From IMG/VR virus record IMGVR_UViG_3300022752_004319, positions 32,001-96,000 of that record: a stretch of DNA of 64,000 bases. One strand, 5' to 3'. The translations under genes and the position numbers were made by a program. The stretch comes from a virus. Positions 1 to 64,000 of the stretch are shown in pieces (positions within the stretch are counted from its first letter, which is position 1; every line of letters begins with the position of its first letter). The notes under the pieces are model-generated. The model saw only the letters and a program-made list of their open reading frames with translations, was not told the DNA's origin and did not search any database.

Positions 1-338
1 GTTATTATACATTTCTTTTTCCCTTCGAACTCTCTCATAATGAGTTCTATAAGTTGAATTGCTCCATTTCCAATTAATAAATATTCAGGATTTATATCAA
101 TGTTTTTTGATAATAAATTGGATAAGATTTTATTTTGAGGGGGGTAGTATTTGATATAATCAGTAAGATCTATTTTTTTGAAATTATCCATAAATAATTC
201 AAATGCGTACGGATTACATAAAAAACACGCATCAACTGAAACGTCTATTTTCAAATCGTTTTTTAATTCATATACCGAAGGTGAATGAAGACCTGAGTCA
301 GATTTAAGTTTTAAAAATTTTTCATAACTATCATTCAT
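1..338 (-). CDS. PLP-dependent aminotransferase class I/II (HisC/CobD-like), runs off the window start
   Basis: Manual translation from ATG at 338 (ATGA overlap with the upstream stop): MNDSYEKFLKLKSDSGLHSPS...DACFLCNPY...YYPPQN...LLIGNGAIQLIE. The NP, YP and GNGA motifs are typical of HisC/CobD N-termini. Not in the ORF track. Confidence 0.7.
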   Translation of the reverse strand, partial: MNDSYEKFLKLKSDSGLHSPSVYELKNDLKIDVSVDACFLCNPYAFELFMDNFKKIDLTDYIKYYPPQNKILSNLLSKNIDINPEYLLIGNGAIQLIELIMREFEGKKKCII

Positions 339-1669
339 ATAAGAGACACGGTTTTAAATTTATTTGAACTTGGATCTCTATCTAAGTGATTTTTTTTATG
401 AATAGTAATTTGTATGTCACCCAATCTGTTTTTCATTTCTTGTAACAATTTATTTTCCAGATCCTGGGTATAATTATAATTAGGCACTAGATAAAAATCT
501 ACATCTTTAGTTTCTCTTTTTTGAATTATTTGAAATAAATCAACACAATCGTATTTTGACATAAAGGAATAAAAATTTACAGCAGGGACAAGTGAATTTT
601 TTTCTGTAACTAACATATCCCCATTTCGACCTAGTATTCTTTTGATTGTTTTGGGAAATGCACCATCTAAAATTGGATTTTCAAGTCTTTCAACTATATC
701 GTTAGTTTTATATCTGATCAAAGGCATAACTTTGTTATAAAAACCTGATCCTAAAATCGTATTATTATCATCGTATTCTGTGAATGAATATATCAAATTT
801 TCCTTGTAATAATCATTCTGATTGTCTTGGTGAGCAAATGCAACTTTTTCTACTTGACCATAGTGCATTCTAATTTTTATTCCAAAAGTATCGTAAATTA
901 CTTCTTCCCATTGAGGTAGACACATTTCAGAAGCTGCATGAATAAATTTTAAATATCGAAGTTTCAAATTGTACTTTCGACATAACAAGGCAAAATAATA
1001 TATTGTTGATGGGTATGATACCAATATTTTTGATTTTTGTTTGTTAAAATATTCGACATACGAAAAAATTGTTTCATCATTCAAATGGAATGCCGACATA
1101 TAACTTCGATTTAATTCGTAATCAATAAAAAAAATCGGATCACCTTCATTTGGTGAATATCTTCTAATCCATATAGAATGGTCTTGATATAATTTAGCGC
1201 CGTGATCCAAATACGCATTTTCTATAATTGCACATTCTATCTTGAACAAATCATCTGAACCTAATACAACTAATCTTTTACCAGTCGTTCCAGAAGTATT
1301 CATTTTATATTGTTTTCCTTTGTATTCTGTGGATATTAAATCATCATAATTTTCAATTATTAAATCTTTGGTTAATTCTGGTAAAATTTTTAAGTCATCA
1401 AAATCTTTAATATTTGGATCAAAACCATATTGACGAAATACTTTTTGGTAATAAGGAACTGATGAATTACAATATTTTAAAACATTTTTTAATGTATTTA
1501 ATTGATAATTTTTTGTCTCATCATATGTCCATTTTTTTGATTGGTTAATCAAAAACCAAAATTCATTATAGGTTTTCCCATAACGATGTTTAAATGGTAT
1601 TATTTTGTAAACAATTTTTTTTACAAAATTTGGTTGTTTTTCTATTAAAAATTTTAAACTACTAGCCAT
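335..1669 (-). CDS. Phenylacetate-CoA ligase / CapK-like adenylate-forming enzyme
   Basis: VPYY, TSGTTG (AMP-binding P-loop), YPS, HYGQVE, MPLIRYKTND and GRNGD motifs, in a polysaccharide gene context. Confidence 0.8.
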   Translation of the reverse strand: MASSLKFLIEKQPNFVKKIVYKIIPFKHRYGKTYNEFWFLINQSKKWTYDETKNYQLNTLKNVLKYCNSSVPYYQKVFRQYGFDPNIKDFDDLKILPELTKDLIIENYDDLISTEYKGKQYKMNTSGTTGKRLVVLGSDDLFKIECAIIENAYLDHGAKLYQDHSIWIRRYSPNEGDPIFFIDYELNRSYMSAFHLNDETIFSYVEYFNKQKSKILVSYPSTIYYFALLCRKYNLKLRYLKFIHAASEMCLPQWEEVIYDTFGIKIRMHYGQVEKVAFAHQDNQNDYYKENLIYSFTEYDDNNTILGSGFYNKVMPLIRYKTNDIVERLENPILDGAFPKTIKRILGRNGDMLVTEKNSLVPAVNFYSFMSKYDCVDLFQIIQKRETKDVDFYLVPNYNYTQDLENKLLQEMKNRLGDIQITIHKKNHLDRDPSSNKFKTVSLI

Positions 1670-2309
1670 TTTTCCTTTTGAAGAAATAATTTTCAGTATC
1701 TAATACCAAGAAATTTTCATAATTAATTTTATTCATAAAGTCAAAAATATCTTCTGATTTATATCCTCTTGTTGTAAGTGCATGATTAATTTCCACACAA
1801 ATAGTGATGTTATTATTTAGTAACAAATTTATCCCACCTAACAAAATTTCGTAGTCATAACCATCCGCGTCTATTTTTATAAAATCTGGTATAACTTGAT
1901 TTACTTTTACGTACTCATCCAAAGTCATAAAATTGTAAATTTCTTCAAATGGATCTTGACCCCAAATTTTGTATATTTTTTCGGTGAAATAACCAACCTT
2001 ACTTCCAAATCCAAGTTTTTCTGTTTTTACAGACTCTATGTTATTTTTTTGTAAATTTGGTAACAAATAGTTTTCGTATGTGTCTGTGGGCTCAAAGGAA
2101 TACACAGTTGAACATTTCTGACTAAATAAGATGCTATACAAACCTACGTGAGCTCCAATGTCAAAAATTATGTTTTCTTTTCTCAAATTTTTTAAAAACC
2201 AGTCTCGTGTTTCTGGTTCTACATACCGACCATTATTTGAGTAGTAGGACTCAAATACTGGATAAAAATCAAGATAAAAAGATTTCTCTTCAATCGGAAA
2301 TAGTATCAT
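1662..2309 (-). CDS. FkbM-family SAM methyltransferase
   Basis: FDIGAHVG, SFEP, TLD and FIKIDADG motifs. Confidence 0.85.
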   Translation of the reverse strand: MILFPIEEKSFYLDFYPVFESYYSNNGRYVEPETRDWFLKNLRKENIIFDIGAHVGLYSILFSQKCSTVYSFEPTDTYENYLLPNLQKNNIESVKTEKLGFGSKVGYFTEKIYKIWGQDPFEEIYNFMTLDEYVKVNQVIPDFIKIDADGYDYEILLGGINLLLNNNITICVEINHALTTRGYKSEDIFDFMNKINYENFLVLDTENYFFKRKNG

Positions 2310-4026
2310 TGATAATTTGTTTTGGATAAATGAAAATTACACCTGAATTTACACAATCAATTTCTTGATTATAATAAAATTCATACGAACCATAAATTTT
2401 ATTCAATTGTGTGTGTATGAATTCCAAACAAAGAGTTTGATCCCCGTACTTATCATACCCGAATTTAGCTTTTCCGTTCTCATCTGGTACAAAAAAATCG
2501 TGTATTATTATAACAGGTTTAATTCCTTTTTTATGTATAGCTTCTAATTCTTCAAGTAGTGGTAATGGTTCAGGATCCCAATGTGAGTCTATAAAAAACA
2601 AATAATTTTCATTTTCTTGGACTTCCATATTATTTAAAAAATCTATACTACTAGAATTGTGTAACCTCAAATTTTCATAATGTAAATTTGATTTTGCATA
2701 ATTAAAAAATTCAGTATTAATTTCTACAGATTCAACTGGGACACCAAATGTACACATAATTTTTGTTGACCATCCCAAGTAAGTTCCTGTTTCAATAATT
2801 TTATTTATATTGAAAGTTTTTATTAAATTAGAAAATTCTTCGTATAATTTTTTATCTTCTAGTGCTCCTTTTTCCATTTTGTTTGATAGTTTAAATAAAA
2901 TTTCTTCCCAATCTTGATATGGTGAATTTAAGTATTCTGTCTCATCATAGTTTTTAAGTAATTTATGATCTAACTGAACCACATCATCGTGAAGAATCAT
3001 CCGTCCTTCCTTACTTACCGCAGTTTCTGGTTTTCTGACAAAATCATGATGATAAATAGTATATTTTTGTGCCCAATTAAATACTTTTTTATATTTTTTA
3101 CCCAAAATAAGAAACATAAAATTATCACAAGTTGGTGCACTACCAACAGGTATTGTGAACGGAAAGTCATCTTCAGTTATATGTAGTGGGGTTTTGAAAC
3201 ACCAAGCGTCGGCAAATTCCCCACGTTCCCAGGCTCGTTCATCTCTGAATTGTAGTACATCATTAATATATTCTGTACGAGATAAAGCCAAACAAACTTG
3301 ATTGTCAAGTCTATTAAAAAAATTTTGTTTGACTGTTTTCCATTCATCTGTGACTGGAATAAAAATATCTAAATTCATTACCACAACAACTTTATCAATG
3401 GCAACTAAATTTTGTGTGTATTTAATAAAGTTATTAAAAGTGAACCTAGTCGAATTTTCAAGTATAACTGAAATTTTCGAAGAATTATTTAATCTAGTTT
3501 GTATAAAATGTTGAAAGTATTCTAAGTTGTTACTATAAACCAAATTATTACAAACCAAAAATATTTTCTCTACTGAAGGGTTTTCGATATTTTTTTTAAT
3601 ACAAAATAAATATTCTTCTAATCTTAGTTCGTTTTTTTCGACAAAAATTTCACAAAAAACAATAATTTTATTGTTGTCAATTATTTCATACACATGGTCG
3701 TCTTTTTTTTCAAAAAAAACTTCAGAATTAATACCTTTATCATCTATGAACAAATCTCCGTTAAATTTCACACCAGTTCGTAATTCGTGAAACTTTAAAC
3801 CATAACCAACCAACTGATTGTATGTTGGTTCATACCAATTTTTTTTGGACACACAACCTCTAGCTGTTTCTACAATAATATAATGTCCTTCATCATAAAG
3901 ATCATTGACAATATTAATACGTTCGGTTATAGGTTTTGCGTTCAAATAATCCCAATCACCTTGATTATTTTTTAACGTGAGACAAAGAGTATTATCTAGA
4001 TCAAAAACATATCTCATATTATTCAT
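2290..4026 (-). CDS. Fusion: HAD-like phosphatase + unknown (possibly GT-like) domain + SAM methyltransferase-like domain
   Basis: N-terminal FDLDNTL, TARG and FIDDK (HAD motifs); C-terminal IIETGTYLG, SVEIN, FFIDSH and IIIHDF. Start moved to a nearby ATG (4032, 4026 or 4017) to avoid a long overlap. Confidence 0.65.
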   Translation of the reverse strand: MNNMRYVFDLDNTLCLTLKNNQGDWDYLNAKPITERINIVNDLYDEGHYIIVETARGCVSKKNWYEPTYNQLVGYGLKFHELRTGVKFNGDLFIDDKGINSEVFFEKKDDHVYEIIDNNKIIVFCEIFVEKNELRLEEYLFCIKKNIENPSVEKIFLVCNNLVYSNNLEYFQHFIQTRLNNSSKISVILENSTRFTFNNFIKYTQNLVAIDKVVVVMNLDIFIPVTDEWKTVKQNFFNRLDNQVCLALSRTEYINDVLQFRDERAWERGEFADAWCFKTPLHITEDDFPFTIPVGSAPTCDNFMFLILGKKYKKVFNWAQKYTIYHHDFVRKPETAVSKEGRMILHDDVVQLDHKLLKNYDETEYLNSPYQDWEEILFKLSNKMEKGALEDKKLYEEFSNLIKTFNINKIIETGTYLGWSTKIMCTFGVPVESVEINTEFFNYAKSNLHYENLRLHNSSSIDFLNNMEVQENENYLFFIDSHWDPEPLPLLEELEAIHKKGIKPVIIIHDFFVPDENGKAKFGYDKYGDQTLCLEFIHTQLNKIYGSYEFYYNQEIDCVNSGVIFIYPKQIINDTISD

Positions 4027-4897
4027 TTTCATACTTAATCCAGTGATCGTAACGATAGACATCTTCACTATTGTGTTGTAGAGACGATCCCCACCATTTT
4101 TTTGGCATAAAAACTTTTTTATCTACATTCAATGGATTGAGCCAAGCAGCCCACCAAGAAAAAGTACTAACACCAATAATATTTACATCACAAACTGACA
4201 TTAAAGAAAAATCTTTCAAATGTGATAATACTGAATTTGTATTATTAACAAACATAATATTTGTACCGTAAAATTTATTTTTACACCACTCAATATCGTC
4301 AGAAAAAATTAAAATACCATCATTTTCATTTGTATTTTCGTTCAGAATACGTTTGTAATAGTTGTTGATTGACAAGTTTGCATTAAATGCATGATTGTCA
4401 AGTGTTAAATCTCCTCTTCTGATATGAACAGAAACTATCTTGTCATAATTTTTTTTTAATTGTTCAAGATAACTTGATGAGTAATCAAATAATTCATTAG
4501 TAAATCTCAACTCGGTTTTTAGTTCATTTTTGTAAGCATCAACATACTCCTTAGCTTGAAAGTAACCATGAAGACAAGTACCATTTGGTAATTCCCAAAA
4601 TTCTGGGTAATATTTTACAATATTATTTTCGTTGTAATAATTTTTTATTTTACTTCGTATTAAATAAGTAGGTTTTTTTTGACCAAATTTTAAATCAAAC
4701 AATCTAAACATATCATTATTGTAAACATCTAATTTACCGATTGTCGGATTAAATCTTCCATTTGTGTTACAATTATCATTTTCAGAGGGTATCCAAAGTT
4801 CTGTATTCAATTTTTTTGCTAAACTAAAGGCGGCAGCATACTGAAACAATTGATTACCTAAACGACCATATTTACCTATTGTTAAATTAGTAATCAT
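4019..4897 (-). CDS. GT11 alpha-1,2-fucosyltransferase-like
   Basis: GRLGNQLFQYA, GYFQ, VHIRRGD, FSDD and STFSWWAAWL signature motifs. Confidence 0.9.
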   Translation of the reverse strand: MITNLTIGKYGRLGNQLFQYAAAFSLAKKLNTELWIPSENDNCNTNGRFNPTIGKLDVYNNDMFRLFDLKFGQKKPTYLIRSKIKNYYNENNIVKYYPEFWELPNGTCLHGYFQAKEYVDAYKNELKTELRFTNELFDYSSSYLEQLKKNYDKIVSVHIRRGDLTLDNHAFNANLSINNYYKRILNENTNENDGILIFSDDIEWCKNKFYGTNIMFVNNTNSVLSHLKDFSLMSVCDVNIIGVSTFSWWAAWLNPLNVDKKVFMPKKWWGSSLQHNSEDVYRYDHWIKYENE

Positions 4898-5619
4898 CTA
4901 GTTAATTGATTTAATTTATTTTTATTTCGTACTTCAGATGCGGTTTTTGATTGTTCGAACAATCCACCAGCTGGACTATTATTTTTATGATCGTTGTAAG
5001 GTGAATTTTCATTATACACATATAAAGTTTTATCCAAAAATTTATAATGTTTTTTACCACAAAGTTCTAATAATGGAAATGAGTATGCAACGTCAGCACC
5101 AGATTTATAATATTCATTATTTTCATCTAAAAAGTTTTCTTTCGGTATATTTTTCCATAAGAATGACTTCCAAGTTCTTAAATGTGAAAATCTAAAAGCA
5201 TCCTTCCTGATCGTATCAGGATTACATTCTTGAGAAAATCCGGGATTTCCATTACTGTACATAAAAGACCCGTTGGTTAACCAAATATTTTTGTCAGAAT
5301 AGGTTTTATTAATAAATGATAATACATCATTACCTAGAAGAAAATCATCAGCATCCACTTCAACTACAATATCTTCATCATCAAATTGAGATATTAATTC
5401 GTCCATATTTTTTAACTTGAACTTTTTTTCATCGTTCTTGATTAAAGTGAACCGATCATCCCCCTCTATAAGTTCTTGTGCAAATTCATATCCACCGTCA
5501 GTAGATAAATCATCAATCATGTAAACGTGGAAGTCATTCAAAGTTTGTATCTTCAAACTTTTTACGTATGTCGAAAGATAATTTTTTGCACTCCAAAAAC
5601 ACGATACTACTTTGATCAT
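4894..5619 (-). CDS. GT2-family glycosyltransferase
   Basis: IDDLSTD, VDADD (DxD) and LYVYN motifs. Confidence 0.85.
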   Translation of the reverse strand: MIKVVSCFWSAKNYLSTYVKSLKIQTLNDFHVYMIDDLSTDGGYEFAQELIEGDDRFTLIKNDEKKFKLKNMDELISQFDDEDIVVEVDADDFLLGNDVLSFINKTYSDKNIWLTNGSFMYSNGNPGFSQECNPDTIRKDAFRFSHLRTWKSFLWKNIPKENFLDENNEYYKSGADVAYSFPLLELCGKKHYKFLDKTLYVYNENSPYNDHKNNSPAGGLFEQSKTASEVRNKNKLNQLTR

Positions 5620-5620
5620 A

Positions 5621-7264
5621 TTATATTTCTTGATTAATTACTTGATAGTATTTGTTCTCAATTAATTGACCAACAACATCACTATTAAATTTATTTAACT
5701 CGTCACTAGATGGTGGTGTGGTCAAAGTTTTTTCTATAATATTTCCAGATGAATCAACTTTATAAATCCACGCTGGTTTTCCGCAAAACCAACTTTCGAT
5801 TGTCGTGCGACCAAGTAATATACCTGCAGTTTCACTAACTCTCTTAATGTAATCTTCAGTTCTCCATGTTGAGTTAAAGTATTTGACATGGGAATTTTGT
5901 AGTAAAGTTTCTAGATAATTTGATTTGTCATCACCGACAAGCCACAATTCTTTTCCATTTTCTTTTGTATAAGAAACTAAATCCTTGATTGTGTTTTCTC
6001 TTAAGTAATCAATACTACCAACAAATAAGACCGCATTCTCGACTTGAGTATTTTTTTGAGAAAACCGTTCATTATCAACAGGATTATAAATTACAGAAGT
6101 TCTTTCTCTAGGTATTTCATAAACGTCAATAATATGTTCTTGAATTTCTGGACGAATACAAATATATTCACGAATTGTTTCATTAATTACTGGTTTTTCC
6201 AAACGTATTACTTCTGAATGAATAGTTGAAATTTTTGGAATATTCGGATAAAGTTGACAAATATAATTTGTTGTTGGTTCGTGTTGAACATGTATAATAT
6301 CAAAATTTACTTCAGATACTTTATACATCGTATTAGGTATAGATAAAACCATTCCATCTGGTGTTTTTTGACCCCATTTACCATCACCCAATTTGAACCC
6401 AGGTGGTTCTTTTAATGAGTACGTTTTGATTCCTAGTTTTTTTGCCATGTCTTCTAAAGGTCGTCCAATATCAGAAAGTACCGAGACATCATGACCTAAT
6501 TTTACAAGTGTTTTGGCTAATTCGTACACATAAACTTCGGAACCTGTAAACGTTTTAAAAAAAAGACAAGACAACAAAATTTTTAGTTTCTCTTCTTTTT
6601 TCTTGGGCAGAATTTTTGGAAGTTCATTTGAATATCTTTCAATAAATTTAACTCTATTTTCTTCCCACTTTTCGTTTGTCATACCAATAGACTTATGTGT
6701 GACACGTATGTCGAACATAACTCCGATTTGTACTCCTTCCAAAAAGTTTTGAAATGAAAAATTAACATCGTAAAAATGAAAACCCTCAACAGTTTCATCA
6801 AATCTAGTTTTAATTCTGGATTTACTTAAACAAATAAATAATCCATCAACCATAACAACGTCTTTTAGTTTATCACCTAAACTAGAACTATATTTTGATT
6901 CCCATTTTTTACCATCACTTTCATGATTGACAATACCAAACATTTTACTTCTATCTTCCCACCACATTCCACTTTTTGGTACAGACGTTGTTCCAGCTAA
7001 ACCAATTATTCCATGTGGATTTTTTTCGAAATGCCTTGTCAGTTTTTTTGCCCAATTTTTGGTGTCAAAGTAAATGTCATCGTGACATAAAACAACTATA
7101 TCATTTGAGGCTTCATTCAAAATTTCATTATAAACTTCTGTTAATGAACGACCGTTTGGATTTACTTTTTCGATAATCTCGACTTTTGGTAAACCACTTG
7201 ATTTACGAAGTAACTCTTTGAATTCTTCTGAAGAATTTCTTGTACTATATCCTATTGTAATCAT
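5621..7264 (-). CDS. Two-domain glycosyltransferase (GT2-like N-terminus + GT4-like C-terminus)
   Basis: YN..L, LCHDD, DGLF and FHFYD (GT-A), followed by GSE...ELA..L..LGHDV and VIYNPVD..RF (GT-B). Start reassigned to the ATG at 7264. Confidence 0.8.
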   Translation of the reverse strand: MITIGYSTRNSSEEFKELLRKSSGLPKVEIIEKVNPNGRSLTEVYNEILNEASNDIVVLCHDDIYFDTKNWAKKLTRHFEKNPHGIIGLAGTTSVPKSGMWWEDRSKMFGIVNHESDGKKWESKYSSSLGDKLKDVVMVDGLFICLSKSRIKTRFDETVEGFHFYDVNFSFQNFLEGVQIGVMFDIRVTHKSIGMTNEKWEENRVKFIERYSNELPKILPKKKEEKLKILLSCLFFKTFTGSEVYVYELAKTLVKLGHDVSVLSDIGRPLEDMAKKLGIKTYSLKEPPGFKLGDGKWGQKTPDGMVLSIPNTMYKVSEVNFDIIHVQHEPTTNYICQLYPNIPKISTIHSEVIRLEKPVINETIREYICIRPEIQEHIIDVYEIPRERTSVIYNPVDNERFSQKNTQVENAVLFVGSIDYLRENTIKDLVSYTKENGKELWLVGDDKSNYLETLLQNSHVKYFNSTWRTEDYIKRVSETAGILLGRTTIESWFCGKPAWIYKVDSSGNIIEKTLTTPPSSDELNKFNSDVVGQLIENKYYQVINQEI

Positions 7265-7266
7265 AA

Positions 7267-7959
7267 TTAAATTCCTGTTGAGCCGAACCCATTTTCCCCT
7301 CGTTCTTTTTGTTGTAAAATCTGTTTTTCTTGTAGTTTTACAACAGCACCTGAATATACTGGACATAAACAAGCTTGTGCTATTTTTTGTCCGACTTTTA
7401 TTAATATTTTTTCTGAACTAGTGTTGTATAAAATTACTTTGATCTCACCAATATAACCTGAGTCAACAGTTCCAGGACTATTAAGCACTATTAACCCTTG
7501 ATTAATTGCTAATCCACTTTTGGTTCTAATTTGTAATTCGGTGTAATCTGGAATATTGAATTTCAAACCTGTGGGAATAAGAGCTCTTTGATTTGGGAAT
7601 AATTCGTAGTCAACTATTGAATAAAGATCAAAACAAGAATCACCAGAGTAGTTATAAAATGGATCTACGGCTTTTTCATGTATTTTAGTATAAGATAATT
7701 CTAAATTAGTGTTTATTTCGGAATCTTCTTGTGCTATCAAATTGTTGATCATTGAACTATTTTCATGTGAATTTAAGTTATTAATAAATGACTCAATATC
7801 CATTCCTAACTTTTCAGATAAGTCAGATAAATCAATGTTTTCATCATTATCGCCGCCTAAAGAAATCATCTTCAATTGATTTTTTAATTCTTCCAAAGAT
7901 TGGTTAAACTCCTCATCCAAATTATCTTCAAATTGGTCTAAATTATTTGTATTTTCCAT
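7267..7959 (-). CDS. dut: Trimeric dUTPase with an acidic N-terminal extension
   Basis: Five dUTPase motifs: DSCFDL, KSGLA, GTVDSGYIGEI, IAQ and RGENGFGSTG. Confidence 0.9.
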   Translation of the reverse strand: MENTNNLDQFEDNLDEEFNQSLEELKNQLKMISLGGDNDENIDLSDLSEKLGMDIESFINNLNSHENSSMINNLIAQEDSEINTNLELSYTKIHEKAVDPFYNYSGDSCFDLYSIVDYELFPNQRALIPTGLKFNIPDYTELQIRTKSGLAINQGLIVLNSPGTVDSGYIGEIKVILYNTSSEKILIKVGQKIAQACLCPVYSGAVVKLQEKQILQQKERGENGFGSTGI

Positions 7960-8660
7960 TATTTTAATTCTTTGAGTTTTTTTATTAAATCAACTAATAC
8001 CAAAACATCCCTTTCACAATACTCAACAATCAAATTTAGTTGATTGTGTTCCCAGTATGCTTCGTGAACCCTGTTACCTGTAATTTCACCTTCTTTAGAT
8101 GATGGTACACCCATAGCAGCGCACATCAACTCTAAGGACGATAAACCAAAAGGATTACCAAATTTCCAAACATCCATAGTATCTATTGCTCTAATTTCCC
8201 AAGGTTTTGTTTCATAACTTGGTAGTAGAGTTGAAGGTCTAATTCCGTTTATTACCATCCTTTTAAGTAAGTGAGGAATATCAAAATTTTTGACATTGTG
8301 ACCACACAACCAAAAATCCGATTTTTGAACCTTATTGAATAACTGATTAATTTCAAATAAAGTTTGTTTTTCATCATCACCTGAGATGGTTTGTTTGTGA
8401 ACTTTTCCATCAGGTGTTACGAAAGCAAAACTGGCACAGACTATTTTTGAAAACTCGGGAACAAGCGCTGCTCTGTTTATAAAAACTTGTTCTTTTGGTA
8501 ATTCTTTATCTTCAGGAAATCTTTTCAAAAACCAGTCGAAATAGTTGTGAAATTGTTTCAACAACATTTCATTGTTCTTTTCAAGTTCCTCATAGTTTCT
8601 GAATAAACCTACAGTTTCAATGTCAAAAAAAAGGATTTTATTTATTGGTTGTGTAATCAT
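7959..8660 (-). CDS. Stand-alone DEDDy 3'-5' exonuclease (PolB-exonuclease-like)
   Basis: FFDIET (Exo I), GHNVKNFDIP (Exo II) and YCERDV (Exo III). Confidence 0.85.
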   Translation of the reverse strand: MITQPINKILFFDIETVGLFRNYEELEKNNEMLLKQFHNYFDWFLKRFPEDKELPKEQVFINRAALVPEFSKIVCASFAFVTPDGKVHKQTISGDDEKQTLFEINQLFNKVQKSDFWLCGHNVKNFDIPHLLKRMVINGIRPSTLLPSYETKPWEIRAIDTMDVWKFGNPFGLSSLELMCAAMGVPSSKEGEITGNRVHEAYWEHNQLNLIVEYCERDVLVLVDLIKKLKELK

Positions 8661-9874
8661 AATATGGATCTGTAAAATTCTGCTCTATCTTTTGTAACTT
8701 TTTCTAAACTATATTTTTCGTGGACAGTTTCATACAATCGTTCACCCAAGTCTTTGGCAAAGTTTGGATTTTGAATAAGTTTTTTAACATACTTAAACCA
8801 ATCACTGTGATTTCTGTTTTCATCCACTAATAATGCGTTTCCGTTGGTAAATATACCATTATCTAAGGCATGAGTCAAATCGATAGTATAGGGCCCGAGA
8901 TTAGATGCAATCAAAGCTTTCTTGTAAAAACCAGCCTCAATTACTTTCAATTGAGATTTCATTCTATTGAAAATGTGATTCTTGATAGGCGCCAAAGATA
9001 CATCAAATTTTGTATAATTTTTTGCGTATTGTTGAATCGGTCTTGTCCAAATTCTTTTATAGAATTCGTGAGAAAATTGTTTATCATCCTCCTCTTTGAA
9101 TCTCATTAAGAAATTATGATATTCAGGTGATATTAATTTATAATTGTCTGTAAATACTTGTTCATATTTGTACCATACAGTTTCATGTGGTTTAATATCT
9201 CGTTTTTTCTGTTCTCCAGTTTGTTGATTGATTTCAGTCACTGTACCTCGGATATCAAACCCACAAAGATAAACTTCTGTTGTGTCTTTGAACTCGTGCA
9301 TTCGAGAGAAAATTGATTCAAGTATAGTAATGTCGTGTAAGTGAGAGGAGCCACCTAACCATCCAAATCTTAACTTATCTGAAGGTTCTGTAACCGCATT
9401 AAATTGAGTCTCAGTTTTACTAATTGCATTTGGAAATACAACAGCGTTTTTATTATACTTTGACATTTCCTGAGCAAAAATACTCGTTGTTGTCATCACA
9501 TAATCACTAACTTTAAGATTTTCTACTATCTTTTCGTGAATTTTATTTGTTACAACTAAATCGTGAATCGGATGATCTTTTGTTGGTAACCAGTAGTCAT
9601 CCAAGTCCATAACTGTCTTTATACCTAATTGACCAACCATTTTAATCAAATTGGCTGAAGTATCATAGTTTTGACCAATAGTTCTGTGGAAATGAACTAT
9701 ATCATATTTTCGCCAAAAATTGATGTCGTTTATTTGAGGTTGATAATCTATATCAATATGAAACTCATCACCATACATATTTTGTAACATAATGTGTGGA
9801 TCTAATGAGCGAAACTTACCAACACCAGTTGTATCTGATGGTAATACTAAAATATTAATTTTTGACTTTTGCAT
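8657..9874 (-). CDS. GT-B (GT4-like) glycosyltransferase
   Basis: MDLDDYW, VFPNA, FGWLGGSSHLHD, DVSLAP and FNRMKSQLKVIEAG motifs. Confidence 0.8.
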   Translation of the reverse strand: MQKSKINILVLPSDTTGVGKFRSLDPHIMLQNMYGDEFHIDIDYQPQINDINFWRKYDIVHFHRTIGQNYDTSANLIKMVGQLGIKTVMDLDDYWLPTKDHPIHDLVVTNKIHEKIVENLKVSDYVMTTTSIFAQEMSKYNKNAVVFPNAISKTETQFNAVTEPSDKLRFGWLGGSSHLHDITILESIFSRMHEFKDTTEVYLCGFDIRGTVTEINQQTGEQKKRDIKPHETVWYKYEQVFTDNYKLISPEYHNFLMRFKEEDDKQFSHEFYKRIWTRPIQQYAKNYTKFDVSLAPIKNHIFNRMKSQLKVIEAGFYKKALIASNLGPYTIDLTHALDNGIFTNGNALLVDENRNHSDWFKYVKKLIQNPNFAKDLGERLYETVHEKYSLEKVTKDRAEFYRSIL

Positions 9875-9936
9875 TGTGATTTTTTAGATACTAAAATCTA
9901 ATTAATCACAAAACAAAATAAATATTGAATTTTTTT

Positions 9937-10497
9937 TTACTTAATTTTTTTGATTTTTGTTACAACACCTTCAAATACGTGACTTCCAACTCTGAAGGTT
10001 AGTGGTTGTTTTGTCGAAGAACTTTCTTCGTACAATAATCCTTTTTCCGATAATACTTCTTCTATTGTTTCTTTCAACATAGATTTTAAAATATTGTAAT
10101 CAAAATTAGATTGAACCTTTTTAGGTTCTGCTTTTACATTTCCAGCTGGATCTGTTTTCATTAATCTAGTTGCCGCTTCGACTAATTCATTTGATAAAAC
10201 AGATTGACTTTGTGATTGAGGTTGTTCTATCGGATGTTCCAACATCAATCTTTTTATTTCATCAGGTAGTTTAGAATTTTGAATTCTCTGTGACATCGGA
10301 ACATTCGAGTTTTGTTGTGGTGCCTGTCTTTGTTCTTGTAAAAATTCTTGTGGAATGTTATAGTTTGCACTTACTGGTTCGAAAGACTGAACGCTAGGTG
10401 ATGAAATACTCATAGGTGAATTACCTCTTGGCATTTCAGTTTGTTTATCCATAATTTTTTTAGCTACTGCTAATTTTTGTAATAAATCTTGATTCAT
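9937..10497 (-). CDS. Hypothetical phage protein
   Basis: 186-aa ORF in a tightly packed run, Q/S/P-rich. Confidence 0.6.
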   Translation of the reverse strand: MNQDLLQKLAVAKKIMDKQTEMPRGNSPMSISSPSVQSFEPVSANYNIPQEFLQEQRQAPQQNSNVPMSQRIQNSKLPDEIKRLMLEHPIEQPQSQSQSVLSNELVEAATRLMKTDPAGNVKAEPKKVQSNFDYNILKSMLKETIEEVLSEKGLLYEESSSTKQPLTFRVGSHVFEGVVTKIKKIK

Positions 10498-10499
10498 AA

Positions 10500-10895
10500 T
10501 TATACAGTTTGAGTGTTGAACTTTGCATTAATTATAACTCTACTCATACTTTTGTCACCATTAAAATTATAATTTGGTCGAGGTTCATTAAAATTTGAAC
10601 GCAAAGGTTTATACATAGTAATTTTATCAACTCTAAATAATCTCCATCCCGGAAGTGGTTGAGTTCCTAAGTAACCCGTATGTGATGCTCCAGTTCTGTC
10701 CCAAGCTCTTAATACCAAATTATTTGACTTGGAGTAACCTAAACAGACAGGTTCAATTTCTCTTAATCCACGACCACCTGGTTCATCTCCAGTGTAATAA
10801 ATTGTACATACTTGTTTCTTCTCTATCGATTTTTTAATGTCATTGATAGACGCAGCCTCTAGTATAAGGCTAGATAGAGATTCAAGTAGTTTCAT
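10500..10895 (-). CDS. Stand-alone WYL-like domain protein
   Basis: I.KK.V..IYY...R.IEP..LG...LRAWD...WRLFRVDKI matches the WYL pattern; no HTH domain. Confidence 0.75.
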   Translation of the reverse strand: MKLLESLSSLILEAASINDIKKSIEKKQVCTIYYTGDEPGGRGLREIEPVCLGYSKSNNLVLRAWDRTGASHTGYLGTQPLPGWRLFRVDKITMYKPLRSNFNEPRPNYNFNGDKSMSRVIINAKFNTQTV

Positions 10896-11185
10896 TATTG
10901 TTCTACTTTATATGGTTTGTTTGGTTGATACAAATTAAATTTAACGTTCAATTTTCTCTCAAGAATATCAACAGATGTGCCTGCAGCTTCGTTGTATACA
11001 TCCAAGAAAGATCCTGTACCCCTTCCTATTTCATCACCATCTCCAACGGCTGCGGGATTTGTTGATGAATATTCATTTCCTTGTTGTTTGAAGTCATTTT
11101 TGACTAAATTCTTTTTTCTTTCGATATCAGCAATTGCGCTTAATCTGTTTTCTGGTTGAGAAAAATCTAGTGGTTCTAGTGCCAT
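10895..11185 (-). CDS. Hypothetical phage protein
   Basis: 96-aa ORF abutting its neighbours. Confidence 0.6.
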   Translation of the reverse strand: MALEPLDFSQPENRLSAIADIERKKNLVKNDFKQQGNEYSSTNPAAVGDGDEIGRGTGSFLDVYNEAAGTSVDILERKLNVKFNLYQPNKPYKVEQ

Positions 11186-11190
11186 AATTT

Positions 11191-11658
11191 TTAAATTTTA
11201 CTAAAAATTTCGTTTATTCTTCTAAGGTTTTCCATAACCTTAAGATCGTATTGTTGTATATTTGTTTTTTTGGGAGTAGTATTAGCAATATTAAGATTGA
11301 TATCAGCTGTCGGTGTTTGAATGTACTCGTTATCCATTCCAGTAGTCCGTTTTATTTTTTCAGATCCTTGAACAACTTGTCTTGATGTTGAAAGACATGT
11401 GTTAACAAAATCTTTCATTTTATTTTCACCATTCAAAATAAAAGGTGCGTCTACATTTCTTCCTTGGAAGTTATCGAAAAAGTTTTTGATTCTTTTTAAT
11501 TCAGGATATGATAGTTGTTGTGTATTTTGTAAACGGACATTCCGATTATAACCCTCAGTATTTTGATCGGCACCTTTTACTTTTGCAAAACAAATTTTCA
11601 TATGATTTCTCATATATTCTGGAAAGTTCCAAGTTCTATGATACAATTGACTATTCAT
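11191..11658 (-). CDS. Hypothetical phage protein
   Basis: 155-aa ORF overlapping the upstream gene's stop region. Confidence 0.6.
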   Translation of the reverse strand: MNSQLYHRTWNFPEYMRNHMKICFAKVKGADQNTEGYNRNVRLQNTQQLSYPELKRIKNFFDNFQGRNVDAPFILNGENKMKDFVNTCLSTSRQVVQGSEKIKRTTGMDNEYIQTPTADINLNIANTTPKKTNIQQYDLKVMENLRRINEIFSKI

Positions 11659-12463
11659 TTTCCGAGTTTTTTACCATTTTGATAATATCTGACATTTCCA
11701 AATTTTCTTTCTTGGCCATTTTAACTAAAGATTTAATATTTTTTTTCAAAACCTCAGATACTTCGATTTCCTTAATTTTGATATCACCATCCGAATGCCT
11801 TTTAGCTAAAATATCTTCGACAACATCTTTCATTTTATTTTTTCTTTCTTTCACGATCATTCGAATATCCGAACCACGAAGTTTCTTTTTGTTTACCTTA
11901 GTAACTTTACCGAACTCTTTAGCCCTTTCTTCAGCATTTTCAACACCCATATCTTCAAGTGTGTCTATTGTTTTTTCTGGTGATAAGTCCTTGGTCTCCT
12001 CCCATCCAAAAGCTTTGGACAAATCCTCTTCTCTTTGAACGCTTTCACCCCAATATACTCTGTATCCCCTCATCACAGGGTTTCCTGGTTGTGCTACTGA
12101 GAATACGGTTTGATCCATAGTTTTACGTGGTGACATTTTTGGGTCGTGTATTGGTATTTTAGAATTACTCAAACTACCATCAAAATCAACCAATTCATCT
12201 ATTTCACCATTCTTATCTGTTTTAATTTTTGACAAAATTTTTTGAATTTGTTTCTTTGAAAATCTTTTTTTAGATTTTTGAAATTTTTCGAATATTAAAT
12301 TAAGTAATTTTTCTGATGACTTGGGTATTGACATAATGTCTTCATTAAGTCTAGACTCAGACAAATTTTTTCCAACCGAATAATAAACATCAATATCGTT
12401 GATGTTTTTCTTCAGAAAGAAGTACATATTGTTAAAAAAATATTCTTCCCCGTATTGAATCAT
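11651..12463 (-). CDS. Hypothetical phage protein
   Basis: 270-aa K/E-rich ORF preceded by GTATTTAT on the - strand (12477-12484). Confidence 0.6.
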   Translation of the reverse strand: MIQYGEEYFFNNMYFFLKKNINDIDVYYSVGKNLSESRLNEDIMSIPKSSEKLLNLIFEKFQKSKKRFSKKQIQKILSKIKTDKNGEIDELVDFDGSLSNSKIPIHDPKMSPRKTMDQTVFSVAQPGNPVMRGYRVYWGESVQREEDLSKAFGWEETKDLSPEKTIDTLEDMGVENAEERAKEFGKVTKVNKKKLRGSDIRMIVKERKNKMKDVVEDILAKRHSDGDIKIKEIEVSEVLKKNIKSLVKMAKKENLEMSDIIKMVKNSENE

Positions 12464-12476
12464 AATTTTTTTTAAT

Positions 12477-12501
12477 ATAAATACTTTCTAAATGTATTTA
12501 T
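12477..12501. promoter_or_regulatory. Back-to-back GTATTTAT motifs (putative divergent late promoters)
   Basis: GTATTTAT on - (12477-12484) and on + (12494-12501) in a 42-bp divergent gap; the same motif precedes most structural genes. Confidence 0.55.
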
Positions 12502-12505
12502 TACT

Positions 12506-15484
12506 ATGGCTTATCAAAACATTAATCAGTATGTCAAATCAAAATTGTATTTACAACCTGTTTTACAAATTTCTGATATTTCGTTGGCTGCTGATGAGAG
12601 AGAATACAATGAAGAAGTTGTGTTTTCACCACTTATAATTGGCGCAAATGATGGTGATGTTTTACCTGTCAAAATTGATTTAAATTTTTCTGGATCCTCT
12701 CAAAAAATCAATTTGACTTTTGGTGATTACAAAAGAGAAAACGTAATCATTTCTGAAAATTATTATAATCCATACGATTATATTTTAGATTGTTTTTCTG
12801 GAAAAAGTATTTGTGATATCGGCTTGACTGGTACGGATAATGGTTTGGTTACAGGAATGACGGGACAGAGCATTTCTTACACCGAAGGACTATTACCAGA
12901 TAATACAAAATTTGATCGATTGAAATTTGATCGTAGATTGAAATTATTTCAAGTTACAGGATATACGAGCCATCCAAATCATAGATTTTCAGGAATAACG
13001 GCTGAGACCTCGTATGAAATGGTTTCTTATACCGCAAACACCATAGGAACTTACAACGAATTGTATGGAGGATTTTACCAAGGGTTTTATGAACTATTTG
13101 GATATGGATACAAGATACTACCTGAAAGATACACCAAAGGTTGGACTGTAGAGATGACATTGAAACCTAGGATATACAATCAATATACAACCCCGTCTGG
13201 TAAGACAACATTAAATTCATATTACCCCAATAATTCGGGAATATTTTTTTATATGGGAACTCGTGCCGAAAACAAATATTGGCATTTTGCACAAGGTACA
13301 AACCCAACAGATCCAAATTACGATAGAGTAACTAAAAGACTTTTAGATTTAAGTACTTGTGATTGCAAAACACTTAATCCTGGTTACTCCACAAATTCAA
13401 CGTCTCAATTTGATTTGGGTGTTTCAGGAGCAACAATACAAGTAGGTCAAGATTTATTATGGACATCAGGCGACACTTGTGTTGTTTATCATAACGAAAT
13501 TGCATTCCTAACTGGGAATGTTATTGGGTATACAGCATCGACTAATTCATTACAATTTGTTACGACTTATCGTGTGGGTAAAGGAGATTTCAAATATTGG
13601 GTTGTAGATAAATTAAATTTCTTGGAATACAATAATTCCGATTGTTATTTTGTTTATCCCCCAACAGGTGTTACTGATTATCACTACACGGAAAGTCCTT
13701 GTTGTCCAGATGAACCCCAAGTACCTGTCCCTGAACAGGATGCTGCTTACAATGGAATGTCTAATGCTTTAGCTATAAGATTTAGTGGCGACCCAACTAA
13801 CCCAAAAATTTGTATACGTACATTAACAATGACAGGTGATTGCATCACAAGTGGAAGTTGTGAAACTACTGGATATGAATCGCAAACAGGTTACTCAATA
13901 AATAACTATTGTACAACTAGGAGAATATACGATGATTGTAGTGGAACAACTTATTCTTTGGGTGAAAATTGGGTTTTAGTCGACGTTAGCTTTGAAAGGA
14001 ACACCGCACTTGATGAATGTGATTTGGTCTATCTTGGTGGATTAGGTGTAATATCGAATATGGTATTCACAGCATCTACGGATAGTAATTCAGTATCACT
14101 TATCTCTCCACCAATAACTCATTACCAACTAAACCCAGAAACAGAAGAACTTGTACAACTAAACAATGATTGGCTTCTTGAAAAGGGATTTCGGAAAGGT
14201 AAATTGAGAATTTTTGTTAATGGTAAGTTATTTGAAACTTTCGATAATGTTGAAGAAATAATACCTAGAGGTTTGTATGGACACAAAGAAACTCAAGTGG
14301 GTGTACCATTCAATATTTCTTGGGGTGGTGGTACTCAAGGATTGCATGAAAACCTAGTATTCAGTGCTATACCAACAACCGATTTGAACTATTACATACA
14401 AGATCCCGAATTGTTTCCACCAAATATTTTGAGTGGAACAAGTCTCAGTGCTTTAACAACAAATATTCTTATTGAACAAAACTTTGCTGGCACTTTTGAT
14501 GGGGGTATATCATCATTTTCTATGTATGCAAAACCTCTGACTATTCCTGAGGTTCAACATAATGCGAGAATACTTAAACCAAAATATAATTTTTTAAATC
14601 CTTTTTGTCTGAATTGTATTGATTCAACCCCAACACCTACACCTACAATAACTCCAACATTAACTAAAACACCAACAAATACTCTAACACCAACCAACAG
14701 TCAAACACCAACCAACACTCCGTCAAACACAGTTTCTGGAACATTAACTCCAACACCAACCAATAGTCAAACACCAACCAATAGTCAAACACCAACCAAC
14801 ACTCCGTCAAACACAGTTTCTGGAACATTAACTCCAACACCAACTAACACTCCGTCAAACACAGTTTCTGGAACATTAACTCCAACACCAACCAACACTC
14901 CGTCAAACACAGTTTCTGGAACATTAACTCCAACACCAACCAATAGTCAAACACCAACCAACACTCCGTCAAACACAGTTTCTGGAACATTAACTCCAAC
15001 ACCAACCAATAGTCAAACACCAACCAACACTCCGTCAAACACAGTTTCTGGAACATTAACTCCAACACCAACTAACACTCCGTCAAACACAGTTTCTGGA
15101 ACATTAACTCCAACACCAACCAACACTCCGTCAAACACAGTTTCTGGAACATTAACTCCAACACCAACCAATAGTCAAACACCAACCAACACTCCGTCAA
15201 ACACAGTTTCTGGAACATTAACTCCAACACCAACAGTTACTTGTGGTGGTGTTTTATATCCAAATTTAGGTATCGATAATGACCAAACAACAGCTTGTTC
15301 CTCTTCGGGTAATAATTTATATGGTATTAGAGCAAGTTTTGATGATCTGGTAAACGGTGATTTTTTATATTATGATGTTTGTCTTTCGAATATTTACAAT
15401 TCTGGTGGATATATTTCAAATGGAAATACATATGTTTTTAATTTGAGTCCCGGTGGTCAAAACCTAACTCTTGGTTCATGTTAG
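12506..15484 (+). CDS. Putative virion protein: LamG/ConA-like beta region, Thr-Pro tandem-repeat stalk, C-terminal Cys module
   Basis: GWTVEMTLKP, LRIFVNGKL and FDGGISSFSMYAKPLT..EV..N are LamG-like; they are followed by TNTPSNTVSGTLTPTP repeats. Confidence 0.6.
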   Translation: MAYQNINQYVKSKLYLQPVLQISDISLAADEREYNEEVVFSPLIIGANDGDVLPVKIDLNFSGSSQKINLTFGDYKRENVIISENYYNPYDYILDCFSGKSICDIGLTGTDNGLVTGMTGQSISYTEGLLPDNTKFDRLKFDRRLKLFQVTGYTSHPNHRFSGITAETSYEMVSYTANTIGTYNELYGGFYQGFYELFGYGYKILPERYTKGWTVEMTLKPRIYNQYTTPSGKTTLNSYYPNNSGIFFYMGTRAENKYWHFAQGTNPTDPNYDRVTKRLLDLSTCDCKTLNPGYSTNSTSQFDLGVSGATIQVGQDLLWTSGDTCVVYHNEIAFLTGNVIGYTASTNSLQFVTTYRVGKGDFKYWVVDKLNFLEYNNSDCYFVYPPTGVTDYHYTESPCCPDEPQVPVPEQDAAYNGMSNALAIRFSGDPTNPKICIRTLTMTGDCITSGSCETTGYESQTGYSINNYCTTRRIYDDCSGTTYSLGENWVLVDVSFERNTALDECDLVYLGGLGVISNMVFTASTDSNSVSLISPPITHYQLNPETEELVQLNNDWLLEKGFRKGKLRIFVNGKLFETFDNVEEIIPRGLYGHKETQVGVPFNISWGGGTQGLHENLVFSAIPTTDLNYYIQDPELFPPNILSGTSLSALTTNILIEQNFAGTFDGGISSFSMYAKPLTIPEVQHNARILKPKYNFLNPFCLNCIDSTPTPTPTITPTLTKTPTNTLTPTNSQTPTNTPSNTVSGTLTPTPTNSQTPTNSQTPTNTPSNTVSGTLTPTPTNTPSNTVSGTLTPTPTNTPSNTVSGTLTPTPTNSQTPTNTPSNTVSGTLTPTPTNSQTPTNTPSNTVSGTLTPTPTNTPSNTVSGTLTPTPTNTPSNTVSGTLTPTPTNSQTPTNTPSNTVSGTLTPTPTVTCGGVLYPNLGIDNDQTTACSSSGNNLYGIRASFDDLVNGDFLYYDVCLSNIYNSGGYISNGNTYVFNLSPGGQNLTLGSC
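14693..15232 (+). repeat. Coding tandem array: 9 x 48 bp (TNTPSNTVSGTLTPTP) interspersed with 6 x 18 bp (TNSQTP)
   Basis: Near-identical units accaacactccgtcaaacacagtttctggaacattaactccaacacca and accaatagtcaaacacca, with a 228-bp higher-order duplication. Confidence 0.95.
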
Positions 15485-15602
15485 TATTCTAAAATTCAAA
15501 AAACAACATTAACTAAAAGTCCTGAATAATTTTCAAAAAAATTATAAATGTTATTTATTTTAAAATTTAGAAAGTTATTTTTCAGTTAAAATTTACTTTT
15601 AT

Positions 15603-16856
15603 ATGAAAATATTCGTTCAAATTGCCGCATATCGAGATCCAGAATTGATTAAAACAATCAAAAGTTGTATTGAAAATGCAGAAAATCCAAAAAACTTAAC
15701 TTTCGGTATTGCTAGACAATTCCATCCAGATGATAAATTTGATGATCTTTCTGAGTATATGTTAGATGAAAGATTTAGAATTTTGAACATTCCCCACGCA
15801 GAATCCAAGGGTGTATGTTGGGCTAGAAATCAAGTACAACAACTTTACAATAAGGAACAATATACACTTCAAATTGATTCACATATGAGGTTTGCTCCCA
15901 ACTGGGACAAAGAAATGATTCAAATGATCAAACAACTACAGAAAAAAGGACACAAAAAACCTTTATTAACTGGATATGTATCATCATTTGATCCTGATAA
16001 TGATCCTGGGGCTCGAGTACAAGAGCCTTGGAGGATGGTTTTCGACAGGTTTATTCCAGAGGGCGCTGTATTTTTTCTTCCTGAAACAATACCAAATTGG
16101 CAAAGTATGACTGAACCAGTACCTGCAAGATTTTACTCAGCACACTATGCATTTACTTTGGGTAAATTCTCAACAGAAGTTCAACATAATCCCGAATATT
16201 ATTTTCATGGTGAAGAAATTTCTATAGCAGCAAGAGCATATACTTGGGGATATGATTTATTTCACCCTCATAAAGTTCTTATTTGGCATGAATACACAAG
16301 AAAAGGTAGAACCAAGCAGTGGGACGATGATAAAAATTGGGTGGAAAAAAATAATGTATCTCACTTGACAAACAGAAAGTTATTTGGGATGGATGGTTTA
16401 GAACAAGAAGGTCATACTGGAAAGTATGGATTTGGAAAAATTAGATCCCTAAAAGATTATGAAAAGTTTTCAGGATTACTTTTTGAAAAGAGAGCTGTAC
16501 AACAATATACCTTAGATAAAAACTATCCACCAAATCCTTACAATTATTCTTCTGAAGAAGAGTGGAAAGCTGATTTTGCTTTAATATTTAAACATTGTAT
16601 CGATATTGGATACTCTCAAGTTCCTGAACAAGATTACGATTTTTGGGTTGTTGCATTCCACGATGAAAATGATGAGACTATTTTTAGAAAAGACGCGGAT
16701 AAATCAGAAATTTCAAGAATGATGAACGATCCTGACGGGTATTGTAAAGTATGGAGAGAATTCCAAACAATACATAAACCAAAATACTGGGTAGTTTGGC
16801 CACACTCCGAGTCTAAAGGATGGTGTGAAAGAATTAGCGGAAATTTACCATTTTAA
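15603..16856 (+). CDS. GT60-family polypeptide alpha-GlcNAc-transferase (Skp1-Hyp GlcNAcT Gnt1/Gnt2-like) with an extra C-terminal domain
   Basis: IFVQIAAYRDPEL, GVCWARN, LQIDSHMRF..NWD (DxH) and FHGEEISIAARAYTWGYDLFHP. Confidence 0.85.
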   Translation: MKIFVQIAAYRDPELIKTIKSCIENAENPKNLTFGIARQFHPDDKFDDLSEYMLDERFRILNIPHAESKGVCWARNQVQQLYNKEQYTLQIDSHMRFAPNWDKEMIQMIKQLQKKGHKKPLLTGYVSSFDPDNDPGARVQEPWRMVFDRFIPEGAVFFLPETIPNWQSMTEPVPARFYSAHYAFTLGKFSTEVQHNPEYYFHGEEISIAARAYTWGYDLFHPHKVLIWHEYTRKGRTKQWDDDKNWVEKNNVSHLTNRKLFGMDGLEQEGHTGKYGFGKIRSLKDYEKFSGLLFEKRAVQQYTLDKNYPPNPYNYSSEEEWKADFALIFKHCIDIGYSQVPEQDYDFWVVAFHDENDETIFRKDADKSEISRMMNDPDGYCKVWREFQTIHKPKYWVVWPHSESKGWCERISGNLPF

Positions 16857-16868
16857 ATTTAACACAGA

Positions 16869-17486
16869 ATGTATATTTCCCAATTAGGTCAAGATAAATT
16901 TATTGACGAATTTTTTGAAAAAAAAGAAAATCTCACATTTCTGGACGTTGGAGCTCATGATGGTGTTACCATATCAAACACTTTTTTTTTAGAAAAGACT
17001 AGAAATTGGAATGGGATATGTATTGAGGCTCAACCTACGATATTTGAAAAATTAAGAGTTAATAGAAATTGTATATGTGTAAATGTTGCTGTTTCAAACT
17101 TTGAAGGTGAAACTGATTTCACATATGTTGAGGGATATGCAAATATGTTGTCAGGTATTTCAGATGAATACAATAAAACACATATAGATCGTATTAAGGG
17201 TGAGGTTAATCATTATGGGGGTGAAATAAATACAATTAAAGTTCCTGTAAAAAAATTACAAACAATATTGGATGAACATAATATGGTTGATATAGATTTC
17301 TGTACTATAGATACCGAAGGTTCCGAATTTAACATTGTTCAATCTATAGATTTTGACAGAACCAATATAAAAGTATTCATAATAGAAAATAACTATAAAG
17401 AAACAAATATCCAAGAATACTTGGAAATAAAGGGTTATCAACTCTATAAAAAATTAGAGTGGGATGATATTTTTATTAAAAAATAA
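16869..17486 (+). CDS. FkbM-family SAM methyltransferase
   Basis: SQLGQD, FLDVGAHDG..ISNT, W.GICIE and IDTEGSE motifs. Confidence 0.9.
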   Translation: MYISQLGQDKFIDEFFEKKENLTFLDVGAHDGVTISNTFFLEKTRNWNGICIEAQPTIFEKLRVNRNCICVNVAVSNFEGETDFTYVEGYANMLSGISDEYNKTHIDRIKGEVNHYGGEINTIKVPVKKLQTILDEHNMVDIDFCTIDTEGSEFNIVQSIDFDRTNIKVFIIENNYKETNIQEYLEIKGYQLYKKLEWDDIFIKK

Positions 17487-17491
17487 TTGAA

Positions 17492-18304
17492 ATGAAAAAA
17501 ATAAATTTTTTTGACGAAAATTTGTTAGGTCAACCAGGTCTATCTAGATATCTATCACCAAATTTAGATTGGTGCCGAGAAACTAATGATTACGATATCG
17601 CAATTTATACTGATAAAATGTGTTTTTCACAAAAATTAGATAATTCAAAAATAAATTGTGCTTGGATTATAGAGCCACCAATCATTAACGTTGAAAATTA
17701 TCGTGACATTGTGATTAGTCAAGATAATTTTAAATACGTTTTTACACACAATAAAAATACATTATCCAATTTAAGAAACGGAGTATATGTACCTCACGGA
17801 GGTACATGGTTAAGAGAAGAAGATATTAACGTTCATCACAAAACTAAAAATTGTAGTTTTATTTTTTCAAACAAGGATTGGAATTCATACCATAGACTAA
17901 GACACAGAATTGCGGTTAGATTTGAAAATGACGATAGGGTTGATTTTTTTGGAAGTGGATCAAAAAACCCAGTAGAATTTAAAATTGAGGCTTTGAAGGA
18001 CTATATGTTTTCAATTGTTGTAGAAAATTCAATTGAATCAGATTACTTCACTGAAAAAATTTTAGATTGTTTTCTATCAGGAACTATTCCAATATATTTG
18101 GGTAGTAAAACAACTTCTAACTATTTTGACAGTGAGGGGATTATTTATTTTGATGGGGATGAAGATTTACCAAATATTTTGGAAACATTAAATACTACGT
18201 TATACGAATCAAAAATTGATTCAGTTAGAAAAAATTTTGAGTTCGCTAAAAAATATGTTTTCCCTGAAAAAATAATTCAAGAATATCTAGATCAAAATGT
18301 TTGA
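17492..18304 (+). CDS. GT10 alpha-1,3/4-fucosyltransferase-like
   Basis: YMFSIVVENS..SDYFTEKILDCFLSGTIPIYLG matches the GT10 motif. Confidence 0.85.
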   Translation: MKKINFFDENLLGQPGLSRYLSPNLDWCRETNDYDIAIYTDKMCFSQKLDNSKINCAWIIEPPIINVENYRDIVISQDNFKYVFTHNKNTLSNLRNGVYVPHGGTWLREEDINVHHKTKNCSFIFSNKDWNSYHRLRHRIAVRFENDDRVDFFGSGSKNPVEFKIEALKDYMFSIVVENSIESDYFTEKILDCFLSGTIPIYLGSKTTSNYFDSEGIIYFDGDEDLPNILETLNTTLYESKIDSVRKNFEFAKKYVFPEKIIQEYLDQNV

Positions 18305-19061
18305 CAACATTGTAATTACTGGAGCAAATAATATTTACTACGAATCACTATTGACTTTAATTAGTAGTATTCATAAGTATGCTATCAATCAAGTTGATAA
18401 AGTACTTGTTTATGATTTTGGGTTAGACCCAACTGAAATCGAACATTTGAAAAAACTGAAACTTGTGGAAATAATCACAATTACCGAGGTTTTTCCTGTT
18501 TGTGAAAAAATTACATCAAAAAAAATCAAATCTCATTTTTGGAAGATGTATGCTTTACAAAATTCAAAAAAATTTGGTAAAAACATTTTATGGTTAGATG
18601 CTGGATGTTGTTTAATAGACAATATGTCATCTATTTATGAAAAATTAATAAATGATCAAATTTTTGTGGTTGGGGATTATTCTCATCCAAATTATAACTT
18701 TACACATAGTTTGTGTAAAACAATTATGAATGTTTCTGAAAAAGAAATTAATGATTATCAGATTTCATCTGGTATTTTTGGTTTCGTGTCAGATGGTAAA
18801 TACGATGAATTAATAAATAAAAGTTGGGACTATACTTTGATAGATGGGTGTATTGATGGATTTTATGAAAACCATAGACATGACCAAAGTATTCTTTCAA
18901 TATTGATTTCTAGATATGACTGCCCACGTCAAGACATTGACATCTATGGTTACTGGACAGATATAAATCGAGATTTAGAAAGTGCAAAAAATAAAGGGGC
19001 AGTTATTTTTGTTCATAGACGAGGTTACTGTGATAAAACAAATCTATTATATGAAAATTAA
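18297..19061 (+). CDS. Putative GT-A glycosyltransferase (DUF1647-like)
   Basis: VYDFGL, FWK, LWLDAG and HRHDQSILSIL motifs. Confidence 0.6.
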   Translation: MFDNIVITGANNIYYESLLTLISSIHKYAINQVDKVLVYDFGLDPTEIEHLKKLKLVEIITITEVFPVCEKITSKKIKSHFWKMYALQNSKKFGKNILWLDAGCCLIDNMSSIYEKLINDQIFVVGDYSHPNYNFTHSLCKTIMNVSEKEINDYQISSGIFGFVSDGKYDELINKSWDYTLIDGCIDGFYENHRHDQSILSILISRYDCPRQDIDIYGYWTDINRDLESAKNKGAVIFVHRRGYCDKTNLLYEN

Positions 19062-19773
19062 TTTTAATGAAATTCCTAAATTTGTTATAAATTTAGAAAG
19101 AAGATCCGATAGATTAGATTTGGTAACTAAAGAATTTGAGTATATGGGTTGGGAATTTGAAAGATTCAATGCTGTTGATACGAACAGTTATTTAGGTTGT
19201 GCTTATTCCCATCAACAAATAGCTCAAATAATACTAGATAGAGGGTACAAATTTGCTATGGTTTTTGAAGATGACATTTTTTTTATGCCTTATACAAAAA
19301 AAATGATCCCAATTATAGAAGATGAATTGAATAACACTGATTGGGAATTTTTCCATTTTGCACCATCAATACATCGTCCTCTTTTGAAGTGGTCAGATAA
19401 TTTGGTTGATTTAACCAATCCACCACCAAAAAAAGAAAATCATAGAGAAATTTTTGGCACGTCTGGATTTATTTTGACACCATCAGTATGTGATATGATT
19501 ACTAAATGGAACACAAATGAGATAATTGAAAACAGCCATATGCAAAAACCAATAGATGAATTTTTAGCTTTAGCTGTATATCCACGATTACAATCTTTTT
19601 CAGGAAAATATCCACTTGTAACACAGAGGGCAGACTTCTCAGACATAAATCGTACATTTGATAGTAATCATTATGTTATGACTTATCAATGGAATGTTTA
19701 TTATCCAGATAAATTAGATAATCAATACTTGGATTTTGATTATTGCTTAAACTTAAGAAACAATGAAAATTAA
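19051..19773 (+). CDS. GT25-family glycosyltransferase
   Basis: FVINLERRSDR, RFNAVD, GCAYSH and VFEDD motifs; start reassigned to the ATG at 19051. Confidence 0.85.
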   Translation: MKINFNEIPKFVINLERRSDRLDLVTKEFEYMGWEFERFNAVDTNSYLGCAYSHQQIAQIILDRGYKFAMVFEDDIFFMPYTKKMIPIIEDELNNTDWEFFHFAPSIHRPLLKWSDNLVDLTNPPPKKENHREIFGTSGFILTPSVCDMITKWNTNEIIENSHMQKPIDEFLALAVYPRLQSFSGKYPLVTQRADFSDINRTFDSNHYVMTYQWNVYYPDKLDNQYLDFDYCLNLRNNEN

Positions 19774-20644
19774 ATTTATAACTTCTATCTATTCCGATTT
19801 GTATGGTACTGATTTTGGCGGTAGGTCAAACAGACGTGATCACTATCGATACAGTTTACTTTCATTGTTAAAAATGTCAGATGCTGACTTTTTGTGTTAT
19901 ACCTCAGATAGAGAAATTCACGATTTAGAAAATTTTTTTTACGAATTAAATTTTATACCACGTGAAAAATTGGAATTTAGGATACAAGATTTATCAAATA
20001 TTAAGACAACAAATTTATTGAATAGATATAAAAATTATAATGATGCAAAAGTATCTGACAGATGTATTGAAATACAATATTCAAAATTTCATTGGTGGTG
20101 GAACGAAGATAGAAGTTATGATTATTATTATTGGATAGATGCGGGTCTCTCTCATTGTGGATTAATTCCTTTGAAATATTTGACTAGTACTCATATTTTA
20201 GCGCAATACTACGAATCACCATTGTTCAATAATACTTTTCTTCACAATTTGATTAAAGATACGGAAGAAAAGTTTTTAATTTTGGGTAAAGAGAACGATA
20301 GAAACTATTGGGAAGGCACTGTGGATCCTAAATGGTATTTTGAATATGACAGATCAATACATATAATTGGTGGTCTTTTTGGAGGTCATCGAGATAGATG
20401 GGATGAAATTGTCAATTTGTTTGAAGACTATTCACAAAAAGTTACTGAGGACGCACAAAGAGTATATTTTGAAGAAAATATTATGAGTTTAATGTGGGTC
20501 AATCATAAACAATTATTTGTTAGAAAACATTTTGACATATGGTGGTGTCCTGATAGTGGTCCCAGAGATGCGTCACCAGAAATATACACACAAAATAAAA
20601 GTTTTTATAGAATTTTGGAGGAATTTAATAGAATTTATGAATAA
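19763..20644 (+). CDS. WlaTC/HtrL-family glycosyltransferase-like
   Basis: SK, YYWIDAG, GGLFGG and EENIM motifs. Confidence 0.7.
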   Translation: MKIKFITSIYSDLYGTDFGGRSNRRDHYRYSLLSLLKMSDADFLCYTSDREIHDLENFFYELNFIPREKLEFRIQDLSNIKTTNLLNRYKNYNDAKVSDRCIEIQYSKFHWWWNEDRSYDYYYWIDAGLSHCGLIPLKYLTSTHILAQYYESPLFNNTFLHNLIKDTEEKFLILGKENDRNYWEGTVDPKWYFEYDRSIHIIGGLFGGHRDRWDEIVNLFEDYSQKVTEDAQRVYFEENIMSLMWVNHKQLFVRKHFDIWWCPDSGPRDASPEIYTQNKSFYRILEEFNRIYE

Positions 20645-31604: not shown

Positions 31605-34361
31605 ATGATCACAACAGAAGAAATCAAAAGTTTTTTAGAGGGTAACGATCCCGAAGAACATATTGTCGCACTTGAGTTCGATTATGCAAGTGAGGATATC
31701 TACAAAATCAAGGAAATCCCCGGTAAAGGTAAACAAATTGTCAGGGATACTTTTATTCCGTTTTGTTGGGTTGGTGATTTACGTAAATTAAACTTTTATG
31801 GTGGATCGAAAGCTCTTCAGAAAGAGGCTATGTCCAAACATAAAATTCTCATTGAAAAACTAGAAACTCACGATAATGAAAGATTAACCCAAGGTCTTAC
31901 GTTCTTGGTGAAATCCTTAAAAGGATATAGAAATCTTATTCAGTTTTTTCGTGATGGTGGTATAGACCCTTGGGGTGATGCGGCAAAAGAACAATTTCTA
32001 TTATTACCACCAGTTGAACAATATTTGATTCAAAAAGAAAAAAGATTATTCAAGGGATATGAAGAATACAACGATATCACTCGATTTGTGTTTGACTTAG
32101 AGACGACCGCACTCGATCCAAAAGATGGTCGCATTTTTATGATTGGTATGAAGACAAATAAAGGTTTTCATCAAGTTATTGAATGTCTCACAGAAGAACA
32201 AGAAAAACAAGGATTGATTGAGTTCTTCAGGACAATACATAAAGTTAATCCAAGTATCATTGGTGGTTACAATAGTTTTAACTTTGACTGGCAATGGATC
32301 ATTGAAAGATCAAAAGCTCTTGGTTTGGATATGAAGAAGATTTGTATCACTCTCAATCCAGAAAGACATTTCTCACAAAAAGAACAATTGCTCAAACTTG
32401 GTAATGAGGTTGAGAAATTCAATCAGATTGGAATGTGGGGTTATAATGTAATTGATATTCTTCATGCTGTAAGACGAGCTCAATCAATCAATTCAAACAT
32501 TAAAAGTGCTGGTCTTAAGTATATCACACAATACTTGGAACTAGAAAGTCCAAATCGTATCTACATAGATCATCAAAACATCGGTAAGATGTACGAAAAA
32601 AAAGAGGAGTATTGGTTAAATATTAACAATGGAAAATATAAAAAAGCTGATATTCCTGAGTTTGCTAATTTAGATCAAAGATTTCCATCAGTTTATGAAA
32701 AAGTTACTGGAGATAAAATTGTTGAGATGTATCTTGACGATGACTTGGATGAAACTTTACGTGTTGATGAAGAGTTCAATCAAGGCTCTTTTCTTCTAGC
32801 ATCACTTGTACCAACGACTTACGAAAGAGTTTCCACAATGGGAACCGCGACGTTATGGAAAATGATTATGCTCGCTTGGTCATACAAACACAACTTAGCA
32901 ATTCCAAAAAAACAAGAAAAAAAGGATTTTGTGGGTGGATTATCACGTCTTATTAAAGTGGGTTATTCTACCAATGTTCTTAAACTCGACTTTAGTTCAC
33001 TTTACCCTTCTATTCAACTTGTACACGAAGTTTTTCCTGATTGTGATGTGACCGGGGTGCTCAGAGGATTTTTGAAGTTTTTCCGTGATTCTCGTATATT
33101 ATACAAACAACTTGCGGAAGAATTACACGAGACAGATCCAAAAAAATCAAAATCATACGATAGAAAACAATTACCTATCAAAATCTTTATCAATAGTATG
33201 TTTGGTGCCCTGTCAGCTCCTCATGTCTTTGCTTGGGGTGATATGTATATGGGAGAACAAATTACCTGTACTGGTAGACAATACCTTCGTCAAATGACAA
33301 AGTTTTTTATGGCACGTGGTTATGAACCACTTGTGATGGATACGGACGGTATTAACTTCTCAGCGCCGAACGGAGTTGAAGATCGAGTTTATATTGGTCG
33401 AGGTAACAATTGGAAAGTTAAAAAGGGTAAAGAGTATAAGGGCGCTGCAGCTGATATTGCTGAGTATAATGATATTTTTATGCGTGGTGAGATGGCGTTG
33501 GAGAACGATGGTGTGTGGCCTAGTTGTATAAACATCGCCAGAAAAAACTACGCACTTCTCACAGAAAAAGGAAAAATCAAGTTGGTTGGGAACACTATTA
33601 AATCAAAAAAATTACCGGGTTATATCGAGGAGTTTCTTGATAGAGGAATTAAATTATTACTTCAAGGTAACGGAAAAGAATTTGTCGAGTTTTATTATGA
33701 ATATCTGACAAAGATCTACAATATGGAAATTCCTTTAGTTAAAGTAGCTCAAAGAGGTAAAATAAAACAAAGTATCTCTGACTATGAAAAAAGATGTAAA
33801 CAAACAACTAAGGCGGGTAATTTGATGGCAAGACAAGCACATATGGAACTTGTAATTCAAAATGGGATGAGTGTGAATTTGGGTGATGTTATTTATTACG
33901 TCAACAATGGAACCAAAATTTCTCAAGGAGATGTGTCCAAAAAGGGTGATACTATTACATTAAATTGTTATTTGGTAAGTCAAAGTGACATCGATAATAA
34001 TCCAAATTTAACAGGTGTTTATAATGTTCCTCGAGCAATCTCAGTATTCAATAAACGTATTGAACCACTTTTGGTTGTGTTTAAACCAGAAGTAAGGGAT
34101 ATTTTGTTGGTCACCAATCCAGAAAAAAGAGAGTTTTTCACAACTTTACAATGTCAACTTGTAAATGGACAACCGTTCAATGAAACCGATCAAGATAATT
34201 TACAAAGAGATGTTTTGGAAATTACCGACCAAGAATTGGAGTATTGGAAAAAAAGGGGTCTTGATCCAAACTACATTTACGATCAAGCTGAAGATGGGTG
34301 GGAAGAGGAATTAAACTACCAAAGTTTAACACCATCAGAAGAAAGTATGTACCAATTGTGA
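31605..34361 (+). CDS. polB: Family B DNA polymerase
   Basis: FDLETT and GYNSFNFD (exonuclease); LDFSSLYPS, KIFINSMFG, MDTDG and KNYA (polymerase motifs). Confidence 0.95.
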   Translation: MITTEEIKSFLEGNDPEEHIVALEFDYASEDIYKIKEIPGKGKQIVRDTFIPFCWVGDLRKLNFYGGSKALQKEAMSKHKILIEKLETHDNERLTQGLTFLVKSLKGYRNLIQFFRDGGIDPWGDAAKEQFLLLPPVEQYLIQKEKRLFKGYEEYNDITRFVFDLETTALDPKDGRIFMIGMKTNKGFHQVIECLTEEQEKQGLIEFFRTIHKVNPSIIGGYNSFNFDWQWIIERSKALGLDMKKICITLNPERHFSQKEQLLKLGNEVEKFNQIGMWGYNVIDILHAVRRAQSINSNIKSAGLKYITQYLELESPNRIYIDHQNIGKMYEKKEEYWLNINNGKYKKADIPEFANLDQRFPSVYEKVTGDKIVEMYLDDDLDETLRVDEEFNQGSFLLASLVPTTYERVSTMGTATLWKMIMLAWSYKHNLAIPKKQEKKDFVGGLSRLIKVGYSTNVLKLDFSSLYPSIQLVHEVFPDCDVTGVLRGFLKFFRDSRILYKQLAEELHETDPKKSKSYDRKQLPIKIFINSMFGALSAPHVFAWGDMYMGEQITCTGRQYLRQMTKFFMARGYEPLVMDTDGINFSAPNGVEDRVYIGRGNNWKVKKGKEYKGAAADIAEYNDIFMRGEMALENDGVWPSCINIARKNYALLTEKGKIKLVGNTIKSKKLPGYIEEFLDRGIKLLLQGNGKEFVEFYYEYLTKIYNMEIPLVKVAQRGKIKQSISDYEKRCKQTTKAGNLMARQAHMELVIQNGMSVNLGDVIYYVNNGTKISQGDVSKKGDTITLNCYLVSQSDIDNNPNLTGVYNVPRAISVFNKRIEPLLVVFKPEVRDILLVTNPEKREFFTTLQCQLVNGQPFNETDQDNLQRDVLEITDQELEYWKKRGLDPNYIYDQAEDGWEEELNYQSLTPSEESMYQL

Positions 34362-34651
34362 TATATGAAAACTAATTCAATACAAGATCCTTTTTCTATT
34401 TGAATTTCGTCCCAATACTCATCAATTCTATTTTCATCTGGAACGATCAAAACATTGGTCATAGCTTTGATCTTTACTCTATCTGTGGTTTGGTTATTTA
34501 ACTTAATTGTACAAATTTCAACATCTTTTACAACAATAGCGTATTCTCCATTTGTTGTGTACAATTCTTCGGAAACAACAGCTAACTCAGAAGTTTTGAC
34601 TTGTGTTCCGTTAATTATTTTTTCACTCGGTATTGTTCTTATTACTGCCAT
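34316..34651 (-). CDS. Hypothetical protein, possibly a small structural domain
   Basis: 111-aa ORF directly after the neck gene, with a convergent overlap with the polB 3' end. Confidence 0.55.
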   Translation of the reverse strand: MAVIRTIPSEKIINGTQVKTSELAVVSEELYTTNGEYAIVVKDVEICTIKLNNQTTDRVKIKAMTNVLIVPDENRIDEYWDEIQIEKGSCIELVFIYHNWYILSSDGVKLW

Positions 34652-34652
34652 T

Positions 34653-35765
34653 TTACACTGTTGTAATCGGTACTGGAAAAGCTCTGTATTGCATTTGTTT
34701 ATTTAGATTTTCAGCAATTTTTGCTTCTCTTTCCATTATAAATTCTGGTCTTAATCTTTCAAGTCTTTTTGTTAATTCTTCTAATAAAATTTGTTTTTCA
34801 TCTTTAGCCTCCGTGGATAGTGATGTATAATCCATTTGAAGTTCACTATCTGGTGTTTTAAGATTTCCACTAAATTTACCTCTTACACGAGCTAAAGTTT
34901 CTTTAGCATAAGCTGTTAACCACCTTCTTACCCATTGTTGAGCAGGATCATTCAGATCTTGCCATGATAGTGCATCTAATGGGATATCGGAGGGTAATTT
35001 TACAATATCGGGATTATCCTTCAGACATTGATCCCTATCCTTATCGTAGGTATCATAATACCAATACCATACTTTTCCTCTATTAAGTTCTGAATTACCA
35101 AAGTCAAATTTACCACCGGGTGTATTATAAAGCATAATCGCTTTTTTTCCGTTAGGAAGTGCTGTAACTCTATATTGTAGATCTGGTTGTATGATTCTTC
35201 TTTTTATGTTGACATCTTGAAGTCGAGCCAAAACATCATAAGATGAAAAGAAAAAGTAACCACCACCACCCCAACCAGGTTGAGCATACCCACCTGGTCC
35301 ACCTATGCCTGGGCCACCTAAGGCCCCGAACGACCAAGGGTCAAAAAGTATGTTACTTTCTTCAGCTGGAGAAAACCATAAAAGTTCATTCAATTCACGT
35401 CCAGCAGGTATTTCGTATATTTGTTGATTCGCCTGTAATTGAATGTAATCTTTTTTTAACACCCACGGTCCTGAATTTTGTAGACCAACAATTTTGGAAT
35501 AAGCGTAAGTATATTGAGTTTCCCAATCTAGTGATCTTCTGACCAATGCATTTGCCACTGATTGTGTTTCTAGGTTTAAACCATATAGGGATGTCCATTG
35601 AGATTCAATCAACCAATCTTGCACATACTGGGTGTAATCACCAATTGATAATTCCATAAGTGAATCCATCATTTCGTCTGTAAGTTCTACAGAACGTAAA
35701 GGTGCTCCTAAGAGGTTATAAATCCTCTTGTACATTCTACTTCTATCTGGTTCAGCTATTATCAT
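34653..35765 (-). CDS. Neck / head-tail adaptor protein (T4 gp13-like)
   Basis: LGAPLRSVELTDE N-terminus and WVRRW..A.AKE.L..VRGKF C-terminus resemble gp13-family neck proteins. Confidence 0.7.
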   Translation of the reverse strand: MIIAEPDRSRMYKRIYNLLGAPLRSVELTDEMMDSLMELSIGDYTQYVQDWLIESQWTSLYGLNLETQSVANALVRRSLDWETQYTYAYSKIVGLQNSGPWVLKKDYIQLQANQQIYEIPAGRELNELLWFSPAEESNILFDPWSFGALGGPGIGGPGGYAQPGWGGGGYFFFSSYDVLARLQDVNIKRRIIQPDLQYRVTALPNGKKAIMLYNTPGGKFDFGNSELNRGKVWYWYYDTYDKDRDQCLKDNPDIVKLPSDIPLDALSWQDLNDPAQQWVRRWLTAYAKETLARVRGKFSGNLKTPDSELQMDYTSLSTEAKDEKQILLEELTKRLERLRPEFIMEREAKIAENLNKQMQYRAFPVPITTV

Positions 35766-38533
35766 TACGTGATATTTACTGACCCATTATAAAACCCTAC
35801 GTTCAATGTTACAAGTCCGACAGGTGGAGGAGCATCCACGCCTATTTCAAGACCATACTCTAGGGCATTATATCCACAAAATACATTTAATGGTGACAAT
35901 CCAGCTTGAAGAGTATTAAATCTCAATTTAAATAGTTCTCCACCTTCAAAGCGAAAACTATTTGCACTGCTCCAGACCATAGCAATAGCTTGACCACTTC
36001 CACAATTCTGTGTAAAACCAGTACAATTGTCTTGGGGTGATGTGAATCCACTCCAAGTATATGTTATTCGAGGGTTTGCACAACTTAACTTAGTTGGGTC
36101 ATAAGTTATTTTCATACCCACAACCGTCATATCAATAGGTTCTTTTACTGTAAAAATGACAGGAACTTCAACAATTGAATTTACTTGCGCAGATACTTTT
36201 CCAATTGTTACAACATTATAACATAACTGTCCCCATCGTGGTTGTTTACTTGGTGTATTCACCCAAGTTGAATTTGCACCCGTGTTAAAGAATGCAGGTT
36301 GGGTTGCAATACTAGAAACACACCAATCACTTAAATCTTGATTAAATAATGTAGCATTTCTAAACATACTTGTCATAGTCATAGTTTCTATTTCGGAAAA
36401 ATCAAAATATCCAATATCTTGATTAAATGCCGTACAACCGTTGAACATATTTCCAAGGTTTAACCCTAAGCTGGCTTTCTTTTCAAATTCCCATCCAACA
36501 ATTGGCTGATTAAATATCGTGCACCCTGAAAATATACTAGATTGATTTCCTAATGTTAGTGTTATACCACTAAATATAGGTGAATTAAAAGATTGGGCAT
36601 TAGTTAAAAAACTATTGATGATTACACTGAAGCGAGTACTATTAGGTTTTAAATTCCAATTAGAAAGATTTGAATTAAATTGATAACAATTTTGAAACAT
36701 CCCACTAAGGGACTCACAAGAATTCATACTCCAACCACTTACATCCCCATTGAATACAAAACAGTCTTTAAACATATTAGTTGTTGATGTAACTTTACCC
36801 ATATCCCACTCATTTAATCTATTAATTGTAGTCAGACTACGACATCCATTGAAAAAATTATTTAGGACAGTTCCCAATATTGGTAAATCAGGACAATCTA
36901 CAGAAATCAAATTAAAACAATTATTAAATTGACCAGTTATAGTTGCACCACCATTTTGAAACAAGTTAACGTTTCCCCATTGTTTAATCTTTTTTAACAT
37001 CAATCGTGAAGTTGGAACGAAAGAAAATGACCATAAATTCAGTGTACCATTTATTACAATGGTATACGTACCATCCGCCGCATAAGTGTGTTGTGCGTTT
37101 ATTGAATTAACCGCTTGAACATTGCCACTTTGACCATCACCCCAACTTACTGTAAAATTATAAGAACCTGTATTCACTAGTGGTAAATAAAATGTACGTA
37201 AACTTGCATTAGCCTCAACCTCAATTATGAATGAATCTGGTGATTCAGCACGTGTTGGCGATACTGTAACTGTGGGTGTTACTGTAGGAGAGACTGATGG
37301 TGATATAGTTGGTGTTGGTGTTATATCTGGTGTTACTGGTGGTGTTGCCCCAAAAGATCTAGAAGTTGTCGGTGATGGTGTATTGGTTGGACTTACAGAA
37401 TTTGTTACCGTTGGTGTTGATGTTGGTTGTGGTGTTGGTTGATTTGGACAATTACTAAAAGTCAAATTAAGATTTCCTTGACAATAATTTGGTTCTTGGT
37501 TGATATACCCACCAGTGTAGTTTACTAGGGTTGCCGCAGAATATTGACCAGAAGGACTAGGAGGTCCTACTATTTTATTAATAAACGTATAAAGAACACC
37601 TGTAGAGGGATCTTGAAAGCCATAACCATTGTCAATATCAGAATTACTAGTTTTTAAGACATAAACATACTTTGCGGTATAAGAACCACCAGACACTGTA
37701 GAACAACAATCTTGAAAAATATTATAAGTAAAATTACTTGTAATTGTTGGTGTAGGCGTTGCAAATGGTGTTGGTTGTACATTAGAACAGTTTTGTATTT
37801 GGGAAATAAATGAACTAGATCCTGCAGAAAAAAATGTTGCATAAATGGGTGTAGAAGGTTCTTGAAGTTGAACATCCATAAACCCTTGCCATCTATTACC
37901 AAAAAACGATATAGGTTGATTTGTTGTTAAATCAAATATTCGATCTCCAGCCACAAGCTGACTCAAAGGTTTTGTTGTGTATCCTACAGGATTTCCATCG
38001 CTTCCCACAAAATTTCGAACCGCAGTACAAAGGAGCCCTGATTGTGTGTATCCTTGGGCAGGGTATTGAGGTCTGAAAACGTTGTATTTGGTTACACCTG
38101 AAGTTGGTGTTATTGTTGGTGTCAAGGTTGGAGTTGTTGTTACTTGAGGTGTTACATTTGAATTTCTGGTTGATGTTGGACTATTTGTTGGATTTGGTGT
38201 AGACCCTAAAGATTTTGTCGGTGTTGCTGTAACAGTATTAGAAGGTGTGTTAGGTGGTGTGGTGGTATTTGTTGGTGTGTTAGATGGTGTTGATCTAGGT
38301 GTACTAGTTGGTAGTGCGGTTCTAGAGGCTGTTAATGGTGGAAACGAATAAGAATCAGTGAATGTTTGTTGTTCTTCCGCTGTTTTTAATGTCCCATCGA
38401 TATACCAAATATTGATAGTTTCACCTGGATTTACCAAATGATTTGGTATAATCATATTATCAGAACATCTTCTATAACTTATAGTACTAATTTTAGATGA
38501 ATTATTAGTTAATGTGGTTTTTTTACAAAACAT
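35765..38533 (-). CDS. Modular putative virion adhesin: Thr-Pro stalks, PKD-like domain, DUF285/BspA repeats, C-terminal cohesin-like domain
   Basis: VSWGDG; WDMGKVTSTTNMF, FNQPIVGW, FNQDIGYF and FNQDLSDWCV repeats; C-terminus VTIGKVSA..VEVPV...ITYDPTKL...LFKLRF...NGSVNI. Confidence 0.7.
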   Translation of the reverse strand: MFCKKTTLTNNSSKISTISYRRCSDNMIIPNHLVNPGETINIWYIDGTLKTAEEQQTFTDSYSFPPLTASRTALPTSTPRSTPSNTPTNTTTPPNTPSNTVTATPTKSLGSTPNPTNSPTSTRNSNVTPQVTTTPTLTPTITPTSGVTKYNVFRPQYPAQGYTQSGLLCTAVRNFVGSDGNPVGYTTKPLSQLVAGDRIFDLTTNQPISFFGNRWQGFMDVQLQEPSTPIYATFFSAGSSSFISQIQNCSNVQPTPFATPTPTITSNFTYNIFQDCCSTVSGGSYTAKYVYVLKTSNSDIDNGYGFQDPSTGVLYTFINKIVGPPSPSGQYSAATLVNYTGGYINQEPNYCQGNLNLTFSNCPNQPTPQPTSTPTVTNSVSPTNTPSPTTSRSFGATPPVTPDITPTPTISPSVSPTVTPTVTVSPTRAESPDSFIIEVEANASLRTFYLPLVNTGSYNFTVSWGDGQSGNVQAVNSINAQHTYAADGTYTIVINGTLNLWSFSFVPTSRLMLKKIKQWGNVNLFQNGGATITGQFNNCFNLISVDCPDLPILGTVLNNFFNGCRSLTTINRLNEWDMGKVTSTTNMFKDCFVFNGDVSGWSMNSCESLSGMFQNCYQFNSNLSNWNLKPNSTRFSVIINSFLTNAQSFNSPIFSGITLTLGNQSSIFSGCTIFNQPIVGWEFEKKASLGLNLGNMFNGCTAFNQDIGYFDFSEIETMTMTSMFRNATLFNQDLSDWCVSSIATQPAFFNTGANSTWVNTPSKQPRWGQLCYNVVTIGKVSAQVNSIVEVPVIFTVKEPIDMTVVGMKITYDPTKLSCANPRITYTWSGFTSPQDNCTGFTQNCGSGQAIAMVWSSANSFRFEGGELFKLRFNTLQAGLSPLNVFCGYNALEYGLEIGVDAPPPVGLVTLNVGFYNGSVNIT

Positions 38534-38567
38534 AATTTTCTTATTTTTTGATAAATATATTGATATG

Positions 38568-39257
38568 TTATAATCTATCAGCTACGTACTCCCAATCGAC
38601 AACTCTCCAAAAATTTTTTATGTATTCGTCTCTTCTGTTTTGATATTTGAGGTAATATGCGTGTTCCCATACATCCAAACCAAGAATTGGTTTTCCACCA
38701 TCTTTAACAAAACCCATCATTGGATTGTCTTGGTTTGGTGTTGTTATAATTTTTAATTTACCATTATCTTTAAGTATCAACCAAACCCAACCAGAACCAA
38801 ATACAGTTTTTGCCGCCTCGTCAAACTTCTTTTTGAATTCCTTAAGGGTTCCAAAGTTTGAATTTATTCTCGATTCAAGTTTTGTTGGTATTTTTGATGC
38901 GTTAGGTGTCATCATTTCCCAAAATAAAGAATGATTATATGCTCCACCAGCATTATCACGAATTAATTTTTCGTTTTCTTTGACCGATGAAACAATCTCC
39001 TCTAACGACATATTTTCATATCGTTTTCCTTTAGTTGCAAGATTAAGTTTGTCCACATATCCCTTGTAATGTTTTGTATAGTGAACATTCATCGTTGTTG
39101 GATCGATAAACGCTTTTAGTGATGTAAATGAATATGGTAGTGGTTCAACAACAACATTACCGTGTTTAATCTTGGATTTTTTTTGTTCTTCTATTAATCT
39201 TCTACGTTCTTCAATTTTCTGTTCAATTAACTCAATTCTATTTTCCAAATATTTCAT
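38568..39257 (-). CDS. sod: Fe/Mn superoxide dismutase (Mn-type signature)
   Basis: LPY, HYTKH, NAGGAYNHSLFW, FGSGWVWL, NQDNP and DVWEHAYYL motifs. Confidence 0.95.
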   Translation of the reverse strand: MKYLENRIELIEQKIEERRRLIEEQKKSKIKHGNVVVEPLPYSFTSLKAFIDPTTMNVHYTKHYKGYVDKLNLATKGKRYENMSLEEIVSSVKENEKLIRDNAGGAYNHSLFWEMMTPNASKIPTKLESRINSNFGTLKEFKKKFDEAAKTVFGSGWVWLILKDNGKLKIITTPNQDNPMMGFVKDGGKPILGLDVWEHAYYLKYQNRRDEYIKNFWRVVDWEYVADRL

Positions 39258-39293
39258 ACTCCACCAAGACTTTAGTGTCTCTAATAAGTATTT

Positions 39294-42152
39294 TCAATTT
39301 CTCTTTTGGTTGATAGATTGAAGTATATTTTCAAGTGCATCTCCTTCAAACAACATTGTATCACCCATAACAGTATTAATAATTCTTTTTTTCTTATCTA
39401 GAATGTCATAGATAATTCCTTCGATTGTATTTTCGAATAGAGGGTAATAAACTACTACTGTATTTTTTTGTCCATATCGGTATGCTCTATCTTCTGCTTG
39501 AGAGTGGTCTGATGGTAGAAACGACAAATCGTTCATAATAACAGTTTCGGCGGCAGTTAAAGTTAAACCAACACCCGCGGCTTTGATATTACCAACAAAG
39601 ACTTTAACTTTATCATCGGTTTGGAATTTATCCACAGCATCTTGTCTTTCTCCTTTTGGTGTTGATCCATCAAGTTTTACCGCGACTTTTTTGAAGTGAT
39701 TATAAATTGCGTTAAGAGAATCAGTAAAGTTACAAAAGATGATAACTTTTTTATCTTGATCTAAAATATTTTCACACAGTTCTATTGTTTGTGCAACTTT
39801 TTCATTTGCAATAATTTGTCTGACTTTTGCGATTTTGGAAAATTGCATAGTTAAAGAATTTGACTCACCTCCCTTATCATACCATTCGTAATATTCCCCC
39901 ATAACTTCTTCGTATTCCCGAGATTTCAATCGCATATAAATTGGAGAAATTATTTTTTCAGGTAAGTCTAGTACGTCGTTTTTTAGTCTTCGTAACACAA
40001 AAGGTTTTGTTCTTTCATAAAGTTCTTCCAAATTTGACGCACCACTTACATTCCATATTTTTCTATTACCAGCACGGAACTGATACCCATTACAATAACG
40101 CTTGACATAAGCCATCCAATTCTGAGCAACATTGCAGTCAACTAAATTGAGTAGATTGAAATAATTTATTGGTCGAGATGTCACGGGAGTTCCGGTTAAC
40201 AACCAAGTTCTTTGTGACATTTTACTAATGTCATTTACAAGTTTGGTTCTCTGTGCTTGAACATTACAAATCGCGTGGGCTTCATCAACTATTACCAAAT
40301 CAAATTTTGCGTCACGTATTATTGATTCCGAATCTTTTTCTAATGTGTGGAAATTTTTCAAAATATCGTAGTTGATAATAACGTAATCAGCATCTTCCCA
40401 TTTTTTACCTTCGACAATAGATATGGATTTATCAGAATAATTTTCAATTTCTCTTTTCCAATTTATTTTGAGTGATGCAGGACAAATAACGAGGGTTTTT
40501 TTGGATTGTGCTTCAAGTGACGCAACAACAGCGGTGGTTGTATTGTGTGTAACAATACAATGTTGAGCTACGTATAATTTATCTGGAGCATCTACTGAAA
40601 TACAGGTACAATAATCCTCACCTTGTTTTTCAATTTTACTAATGTATCTACCTGTTCGATATTTTTGCGGCTCGTTGTATCTTTCTGATTTCCTTTTTAA
40701 TCTAAATGGATTCATACCTTTAGGTAGTTTTATGTTCAATCGGTAGGATGGTCTACATTCAATTCTTTCCCCGTTTTTTTTATAAAAACTTTTTCTCTTT
40801 CTTTTACGCACAATTCCGCCCAAAGTATGAACAATTTCACACAAATCATCACAAAGTTTCTCAGATACTGTTGAAAATTCTGTACCACCAAAATTTCCAT
40901 TTTTAGATAACATACAATAACCATCAGTGTCCATCAATCCTTGGAGTATTGCAAGACGATTATTTATAGAGGTATATTTGTATATGTCAGGTATAAATTT
41001 AGTATGTGACCGAGTATGAGATAGTGATAGATTTTTTAATGGTTCACCGATAGAAATGGAACAGGTTCGTTTATTATCGTATTGTTTATTTTCTTTAATC
41101 TTAAAATTACCAAATAATTCATCGAAATCATCTCGATGAGTTTCGAACTTACATGAAATACTTTGGATATGACCGTCTCCTAAAATTAGACCTAATAGAT
41201 AGGGGTCTATTGGTAGTTCATCGTTATTTTCAAACTCAATTGGTTCTACTATGGGTATTTGCCATTTGTTAGCCCCGTTAGACCCTCGATAGTGAGTGTT
41301 TATTGAGTATGTTCTAAAATTATTGTATCCACGACCTTGATCTTGTATAATATGATTTTCATACATTTGTTTTGTGGATAATGTAAGAGTTTTCTTCAAC
41401 CTATTGTTATTGGAGTTTTTACCATGATTAGAAGAAGACACTGACCAAAGATGTGACTCATCGGTAAAGATAAAAAATCCATCGTTGAATGTGACTTTAT
41501 ATGTTTCTCGTATACCCTGAGGAAAAACACCAATCACATTAACTGGTTTTCCGTTTGAGCCAATGACTTTGTCACCAATCATAATATCACCCATTTTTTT
41601 GGTTCCATTTGGTGTGTATATCAAAGTTTGGTTTGACAACGCTTTACCGAGTCCCAAATCATCCGCTAAAATATACTTTTTGTTTTCACACAGAGTTTTT
41701 ACACCTTCTTTTTGATGTTCGAGTAATGGTCGATGGGAGTATTTCTCAAAATCAATTTCTACGTTTTTGATTTTATTATCTTTGATTACCGCAGCTTTTG
41801 GTATCCAAATATCATGTAAACCTTGATTTTCAAAATAATATCCCCACACGTGATAAGCGGTTTCTTTTTCAACTAAAAGTTTTTCTATCCAAATTTGCGT
41901 CGGTACTTCTATAAACATTTTTTCATTTGCAATTTTACTCGCAAAATATGTGTCTAATTGTACCCATTTTTTTGCAACCTTTGGTTCTCTTTTGTGATAT
42001 TTAATCACATATTCGGTTTGAGTTGCGTTAGGAAAAAATTTAGGATTTGAATCCCTTTTGTGTTTTAATTTGAGAATAAAGTTATTCGCACCTTCATAAC
42101 GATCTATAATATCTAAGGCTTGATTTTCTCTTGCGTTTAATTGACTATCCAA
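39294..42152 (-). CDS. SNF2-family helicase containing an intein
   Basis: LADDLGLGK|T (Walker A split by the intein), DEAH, LTGTP, LRRLK, GVGLTL and QAEDRAYRYGQ. Confidence 0.9.
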   Translation of the reverse strand: MDSQLNARENQALDIIDRYEGANNFILKLKHKRDSNPKFFPNATQTEYVIKYHKREPKVAKKWVQLDTYFASKIANEKMFIEVPTQIWIEKLLVEKETAYHVWGYYFENQGLHDIWIPKAAVIKDNKIKNVEIDFEKYSHRPLLEHQKEGVKTLCENKKYILADDLGLGKALSNQTLIYTPNGTKKMGDIMIGDKVIGSNGKPVNVIGVFPQGIRETYKVTFNDGFFIFTDESHLWSVSSSNHGKNSNNNRLKKTLTLSTKQMYENHIIQDQGRGYNNFRTYSINTHYRGSNGANKWQIPIVEPIEFENNDELPIDPYLLGLILGDGHIQSISCKFETHRDDFDELFGNFKIKENKQYDNKRTCSISIGEPLKNLSLSHTRSHTKFIPDIYKYTSINNRLAILQGLMDTDGYCMLSKNGNFGGTEFSTVSEKLCDDLCEIVHTLGGIVRKRKRKSFYKKNGERIECRPSYRLNIKLPKGMNPFRLKRKSERYNEPQKYRTGRYISKIEKQGEDYCTCISVDAPDKLYVAQHCIVTHNTTTAVVASLEAQSKKTLVICPASLKINWKREIENYSDKSISIVEGKKWEDADYVIINYDILKNFHTLEKDSESIIRDAKFDLVIVDEAHAICNVQAQRTKLVNDISKMSQRTWLLTGTPVTSRPINYFNLLNLVDCNVAQNWMAYVKRYCNGYQFRAGNRKIWNVSGASNLEELYERTKPFVLRRLKNDVLDLPEKIISPIYMRLKSREYEEVMGEYYEWYDKGGESNSLTMQFSKIAKVRQIIANEKVAQTIELCENILDQDKKVIIFCNFTDSLNAIYNHFKKVAVKLDGSTPKGERQDAVDKFQTDDKVKVFVGNIKAAGVGLTLTAAETVIMNDLSFLPSDHSQAEDRAYRYGQKNTVVVYYPLFENTIEGIIYDILDKKKRIINTVMGDTMLFEGDALENILQSINQKRN
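40542..41642 (-). mobile_element. Class 3 (Ala1, WCT) intein with a LAGLIDADG homing endonuclease, 367 aa
   Basis: Begins ALSNQTLIYTPNG; block B TDESHLW; block F CTCISV; ends IVTHN/T; LAGLIDADG motifs LLGLILGDG and LQGLMDTDG. Confidence 0.9.
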
Positions 42153-42201
42153 AACAAAAATAAATTAAATATAATAATATTATGAATATTTATCAAGAAG
42201 T

Positions 42202-42717
42202 ATGGCACAAAATCAAGTTCCAATCACAAGATTAGGTAAATTTTTCGGTCAAGAAGATTTCGATTTGGATGTTAGTATGGGTCGTGAATGGCTCGATGGT
42301 GATATGAATTTTACCATTGTTGTCTATCGCGTAAACAAACAAAAAACAAATCAAGACGATGTTTATGGTGAGGCGGTACCTCAATCCATAGAGTTTTTAC
42401 CACCAATATCAGTAAACGCTTATTTGCAAATTATGCAACCAGATATGGCTTTCTTGGGTAATTCTAAGGTTATACAAAACGAACCAGGTAATATCAAATT
42501 CGCTATTTACCAAAAAGATTTGGACGACCTACAAGTTTCCATTAGTTTGGGTGATTACATCGGTTATTGGATTACCGAAAATCAAGTAAGATATTATTCA
42601 GTTGTTGATAAGGGGATACCCAATTATGACAACAAACATACTTATGCAGGATATAAACCTTTCTATGTCAGTTACATTGCAACACCAGTAACTGCTAACG
42701 AATTTATGGGGATTTAA
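42202..42717 (+). CDS. Putative neck / head-closure protein (gp14-like)
   Basis: VVYRV...DDVYGEA...F..P pattern and GDYI; lies upstream of the tail terminator and sheath genes. Confidence 0.5.
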   Translation: MAQNQVPITRLGKFFGQEDFDLDVSMGREWLDGDMNFTIVVYRVNKQKTNQDDVYGEAVPQSIEFLPPISVNAYLQIMQPDMAFLGNSKVIQNEPGNIKFAIYQKDLDDLQVSISLGDYIGYWITENQVRYYSVVDKGIPNYDNKHTYAGYKPFYVSYIATPVTANEFMGI

Positions 42718-42725
42718 GATACACG

Positions 42726-44630
42726 ATGAAAACTAAAATAATAAAAGATCTAATTAAAAAATTGTTATCCGAAAATTCAGATACAAACATTATTGGTATT
42801 TCATTCGGAAATAAAATTGTAGATGGAAAGTTTACTTCAGAGTTGGGTATTACATTTTATGTCAATGAAAAAATAAAGTATGAAGATGTAAATCCTGACT
42901 TTTTAATTCCTGAAAAAATTGAATATATGGGGTATGAATTTTCAACGGATGTGTCTACTGTGACAACTCAATTGCTATCAACGTGTCCATCTGATTTTTA
43001 CTCTTGGGAGACAACACCACCCCCAAATAGAGACCTTATTCCTATTTTATCAGGTGGTACTTCAATAATAAATGGTACTTTGGGTGGATTAGTAATTGAT
43101 GATACTAGTTATTCTTTAGCAGGGTTAACAAACGGACATGTTGTTGGATGGCAATTATTAAATTCTGATGTCAATCCATATTTTCCAGTTCAAGGTTTAT
43201 ACCAAAGTACAATATATCAGGGTGAAGTTGAAGATAATCAAGTTTTAGGAATTGTAAAGAATTATTATCCTGCCGAAAATGATCCAGCCAACACATTGAT
43301 TGATGCAGCACTTGTAACAATACCAAGAGAATTGGTAGATTTTGAATCTTCTTATCGTCAGATTGGTCTTACAGGATGGACACAACCTATGGATTTTGCA
43401 ACCACGGAAGAAATCGATGATTTGATTTTTACAAAAGCAAATTTGTATAGCTCGGGAAGAACGACTGGTGCAAAAGGTGAAGGTGAAATGAAGTTAGTGT
43501 GTATGGCAACTAACTATTTTGCTCCTGGTGCTGGTAAAACAATTGATGATTTAATAGTGTATGTTGCTAGTGCTACTACAACACCAATTGGTACTGTATG
43601 CCCATTTCCTGTTTGGTTGGGTGATAGTGGTTCTATAGTATCCGCTGACATTAATGGAACTCGTAAAATAATTGGATTAATCGCAGTGTTTGTTACTTTC
43701 AATAACTTAGACGCTTGTGGTGTTTGTAGAATTGACAATATTCGAAATCTTCTCAAGATTTCACCTTGGACTGGACAAACTGATGTTAATTTTTCAAATT
43801 CAGCTATTACTGAAACTATTTTAACAACTAATAACTATTCTGATCCATATGTTGTCTCAGATTCTAAAACTTTTTGGCAGAGGGGAATTCTACAACCGAC
43901 CGTAACCCCAACAATAACCCCTACACCGACCACTTCCCAATTTTCTACCCCGCAACCAACACCGACACCTTCTTTTACACAAACACCAACAAGAACCTCA
44001 GACCCGAATTGTTTTCCACAAATAAATGCAACTTGTTACACTTGGTCATTACAACTATTACCATTGAATTTCTCTTATTTTTTCTTACCTACAATTGTTG
44101 CATGGGCTAAATATACTGATTGTTATGGAACACCTATTATTAAATTAGTAGAAATTGCCAATAATCAAATTTCATACATATGTTCAAAAGAACGACCTGT
44201 GATCGTTCAAAGTAGAAACGAAGCCAATAACATTTCGAGTGTATCCTTTATTAGTCAATACATAAATATTACCCAACTCTCACCATGTGGTTCATACTGT
44301 GTTAATGTTACTCCAACACCTACATCTACACCTGTAAATTATTTGATTTACGGTTCTTTTAGTCCTATTGTCGGATCTACCACGGCACTTGCCGCTTGTA
44401 ATGCTTTAACCAATGAAACCGCGGTAGTTTATGGATACATTACCAAACCTTTGAGTCAATTGGGTGCTGGAGATGTAATATATGATATAAACACAAATTT
44501 ACCGAAAGAAACTTTCGGAAATAGATATCGTGCTTTTTCAGAATCACCACTACCATTAATAAAATATGTAGCATATTGGCAGGTGAGTGGATCATTAATT
44601 ACTAGTGTTGTTAATTGTAATGAACTTTAA
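42726..44630 (+). CDS. Trypsin-like (S1, Nal1-like) serine protease with a Thr-Pro stalk and Cys modules
   Basis: GTLG, LTNGHV (His), IDAA (Asp), SGRTTG and GDSGS (Ser). Confidence 0.8.
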   Translation: MKTKIIKDLIKKLLSENSDTNIIGISFGNKIVDGKFTSELGITFYVNEKIKYEDVNPDFLIPEKIEYMGYEFSTDVSTVTTQLLSTCPSDFYSWETTPPPNRDLIPILSGGTSIINGTLGGLVIDDTSYSLAGLTNGHVVGWQLLNSDVNPYFPVQGLYQSTIYQGEVEDNQVLGIVKNYYPAENDPANTLIDAALVTIPRELVDFESSYRQIGLTGWTQPMDFATTEEIDDLIFTKANLYSSGRTTGAKGEGEMKLVCMATNYFAPGAGKTIDDLIVYVASATTTPIGTVCPFPVWLGDSGSIVSADINGTRKIIGLIAVFVTFNNLDACGVCRIDNIRNLLKISPWTGQTDVNFSNSAITETILTTNNYSDPYVVSDSKTFWQRGILQPTVTPTITPTPTTSQFSTPQPTPTPSFTQTPTRTSDPNCFPQINATCYTWSLQLLPLNFSYFFLPTIVAWAKYTDCYGTPIIKLVEIANNQISYICSKERPVIVQSRNEANNISSVSFISQYINITQLSPCGSYCVNVTPTPTSTPVNYLIYGSFSPIVGSTTALAACNALTNETAVVYGYITKPLSQLGAGDVIYDINTNLPKETFGNRYRAFSESPLPLIKYVAYWQVSGSLITSVVNCNEL

Positions 44631-44677
44631 CACAGACGAAAAACAAATCAATTTTTGATCACTAATATTTATTTTAA

Positions 44678-47197
44678 ATGGCTCTACCTAAAAAAGTAAT
44701 ACCAAATATTAATTTAGTTCCTCCAAAAATATTATTGGAGCGAAGAGAACAATTGTTGGAGGATATCACAAACGATGGTACATACCTTCCAAAGAATTTA
44801 GATTATGCTGATCTAGATAGGGGGTTTTTGGATTTTGTAAAAAACGAATTAAAAACAATTGTAGATGGTAAAATAATACCTACTGTTGACATTCTTATCA
44901 CCACACAAAATTGGGCTCAATTTACACAGACGTGGTCTTTTCAAGATTTGAATGGTAACACAGAACCACCCTTTATTACTGTTGTTAGAGTTCCTGAAGT
45001 TAAATATGGTACAAATCCAGCGACACTTTATAATATCCCAAATCAAAAAGAATTCTTTTATGCAGCAGTTCCAACTTGGAATGGTAATATAAAGGGATTA
45101 GACATTTATAAAATTCCCCAACCTGTACCCGTTGATATTTCTTTCAACGTTAAAATAATTTGTAATCGTATGAGAGAACTCAACGAGTTTAATAAAAATG
45201 TAATTCAAACTTTTGCCTCTCGGCAAGCTTACACAAAAGTTAATGGTCATTTTATTCCGATTATAAATTCAAATATTTCTGATGAATCTGTAACTCAAAT
45301 CGACAAACGTAGATTTTACATTCAGAATTATGACTTCACTATGTTGGGATTTATTTTAGATCAAGACAAATTCGAGGTGGCTCCTGCGGTATCAAGAGTA
45401 TTGAATGTTTTCGAAACAAATTTCAAACCAATCAATCGAAAAAGAAAAGTATTCCCTGTAAATGAAGGTGTATTTGATTTAACAGTTCAAGCGGTTAGGA
45501 ATTCTCCTGTAGTTCGTACAATAAATGTTGATTATACAGGAACCTTTACCATATTGTCAACTCAGAATGTTAGTTCATATGATCTATTTGTAAGTTTAAG
45601 TAATAGTTCTGAATTTGATTTTTATGGGACTAATGTAATCAATTTTGAGGTAAATACGGGTGATCGATTGAGATTTGAGATTACCCAACAAAATAATGAT
45701 CCAACCTCAATTATTACTTATGCGGTTTCTTTGATCGGGTCACCTCAAAATTTAACTTTTGATCTTCCAACCCCATCCGTTACACCGAGTAATACTGTTA
45801 CCCCCACAAACACACCAACAAATACTCCAACACCCTCTGTAACACCATCTCAAACATTAACACCAACAAGTTCCATAACTCCTACACCAACCCCCTCGTT
45901 AACATCATCTCCAACATCTACGCAGACAACTACTCCTACTCCTTCTTCTACCTCTACTTCAGGTTGTGAAACTTATACTTATACGTGTTACAATTATCAA
46001 ATTACCAACACATCAAGTTCTGAACAACCTTTATTATTAATATATTCAGCGTGTACATCACAACCAACCGTATTGTCAATATCTTTAACTTCAGGACAAA
46101 CAACTACGATATGTGCCGTGGCATATACGATAGTTGTTGCCGATAGTTATTCTATAGTTTCTTTGGGTACCTGTGGTTCTTTTTGTATTACTTTCACAAA
46201 CATTCTTGTTCATATACCTAACCTGACACCCTCATTGACACCATCTCCAACACTAACACCGACAAGCTCCATAACACCAAGTATTACTCCAACTAAAACA
46301 CCAACACCAACACTAACACCGACAAGCTCCATAACACCAAGTATTACTCCAACTAAAACACCAACACCAACAAGTTCCATAACACCAAGTATTACTCCAA
46401 CAAATACAACATCAGTTACACCAACTAGTTCCATAACTCCTACACCAACACCAACAAACACTCTTCCCCTAGTAACCGACTATGATGGTAATACTTATGA
46501 ACAAATTATAATTGGTAACCGTGTGTGGTTGGGGGGTAATATGAAAACTACTCATTACAACAATGGGGATATAATACCATATAGAGGTTATTTATCTGGT
46601 AACACCGAACCGTTTTGTTCGTTTAGTGGCGAGGGTGCGTGGATGTATACTAAATTGAGTGACAATTTTCCTGAAGACCCTAATTACAATCAGACCGCTG
46701 GTAAACTTTATAATTATTATACAATTACCGATGTACGTGGTATTTGTCCCGTAGGATTCAGACCAGCAGACACTGGCGATTGGTATAATTTAAGTATATC
46801 TTTGGGCGGAGGTATAAGTGGTGGTCAGTCTCCTTCAAACTTTTATCCCATCAATGGGGGGTTGAATGGGGCTCTAGCTCCTTATACAGGTTTTTCACAA
46901 CAAATTAAATCTACTCTAAACCCACCTTATGGTTGGACAATATTAGCTTCTGAACCTATTCCTACAAATTCTTCGAATTTCTCAGCTTATCCTAGTGGAG
47001 GTATTTATGCGGGGATTGAGGATACTTGTAATCCGTTTTTTAATGGTAATAACGAGTGTTGGTGGTGGACCAATAGTTCCAATTTTTACTTACCAGATAC
47101 GATTAACTATGTTTACCTTGGAGGCACCGTCCTTGGAGGGGATTCGGCTCAACCAAATTCGGCACTTTGTATCCGTTGTGTTAGAGATCTTGTCTAA
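44678..47197 (+). CDS. Tail terminator / sheath stabiliser (gp15-like) fused via Thr-Pro stalks to a C-terminal FISUMP (Fib_succ_major) domain
   Basis: N-terminal P.ITV.R and PQPVPVDISF.V; C-terminal VTDYDGNTY...IGNRVW...N...GKLYN...ICPVG...W...CIRCVRD. Confidence 0.7.
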   Translation: MALPKKVIPNINLVPPKILLERREQLLEDITNDGTYLPKNLDYADLDRGFLDFVKNELKTIVDGKIIPTVDILITTQNWAQFTQTWSFQDLNGNTEPPFITVVRVPEVKYGTNPATLYNIPNQKEFFYAAVPTWNGNIKGLDIYKIPQPVPVDISFNVKIICNRMRELNEFNKNVIQTFASRQAYTKVNGHFIPIINSNISDESVTQIDKRRFYIQNYDFTMLGFILDQDKFEVAPAVSRVLNVFETNFKPINRKRKVFPVNEGVFDLTVQAVRNSPVVRTINVDYTGTFTILSTQNVSSYDLFVSLSNSSEFDFYGTNVINFEVNTGDRLRFEITQQNNDPTSIITYAVSLIGSPQNLTFDLPTPSVTPSNTVTPTNTPTNTPTPSVTPSQTLTPTSSITPTPTPSLTSSPTSTQTTTPTPSSTSTSGCETYTYTCYNYQITNTSSSEQPLLLIYSACTSQPTVLSISLTSGQTTTICAVAYTIVVADSYSIVSLGTCGSFCITFTNILVHIPNLTPSLTPSPTLTPTSSITPSITPTKTPTPTLTPTSSITPSITPTKTPTPTSSITPSITPTNTTSVTPTSSITPTPTPTNTLPLVTDYDGNTYEQIIIGNRVWLGGNMKTTHYNNGDIIPYRGYLSGNTEPFCSFSGEGAWMYTKLSDNFPEDPNYNQTAGKLYNYYTITDVRGICPVGFRPADTGDWYNLSISLGGGISGGQSPSNFYPINGGLNGALAPYTGFSQQIKSTLNPPYGWTILASEPIPTNSSNFSAYPSGGIYAGIEDTCNPFFNGNNECWWWTNSSNFYLPDTINYVYLGGTVLGGDSAQPNSALCIRCVRDLV
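46247..46401 (+). repeat. 60-bp coding tandem repeat (PTLTPTSSITPSITPTKTPT), two full copies plus a partial one
   Basis: The 60-bp period is visible directly in consecutive sequence lines 46261 and 46321. Confidence 0.9.
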
Positions 47198-47203
47198 GAG
47201 TCT

Positions 47204-47359
47204 TTAATCTTCCCCGTAGATATCTCTTTTCTTAGAACAGTTTTGTTCAATAAGTTTTTCCAAAAACTTATAAATTTTTATTCCATTTTCATCACAATAT
47301 TTTTTTAGTTTGGTATGTGAATCTATTGAAATTTTAATGTTTTTGGTAGTTTTTTTCAT
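47204..47359 (-). CDS. Small ribbon-helix-helix-like DNA-binding protein (51 aa)
   Basis: Manual translation MKKTTKNIKISIDSHTKLKKYCDENGIKIYKFLEKLIEQNCSKKRDIYGED: an alternating beta strand (NIKIS) plus helix-G-helix. Below the ORF-track size cutoff. Confidence 0.7.
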   Translation of the reverse strand: MKKTTKNIKISIDSHTKLKKYCDENGIKIYKFLEKLIEQNCSKKRDIYGED

Positions 47360-47475
47360 AAAAGATAAAAAAAGATAATTTTTACTTACTAATATAAATA
47401 AGTTTTTTAAAAAAAAAATACTTTATCAATTGAGATAATATTTATATCAATAAAACCTAAAAAAAATTACATAGT

Positions 47476-50400
47476 ATGGCAACTACCAATAAAATATTTG
47501 TTTCCCCTGGTGTTTATACATCCGAGAGGGATTTGAGTTTTGTAGCACAGAGTGTTGGTGTTACAACTTTGGGTTTGGTTGGTGAAACTCTTACGGGCCC
47601 AGCCTTCGAACCTATTTTCATAACTTCTTATGATGAATTTGAAGCATTTTTCGGAGGTACACTCCCTGAAAAATTTGTAAATACACAGATACCAAAATAT
47701 GAATTAGCTTATATTGCTAAATCATATTTACAACAATCAAATCAATTGTTTGTAACTCGTGTATTGGGACTTTCAGGGTACGATGCTGGACCAAGTTGGT
47801 CGTTATTAACTGTGGCTAATGTTGACGGGACTACTGTGGATTTTGCAAGAACAAACAATATCATTCAAAATCAAACGTGGACTCTTAATTTTGTTGCAAC
47901 ACAAGGCGGAACTGTTTCAATAGCACCTTCTGGGAATAGTTTGGTTAATCAAAATTTAAATAATGTTTTCACTTTATTAAATGGTAATCAATCGTCGATT
48001 TCAGCACAATTGACCAATCAAATTTTAGGTGTGGTAAATTCTTCAGGTGCCACACAAAATAATACTGTGTATTTTTTTGGAACCGTACCCGAGGCTACAT
48101 ATCAAGTTTTAACATCTTACACCGCACAAACAAATGTATTTGGTGTTTCTGGTTTAACTGATTTCAATGCTGATTTCTCATCACCAGATAATGATGCTTG
48201 GTATTACGCAAACTTCAACGAACCAGCAAATGCTCCTTATTCTGGATATTCGTTTTTTTCTGTTGTAACTAGTTTTGTTAATAATGGTTCAGGAACTTAC
48301 ACAGGTACATTATCAGGTGTTACTTTCAATTATAGCGGTAAATCTTTTGCCGATTATGATGAAATTTGTATAGCTACTTTGAGGTCTCGTGGTATTTCCA
48401 CATATGGCTCTGGTCAGGGAGGTCCTCAATATCAAGTAACAGGTTTAACATCAGTTGGATTGAATTTAATTGGTACTTATTCGGCGGCAACACAAAACCC
48501 TTTTGCACGTTTTGCTATAACAGGTGTTACCGACGGCGCTGATACACCTGAAAATTTTTCTTTACTTGTATCTTTTTCTCAAACCGACCAAAATTATTTG
48601 CCGTCTGTTATGGGACGTACAAACTTTGGTAAGAGTAGGTTTGAAATCCCACTTTTTGTTGAGGAGATTTACCCTTCGTTTTTGACCTATGCATACAATA
48701 AAGGTTATATCAGAGGAATAAAACCTCAAATTTTATCAGCTCCAGGGTTACGTTATGGAAACATTCTCCCGACACCTACAACACAAAATAATATATCAGC
48801 ACAATCAATGGCTAATTATTTAGAAAGATATAGATCGGGAGAATCCCCTTGGGTAGTTTCTCAACTTCGTGGTAGTACTGTAGACAGACTTTTCAAGGTT
48901 CTTACGATTTCTGATGGAGATAGTTCGAATGTACAAGTCAAAATTTCAATTCAAAATATATCTTTTGGTAATCTATCATTTGATTTGGGTGTTAGAGATT
49001 TTTACGATACTGACACAAATCCTGTTTATTTAGAAAAGTTTACTAACTGTTCTATGGATCCAAGTTCTAACAGTTACATTGGTGTTAAGATTGGTACATC
49101 AGATGGTGAGTATGCTCTCAATTCAAAATATATTATGCTTGAATTGAACGCTGACGCACCTGTGACTTCACTACCTTGTGGATTTGAAGGATATGAAGCT
49201 CGTAACGTGCCAGGTTTCCAACCAGCTTACCCGATTTACAAATTGAGTTATAACTATCCCGGTGAGGTTATTTACAATCCTCCTTTTGGTTCTATGACAG
49301 GACCAACATCATCTCGTGGAATGTCAAACGCAATTATGAGTCAAGGCGATAAAGTCCGTACAACATTTTTGGGTATTTCAAGTCAAATAGGGTATGACGT
49401 TGATTTTTATCAATATAAAGGAGCTAAAGCACCTCTTGATATTTGTACAAGTGAATTTGCGTTACCTTATGATTATCAAACACAAGGTTTCCATATGGAT
49501 TCAGGAGCGACTGTAGTTCAGATCGTATTTGGACCAACAGCAGGAACTCCCGCCTTTTTATGTGGTAATGCCACGTTCCAATCTGATCCAGATTCACCTT
49601 CTAATCCTTATTATCAAATTCAAGCTCGTAAGTTTACTTTCTTGGTTCAAAAGGGTTATGATGGTTGGGATATCTATCGTGAGTATCGTACAAATGGTGA
49701 TCAATTTGTTTTGGGTGGTTCAGGATATCAGAGAGGTGCATGTGCATCTACAAGATATCCAAACGCAACAGGATGGGGCGCGTTTAAACCAATTAGTATT
49801 TCAAATTTCACGGATTATACTAATACGGATTACTATGCTTACTTACTAGGTATAAGTACTTTTAATAATCCAGAATCAACTAATATCAATGTTTTTGCAA
49901 CCCCGGGTATTGATTACGTTAACAATTCTAATTTAGTGGAAGATGCGATTTCAATGATTACCTATCAAAGAGCGGATTCAATTTATATTGCAACCACCCC
50001 TGATTGCAATGTGTTCTTACCTACCAATATAGATAATTTTATTTATCCAACCGAAGCGGTAGACAATTTGGATGAAGTTGGTATTGATTCAAACTACACA
50101 GCTACTTACTATCCTTGGATCTTGGTAAGAGATACTGTGAATAACACACAGATTTACATTCCCCCAACAAATGAAGTTTGTAGAAACTTGGCTCTAACGG
50201 ATAATATTTCATTCCCTTGGTTTGCTACCGCTGGTTACACTCGTGGTTTGGTCAACGCTATCAAAGCTCGTAAGAAACTTACACAAGAAGATAGAGACAC
50301 TTTGTATCAGGGCCGTATTAATCCTATCGCTACGTTCTCTGATGTTGGAACTGTGATTTGGGGTAACAAAACTCTTCAGATTGCTGATACAGCATTGAAT

Positions 50401-50709
50401 AGAATTAATGTGAGAAGATTGTTACTACAAGCTAGAAAACTTATCTCCGCAGTTGCCGTTAGGTTATTGTTCGAACAAAACGATGCCAAGGTACGTCAGG
50501 ACTTCTTAGACAGCGTCAATCCTATTTTGGATGCCATCAGAAGAGACAGAGGTCTTTATGACTTCAGAGTGACTGTAAGCAGTTCTCCTGAGGATTTAGA
50601 CAGAAACACACTCACAGGTAAAATCTATCTGAAACCTACTAAAGCGTTAGAATTTATCGATATAGAGTTCTTGATTACACCAACTGGAGCATCTTTTGAG
50701 AATATCTAA
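47476..50709 (+). CDS. Contractile tail sheath protein
   Basis: FVSPGVYTSERD, GPAFEP, YYPW, PWFATAGYTRG, LYQGRINPI, WGNKTLQ, RINVRRLL and P.KALEFI motifs. Confidence 0.95.
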   Translation: MATTNKIFVSPGVYTSERDLSFVAQSVGVTTLGLVGETLTGPAFEPIFITSYDEFEAFFGGTLPEKFVNTQIPKYELAYIAKSYLQQSNQLFVTRVLGLSGYDAGPSWSLLTVANVDGTTVDFARTNNIIQNQTWTLNFVATQGGTVSIAPSGNSLVNQNLNNVFTLLNGNQSSISAQLTNQILGVVNSSGATQNNTVYFFGTVPEATYQVLTSYTAQTNVFGVSGLTDFNADFSSPDNDAWYYANFNEPANAPYSGYSFFSVVTSFVNNGSGTYTGTLSGVTFNYSGKSFADYDEICIATLRSRGISTYGSGQGGPQYQVTGLTSVGLNLIGTYSAATQNPFARFAITGVTDGADTPENFSLLVSFSQTDQNYLPSVMGRTNFGKSRFEIPLFVEEIYPSFLTYAYNKGYIRGIKPQILSAPGLRYGNILPTPTTQNNISAQSMANYLERYRSGESPWVVSQLRGSTVDRLFKVLTISDGDSSNVQVKISIQNISFGNLSFDLGVRDFYDTDTNPVYLEKFTNCSMDPSSNSYIGVKIGTSDGEYALNSKYIMLELNADAPVTSLPCGFEGYEARNVPGFQPAYPIYKLSYNYPGEVIYNPPFGSMTGPTSSRGMSNAIMSQGDKVRTTFLGISSQIGYDVDFYQYKGAKAPLDICTSEFALPYDYQTQGFHMDSGATVVQIVFGPTAGTPAFLCGNATFQSDPDSPSNPYYQIQARKFTFLVQKGYDGWDIYREYRTNGDQFVLGGSGYQRGACASTRYPNATGWGAFKPISISNFTDYTNTDYYAYLLGISTFNNPESTNINVFATPGIDYVNNSNLVEDAISMITYQRADSIYIATTPDCNVFLPTNIDNFIYPTEAVDNLDEVGIDSNYTATYYPWILVRDTVNNTQIYIPPTNEVCRNLALTDNISFPWFATAGYTRGLVNAIKARKKLTQEDRDTLYQGRINPIATFSDVGTVIWGNKTLQIADTALNRINVRRLLLQARKLISAVAVRLLFEQNDAKVRQDFLDSVNPILDAIRRDRGLYDFRVTVSSSPEDLDRNTLTGKIYLKPTKALEFIDIEFLITPTGASFENI

Positions 50710-50728
50710 TAGTTTTTTTTCTCTTTTT

Positions 50729-50761
50729 AAAACCCTCTAATTTTTTTTTAGGGGGTTTTTT
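50729..50761 (+). terminator. Intrinsic terminator hairpin after the sheath gene
   Basis: AAAACCCTCTAA / TTAGGGGGTTTT stem plus a T-run. Confidence 0.7.
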
Positions 50762-50823
50762 CATTATATTTGTTTATATTTATGTGTAGAGAAGTTCTCA
50801 TTAAATTAAACTATATTTTACCA

Positions 50824-52350
50824 ATGAAGATAGAATTGTCATGTAAGAATTGTGATAAATTATTCACTACTGATTTTAAACACAGGGACAAACAATTTTG
50901 TAATAGATCCTGTTATTTTGAATTTGCAAGAAAAAACAACTTATTAGGTAAAGAAAAGGATCAATCTATTAGAGAGACTAGAAAATGTTTACAATGTGGT
51001 GTTGAATTTGTAGAAAGAAAAAAACACAAAAAAAATATTTGTTCCGATGAATGTCGGGGTTTATGGGGTTCAAATAAAGACAATATAAAAAAAAGAATAG
51101 AAAAATCTCAGAAAGTTTTATTGGAGAAGTACGGGTACAATTCAATTTTCAAAATTAATGGTTTCCGAGAGAATATGAAGCAAATTTTCCAGAAAAAGTA
51201 TGGTGCAGATCATCCTATGGGTTGTAAAGTAATTGTGGACAAATTGAAAAATACCGTCAAAGAGAAACACATTATAAATTTATTAACGAGATTAAAAAAA
51301 CATAATATTATCTTGTTAGACGACTATAAAACTAATAAAAACGGCAATACTACCTATCCTTATAATTTTCGATGTGATGTCTGTAACAACGTATTTTCGA
51401 GTACTCTTCTAGGTTCTGGTAAAGTACCTATATGTCGGAAATGTTACCCCATAACTAAAAATTCTAAATTGGAGACTATCATTAAGGATTTTTTGAATGA
51501 GAAAAATGTTAAACATTTAGATAATGATAGGAAATTACTTAGTGGTAAAGAGATTGATATTTTTTTACCTGATTATAATTTGGGTATAGAACTTAATGGG
51601 AATTATTTTCATTCCGAGGTTTCTGGTAACAAAGACAAATATTATCATTTGAATAAAATGATTTTGGCTTCATCAAAAAATTTAAAACTTTTGCATTTTT
51701 TTGAGGATGAAATAATATTAAAAAAAGAAATTGTTTTTTCGCGTTTATCTAATCTTCTAAATCTTAATAGAGTAATTTATGCTAGAAATTGTTTAATAAA
51801 AGAAGTAATCAAGAAAGAGTCTTCAGATTTTTTAAATACAAATCATCTACAAGGAAATTCTGTTGATAAAATTAGATACGGATTATACCATAATGACATA
51901 TTGGTTTCAATTATGACTTTTGGAAAAAAAAGAAAGTCGTTGGGTCACAATCAATCAGGGGTTGATGATTATGAACTTGTTAGGTATTGTAATATTTTGA
52001 ACCACAATATTGTTGGTGGTTTCAGTAAATTATTGAATTTTTTTATTAAAACCCATTCACCGAGAATTATTGAAACGTATGCTGATATCAGATGGTCGGG
52101 ATTAAACCCAATCAATACTGTATATTCAAAAAATGGTTTCGTTTTTAAAAAACAAACACCCCCAAATTATTGGTACATAAAAAACGGCGATTCATTACAC
52201 CGAAGTCATAGATTTACATTCAGAAAAAATGTTTTAGTCCAAGAGGGGCATTCCAAAGAAAAAACTGAATGGGAAATAATGAAAGAGAAGGGGTATGATA
52301 GAATTTGGGATTGTGGTTCTATGAAATTTGAATTGACTCCTATCAAATAA
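50824..52350 (+). CDS. Free-standing putative homing endonuclease (Zn-ribbon CxxC repeats + PD-(D/E)xK/Vsr-like nuclease + C-terminal acyltransferase-like domain)
   Basis: CKNC, FCNRSC, CLQC and CDVC; EIDIFLP...GIELNGNYFHS; ELVRYC..IVGGFSKLL...YADIRW...IWDCG. Confidence 0.7.
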   Translation: MKIELSCKNCDKLFTTDFKHRDKQFCNRSCYFEFARKNNLLGKEKDQSIRETRKCLQCGVEFVERKKHKKNICSDECRGLWGSNKDNIKKRIEKSQKVLLEKYGYNSIFKINGFRENMKQIFQKKYGADHPMGCKVIVDKLKNTVKEKHIINLLTRLKKHNIILLDDYKTNKNGNTTYPYNFRCDVCNNVFSSTLLGSGKVPICRKCYPITKNSKLETIIKDFLNEKNVKHLDNDRKLLSGKEIDIFLPDYNLGIELNGNYFHSEVSGNKDKYYHLNKMILASSKNLKLLHFFEDEIILKKEIVFSRLSNLLNLNRVIYARNCLIKEVIKKESSDFLNTNHLQGNSVDKIRYGLYHNDILVSIMTFGKKRKSLGHNQSGVDDYELVRYCNILNHNIVGGFSKLLNFFIKTHSPRIIETYADIRWSGLNPINTVYSKNGFVFKKQTPPNYWYIKNGDSLHRSHRFTFRKNVLVQEGHSKEKTEWEIMKEKGYDRIWDCGSMKFELTPIK

Positions 52351-52421
52351 TTTTTTTTATTATTTCAAGTATTTATAATTCAGTAAGTCTAAATTGTACA
52401 TTATTGAGATTGTTTTTTTTT

Positions 52422-53243
52422 ATGAGAATAACGAAATATACGTTAAAGGAAGGTTTTGACATTGAAGGTACCCCCGATTTGAAGTATTATGCTTTTGACT
52501 GGGATGATAATATTCTTCAGATGCCAACAAAAATTATGTTGGTTGATGCTGGGGGTAATGAAGTTGGTATGTCAACAGAGGACTTTGCAAAATTCCGATC
52601 TAAAATTGGAAGTGGGGAATTTGAATACGAAGGACATAAAATTGTTGGGTATGCGGAAGATCCTTTTAGATTTTTTAGGACACTAGGTGATAAAAAGTTT
52701 TTGTTCGATGCAATGCAGGCAAAACCTGGACCAGCCTGGTCAGATTTTATTGAAGCCATCAACAACGGATCTATTTTTTCTATCATCACAGCTAGAGGAC
52801 ATAACCCAAGAACAATTAGAGAAGCTATCTACAATATGATCATACAAAATCATATGGGTATCAACAGAGATTTACTTGTTAAAAACCTTAAGAAGTATAG
52901 AAAGATTACCAAGGAAGGTCCAACAAATACAAAAGATCTTGTTAATTACTACTTGGATTTGAACAAATATTATCCTGTTTCCTTTGGAGATGAGGGAAGT
53001 GCTTCAAATCCTGAAGAACTCAAAGTGAAAGCTCTTAGAGAATTCATTAACTATGTTAAACAACATGCAAAGAAGTTAAAAAAGAAACTCTATTTGAAAG
53101 ATGAAATAAGTAATAGATTTATACCTACAATTGGGTTTTCAGATGATGATATAAAGAACTTAGAAAGAATTAAACAAGAATTTATTAAAGAACCTTTATT
53201 AAAAACTTATAACACTTCATCAGGAACTAAAACCAAATTCTAA
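52422..53243 (+). CDS. HAD-superfamily phosphatase-like protein
   Basis: AFDWDDNI (motif I), IITARGH (motif II), a conserved K and GFSDDD (motif IV). Confidence 0.65.
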   Translation: MRITKYTLKEGFDIEGTPDLKYYAFDWDDNILQMPTKIMLVDAGGNEVGMSTEDFAKFRSKIGSGEFEYEGHKIVGYAEDPFRFFRTLGDKKFLFDAMQAKPGPAWSDFIEAINNGSIFSIITARGHNPRTIREAIYNMIIQNHMGINRDLLVKNLKKYRKITKEGPTNTKDLVNYYLDLNKYYPVSFGDEGSASNPEELKVKALREFINYVKQHAKKLKKKLYLKDEISNRFIPTIGFSDDDIKNLERIKQEFIKEPLLKTYNTSSGTKTKF

Positions 53244-53244
53244 A

Positions 53245-53471
53245 AAAAATTTAAATAAGATGTTATTAAGAACTTCTTTAAGAACATATAATGTTTTTTT
53301 AGAAAAAAACCAAATTCATAAAAACAATATCACATTAAAAATAAAAGTAAATAGAAAAATTTTTAAATAAGAAATTTATAAGAACTTCTTTAAGAACTTA
53401 TAACGTTTTTTTAACAAAAAACCAAATTCATATACAGAGTACCAGATTAAAAATAAAAGTAAATAGAAAAA
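53245..53471. repeat. Intergenic imperfect tandem duplication, period 112 bp
   Basis: The blocks TTAAATAAGA, TAAGAACTTCTTTAAGAAC, AAAAAACCAAATTCATA and ATTAAAAATAAAAGTAAATAGAAAAA each occur twice. Confidence 0.9.
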
Positions 53472-53512
53472 AATTCAAAAGCTAATATTTATAAACAAAA
53501 AACAAAAAAGTT

Positions 53513-54001
53513 ATGGCTGATTTACTAATGAAAATGCCCGTTCCGTATGAACCGAAAAGGGTAAACCGATTTATACTTAGATTTGATTCAACGTTGGGTA
53601 TTAACGAATGGTATGTTGAATCTACTGATAGACCTTCAATTGATATTGCATCTGTTGCAATTCCATTTTTGAATACAGAAACGTATGTGGCTGGAAGATT
53701 TAAATGGAATGCTATGAACGTGGTATTCAGAGACCCTATCGGGCCTTCGGCCACACAAGCACTCATGGAGTGGGTTCGTCTTCATGCGGAATCAGTTACT
53801 GGTCGTATGGGGTATGCCGCTGGATATAAAAAGAACGTTGATTTAGAAATGTTAGATCCAACAGGTGTAGTTGTTGAAAAATGGATTTTGGATTCATGTA
53901 TGATAACTAAATCAGCATGGAACCAAGCACAGTATGGTCAAGACGGACTTGCAACACTCTCAGTTACACTCCAACCAGATCGTTGTATATTGGTCTACTA
54001 A
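53513..54001 (+). CDS. Tail tube protein (T4 gp19-like)
   Basis: EPKRVNRF, RP.I, YVAGR..W, DPI, EW, YKK, LDP.G.VVEKW and L..D motifs; downstream of the sheath gene. Confidence 0.85.
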   Translation: MADLLMKMPVPYEPKRVNRFILRFDSTLGINEWYVESTDRPSIDIASVAIPFLNTETYVAGRFKWNAMNVVFRDPIGPSATQALMEWVRLHAESVTGRMGYAAGYKKNVDLEMLDPTGVVVEKWILDSCMITKSAWNQAQYGQDGLATLSVTLQPDRCILVY

Positions 54002-54023
54002 AAATTATTAAACCTTCATTATT

Positions 54024-54057
54024 AAAAAATCCTGTATATTAATATACGGGATTTTTT
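54024..54057 (+). terminator. Intrinsic terminator hairpin after the tube gene
   Basis: AAAAAATCCTGTATATT / AATATACGGGATTTTTT. Confidence 0.8.
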
Positions 54058-54105
54058 GTTTACTTACCAATAATATGAACTATAAATTATAGTATTTAAT
54101 TAATT

Positions 54106-54855
54106 ATGGATGAAAATTTGATGAAATACGGTCAAGAGAATTTTTCTCTACCGCACGATGTTGTAAAGTTACCTAGTGGAGGTAAGTTTTACCCAAATAA
54201 GAAAAAATCAGTGAAAGTAGGTTATTTGACCGCTAATGATGAAAATTTATTGATGGCTTCTAATTCAGATGATCTGATCATTAATCTTTTGAGATCCAAA
54301 GTATACGAACCAGATCTAAGACCAGATGAAATGATTAATGGAGATCTAGAAGCTATTCTTATATTTCTGAGAAACACATCATTTGGACACGAATACAATA
54401 TTAGTGTAAATGATCCAACCACAGGTAAACCTTTCAAAGCTGTGATTGGGTTAGACGAACTCGAGTTTAGAAAACCAAACATAGAGCCAGATGATAACGG
54501 AACTTGGACTGTTACACTACCAAAGTCACAAACATCTGTTACCATACGTCCATTGTTGTATAAAGAAATTACAGAAATTAATCGTCAAGCTGATTCTTAT
54601 CCACAAGGACGAGTTGCTCCAAAAGTCACTTGGAGATTACAAAAACAAATTGTTTCAATCAATGGTGACAGCCAGAATCAAACAATTGCTAAGTTCATAG
54701 ACACACTTCCAATTATGGATTCCAAGTTTATCAGGAATTTCTTGGATGAGAATGAACCAAAGATTGATCTAAAAAGAACAATTACAGCCCCGTCAGGAAG
54801 TAAGGTCGATGTAGAAGTCACCTTTGGGGTGGAATTTTTTCGTGTATTCTTCTGA
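54106..54855 (+). CDS. T4 gp26-like baseplate hub / tail assembly chaperone
   Basis: V.LPS.G..Y, LTA.DE..L, D..AIL.FLR, LP.S, DS..IR and C-terminal FF; located between the tube and tape measure genes. Confidence 0.75.
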   Translation: MDENLMKYGQENFSLPHDVVKLPSGGKFYPNKKKSVKVGYLTANDENLLMASNSDDLIINLLRSKVYEPDLRPDEMINGDLEAILIFLRNTSFGHEYNISVNDPTTGKPFKAVIGLDELEFRKPNIEPDDNGTWTVTLPKSQTSVTIRPLLYKEITEINRQADSYPQGRVAPKVTWRLQKQIVSINGDSQNQTIAKFIDTLPIMDSKFIRNFLDENEPKIDLKRTITAPSGSKVDVEVTFGVEFFRVFF

Positions 54856-54982
54856 TTATAGAGCGTACCAAGTTGACGAGTTCTTTCTTCTGAATCAAAG
54901 ATGTAATGTATCTTATTCAGATTATTTGAAAATGCCAATTTTTTGGAGAAAAAGATTATTGGATAAAATTTCCAATTTGTAA
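54842..54982 (+). CDS. Small gp51/gpT-like chaperone segment (GTG start or frameshift extension)
   Basis: The +1 frame reads VYSSDYRAYQVDEFFLLNQRCNVSYSDYLKMPIFWRKRLLDKISNL. Not in the ORF track. Confidence 0.65.
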   Translation: MYSSDYRAYQVDEFFLLNQRCNVSYSDYLKMPIFWRKRLLDKISNL

Positions 54983-55019
54983 AAACTTTAAATTTTGATA
55001 TTTACTATAAAAAAATATT

Positions 55020-57173
55020 ATGGCGGACGCTGACTTAGGCCCACAATCAATTTCTGATTATTTTAAGAGTGTAAAAGACCAAATAACCAGAGGACTGGAA
55101 GGGTTGGAAGAAGATATAATAAAAGCATCAAGTAACTTAATGCTTGAAGTTGTGTCGTACAATACTCAATTAGCAGGATCCTTTGGTAGAACACAAGCCG
55201 CAGTAATTGGTTTAAGAAAAGAATTTGTAAGTGCCGTACCAGCTATTGTCGCATTAGGCGGCACGTCTCAAGATGTTTTTAACATTATAAAAGAAACATC
55301 AAAAAGTCTTGGAACAAATAGAATATTACTTTCTGAAACAACAACAGACTTATTCACGGCGGGTAAAGCTTTAGGTCTCTCCTCAGAAAGTATGGGGGCT
55401 GTTGTTTTAGATTTTGAGAACGCTGGTATACAAACAGGATTAATCAGAGATAGAATGCAACAAACAGCGAACATAGCTCGAGTTGTTGCGGCAAACTCAA
55501 ATGCCGTGTTTTCACAAGTACAACAAAACTTAGGTGCACTCAACAAGTATGGATTTAAAGATGGGGTTGAAGGATTATCTAGAATGGCAGCAAAAGCAGT
55601 ATCATTAAGAACTAATATGTATGAAATCTTTGATTTTGCTGAAAGAGTATTTTCACCAGAAGGTGCTATAGAGGCTGTAGCTGGATTTCAGAGAATGGGA
55701 GTTGCCGTAGGTGATTTAGCAGATCCTTTTAGATTGTTATATTTGGCACAGGAAGATGTGGAAGGGTTATATGATGGTATTCTCAAAGCGACAGAAAAAT
55801 TTTCATATTTAGACGAGAAAACTGGTGAAGTAAAAATACTATCCAACGCCAAAAGAGATTTAAGAGACATAGCGCAAGTAGCTGGTATTAGCCAAGATAC
55901 TCTTACAAAAAATGTATTAGCGATGGGTAAAATGAACAAATTTGCTTCAGAATTTAAGTTCATGAATGTAACAGAAGAAGACAAATTGATGATTTCAAAT
56001 TTAGCCGAATTTGATAAGACAAGTAAAGAATACAAAGTAAAAGTTGGAACTGAAACAAAACTTATATCTCAACTAAGTAGGGAAGACATTGAATATCTAA
56101 GAGGAAGACCTGAAACTGTTGAAGAAATTGCTCAAGCTCAATTAACAGAAGATGAATTGATCAGAGCAAATACGGATTCAATCGTAAAGATGTTGGGCGG
56201 AATATCAGCGGGATCAAAACCAATGGGTGATATCCAACAACTTATCAGGGCTGGTATTGAAGGTACTAATATTGGTGTTGTAAGGGGTGGTCGAAGACTA
56301 AAACCAGCAATTGAAAGAGTTGACGAAGGATATGCTAAACTACCAAAATTATTCAAAGAAATTGCTGATGATTTTAAAAGTGGAAATGTTGACGTAGAAA
56401 AATGGTGGAAAAAAATAACTACAGCGTCCACAGAGTACGCTGAGGAACTCAAAAAACTAGGAAAAGAAATTCAAGGTTTCGATCTACTAGGTGAAATGAA
56501 AAAAAGAATTAGTAAGGATAATTTATTTGCTCAAGGTGGTGGTGTTTTATTAGACTTCACAAACCAAAGTATAAGTAATCTAAAAACAAATTTTCTCGAT
56601 CCATTAAAAGAAAGTATTTCAGAAACTCAAAAAAATTTAAATAATTTTAACACCACTAATCAGACTGGTAATGGTAATTTAGCAACAAACACAGAACTAG
56701 CAACCAAAAATTTATATGATTTCCAAGCTATTTTAAGTCAAATTAACGATAATTTCAAAAATTTTAAATTTGAAAAAACAGCAAGTCGAGATATACCAAA
56801 CCCTCAAGTAAGTTTAGCACAACTAGCAAACACTATATCACAATTAAATGGAGAAATAAATTTATTAACAACGACACAAAGTAACGAACTTAGACCAATG
56901 GTAAATAATGATCAAAAAATTGAAGTAGCAAGTATTGAACCGCCAGCATCAAAACAATTACCAATACAACAAAATCCTACTATGTCGTTTTCTCCACTTA
57001 ATGGAAAGATAGATGTTAGAGTTACACGCGAAGATGGTGGACCAAGTGTTGATCTGACAAGTCAAGTTGTGGCAAGTGCGGTTTTTCAAAGAGAAGTTTT
57101 AAGACTTATCGATGGAAAAATACAACAACCAAATTATTCAGATATAGCCAATTCAACAAGTACTTCAAGTTAG
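55020..57173 (+). CDS. Putative tape measure protein
   Basis: Helical-looking A/G/L/K-rich protein in the canonical position after the tube and chaperone genes. Confidence 0.65.
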   Translation: MADADLGPQSISDYFKSVKDQITRGLEGLEEDIIKASSNLMLEVVSYNTQLAGSFGRTQAAVIGLRKEFVSAVPAIVALGGTSQDVFNIIKETSKSLGTNRILLSETTTDLFTAGKALGLSSESMGAVVLDFENAGIQTGLIRDRMQQTANIARVVAANSNAVFSQVQQNLGALNKYGFKDGVEGLSRMAAKAVSLRTNMYEIFDFAERVFSPEGAIEAVAGFQRMGVAVGDLADPFRLLYLAQEDVEGLYDGILKATEKFSYLDEKTGEVKILSNAKRDLRDIAQVAGISQDTLTKNVLAMGKMNKFASEFKFMNVTEEDKLMISNLAEFDKTSKEYKVKVGTETKLISQLSREDIEYLRGRPETVEEIAQAQLTEDELIRANTDSIVKMLGGISAGSKPMGDIQQLIRAGIEGTNIGVVRGGRRLKPAIERVDEGYAKLPKLFKEIADDFKSGNVDVEKWWKKITTASTEYAEELKKLGKEIQGFDLLGEMKKRISKDNLFAQGGGVLLDFTNQSISNLKTNFLDPLKESISETQKNLNNFNTTNQTGNGNLATNTELATKNLYDFQAILSQINDNFKNFKFEKTASRDIPNPQVSLAQLANTISQLNGEINLLTTTQSNELRPMVNNDQKIEVASIEPPASKQLPIQQNPTMSFSPLNGKIDVRVTREDGGPSVDLTSQVVASAVFQREVLRLIDGKIQQPNYSDIANSTSTSS

Positions 57174-57211
57174 AAAAAAAACAAGGGTAAGTATTTATTG
57201 GTGTAGATTAT

Positions 57212-60200
57212 ATGCCATCCCAACTAACTTTTGCCGCAACATCAGCTATTCGTAATAGTTTAATAGGTCGTAACCTGAAACCGTATATCAAACCTGGTGC
57301 GTTTGTGTATTCGGTATCTAACCTACCAAATCAATACGAACCAAGTCAATATTCAGTAATTGATTCACCAGATCAACTCATAGATCTAGCCCCATTTGCA
57401 GATGGTTTATATTTAAACAATGAATTTGGTCCAGAGGGCGGTTTTAAAAAAGATATTTCAGGATTAATTAGTGTTTCACAAAACCCAACAAATAGAGGAC
57501 CATATGGACCGTTCCCCCCATATACTGACGCACTTAAATTATTTTCCACAACATTCCAAAAGAAAGGACAGATCAAAAATGAATATTCACCAAGAGATGG
57601 TTTCATAAGATATTATGATATCGGTGATATTGTTAAAGTACAAAAAAATGCAACGTATTGGGATCCCCCTAGTTTTAGACCTTCATCGTATTCGCCATTT
57701 AGTGTCTTATTACAAGAAATCCCAACAGGTTCAAATGGTAATGTACTTCAAGATTCAGAATTAGCACAACTTGGTGTTGAGTTTCTTAAAAAAGCATACC
57801 AACAAAGAATAGACCAGAACGTTCGAACAGAAACGTTAGGTCGCGTTAATATTTTAAATGGTTTACAAGATCCAATTAACTTATCATTAATTGTTGCTGG
57901 TAAAAGACCCCTTATCTTCAGAGATTATAAAATCACCTCTGGAGGTGGTAATATTTTATCACAAGGACAAGATATTGTTCAAAGAATAGCTGGGTTCACA
58001 TTTCCATTTTCACCAATACCTGGAGATTATTTTACTGTTGATAACGAACAACGAACGATTAATTCAACACAATCATTAGCAAGATCTAGTGAAGGTGGAA
58101 GAAGAGGGGGTGTATTTGGATTATTTGGAAGTCGACCAACATCACCTTCACAATTATTTTTAGATTATACTGGTGAAGGACAAAGAGCACAATTAACCAA
58201 TAATTTAGATTATAATAGATATAGACCTAGATATAATACTGGAGGACGTGGGGTTATATCTGTACTTGGAGAGGCAATATTTGGTTCACAAGTACAGGAC
58301 TTGGGCCAAGGATTATATTATGTTGGATCTCCAGACAGAGAACCGATTTACCTTAATTCACCACCGGGTTTAGTACCAATTAACGAATTTGGTGAAGAAA
58401 TTTTAGCTCCAGTATATGGATCACAAGTTTTAGGTAAAGAATATGAGGGACAAGAACTTTCCGAAAGGTTAAACTTTGGTTTTGTAGGCACAACATACCA
58501 AAGTCAGGGTGATATAAGTGGGGGTTTAAGTTGGACTAATACCAAGGATTCACCTAATGCGGGCAAAAGAGTAAGACCTAATGGCTCTGCAGGATCACAA
58601 GATCCAGATTTTTCAGCAATATCAGATCAATTTGGAAGTAGTGAATCTATCAATTATAGATTTAAAGCGGGCTCAATTTTAGATGACACACAAAGACTTG
58701 TTGATTCAATGCCACTTGACGGTCGTAGGTATTCACATGTCGGAAATGCAATCAATCAAATTAGTAAAATTTTTGATGATGGTTATAAACAAATAACTAA
58801 AGGATCACGAGTTATAGGTTTTACCCCAAACCAACTCAACACCCCACTTGAATATTGTAGAGTGTTTACCAAAGATACACCTTACATTTCATATACCGAT
58901 TTACAGAAATCAGATGGTAATATTAGAAAAGCATCGTATTCAATCCTTGACAAAACATATCAACTTAATATTGCACCAGAAAAAGGTGGAGATTCAATAT
59001 TACGTGGAGAAGGTGGTGTGAAAAAATATATGTTCTCTATTGAGAACTTAGCGTGGAGAACATCATCTAGACCAGGTTTAAGATATCAAGATTTACCAAA
59101 ATGTGAACAAGGTCCAAATGGTGGTAGAATTATGTGGTTTCCACCTTATGATTTGGACTTCAGTGAGGATACAAGACCTTCATTTAATGAAACTACTTTC
59201 TTGGGAAGACCAGAACCAATTTATACTTATAAAAACACAAGTAGATCTGGAACGTTAAAATGGAAGATCCTTGTGGATCATCCCTCAGTTTTAAATCTAG
59301 TTGCTCAAAAAGTATTAGCAAACGAAGGGTCGAGGGGGGTGGCAGACCAAGTAATCAATTCATTTTTCGCTGGTTGTAAAAAATATGATCTTTATGAATT
59401 GGCAGAAAAATTTAATAATGTCCCACTGTCAGACCTTCAAGCTTATCAAGAATTAGTCAATAATCCAAATGTAACACCAGAACAATATTCAGATGCCCTG
59501 TCAAACATCAAACCAGATCCTGAAACAGTTTCAATTCAGACTACAACACCACCAACAACACCTTCATTTGATGAGTATGTAAACTTTGGTTTTTATTTTG
59601 ACAATGACATACCTAAACAATCACAACAAGATTTCCAACCATTGTACAATACATACGTTTCACAAAACAATAAAGAATTATACCGAACAAACACAAAACC
59701 AACAACTGAAGTTCAACCTGTTCAAGAATTTTTTACCCAAGTTGTTGAAGGAAATTATAATAAAATCAAAGAATTTTCTAAAAAATTATATGATTTATTA
59801 TCCCAAGACGAAACAGCTATTGTAAAAATTACACTTTTTTCAGCCGCATCATCACCAGGAAGTATACCATATAATTTATCATTGTCACAAAAACGCAATG
59901 AATCCGCATTGAAATTCTTTCAAAATTATTTAATTGACGGGAATAAAACATTGTCAGATTTTATTGGATCTAGAATTGTTATCAATGGGATCGCACAAGG
60001 AGAAACAACTGTTGTAAACCCAAAAAGTGGTGTGGGTGATAATGTTTGCTTAAATAGCGTTGACTGCTCTCAAGTGTTGAATGGGTCTGCGAAAATTTAC
60101 TCTGTAGCAGCAATGGCGTGCAGAGTATCAAATATACAAAGTATATCAGTTACAACAACACCAATAAACCCAGAACCAGCAAATACTGGTTCAAATATTG

Positions 60201-62131
60201 TGTTGACACAAGACGGAAGACCGAACCAAACAAGACCAAGCAATAATAACAATAATAATCAACCACAAGTACAAAAAGATTTGTACAAAGGAGCTTCAAA
60301 AAAATTATTGAGATTACTTTTGAATGAGTGTGATTATTTTGAAGTGTTAAAAGAAACTGACTTTTTTGCATACAACTCAATCAAAAATAAATTGAAATAT
60401 TTTAGTCCGAGTTTTCATTCTATGACACCAGAAGGATTGAACTCGAGATTAACCTTTCTACAACAATGTGCAAGACCAGGAGATACAATACCAACCATTG
60501 GGCCTGATGGACGACCAATATACAATGATGCGCTCAATACTTCATTTGGAGCACCACCAGTTCTGGTTCTAAGAGTAGGTGATTTCTATAATACCAAAAT
60601 AATACCAACATCTTTTAATATTACGTACGAAAAACTTTATGATATGAATCCTGAAGGTATTGGGTTTCAGCCTATGATAGCAAACGTGTCAATGGGATTT
60701 AATTTCATTGGGGGTTCAGGTCTTGCAAAACCAATCGAAACATTACAAAATGCCTTGTCATTTAATTACTATGCAAATACTGAGGTTTATGATGAAAGAG
60801 CTGAATCCACAGATACGTCTTTTAACGCTTTAGACCAAACAATTATAGAAAAACTTCAAAATAGATTACCTACCGTTGGTATCTCTAATTTTGACCCACA
60901 ACTACAAAATTTAGGTGGGGATACTATAGGGATACTCGTCCAAACAGGATCTAACCTTTCAGGTATTACAGGTAATTTAGATTACACAAAATTTGTAGAT
61001 CAATTCTTGACACTCACACAAAACTATTTTACAGCAACAATAATGTTTTTAGATAATGTATTGAAAAAGTATGGGTATGGAATGCTTACACTATTAAACA
61101 CCAAATATAATGGAAATTTGGGATATCACCAAGGTGTATTAATTGTAAATCCAGTTTATATTTATGGTAAACCTTTACTTTATCAATTAAATGTTGATAA
61201 AATATTCGAAATATTATCCGTTTATATTTTGAATGAAACTATTGAAATTTTCACAGTAGTTTCACCTGATGGTACTATGTATAGTGCTGGACTTATGAGT
61301 AATCAATCGGTGACACAAACACAAAAAGATATATTCAAGGGAAATTATGAAAGATTTATTCAAACATATAGAACAAATTTCATAAACGATTTAACAGATT
61401 TGGTATCACAATTGGTACAAATCGAACAAAATTATGTTTATGAAATCGATAAAACAACCTTTCTTGGGAAGAATTTATCAGATGGAAAAATTAATTCAAA
61501 AGGAGCTCCTGTAGTTTATAATTTTGTTGGTGATCCGACACCACAAAATAGACTTGTAAATGATTTACAATCTATATCAGCCGATCTAAACTATTTTTTA
61601 ATTTCGTTATATGATGGAAGATTATACAACGATATGTATTTTCAATCCGATTTAGAAAAACCACTAAACGATCCATTTTCGTCTTTTGTCTATTACACAC
61701 CAAATGAGTTGGGAGCTTCAAATGCCCTAAAAACTTCACCACAACAAGTGGAGTATTTACTACTTGCAAAAATATACACAAATCAAACAACACTACAACA
61801 ATTCTTGAGAGATCTTTCAGAAGGGTTAGATCCATTTGTTAGAGATATTGTTTATCGTTACTATGGAACTTTATTAAAAAACACTTATGATAGATTAAAT
61901 ACAAATTGTATAAATCTTTTAGATACATATAAACAAACATTTGGTAAAAATTTTGTAAATTTTACACCAACGTTTCAGTCCAACACTGGACCACAAATAC
62001 AAAGAACAATAGATTTCCAAGAAAATTTTTCTCCGTCAGATGTTGTTAAAACACAATTGACAAATTTATATTCACCGAATAATATTGACATAAATCCAAG
62101 TACCTTCAATCTTAAAAAGAAATTTAATTAA
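57212..62131 (+). CDS. Large baseplate / tube-initiator-like protein with an internal OmpA-like domain
   Basis: WFPPYDL.FSE, FLGRPEP.YTY.N..RSG and PP.LVLR.GDFY; internal FYFDND...SAASS...YNLSLSQKR. Confidence 0.6.
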   Translation: MPSQLTFAATSAIRNSLIGRNLKPYIKPGAFVYSVSNLPNQYEPSQYSVIDSPDQLIDLAPFADGLYLNNEFGPEGGFKKDISGLISVSQNPTNRGPYGPFPPYTDALKLFSTTFQKKGQIKNEYSPRDGFIRYYDIGDIVKVQKNATYWDPPSFRPSSYSPFSVLLQEIPTGSNGNVLQDSELAQLGVEFLKKAYQQRIDQNVRTETLGRVNILNGLQDPINLSLIVAGKRPLIFRDYKITSGGGNILSQGQDIVQRIAGFTFPFSPIPGDYFTVDNEQRTINSTQSLARSSEGGRRGGVFGLFGSRPTSPSQLFLDYTGEGQRAQLTNNLDYNRYRPRYNTGGRGVISVLGEAIFGSQVQDLGQGLYYVGSPDREPIYLNSPPGLVPINEFGEEILAPVYGSQVLGKEYEGQELSERLNFGFVGTTYQSQGDISGGLSWTNTKDSPNAGKRVRPNGSAGSQDPDFSAISDQFGSSESINYRFKAGSILDDTQRLVDSMPLDGRRYSHVGNAINQISKIFDDGYKQITKGSRVIGFTPNQLNTPLEYCRVFTKDTPYISYTDLQKSDGNIRKASYSILDKTYQLNIAPEKGGDSILRGEGGVKKYMFSIENLAWRTSSRPGLRYQDLPKCEQGPNGGRIMWFPPYDLDFSEDTRPSFNETTFLGRPEPIYTYKNTSRSGTLKWKILVDHPSVLNLVAQKVLANEGSRGVADQVINSFFAGCKKYDLYELAEKFNNVPLSDLQAYQELVNNPNVTPEQYSDALSNIKPDPETVSIQTTTPPTTPSFDEYVNFGFYFDNDIPKQSQQDFQPLYNTYVSQNNKELYRTNTKPTTEVQPVQEFFTQVVEGNYNKIKEFSKKLYDLLSQDETAIVKITLFSAASSPGSIPYNLSLSQKRNESALKFFQNYLIDGNKTLSDFIGSRIVINGIAQGETTVVNPKSGVGDNVCLNSVDCSQVLNGSAKIYSVAAMACRVSNIQSISVTTTPINPEPANTGSNIVLTQDGRPNQTRPSNNNNNNQPQVQKDLYKGASKKLLRLLLNECDYFEVLKETDFFAYNSIKNKLKYFSPSFHSMTPEGLNSRLTFLQQCARPGDTIPTIGPDGRPIYNDALNTSFGAPPVLVLRVGDFYNTKIIPTSFNITYEKLYDMNPEGIGFQPMIANVSMGFNFIGGSGLAKPIETLQNALSFNYYANTEVYDERAESTDTSFNALDQTIIEKLQNRLPTVGISNFDPQLQNLGGDTIGILVQTGSNLSGITGNLDYTKFVDQFLTLTQNYFTATIMFLDNVLKKYGYGMLTLLNTKYNGNLGYHQGVLIVNPVYIYGKPLLYQLNVDKIFEILSVYILNETIEIFTVVSPDGTMYSAGLMSNQSVTQTQKDIFKGNYERFIQTYRTNFINDLTDLVSQLVQIEQNYVYEIDKTTFLGKNLSDGKINSKGAPVVYNFVGDPTPQNRLVNDLQSISADLNYFLISLYDGRLYNDMYFQSDLEKPLNDPFSSFVYYTPNELGASNALKTSPQQVEYLLLAKIYTNQTTLQQFLRDLSEGLDPFVRDIVYRYYGTLLKNTYDRLNTNCINLLDTYKQTFGKNFVNFTPTFQSNTGPQIQRTIDFQENFSPSDVVKTQLTNLYSPNNIDINPSTFNLKKKFN

Positions 62132-62451
62132 TGGACCAATATTATAACCGCTATGAACAATTCGTAATTAACGGACAACAGACAGTTGTTCCATTTGTTA
62201 CTTTGCCGTCCAAAGGTACGGATCAGAGGTTCATCTATAAAACAGCAGTAAGTAGGTTAGATAAAGTATCACAACAATATTACAATACACCTTTTTTTGG
62301 GTGGTTAATACTCCAAGGAAACCCACAATACGGAGGTTTAGAATGGAATATACCAGATAATTCAATTATACGAATTCCCTTTCCATTAATAACTTCGTTA
62401 CAAGACTATCAAAACGCCTTGAATACTCACTTCTTTTATTATGGCAGATAA
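62131..62451 (+). CDS. LysM-like / gp53-like baseplate protein
   Basis: RLDKVSQQYY....GWLIL..NP...IP....IRIP. Confidence 0.7.
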   Translation: MDQYYNRYEQFVINGQQTVVPFVTLPSKGTDQRFIYKTAVSRLDKVSQQYYNTPFFGWLILQGNPQYGGLEWNIPDNSIIRIPFPLITSLQDYQNALNTHFFYYGR

Positions 62452-64000
62452 TTTTCCCAAAACTAATGAAGATGTTTTTGTTATAAAAGATGTCGATAAT
62501 ATTATAATTGTTGACCCAAACAAAACAATATCTAAGGATGGTATTGTGAGTGAACGAGGGATCAATCAAGAAAACTTTGTTATGTACGCTAACTTAGAAG
62601 CTCAAATGCTACCAAGAACTAAGTTAATACAAGGACAAGATCTAGAAAATACAGTACAAACTCAAACCCTAGCCTCAATAAATTTCTTGAGACCGGGAGG
62701 AAGAACTTTTTTAGATAACACATATACAGATCAATTTACAGGACAGGACACATTAATTGGAAAAGGAATCAATCAACCGAGTGTTGATCAATTGAGTAAA
62801 CCTAATAAAACTGATGAATTTTATTCCAAACAAAATACTCAAAACTCACAAGACACTGGACTTTTGGGTATTGAATCAATAGGGATAAAAAATACAAGGT
62901 CTTTCACACCAGTAGTTGATATGGTTCTCATAGATACTATGGGACGTGCCCTTTTTGAAAAGGGAGATAAATCAGAATACGCTTTCTTTTTTAATCTACC
63001 GTATCCCACCTTTTATTTAACAATCAAAGGTTATTATGGTAAAGCAATAAAGTATCAACTTATTCTTTCAAAGTTTTCAGCGGCATTCGAAGCGGCAACT
63101 GGAAACTATAGAATAACGTTACAATTCTATTCGTACAAGTATACAATATTAGCTGAAACACAAATTGGTGCTTTATTTGCCACACCCTTCATGTATACGA
63201 ATGATTTTAAAATCACTCAAGAAATACCTCCGGGATCTGCTGCGGCTCAAACTTCTGTTGGAGATGATAAAACAACCGTAAGAGAAGTAAGAACTACAAG
63301 AGGTAGACAATTTATTTCGGATGTTTATAAAAAATATAAAGCCCTTGGTTTGATTGATGAAAATTTTCCAGAAATTACTTTTCCTGAATTAAGAGCACAA
63401 CTCCAAGCTCTACAAAAAAATTTAGAAACTACCTTTGGCCAAACAGATTTTTCACCATTAACGGACTGCGAGGATTATTTTGCAATACTAGATGAATATA
63501 GAAATTCAATTACAGATACCACAAATCCTTCTAGTTGGATTAGTAAATCAATAGATCCCAACAAAGTATTTTATTTGAAATCAACAGACAATAGTAAACC
63601 TACCAAGGCTTATATTTTTAACCAAGCTCTTAGATCTAATAACCAGTTAGCTGAAAATGCACTTGGAAGTTTACAAAAAACGGTAACTGATTTCGAAACT
63701 CCATTGTTAAAAAATAAAACTTTGGGTTTGGATGGAAAATATAAAATTGGAAATAATGCTCCGACACCGAGTGAAATTAAAAAAATACAAGAAATTGATG
63801 CTAGTAAGAGTAATGACTTGGCTATTGTAAAATCAAACAGTTTTGTTAAACCTATTACACCTGACGGAGTTGATTGGGCATTGACATTCGAGTTAAGAAA
63901 CAAACGTAAACCAGTTAACGAGGCTGAGGTCACTTCGTTACAAGCCGATGAACAACAATTTTTTTATACAATATTGTCGGAACTGGATGAAGAGGTGGCC
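62441..64000 (+). CDS. Large baseplate/hub-like structural protein, runs off the window end
   Basis: Open frame from the ATG at 62441: MADNFPKTNEDVFVIKDVDNIIIVDPNK...LLGIESI.IK...FTP.V.M.L.D..GRALFE...FFNLPYP.FYLTIKGYYG. Not in the ORF track. Confidence 0.65.
   Translation, partial: MADNFPKTNEDVFVIKDVDNIIIVDPNKTISKDGIVSERGINQENFVMYANLEAQMLPRTKLIQGQDLENTVQTQTLASINFLRPGGRTFLDNTYTDQFTGQDTLIGKGINQPSVDQLSKPNKTDEFYSKQNTQNSQDTGLLGIESIGIKNTRSFTPVVDMVLIDTMGRALFEKGDKSEYAFFFNLPYPTFYLTIKGYYGKAIKYQLILSKFSAAFEAATGNYRITLQFYSYKYTILAETQIGALFATPFMYTNDFKITQEIPPGSAAAQTSVGDDKTTVREVRTTRGRQFISDVYKKYKALGLIDENFPEITFPELRAQLQALQKNLETTFGQTDFSPLTDCEDYFAILDEYRNSITDTTNPSSWISKSIDPNKVFYLKSTDNSKPTKAYIFNQALRSNNQLAENALGSLQKTVTDFETPLLKNKTLGLDGKYKIGNNAPTPSEIKKIQEIDASKSNDLAIVKSNSFVKPITPDGVDWALTFELRNKRKPVNEAEVTSLQADEQQFFYTILSELDEEVA

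Follow-up and report, generated by a model that had tools for sequence, protein, structure and literature searches.

Some protist glycosyltransferases of family GT60 modify one hydroxyproline of one protein, as Dictyostelium Gnt1 does on Skp1-Hyp, so that membership of the family does not by itself fix the acceptor. The corresponding Pfam family is PF11397, which we take to be equivalent to GT60, and it is large: 4,461 clusters at 50% identity match it at E<=1e-3. In Trypanosoma cruzi the product of GT60 on mucin-like proteins is GlcNAc-alpha-O-Thr (PMC9472816). The DxD motif of GT-A enzymes is replaced by DxH both in GT60 and in GT27, and PMC7185993 treats the two families as kin. The literature searched contained no glycan, glycopeptide or activity data on prokaryotic GT60 proteins.

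Mycobacteriophages reportedly use other glycosyltransferase families for virion glycosylation, together with capsid and tail-tube subunits that carry a short extension at the C-terminus; we know of none of their systems with GT60, long Thr-Pro stalks, or a seven-gene cassette plus a 20-kb sugar cluster. What they have in common with the locus described here is that enzymes encoded by the phage would act, in the cytoplasm, on structural proteins of the same phage; virion glycosylation in mycobacteriophages is mentioned in PMC12582341. No capsid gene was found in the window, i.e. the whole stretch of 64,000 nucleotides that was analysed. Among giant viruses, PBCV-1 carries N-linked glycans, and mimivirus is another one with its own glycosylation machinery. 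Giant-virus machineries, such as that of chlorovirus PBCV-1 (cited in PMC5852040), resemble the present one in being virus-encoded, ER-independent and rich in soluble glycosyltransferases, methyltransferases and nucleotide-sugar enzymes; differently from our phage, giant viruses infect eukaryotes, and no pairing of GT60 with Thr-Pro proteins has been described in them.

A parallel in gene content is offered by the Xanthomonas jumbo phage XacN1, whose virions were reported to contain at least two glycoproteins; its authors proposed that phage glycosyltransferases, including ORF334, make them, and the main text names neither the enzyme family, nor the tracts, nor the proteins that are glycosylated (PMC5852040). 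The preliminary description of our sequence knew of no described GT60-plus-stalk system, and none was found in the literature searched, the general idea of virion glycoproteins made by phage glycosyltransferases having already been put forward for XacN1. ORF334 is a homolog of our GT60 enzyme (48% identity), ORF332 of the HtrL paralogue (27% identity, 5e-22) and ORF330 of the long HtrL protein (39% identical over 558 aa). The same three genes are present in each member of this second phage lineage, formed by XacN1, Xoo-sp13 and RAS14, which also encode, beside the baseplate wedge, a protein of 3138-3313 aa in which a Thr/Pro/Ser tract lies near aa 3090. Unlike that of our phage, the XacN1 cassette has a carbamoyltransferase in place of GT10, GT25 and FkbM.

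The window is part of a contig of 131,753 bp from an uncultured freshwater low-GC jumbo myophage; the contig represents a 44% fragment and has 101 called ORFs. The preliminary description had placed in it a seven-gene operon led by a GT60-like enzyme among Thr-Pro genes, and both ORFs and Pfam matches agree with this arrangement (Table 1). The seven genes (15603-22307) all lie on the + strand, with ends that overlap or are at most 13 bases apart.

Table 1. Features of the window, in order of position, with the evidence for their assignment.
Feature	Coordinates	Strand	Evidence
Second glycan cluster, part at the window end: FkbM, HAD/methyltransferase fusion, GT11, GT2, GT2_5+GT4	1662..7372	-	
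TP1, 992 aa: N-terminal body of ~690 aa, Thr-Pro tract aa 695-916, small Cys-containing C-terminal domain	12506..15484	+	
GT60-family (PF11397) soluble glycosyltransferase, candidate initiating polypeptide O-glycosyltransferase	15603..16856	+	Pfam, motif, model
FkbM-family methyltransferase	16869..17486	+	Pfam PF05050, 2.2e-20
GT10-like (fucosyltransferase family) glycosyltransferase	17492..18304	+	Pfam PF00852, 1.6e-11
254-aa protein, no assigned family	18297..19061	+	only sub-threshold Pfam matches, DUF1647 at 0.015
GT25-family glycosyltransferase	19048..19773	+	Pfam PF01755, 3.4e-15
HtrL-like paralogue, 293 aa, conserved-core member	19763..20644	+	hhalign
Long protein of the HtrL_YibB family, 556 aa: HtrL in the N-half, no assignment in the C-half; constant cassette end	20637..22307	+	Pfam 1.6e-14
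126-aa protein	22331..22711	+	homolog is the N-terminus of a Thr-Pro protein in some relatives
TP2, 1356 aa: small Cys modules and DUF285 region joined by six Thr-Pro tracts	22778..26848	+	
TP3, 1544-aa modular protein, three Thr-Pro tracts	26875..31509	+	
TP4, 922 aa: two Thr-Pro tracts, DUF285, weak cohesin-like match	35765..38533	-	
TP5, 634 aa: N-terminal protease-like domain, Thr-Pro tract, Cys modules	42726..44630	+	phrog_20754, 5.5e-11
TP6: tail-terminator (T4 gp15-like) domain, Thr-Pro stalk, Cys module, second stalk, Fib_succ_major	44678..47197	+	
Tail sheath protein	47476..50709	+	phrog_23, 4e-57; Pfam sheath domains

The attribution of the lead enzyme to GT60, also advanced in the preliminary description, is well supported. 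Its match to PF11397 (the Pfam 'GlcNAc' family) has an E-value of 1e-65 and 223 bits against a cut-off of 21, and in an alignment of 49 sequences each residue of its DxH motif (D92-S93-H94) reaches a conservation of at least 90%. A sequence search found no relative in the PDB; the AF2 model (pLDDT 96.2) was compared with the PDB by Foldseek, and 30 of the 32 matches among those listed are polypeptide GalNAc-transferases of GT27, at E-values around 1e-10. Sequence and model together support a GT60/PF11397 member, with a predicted fold closest to the mucin-type polypeptide GalNAc-transferases. The metazoan and apicomplexan GT27 enzymes share the DxH motif with the phage protein, differently from which they belong to another CAZy family; the structural alignments give 10-15% identity and TM-scores of about 0.45-0.53. 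With the protist GT60s, such as T. cruzi TcOGNT acting on mucin Thr, it has in common PF11397, DxH, a GT-A fold next to GT27 and candidate acceptors that are Thr/Pro-rich and mucin-like. Unlike them, it is predicted to be soluble, a Kyte-Doolittle scan having detected no hydrophobic segment or membrane anchor, and it would act in the bacterial cytoplasm on phage proteins. A further difference is its partnership with HtrL-like proteins, to which it is fused in some organisms: HtrL_YibB-PF11397 fusions were found in 3 of the 8 multidomain representatives scanned (P0149, P0174, P0196).

The long HtrL protein matches HtrL_YibB (PF09612) with 54.6 bits, the cut-off being 24.1; its gene most likely begins near 20637 rather than at the TTG at 20517, and the product then has 556 aa, like the database copies. 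The 293-aa product of the preceding gene has no Pfam match and was recognized as a distant paralogue by hhalign, which aligned it with the HtrL N-domain over 227 columns (probability 99.1%, E 1.9e-18). In Acinetobacter outer-core loci HtrL is listed as hypothetical (PMC10327509). Homologs of the 254-aa protein occur in some related cassettes. The GT25 ORF can alternatively be read from a GTG at 18982. A second sugar cluster of about 20 kb, larger than the GT60 cassette, begins before the window and ends at 7372 on the minus strand; its portion before the window encodes two epimerase/dehydratases, a sugar dehydrogenase, an aminotransferase and more FkbM, GT10, GT11-like and GT2 proteins. No polytopic membrane protein accompanies these enzymes: a Kyte-Doolittle scan found more than three hydrophobic segments in 0/101 ORFs of the contig and in 0/356 ORFs of a complete 321-kb relative (G001), and the same scan yielded no candidate flippase, polymerase/ligase, initiating phosphoglycosyltransferase or oligosaccharyltransferase in either. 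Neither a lipid-linked (Wzx/Wzy or ABC) nor an en-bloc oligosaccharyltransferase pathway is thus encoded there; host enzymes could still serve.

Thr-Pro tracts were defined as 30-residue windows with at least 50% Thr plus Pro. Eight Thr-Pro proteins were found among the 101 ORFs of the contig, six in the window and two beyond it, and their tracts total 728 Thr and Ser residues; in the window, tract residues number 222 in TP1, 425 in TP2, 245 in TP3, 175 in TP4, 56 in TP5 and 178 in TP6. A hydrophobic-segment scan revealed no N-terminal hydrophobic segment in these six. The TP1 N-terminal body is conserved, and a concanavalin/LamG-like nature is a lead for it; the tract consists of tandem repeats, encoded by a DNA-level tandem array (14656-15234) that includes two 228-bp copies 100% identical to each other. 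TP1 918-972 matches TP2 1281-1335 by BLASTP, indicating a common C-terminal Cys domain. TP1 orthologs (44-99% identity) lie upstream of GT60 in related loci, and no TP1 relatives were found among cultured phages. In one ortholog, 99% identical (L003), the Thr-Pro tail has only 17 residues, indicating that long tracts are dispensable. In the complete relative, the homolog of the 126-aa protein makes up the N-terminal 120 aa of a longer protein (704 aa) that bears a Thr-Pro tract.

The preliminary description regarded the Thr-Pro proteins as virion components; the fold bears this out for TP6 only. The AF2 model of TP6 aa 1-341 is of middling confidence (pLDDT 67), and all 17 of its Foldseek matches at E<=1e-3 are phage neck, terminator or connector chains, 8 of them named tail terminators, with low TM-scores (0.18-0.46). 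The TP6 gene directly precedes the tail sheath gene, with a gap of 279 nt, and its Fib_succ_major match has an E-value of 3.6e-17. In most relatives the homolog is a stand-alone protein of about 345 aa; three close relatives (P0272-P0274) likewise have Thr-Pro extensions. The fusion to a tail terminator thus indicates that at least one Thr-Pro protein is part of the virion. The genes of TP7 and TP8 follow a baseplate wedge gene and precede a collagen-repeat gene.

The preliminary description had suggested examining whether GT60 and Thr-Pro-rich genes occur together in relatives, and they do so in the phage clade, in the XacN1-like phages and, against a GT2 control, at bacterial loci. The clade sample comprised 80 IMG/VR loci, with GT60 identities of 76-90%. 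In 71/80 the two ends of the cassette are formed by GT60 and the long HtrL, which enclose 29 different gene sets drawn from 49 gene families. A Thr-Pro ORF is present in 67/80 loci and absent from the available flank in the remaining 13/80; among the loci with upstream sequence, which also number 67, it ends at most 300 nt before GT60 in 38, and no Thr-Pro ORF lies directly upstream in 29. The data support the conclusion that GT60 and Thr-Pro genes are not independently distributed in this clade and in the XacN1-like phages.

Bacterial loci were sampled from 80 genomes with GT60 homologs, using as strict pattern a match coding for (Pro-Thr)3Pro. The strict matches are concentrated around GT60, where 202/646 fall within 0.33% of the bases, a 94-fold excess; positive GT60 loci are 24/80, against at most 2.1 expected (Poisson 1e-17), figures to be read with the fact that related genomes are non-independent samples and that some MAG contigs may be misbinned phage. 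In twelve genomes all or nearly all strict tracts stand beside GT60 (L111 3/3, L128 25/25, L133 13/14, L141 1/1, L157 3/3, L158 5/5, L162 9/9, L163 2/2, L167 37/38, L169 55/63, L172 5/5, L186 5/5). As control, the best GT2 gene was taken in 36 of the same genomes: the strict pattern occurs at 15/36 GT60 loci and at 0/36 GT2 loci (Fisher 1e-5), and a looser measure (ORFs of 150 aa or more in which 60 or more residues belong to tracts) gave 11/36 and 4/36, which is not significant (p = 0.08). By the strict pattern, the bacterial pairing is therefore far above the genome-wide rate and above the matched control. Among the partners of bacterial GT60 are VgrG spikes that end in a (Thr-Pro)n tail, seen in four genomes of Burkholderiales, and small proteins in which a twin-arginine-like leader is followed by (Thr-Pro)n. 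The long HtrL is present together with GT60 at 34/80 bacterial loci, and the 293-aa paralogue is also found at some of them.

We consider it reasonably probable that the function of the locus is a mucin-type O-glycosylation carried out in the cytoplasm on the phage's own proteins, and the phage probably sugar-coats its own appendages. Within the Thr-Pro stalks of the modular appendage proteins, the soluble GT60 would add the first sugar to Thr and perhaps also to Ser; if the protist enzymes are a guide, this sugar would be alpha-GlcNAc. GT60 and the two HtrL-like proteins would form a constant core, with interchangeable enzymes, here GT10, GT25, the unassigned protein and the FkbM methyltransferase, extending and capping the glycan, and with the large upstream cluster providing unusual nucleotide sugars. 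Glycosylation would take place in the host cytoplasm before assembly, and the virion would then bear glycosylated stalks, placed at the neck and probably also on fibers. Acceptor, sugar and sequence of steps are our inference, as is the benefit, which may be stiffness, resistance to proteases, masking from cells or adhesion to them.

That the cassette glycosylates some other protein (for example a capsid, tail or host protein at a single site, in the manner of Gnt1 on Skp1), the Thr-Pro tracts being flexible linkers that share the same variable region, appears unlikely to us. Thr-Pro linkers are common in modular proteins, two orthologs that are 99% identical differ in having tracts of 17 and of 222 residues, 56/80 bacterial GT60 loci lack the strict pattern and the looser measure gave no significance; against this stand the excess of strict tracts around bacterial GT60, their absence from the GT2 loci and the twelve genomes that hold them all, or nearly so, beside GT60. 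Such pairing would also be left unexplained if the enzymes remodelled an envelope glycan of the host (lipooligosaccharide, capsule or glycolipid) during infection, for instance to block superinfection or change the surface. GT25, GT10, GT11, GT2, GT4, FkbM and HtrL_YibB are indeed typical of LPS, LOS and O-antigen loci, and the upstream cluster has the size of a capsule locus; however, the lack of flippase, polymerase, initiating phosphoglycosyltransferase and oligosaccharyltransferase candidates in the scans of the contig and of the complete relative, the polypeptide-transferase-like fold of the lead enzyme and the glycoproteins of XacN1 virions make this envelope role quite improbable.

Hypermodification of phage DNA against restriction, in the style of T-even phages, TET-associated systems or 5-hydroxycytosine arabinosylation, seems very unlikely. 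Phage DNA glycosyltransferases are known to be diverse and fast-swapping, as bioRxiv 10.1101/2023.12.21.572611 and PMC13326640 indicate; the C-half of the long HtrL protein has a weak TAGT match (E 0.045), a dUTPase is nearby, and a thymidylate-synthase homolog (PF00303) is present in 3/5 clade records searched. Yet PF00303 has no match in the contig or in a 98%-complete, cassette-bearing relative (G002), the ThyA homolog of the complete relative is about 180 kb from the cassette, and Tet_JBP (PF12851) was found in 0/5 records, in a weak search whose control matched nowhere; moreover, the structural neighbors of GT60 are polypeptide transferases, and DNA modification offers no rationale for the bacterial pairing with Thr-Pro proteins. 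A variant of the favored reading, to which we give very little credence, sets the sugar on hydroxyproline of the Thr-Pro tracts after prolyl hydroxylation, as in Skp1 or extensins. One representative (P0122) joins four PF11397 domains to 2OG-Fe(II) oxygenase domains, and the 98%-complete relative has two PF13640 genes; these do not adjoin its Thr-Pro genes, and PF13640 was found in only 1/5 records, being absent from the complete relative, the contig, XacN1 and RAS14.

Returning to O-glycosylation of Thr-Pro stalks, we also advance a broader proposal, tentatively and with the balance leaning slightly against it: GT60 and HtrL would constitute a widespread prokaryotic, cytoplasmic mucin-type system, with (Thr-Pro)n substrates on machines and proteins exported in folded form, namely phage neck and fiber proteins, T6SS VgrG spikes and small Thr-Pro proteins with twin-arginine-like leaders; in jumbo phages the extension enzymes, flanked by the two constant genes, would be shuffled in the manner of an O-antigen locus and produce variable glycan coats on the virions.

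If this is true, mucin-type O-glycosylation started by GT60 would not be confined to protists, but used in the cytoplasm by phages and many bacteria; a function would be given to the large, unstudied PF11397 family and to HtrL-like proteins, and a purpose to the common Thr-Pro stalks of phage fibers and of some VgrG spikes. Glycan coats on virions matter for the recognition of hosts, for stability and adhesion, and for whether immune systems or grazers recognize the particles, and the shuffled enzyme cassette would add a new dimension to the diversity of phages. The idea is directly testable in cultured carriers of the same core, namely XacN1, Xoo-sp13 and RAS14.

Seven co-oriented, tightly packed genes make up the glycosylation cassette, as the preliminary description had stated and as Pfam profile matches now bear out. 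The cassette begins with a PF11397 protein (E 1e-65), here equated with CAZy family GT60, and ends with a long HtrL_YibB protein; the other products are an FkbM enzyme, a GT10, a 254-aa protein without family, a GT25 and a 293-aa protein. The latter has no Pfam match and its BLASTP similarity to HtrL is below significance (E 0.018); hhalign aligns it with the HtrL domain over 227 columns (probability 99.1%, E 1.9e-18) and, as judged from this profile alignment, it is a distant paralogue of that domain. No PDB sequence matches HtrL at E<=1, and a literature search found no functional study of it. Natural fusions of HtrL_YibB with PF11397 occur in three of the eight multidomain representatives scanned (P0149, P0174 and P0196), and P0122 (2461 aa), one of the same eight, carries PF11397 four times, together with 2OG-Fe(II) oxygenase and AhpC-like domains. 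A second glycan cluster, on the minus strand and running from before the window to 7372, encodes two epimerase/dehydratases, an enzyme of the UDP-glucose/GDP-mannose dehydrogenase family, an aminotransferase, FkbM enzymes (the contig holds four FkbM methyltransferases) and glycosyltransferases of types GT10, GT11, GT2, GT2_5+GT4 and phrog_7162; no exporter was found in it.

Positions of the features discussed in the text
Feature	Position (strand)
GT60 cassette	window 15603-22307 (+)
Second glycan cluster, ~20 kb	contig 21.5-41.9 kb (-): window 1-9874 plus ~10.5 kb preceding the window
TP1	window 12506-15484
TP2	window 22778-26848
TP3	window 26875-31509
TP4	window 35765-38533
TP5	window 42726-44630
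TP6	window 44678-47197
Cys-containing modules	window 22778-31509, 42726-47197
Fe/Mn superoxide dismutase gene	window 38568-39257 (-)
HNH/homing-endonuclease-like gene	window 50770-52350 (+)
Collagen-repeat gene	contig 130034-131753 (L088 17035-18753)
PqqD-like Thr-Pro protein	L122 9230-9955
Beads-on-a-string protein	L128 614-3445
620-aa oxygenase protein	G002 287687-289549 (L224)

The identification of the first cassette enzyme as a GT60, proposed earlier from the sequence alone, is upheld by the PF11397 profile, by a DxH motif and by a modelled fold resembling that of GalNAc-transferases. D92, S93 and H94 are kept in at least 90% of the sequences in an alignment of 49 family members (34-90% identity), and PMC7185993 describes DxH in place of DxD in GT27 and GT60; according to PMC9472816, GT60 enzymes of Trypanosoma cruzi form GlcNAc-alpha-1-O-Thr on mucin-like proteins. 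The AlphaFold model (pLDDT 96.2, pTM 0.91) retrieved, among the 32 PDB matches shown by Foldseek, 30 polypeptide GalNAc-transferases of human, mouse, fly and Toxoplasma (E about 1e-10; query-normalised TM 0.42-0.53), the remaining two being TarS and chondroitin polymerase; by sequence, no PDB chain matches at E<=1. The protein has no hydrophobic segment. In every respect open to sequence and fold it agrees with a GT60, the activity itself being predicted. PF11397 is a large family: the matching clusters at 50% identity number 4,461 with E<=1e-3 as the limit and 856 with E<=1e-30. The type carried by this phage is very common in metagenomes, where 7,256 clusters at 90% identity match among 8,000 candidates; for the distant representative P0142 no related loci were found in viral contigs.

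All six window proteins listed in the preliminary description as bearing Thr-Pro tracts were recovered, with tracts of 56-425 residues. Of the 101 ORFs of the contig, eight encode such proteins, two of them (TP7 and TP8) beyond the window. Thr and Ser residues in the tracts of these eight total 728; the tract of TP1 is a tandem array at the DNA level, including two identical 228-bp copies. TP1 to TP5 lack an N-terminal hydrophobic segment, and their domains are adhesin- or lectin-like: DUF285, a weak cohesin match, a protease and LamG, the last being an Atlas lead only, for TP1. Small Cys-containing modules of ~60-70 aa recur between the Thr-Pro linkers of TP2, TP3, TP5 and TP6. A protein with much the same beads-on-a-string build is a neighbour of GT60 on an 18-kb contig of 35% GC, binned as a marine Planctomycetaceae MAG (L128) and probably a phage contig.

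The claim that the Thr-Pro genes encode virion proteins is supported for TP6, which has a terminator-like fold and is adjacent to the sheath gene; TP1 to TP5 are candidate virion proteins. In most relatives (5,151 matches), residues 1-341 of TP6 correspond to a separate protein of ~345 aa, while Thr-Pro extensions are present also in the close relatives P0272-P0274. The model of this region (pLDDT 67) matches 17 PDB chains at E<=1e-3 with low TM-scores (0.18-0.46), all of them phage neck, connector or terminator structures, and eight are named tail terminators (five of T4 gp15, two of T5 p142 and one of A-1(L) gp7); the Atlas lead is also T4 gp15 (0.78). Because of these fold matches and the position of its gene directly before that for the sheath, TP6 is best read as a tail terminator followed by two stalks separated by a Cys module, and then by a Fib_succ_major domain. 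Neither its N-terminal domain nor the TP1 body found a match by tblastn among cultured phages. TP7 carries SprB repeats (1.4e-26) and lies with TP8 ~12 kb after the baseplate wedge gene, in a same-strand run just before a gene for a collagen triple-helix repeat protein (Pfam 2.6e-26) at the contig end; this last gene fits a fibre module.

The window corresponds to bases 32001-96000 of an IMG/VR virus record of 131,753 bp, rated 44% complete by CheckV and with a GC content of ~33%. Genes for a tail sheath, a family-B DNA polymerase and a helicase-primase in the window, and for a baseplate wedge subunit and a ribonucleotide reductase in the rest of the contig, mark the record as part of a jumbo myophage genome of ~300 kb. 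The longest relatives have 321,403 bp, terminal repeats and an estimated completeness of 100%. The nearest cellular copies of GT60 (60-70% identity) and HtrL (47-64%) are found in Saprospiraceae-type Bacteroidota (L108-L114; Saprospiraceae, Lewinellaceae and Bacteroidia MAGs), which, together with the SprB repeats of TP7, hints at a host in this phylum and at gene exchange with it. Other genes of the window include one for an Fe/Mn superoxide dismutase with an N-terminal extension of ~35 aa, between TP4 and the helicase-primase gene, and a large gene resembling those of HNH/homing endonucleases (phrog_3339, 2e-106), which immediately follows that for the tail sheath.

IMG/VR holds 394 relatives, of which the best 80 loci (GT60 identity 76-90%) were examined. 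Their common backbone consists, in order, of a 270-aa gene, TP1, zero to four more Thr-Pro genes, GT60, variable enzymes, the long HtrL, a 126-aa protein and the polymerase, the last two with a Thr-Pro gene between them in some loci. GT60 and the long HtrL are both present in 71 of these best 80 loci and some Thr-Pro ORF in 67; the interior between the two enzymes holds, by a crude ORF count, one to ten ORFs of 150 aa or more; these fall into 49 families and occur in 29 arrangements. Upstream sequence of 1.5 kb or more is available for 67 loci; in 38 of them a Thr-Pro ORF ends within 300 nt of GT60, and in 29 it is absent there. In the closest relative (L003) TP1 is 99% identical, its tail has only 17 residues, and TP2 and TP3 are missing; thus, the tracts change quickly in length, and the genes bearing them in number. 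The complete 321-kb relative encodes 16 Thr-Pro proteins among 356 ORFs. The 80 loci belong to one clade, and the gene order therefore counts as one observation.

Among 50,697 cultured-phage records, the GT60 enzyme occurs only in XacN1, Xoo-sp13, CM1 and RAS14, at 45-48% identity. XacN1 encodes GT60 (ORF334), an HtrL paralogue (ORF332; 27% identity, 5e-22) and a long HtrL (ORF330; 39% over 558 aa, 1.5e-137), with a carbamoyltransferase between these genes, and the layout is the same in Xoo-sp13 and RAS14. These three phages also encode, next to the baseplate wedge, a protein 3138-3313 aa long with a Thr/Pro/Ser tract near residue 3090. The strict pattern, DNA coding Pro-Thr-Pro-Thr-Pro-Thr-Pro on either strand, matches 13, 9 and 7 times in the XacN1, Xoo-sp13 and RAS14 genomes, and the reversed control pattern not at all.

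The main rival explanation, that the Thr-Pro tracts are plain linkers, is contradicted mostly by the association of GT60 with such tracts in bacteria. With one genome scanned per species, at least 558 bacterial relatives were found, and the best 80 loci (36-70% identity) were examined; the closest are MAGs of Saprospiraceae, Lewinellaceae and other Bacteroidota, and others belong to Gemmatimonadota, Acidobacteriota, Verrucomicrobiota, Planctomycetota, Actinomycetota and several proteobacterial classes. A long-HtrL homologue is also present in 34 of the 80. The 80 genomes (399 Mb) contain 646 strict matches, of which 202 fall in the 1.32 Mb of GT60 loci, that is in 0.33% of the bases. Loci with a match number 24 of 80 against at most 2.1 expected (Poisson 1e-17, treating each match as independent; the species are related, and MAG bins can hold phage contigs). 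In twelve genomes all or nearly all strict matches lie beside GT60, as in 25/25, 37/38, 55/63 and 9/9. The matched control was drawn from the second 40 genomes and, in 36 of these, covered up to 20 kb around the GT2 gene that matched best; of the other four, three had no GT2 match at threshold and the fourth was the unpublished G077. GT2 was used instead of GT25, which is too rare (4 of 39 genomes). None of the 36 control regions was positive (0 matches, 647 kb); in the same genomes, 15 of the 36 GT60 loci were (139 matches, 656 kb; Fisher 1e-5). On the side of plain linkers, the strict pattern is absent from 56 of the 80 bacterial loci, and a more permissive measure, which asked for 60 or more tract residues in an ORF of 150 aa or longer and which also catches off-frame ORFs in high-GC DNA, gave 11/36 for GT60 and 4/36 for GT2, a difference that is not significant (p = 0.08) and counts against glycosylation of the tracts.

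A second rival is that the cassette makes a lipid-linked envelope glycan: the enzyme families fit this explanation, but no polytopic membrane protein was found in the contig or among the ORFs of the complete relative. Glycosylation of DNA was considered and set aside; a thymidylate-synthase homologue is present in three of five clade records and absent from G002, a related phage genome 98% complete, and Tet_JBP gave no match in the clade records, in a search whose own control was silent. A hydroxyproline acceptor was likewise set aside: PF13640 occurs in G002 only (one of five records), not beside Thr-Pro genes there. This genome also encodes a 620-aa protein joining a 2OG-Fe(II) oxygenase, an apparent GT-A domain and TPR-like repeats, with a second small oxygenase 2 kb away; neither adjoins Thr-Pro genes.

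The bacterial partners of GT60 are diverse. In Ralstonia, two Achromobacter and Trinickia (Burkholderiales) the tract forms the C-terminal (Thr-Pro)n tail of a VgrG spike (Phage_GPD, Phage_base_V, Gp5_trimer_C), and a similar protein, judged by eye, lies beside GT60 in Paraherbaspirillum. These type VI secretion VgrGs (L169, L167, L156, L159 and L133) have tails of up to more than 100 residues and lie 2-6 kb from the GT60 homologue; nearly all strict tracts of VgrG-tail genomes are the VgrG tail itself (55/63, 37/38, 13/14). At a dozen loci from several phyla the partner is small and consists of a Tat-like leader with RR, read by eye, and of almost nothing but Thr-Pro repeats after it; such proteins, with Thr-Pro or Ser-Pro repeats, adjoin GT60 at L110, L111, L137, L141, L150, L158, L160, L162, L161, L164, L170 and L171, and that of L110 (Saprospiraceae) ends in an apparent type IX secretion sorting domain. 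Further partners are a LamG-type protein, a BNR/fn3 protein and a protease with a Thr/Pro tail. Directly before GT60 in a Gemmatimonadaceae MAG, a Thr-Pro protein starts with a PqqD-like domain (Pfam 1.5e-7), a fold that serves as peptide-recognition element in RiPP pathways.

The preliminary description knew of no described system joining GT60 to Thr-Pro stalks, and none was found in the literature searched on phages, jumbo phages, VgrG or O-glycosylation enzymes; the XacN1 authors came closest, and the main text of their paper names no glycosylated ORF (PMC5852040). The phage system would be comparable to the virus-encoded glycosylation of giant viruses and of some mycobacteriophages, and would differ from known systems in its enzyme family, its HtrL partners, its long stalk substrates and its shuffled cassette. 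It would also resemble mucin-type O-glycosylation, but placed in the bacterial cytoplasm. We consider it somewhat probable that the phage directs a mucin-type O-glycosylation of its own Thr-Pro proteins, which the GT60 enzyme would initiate.
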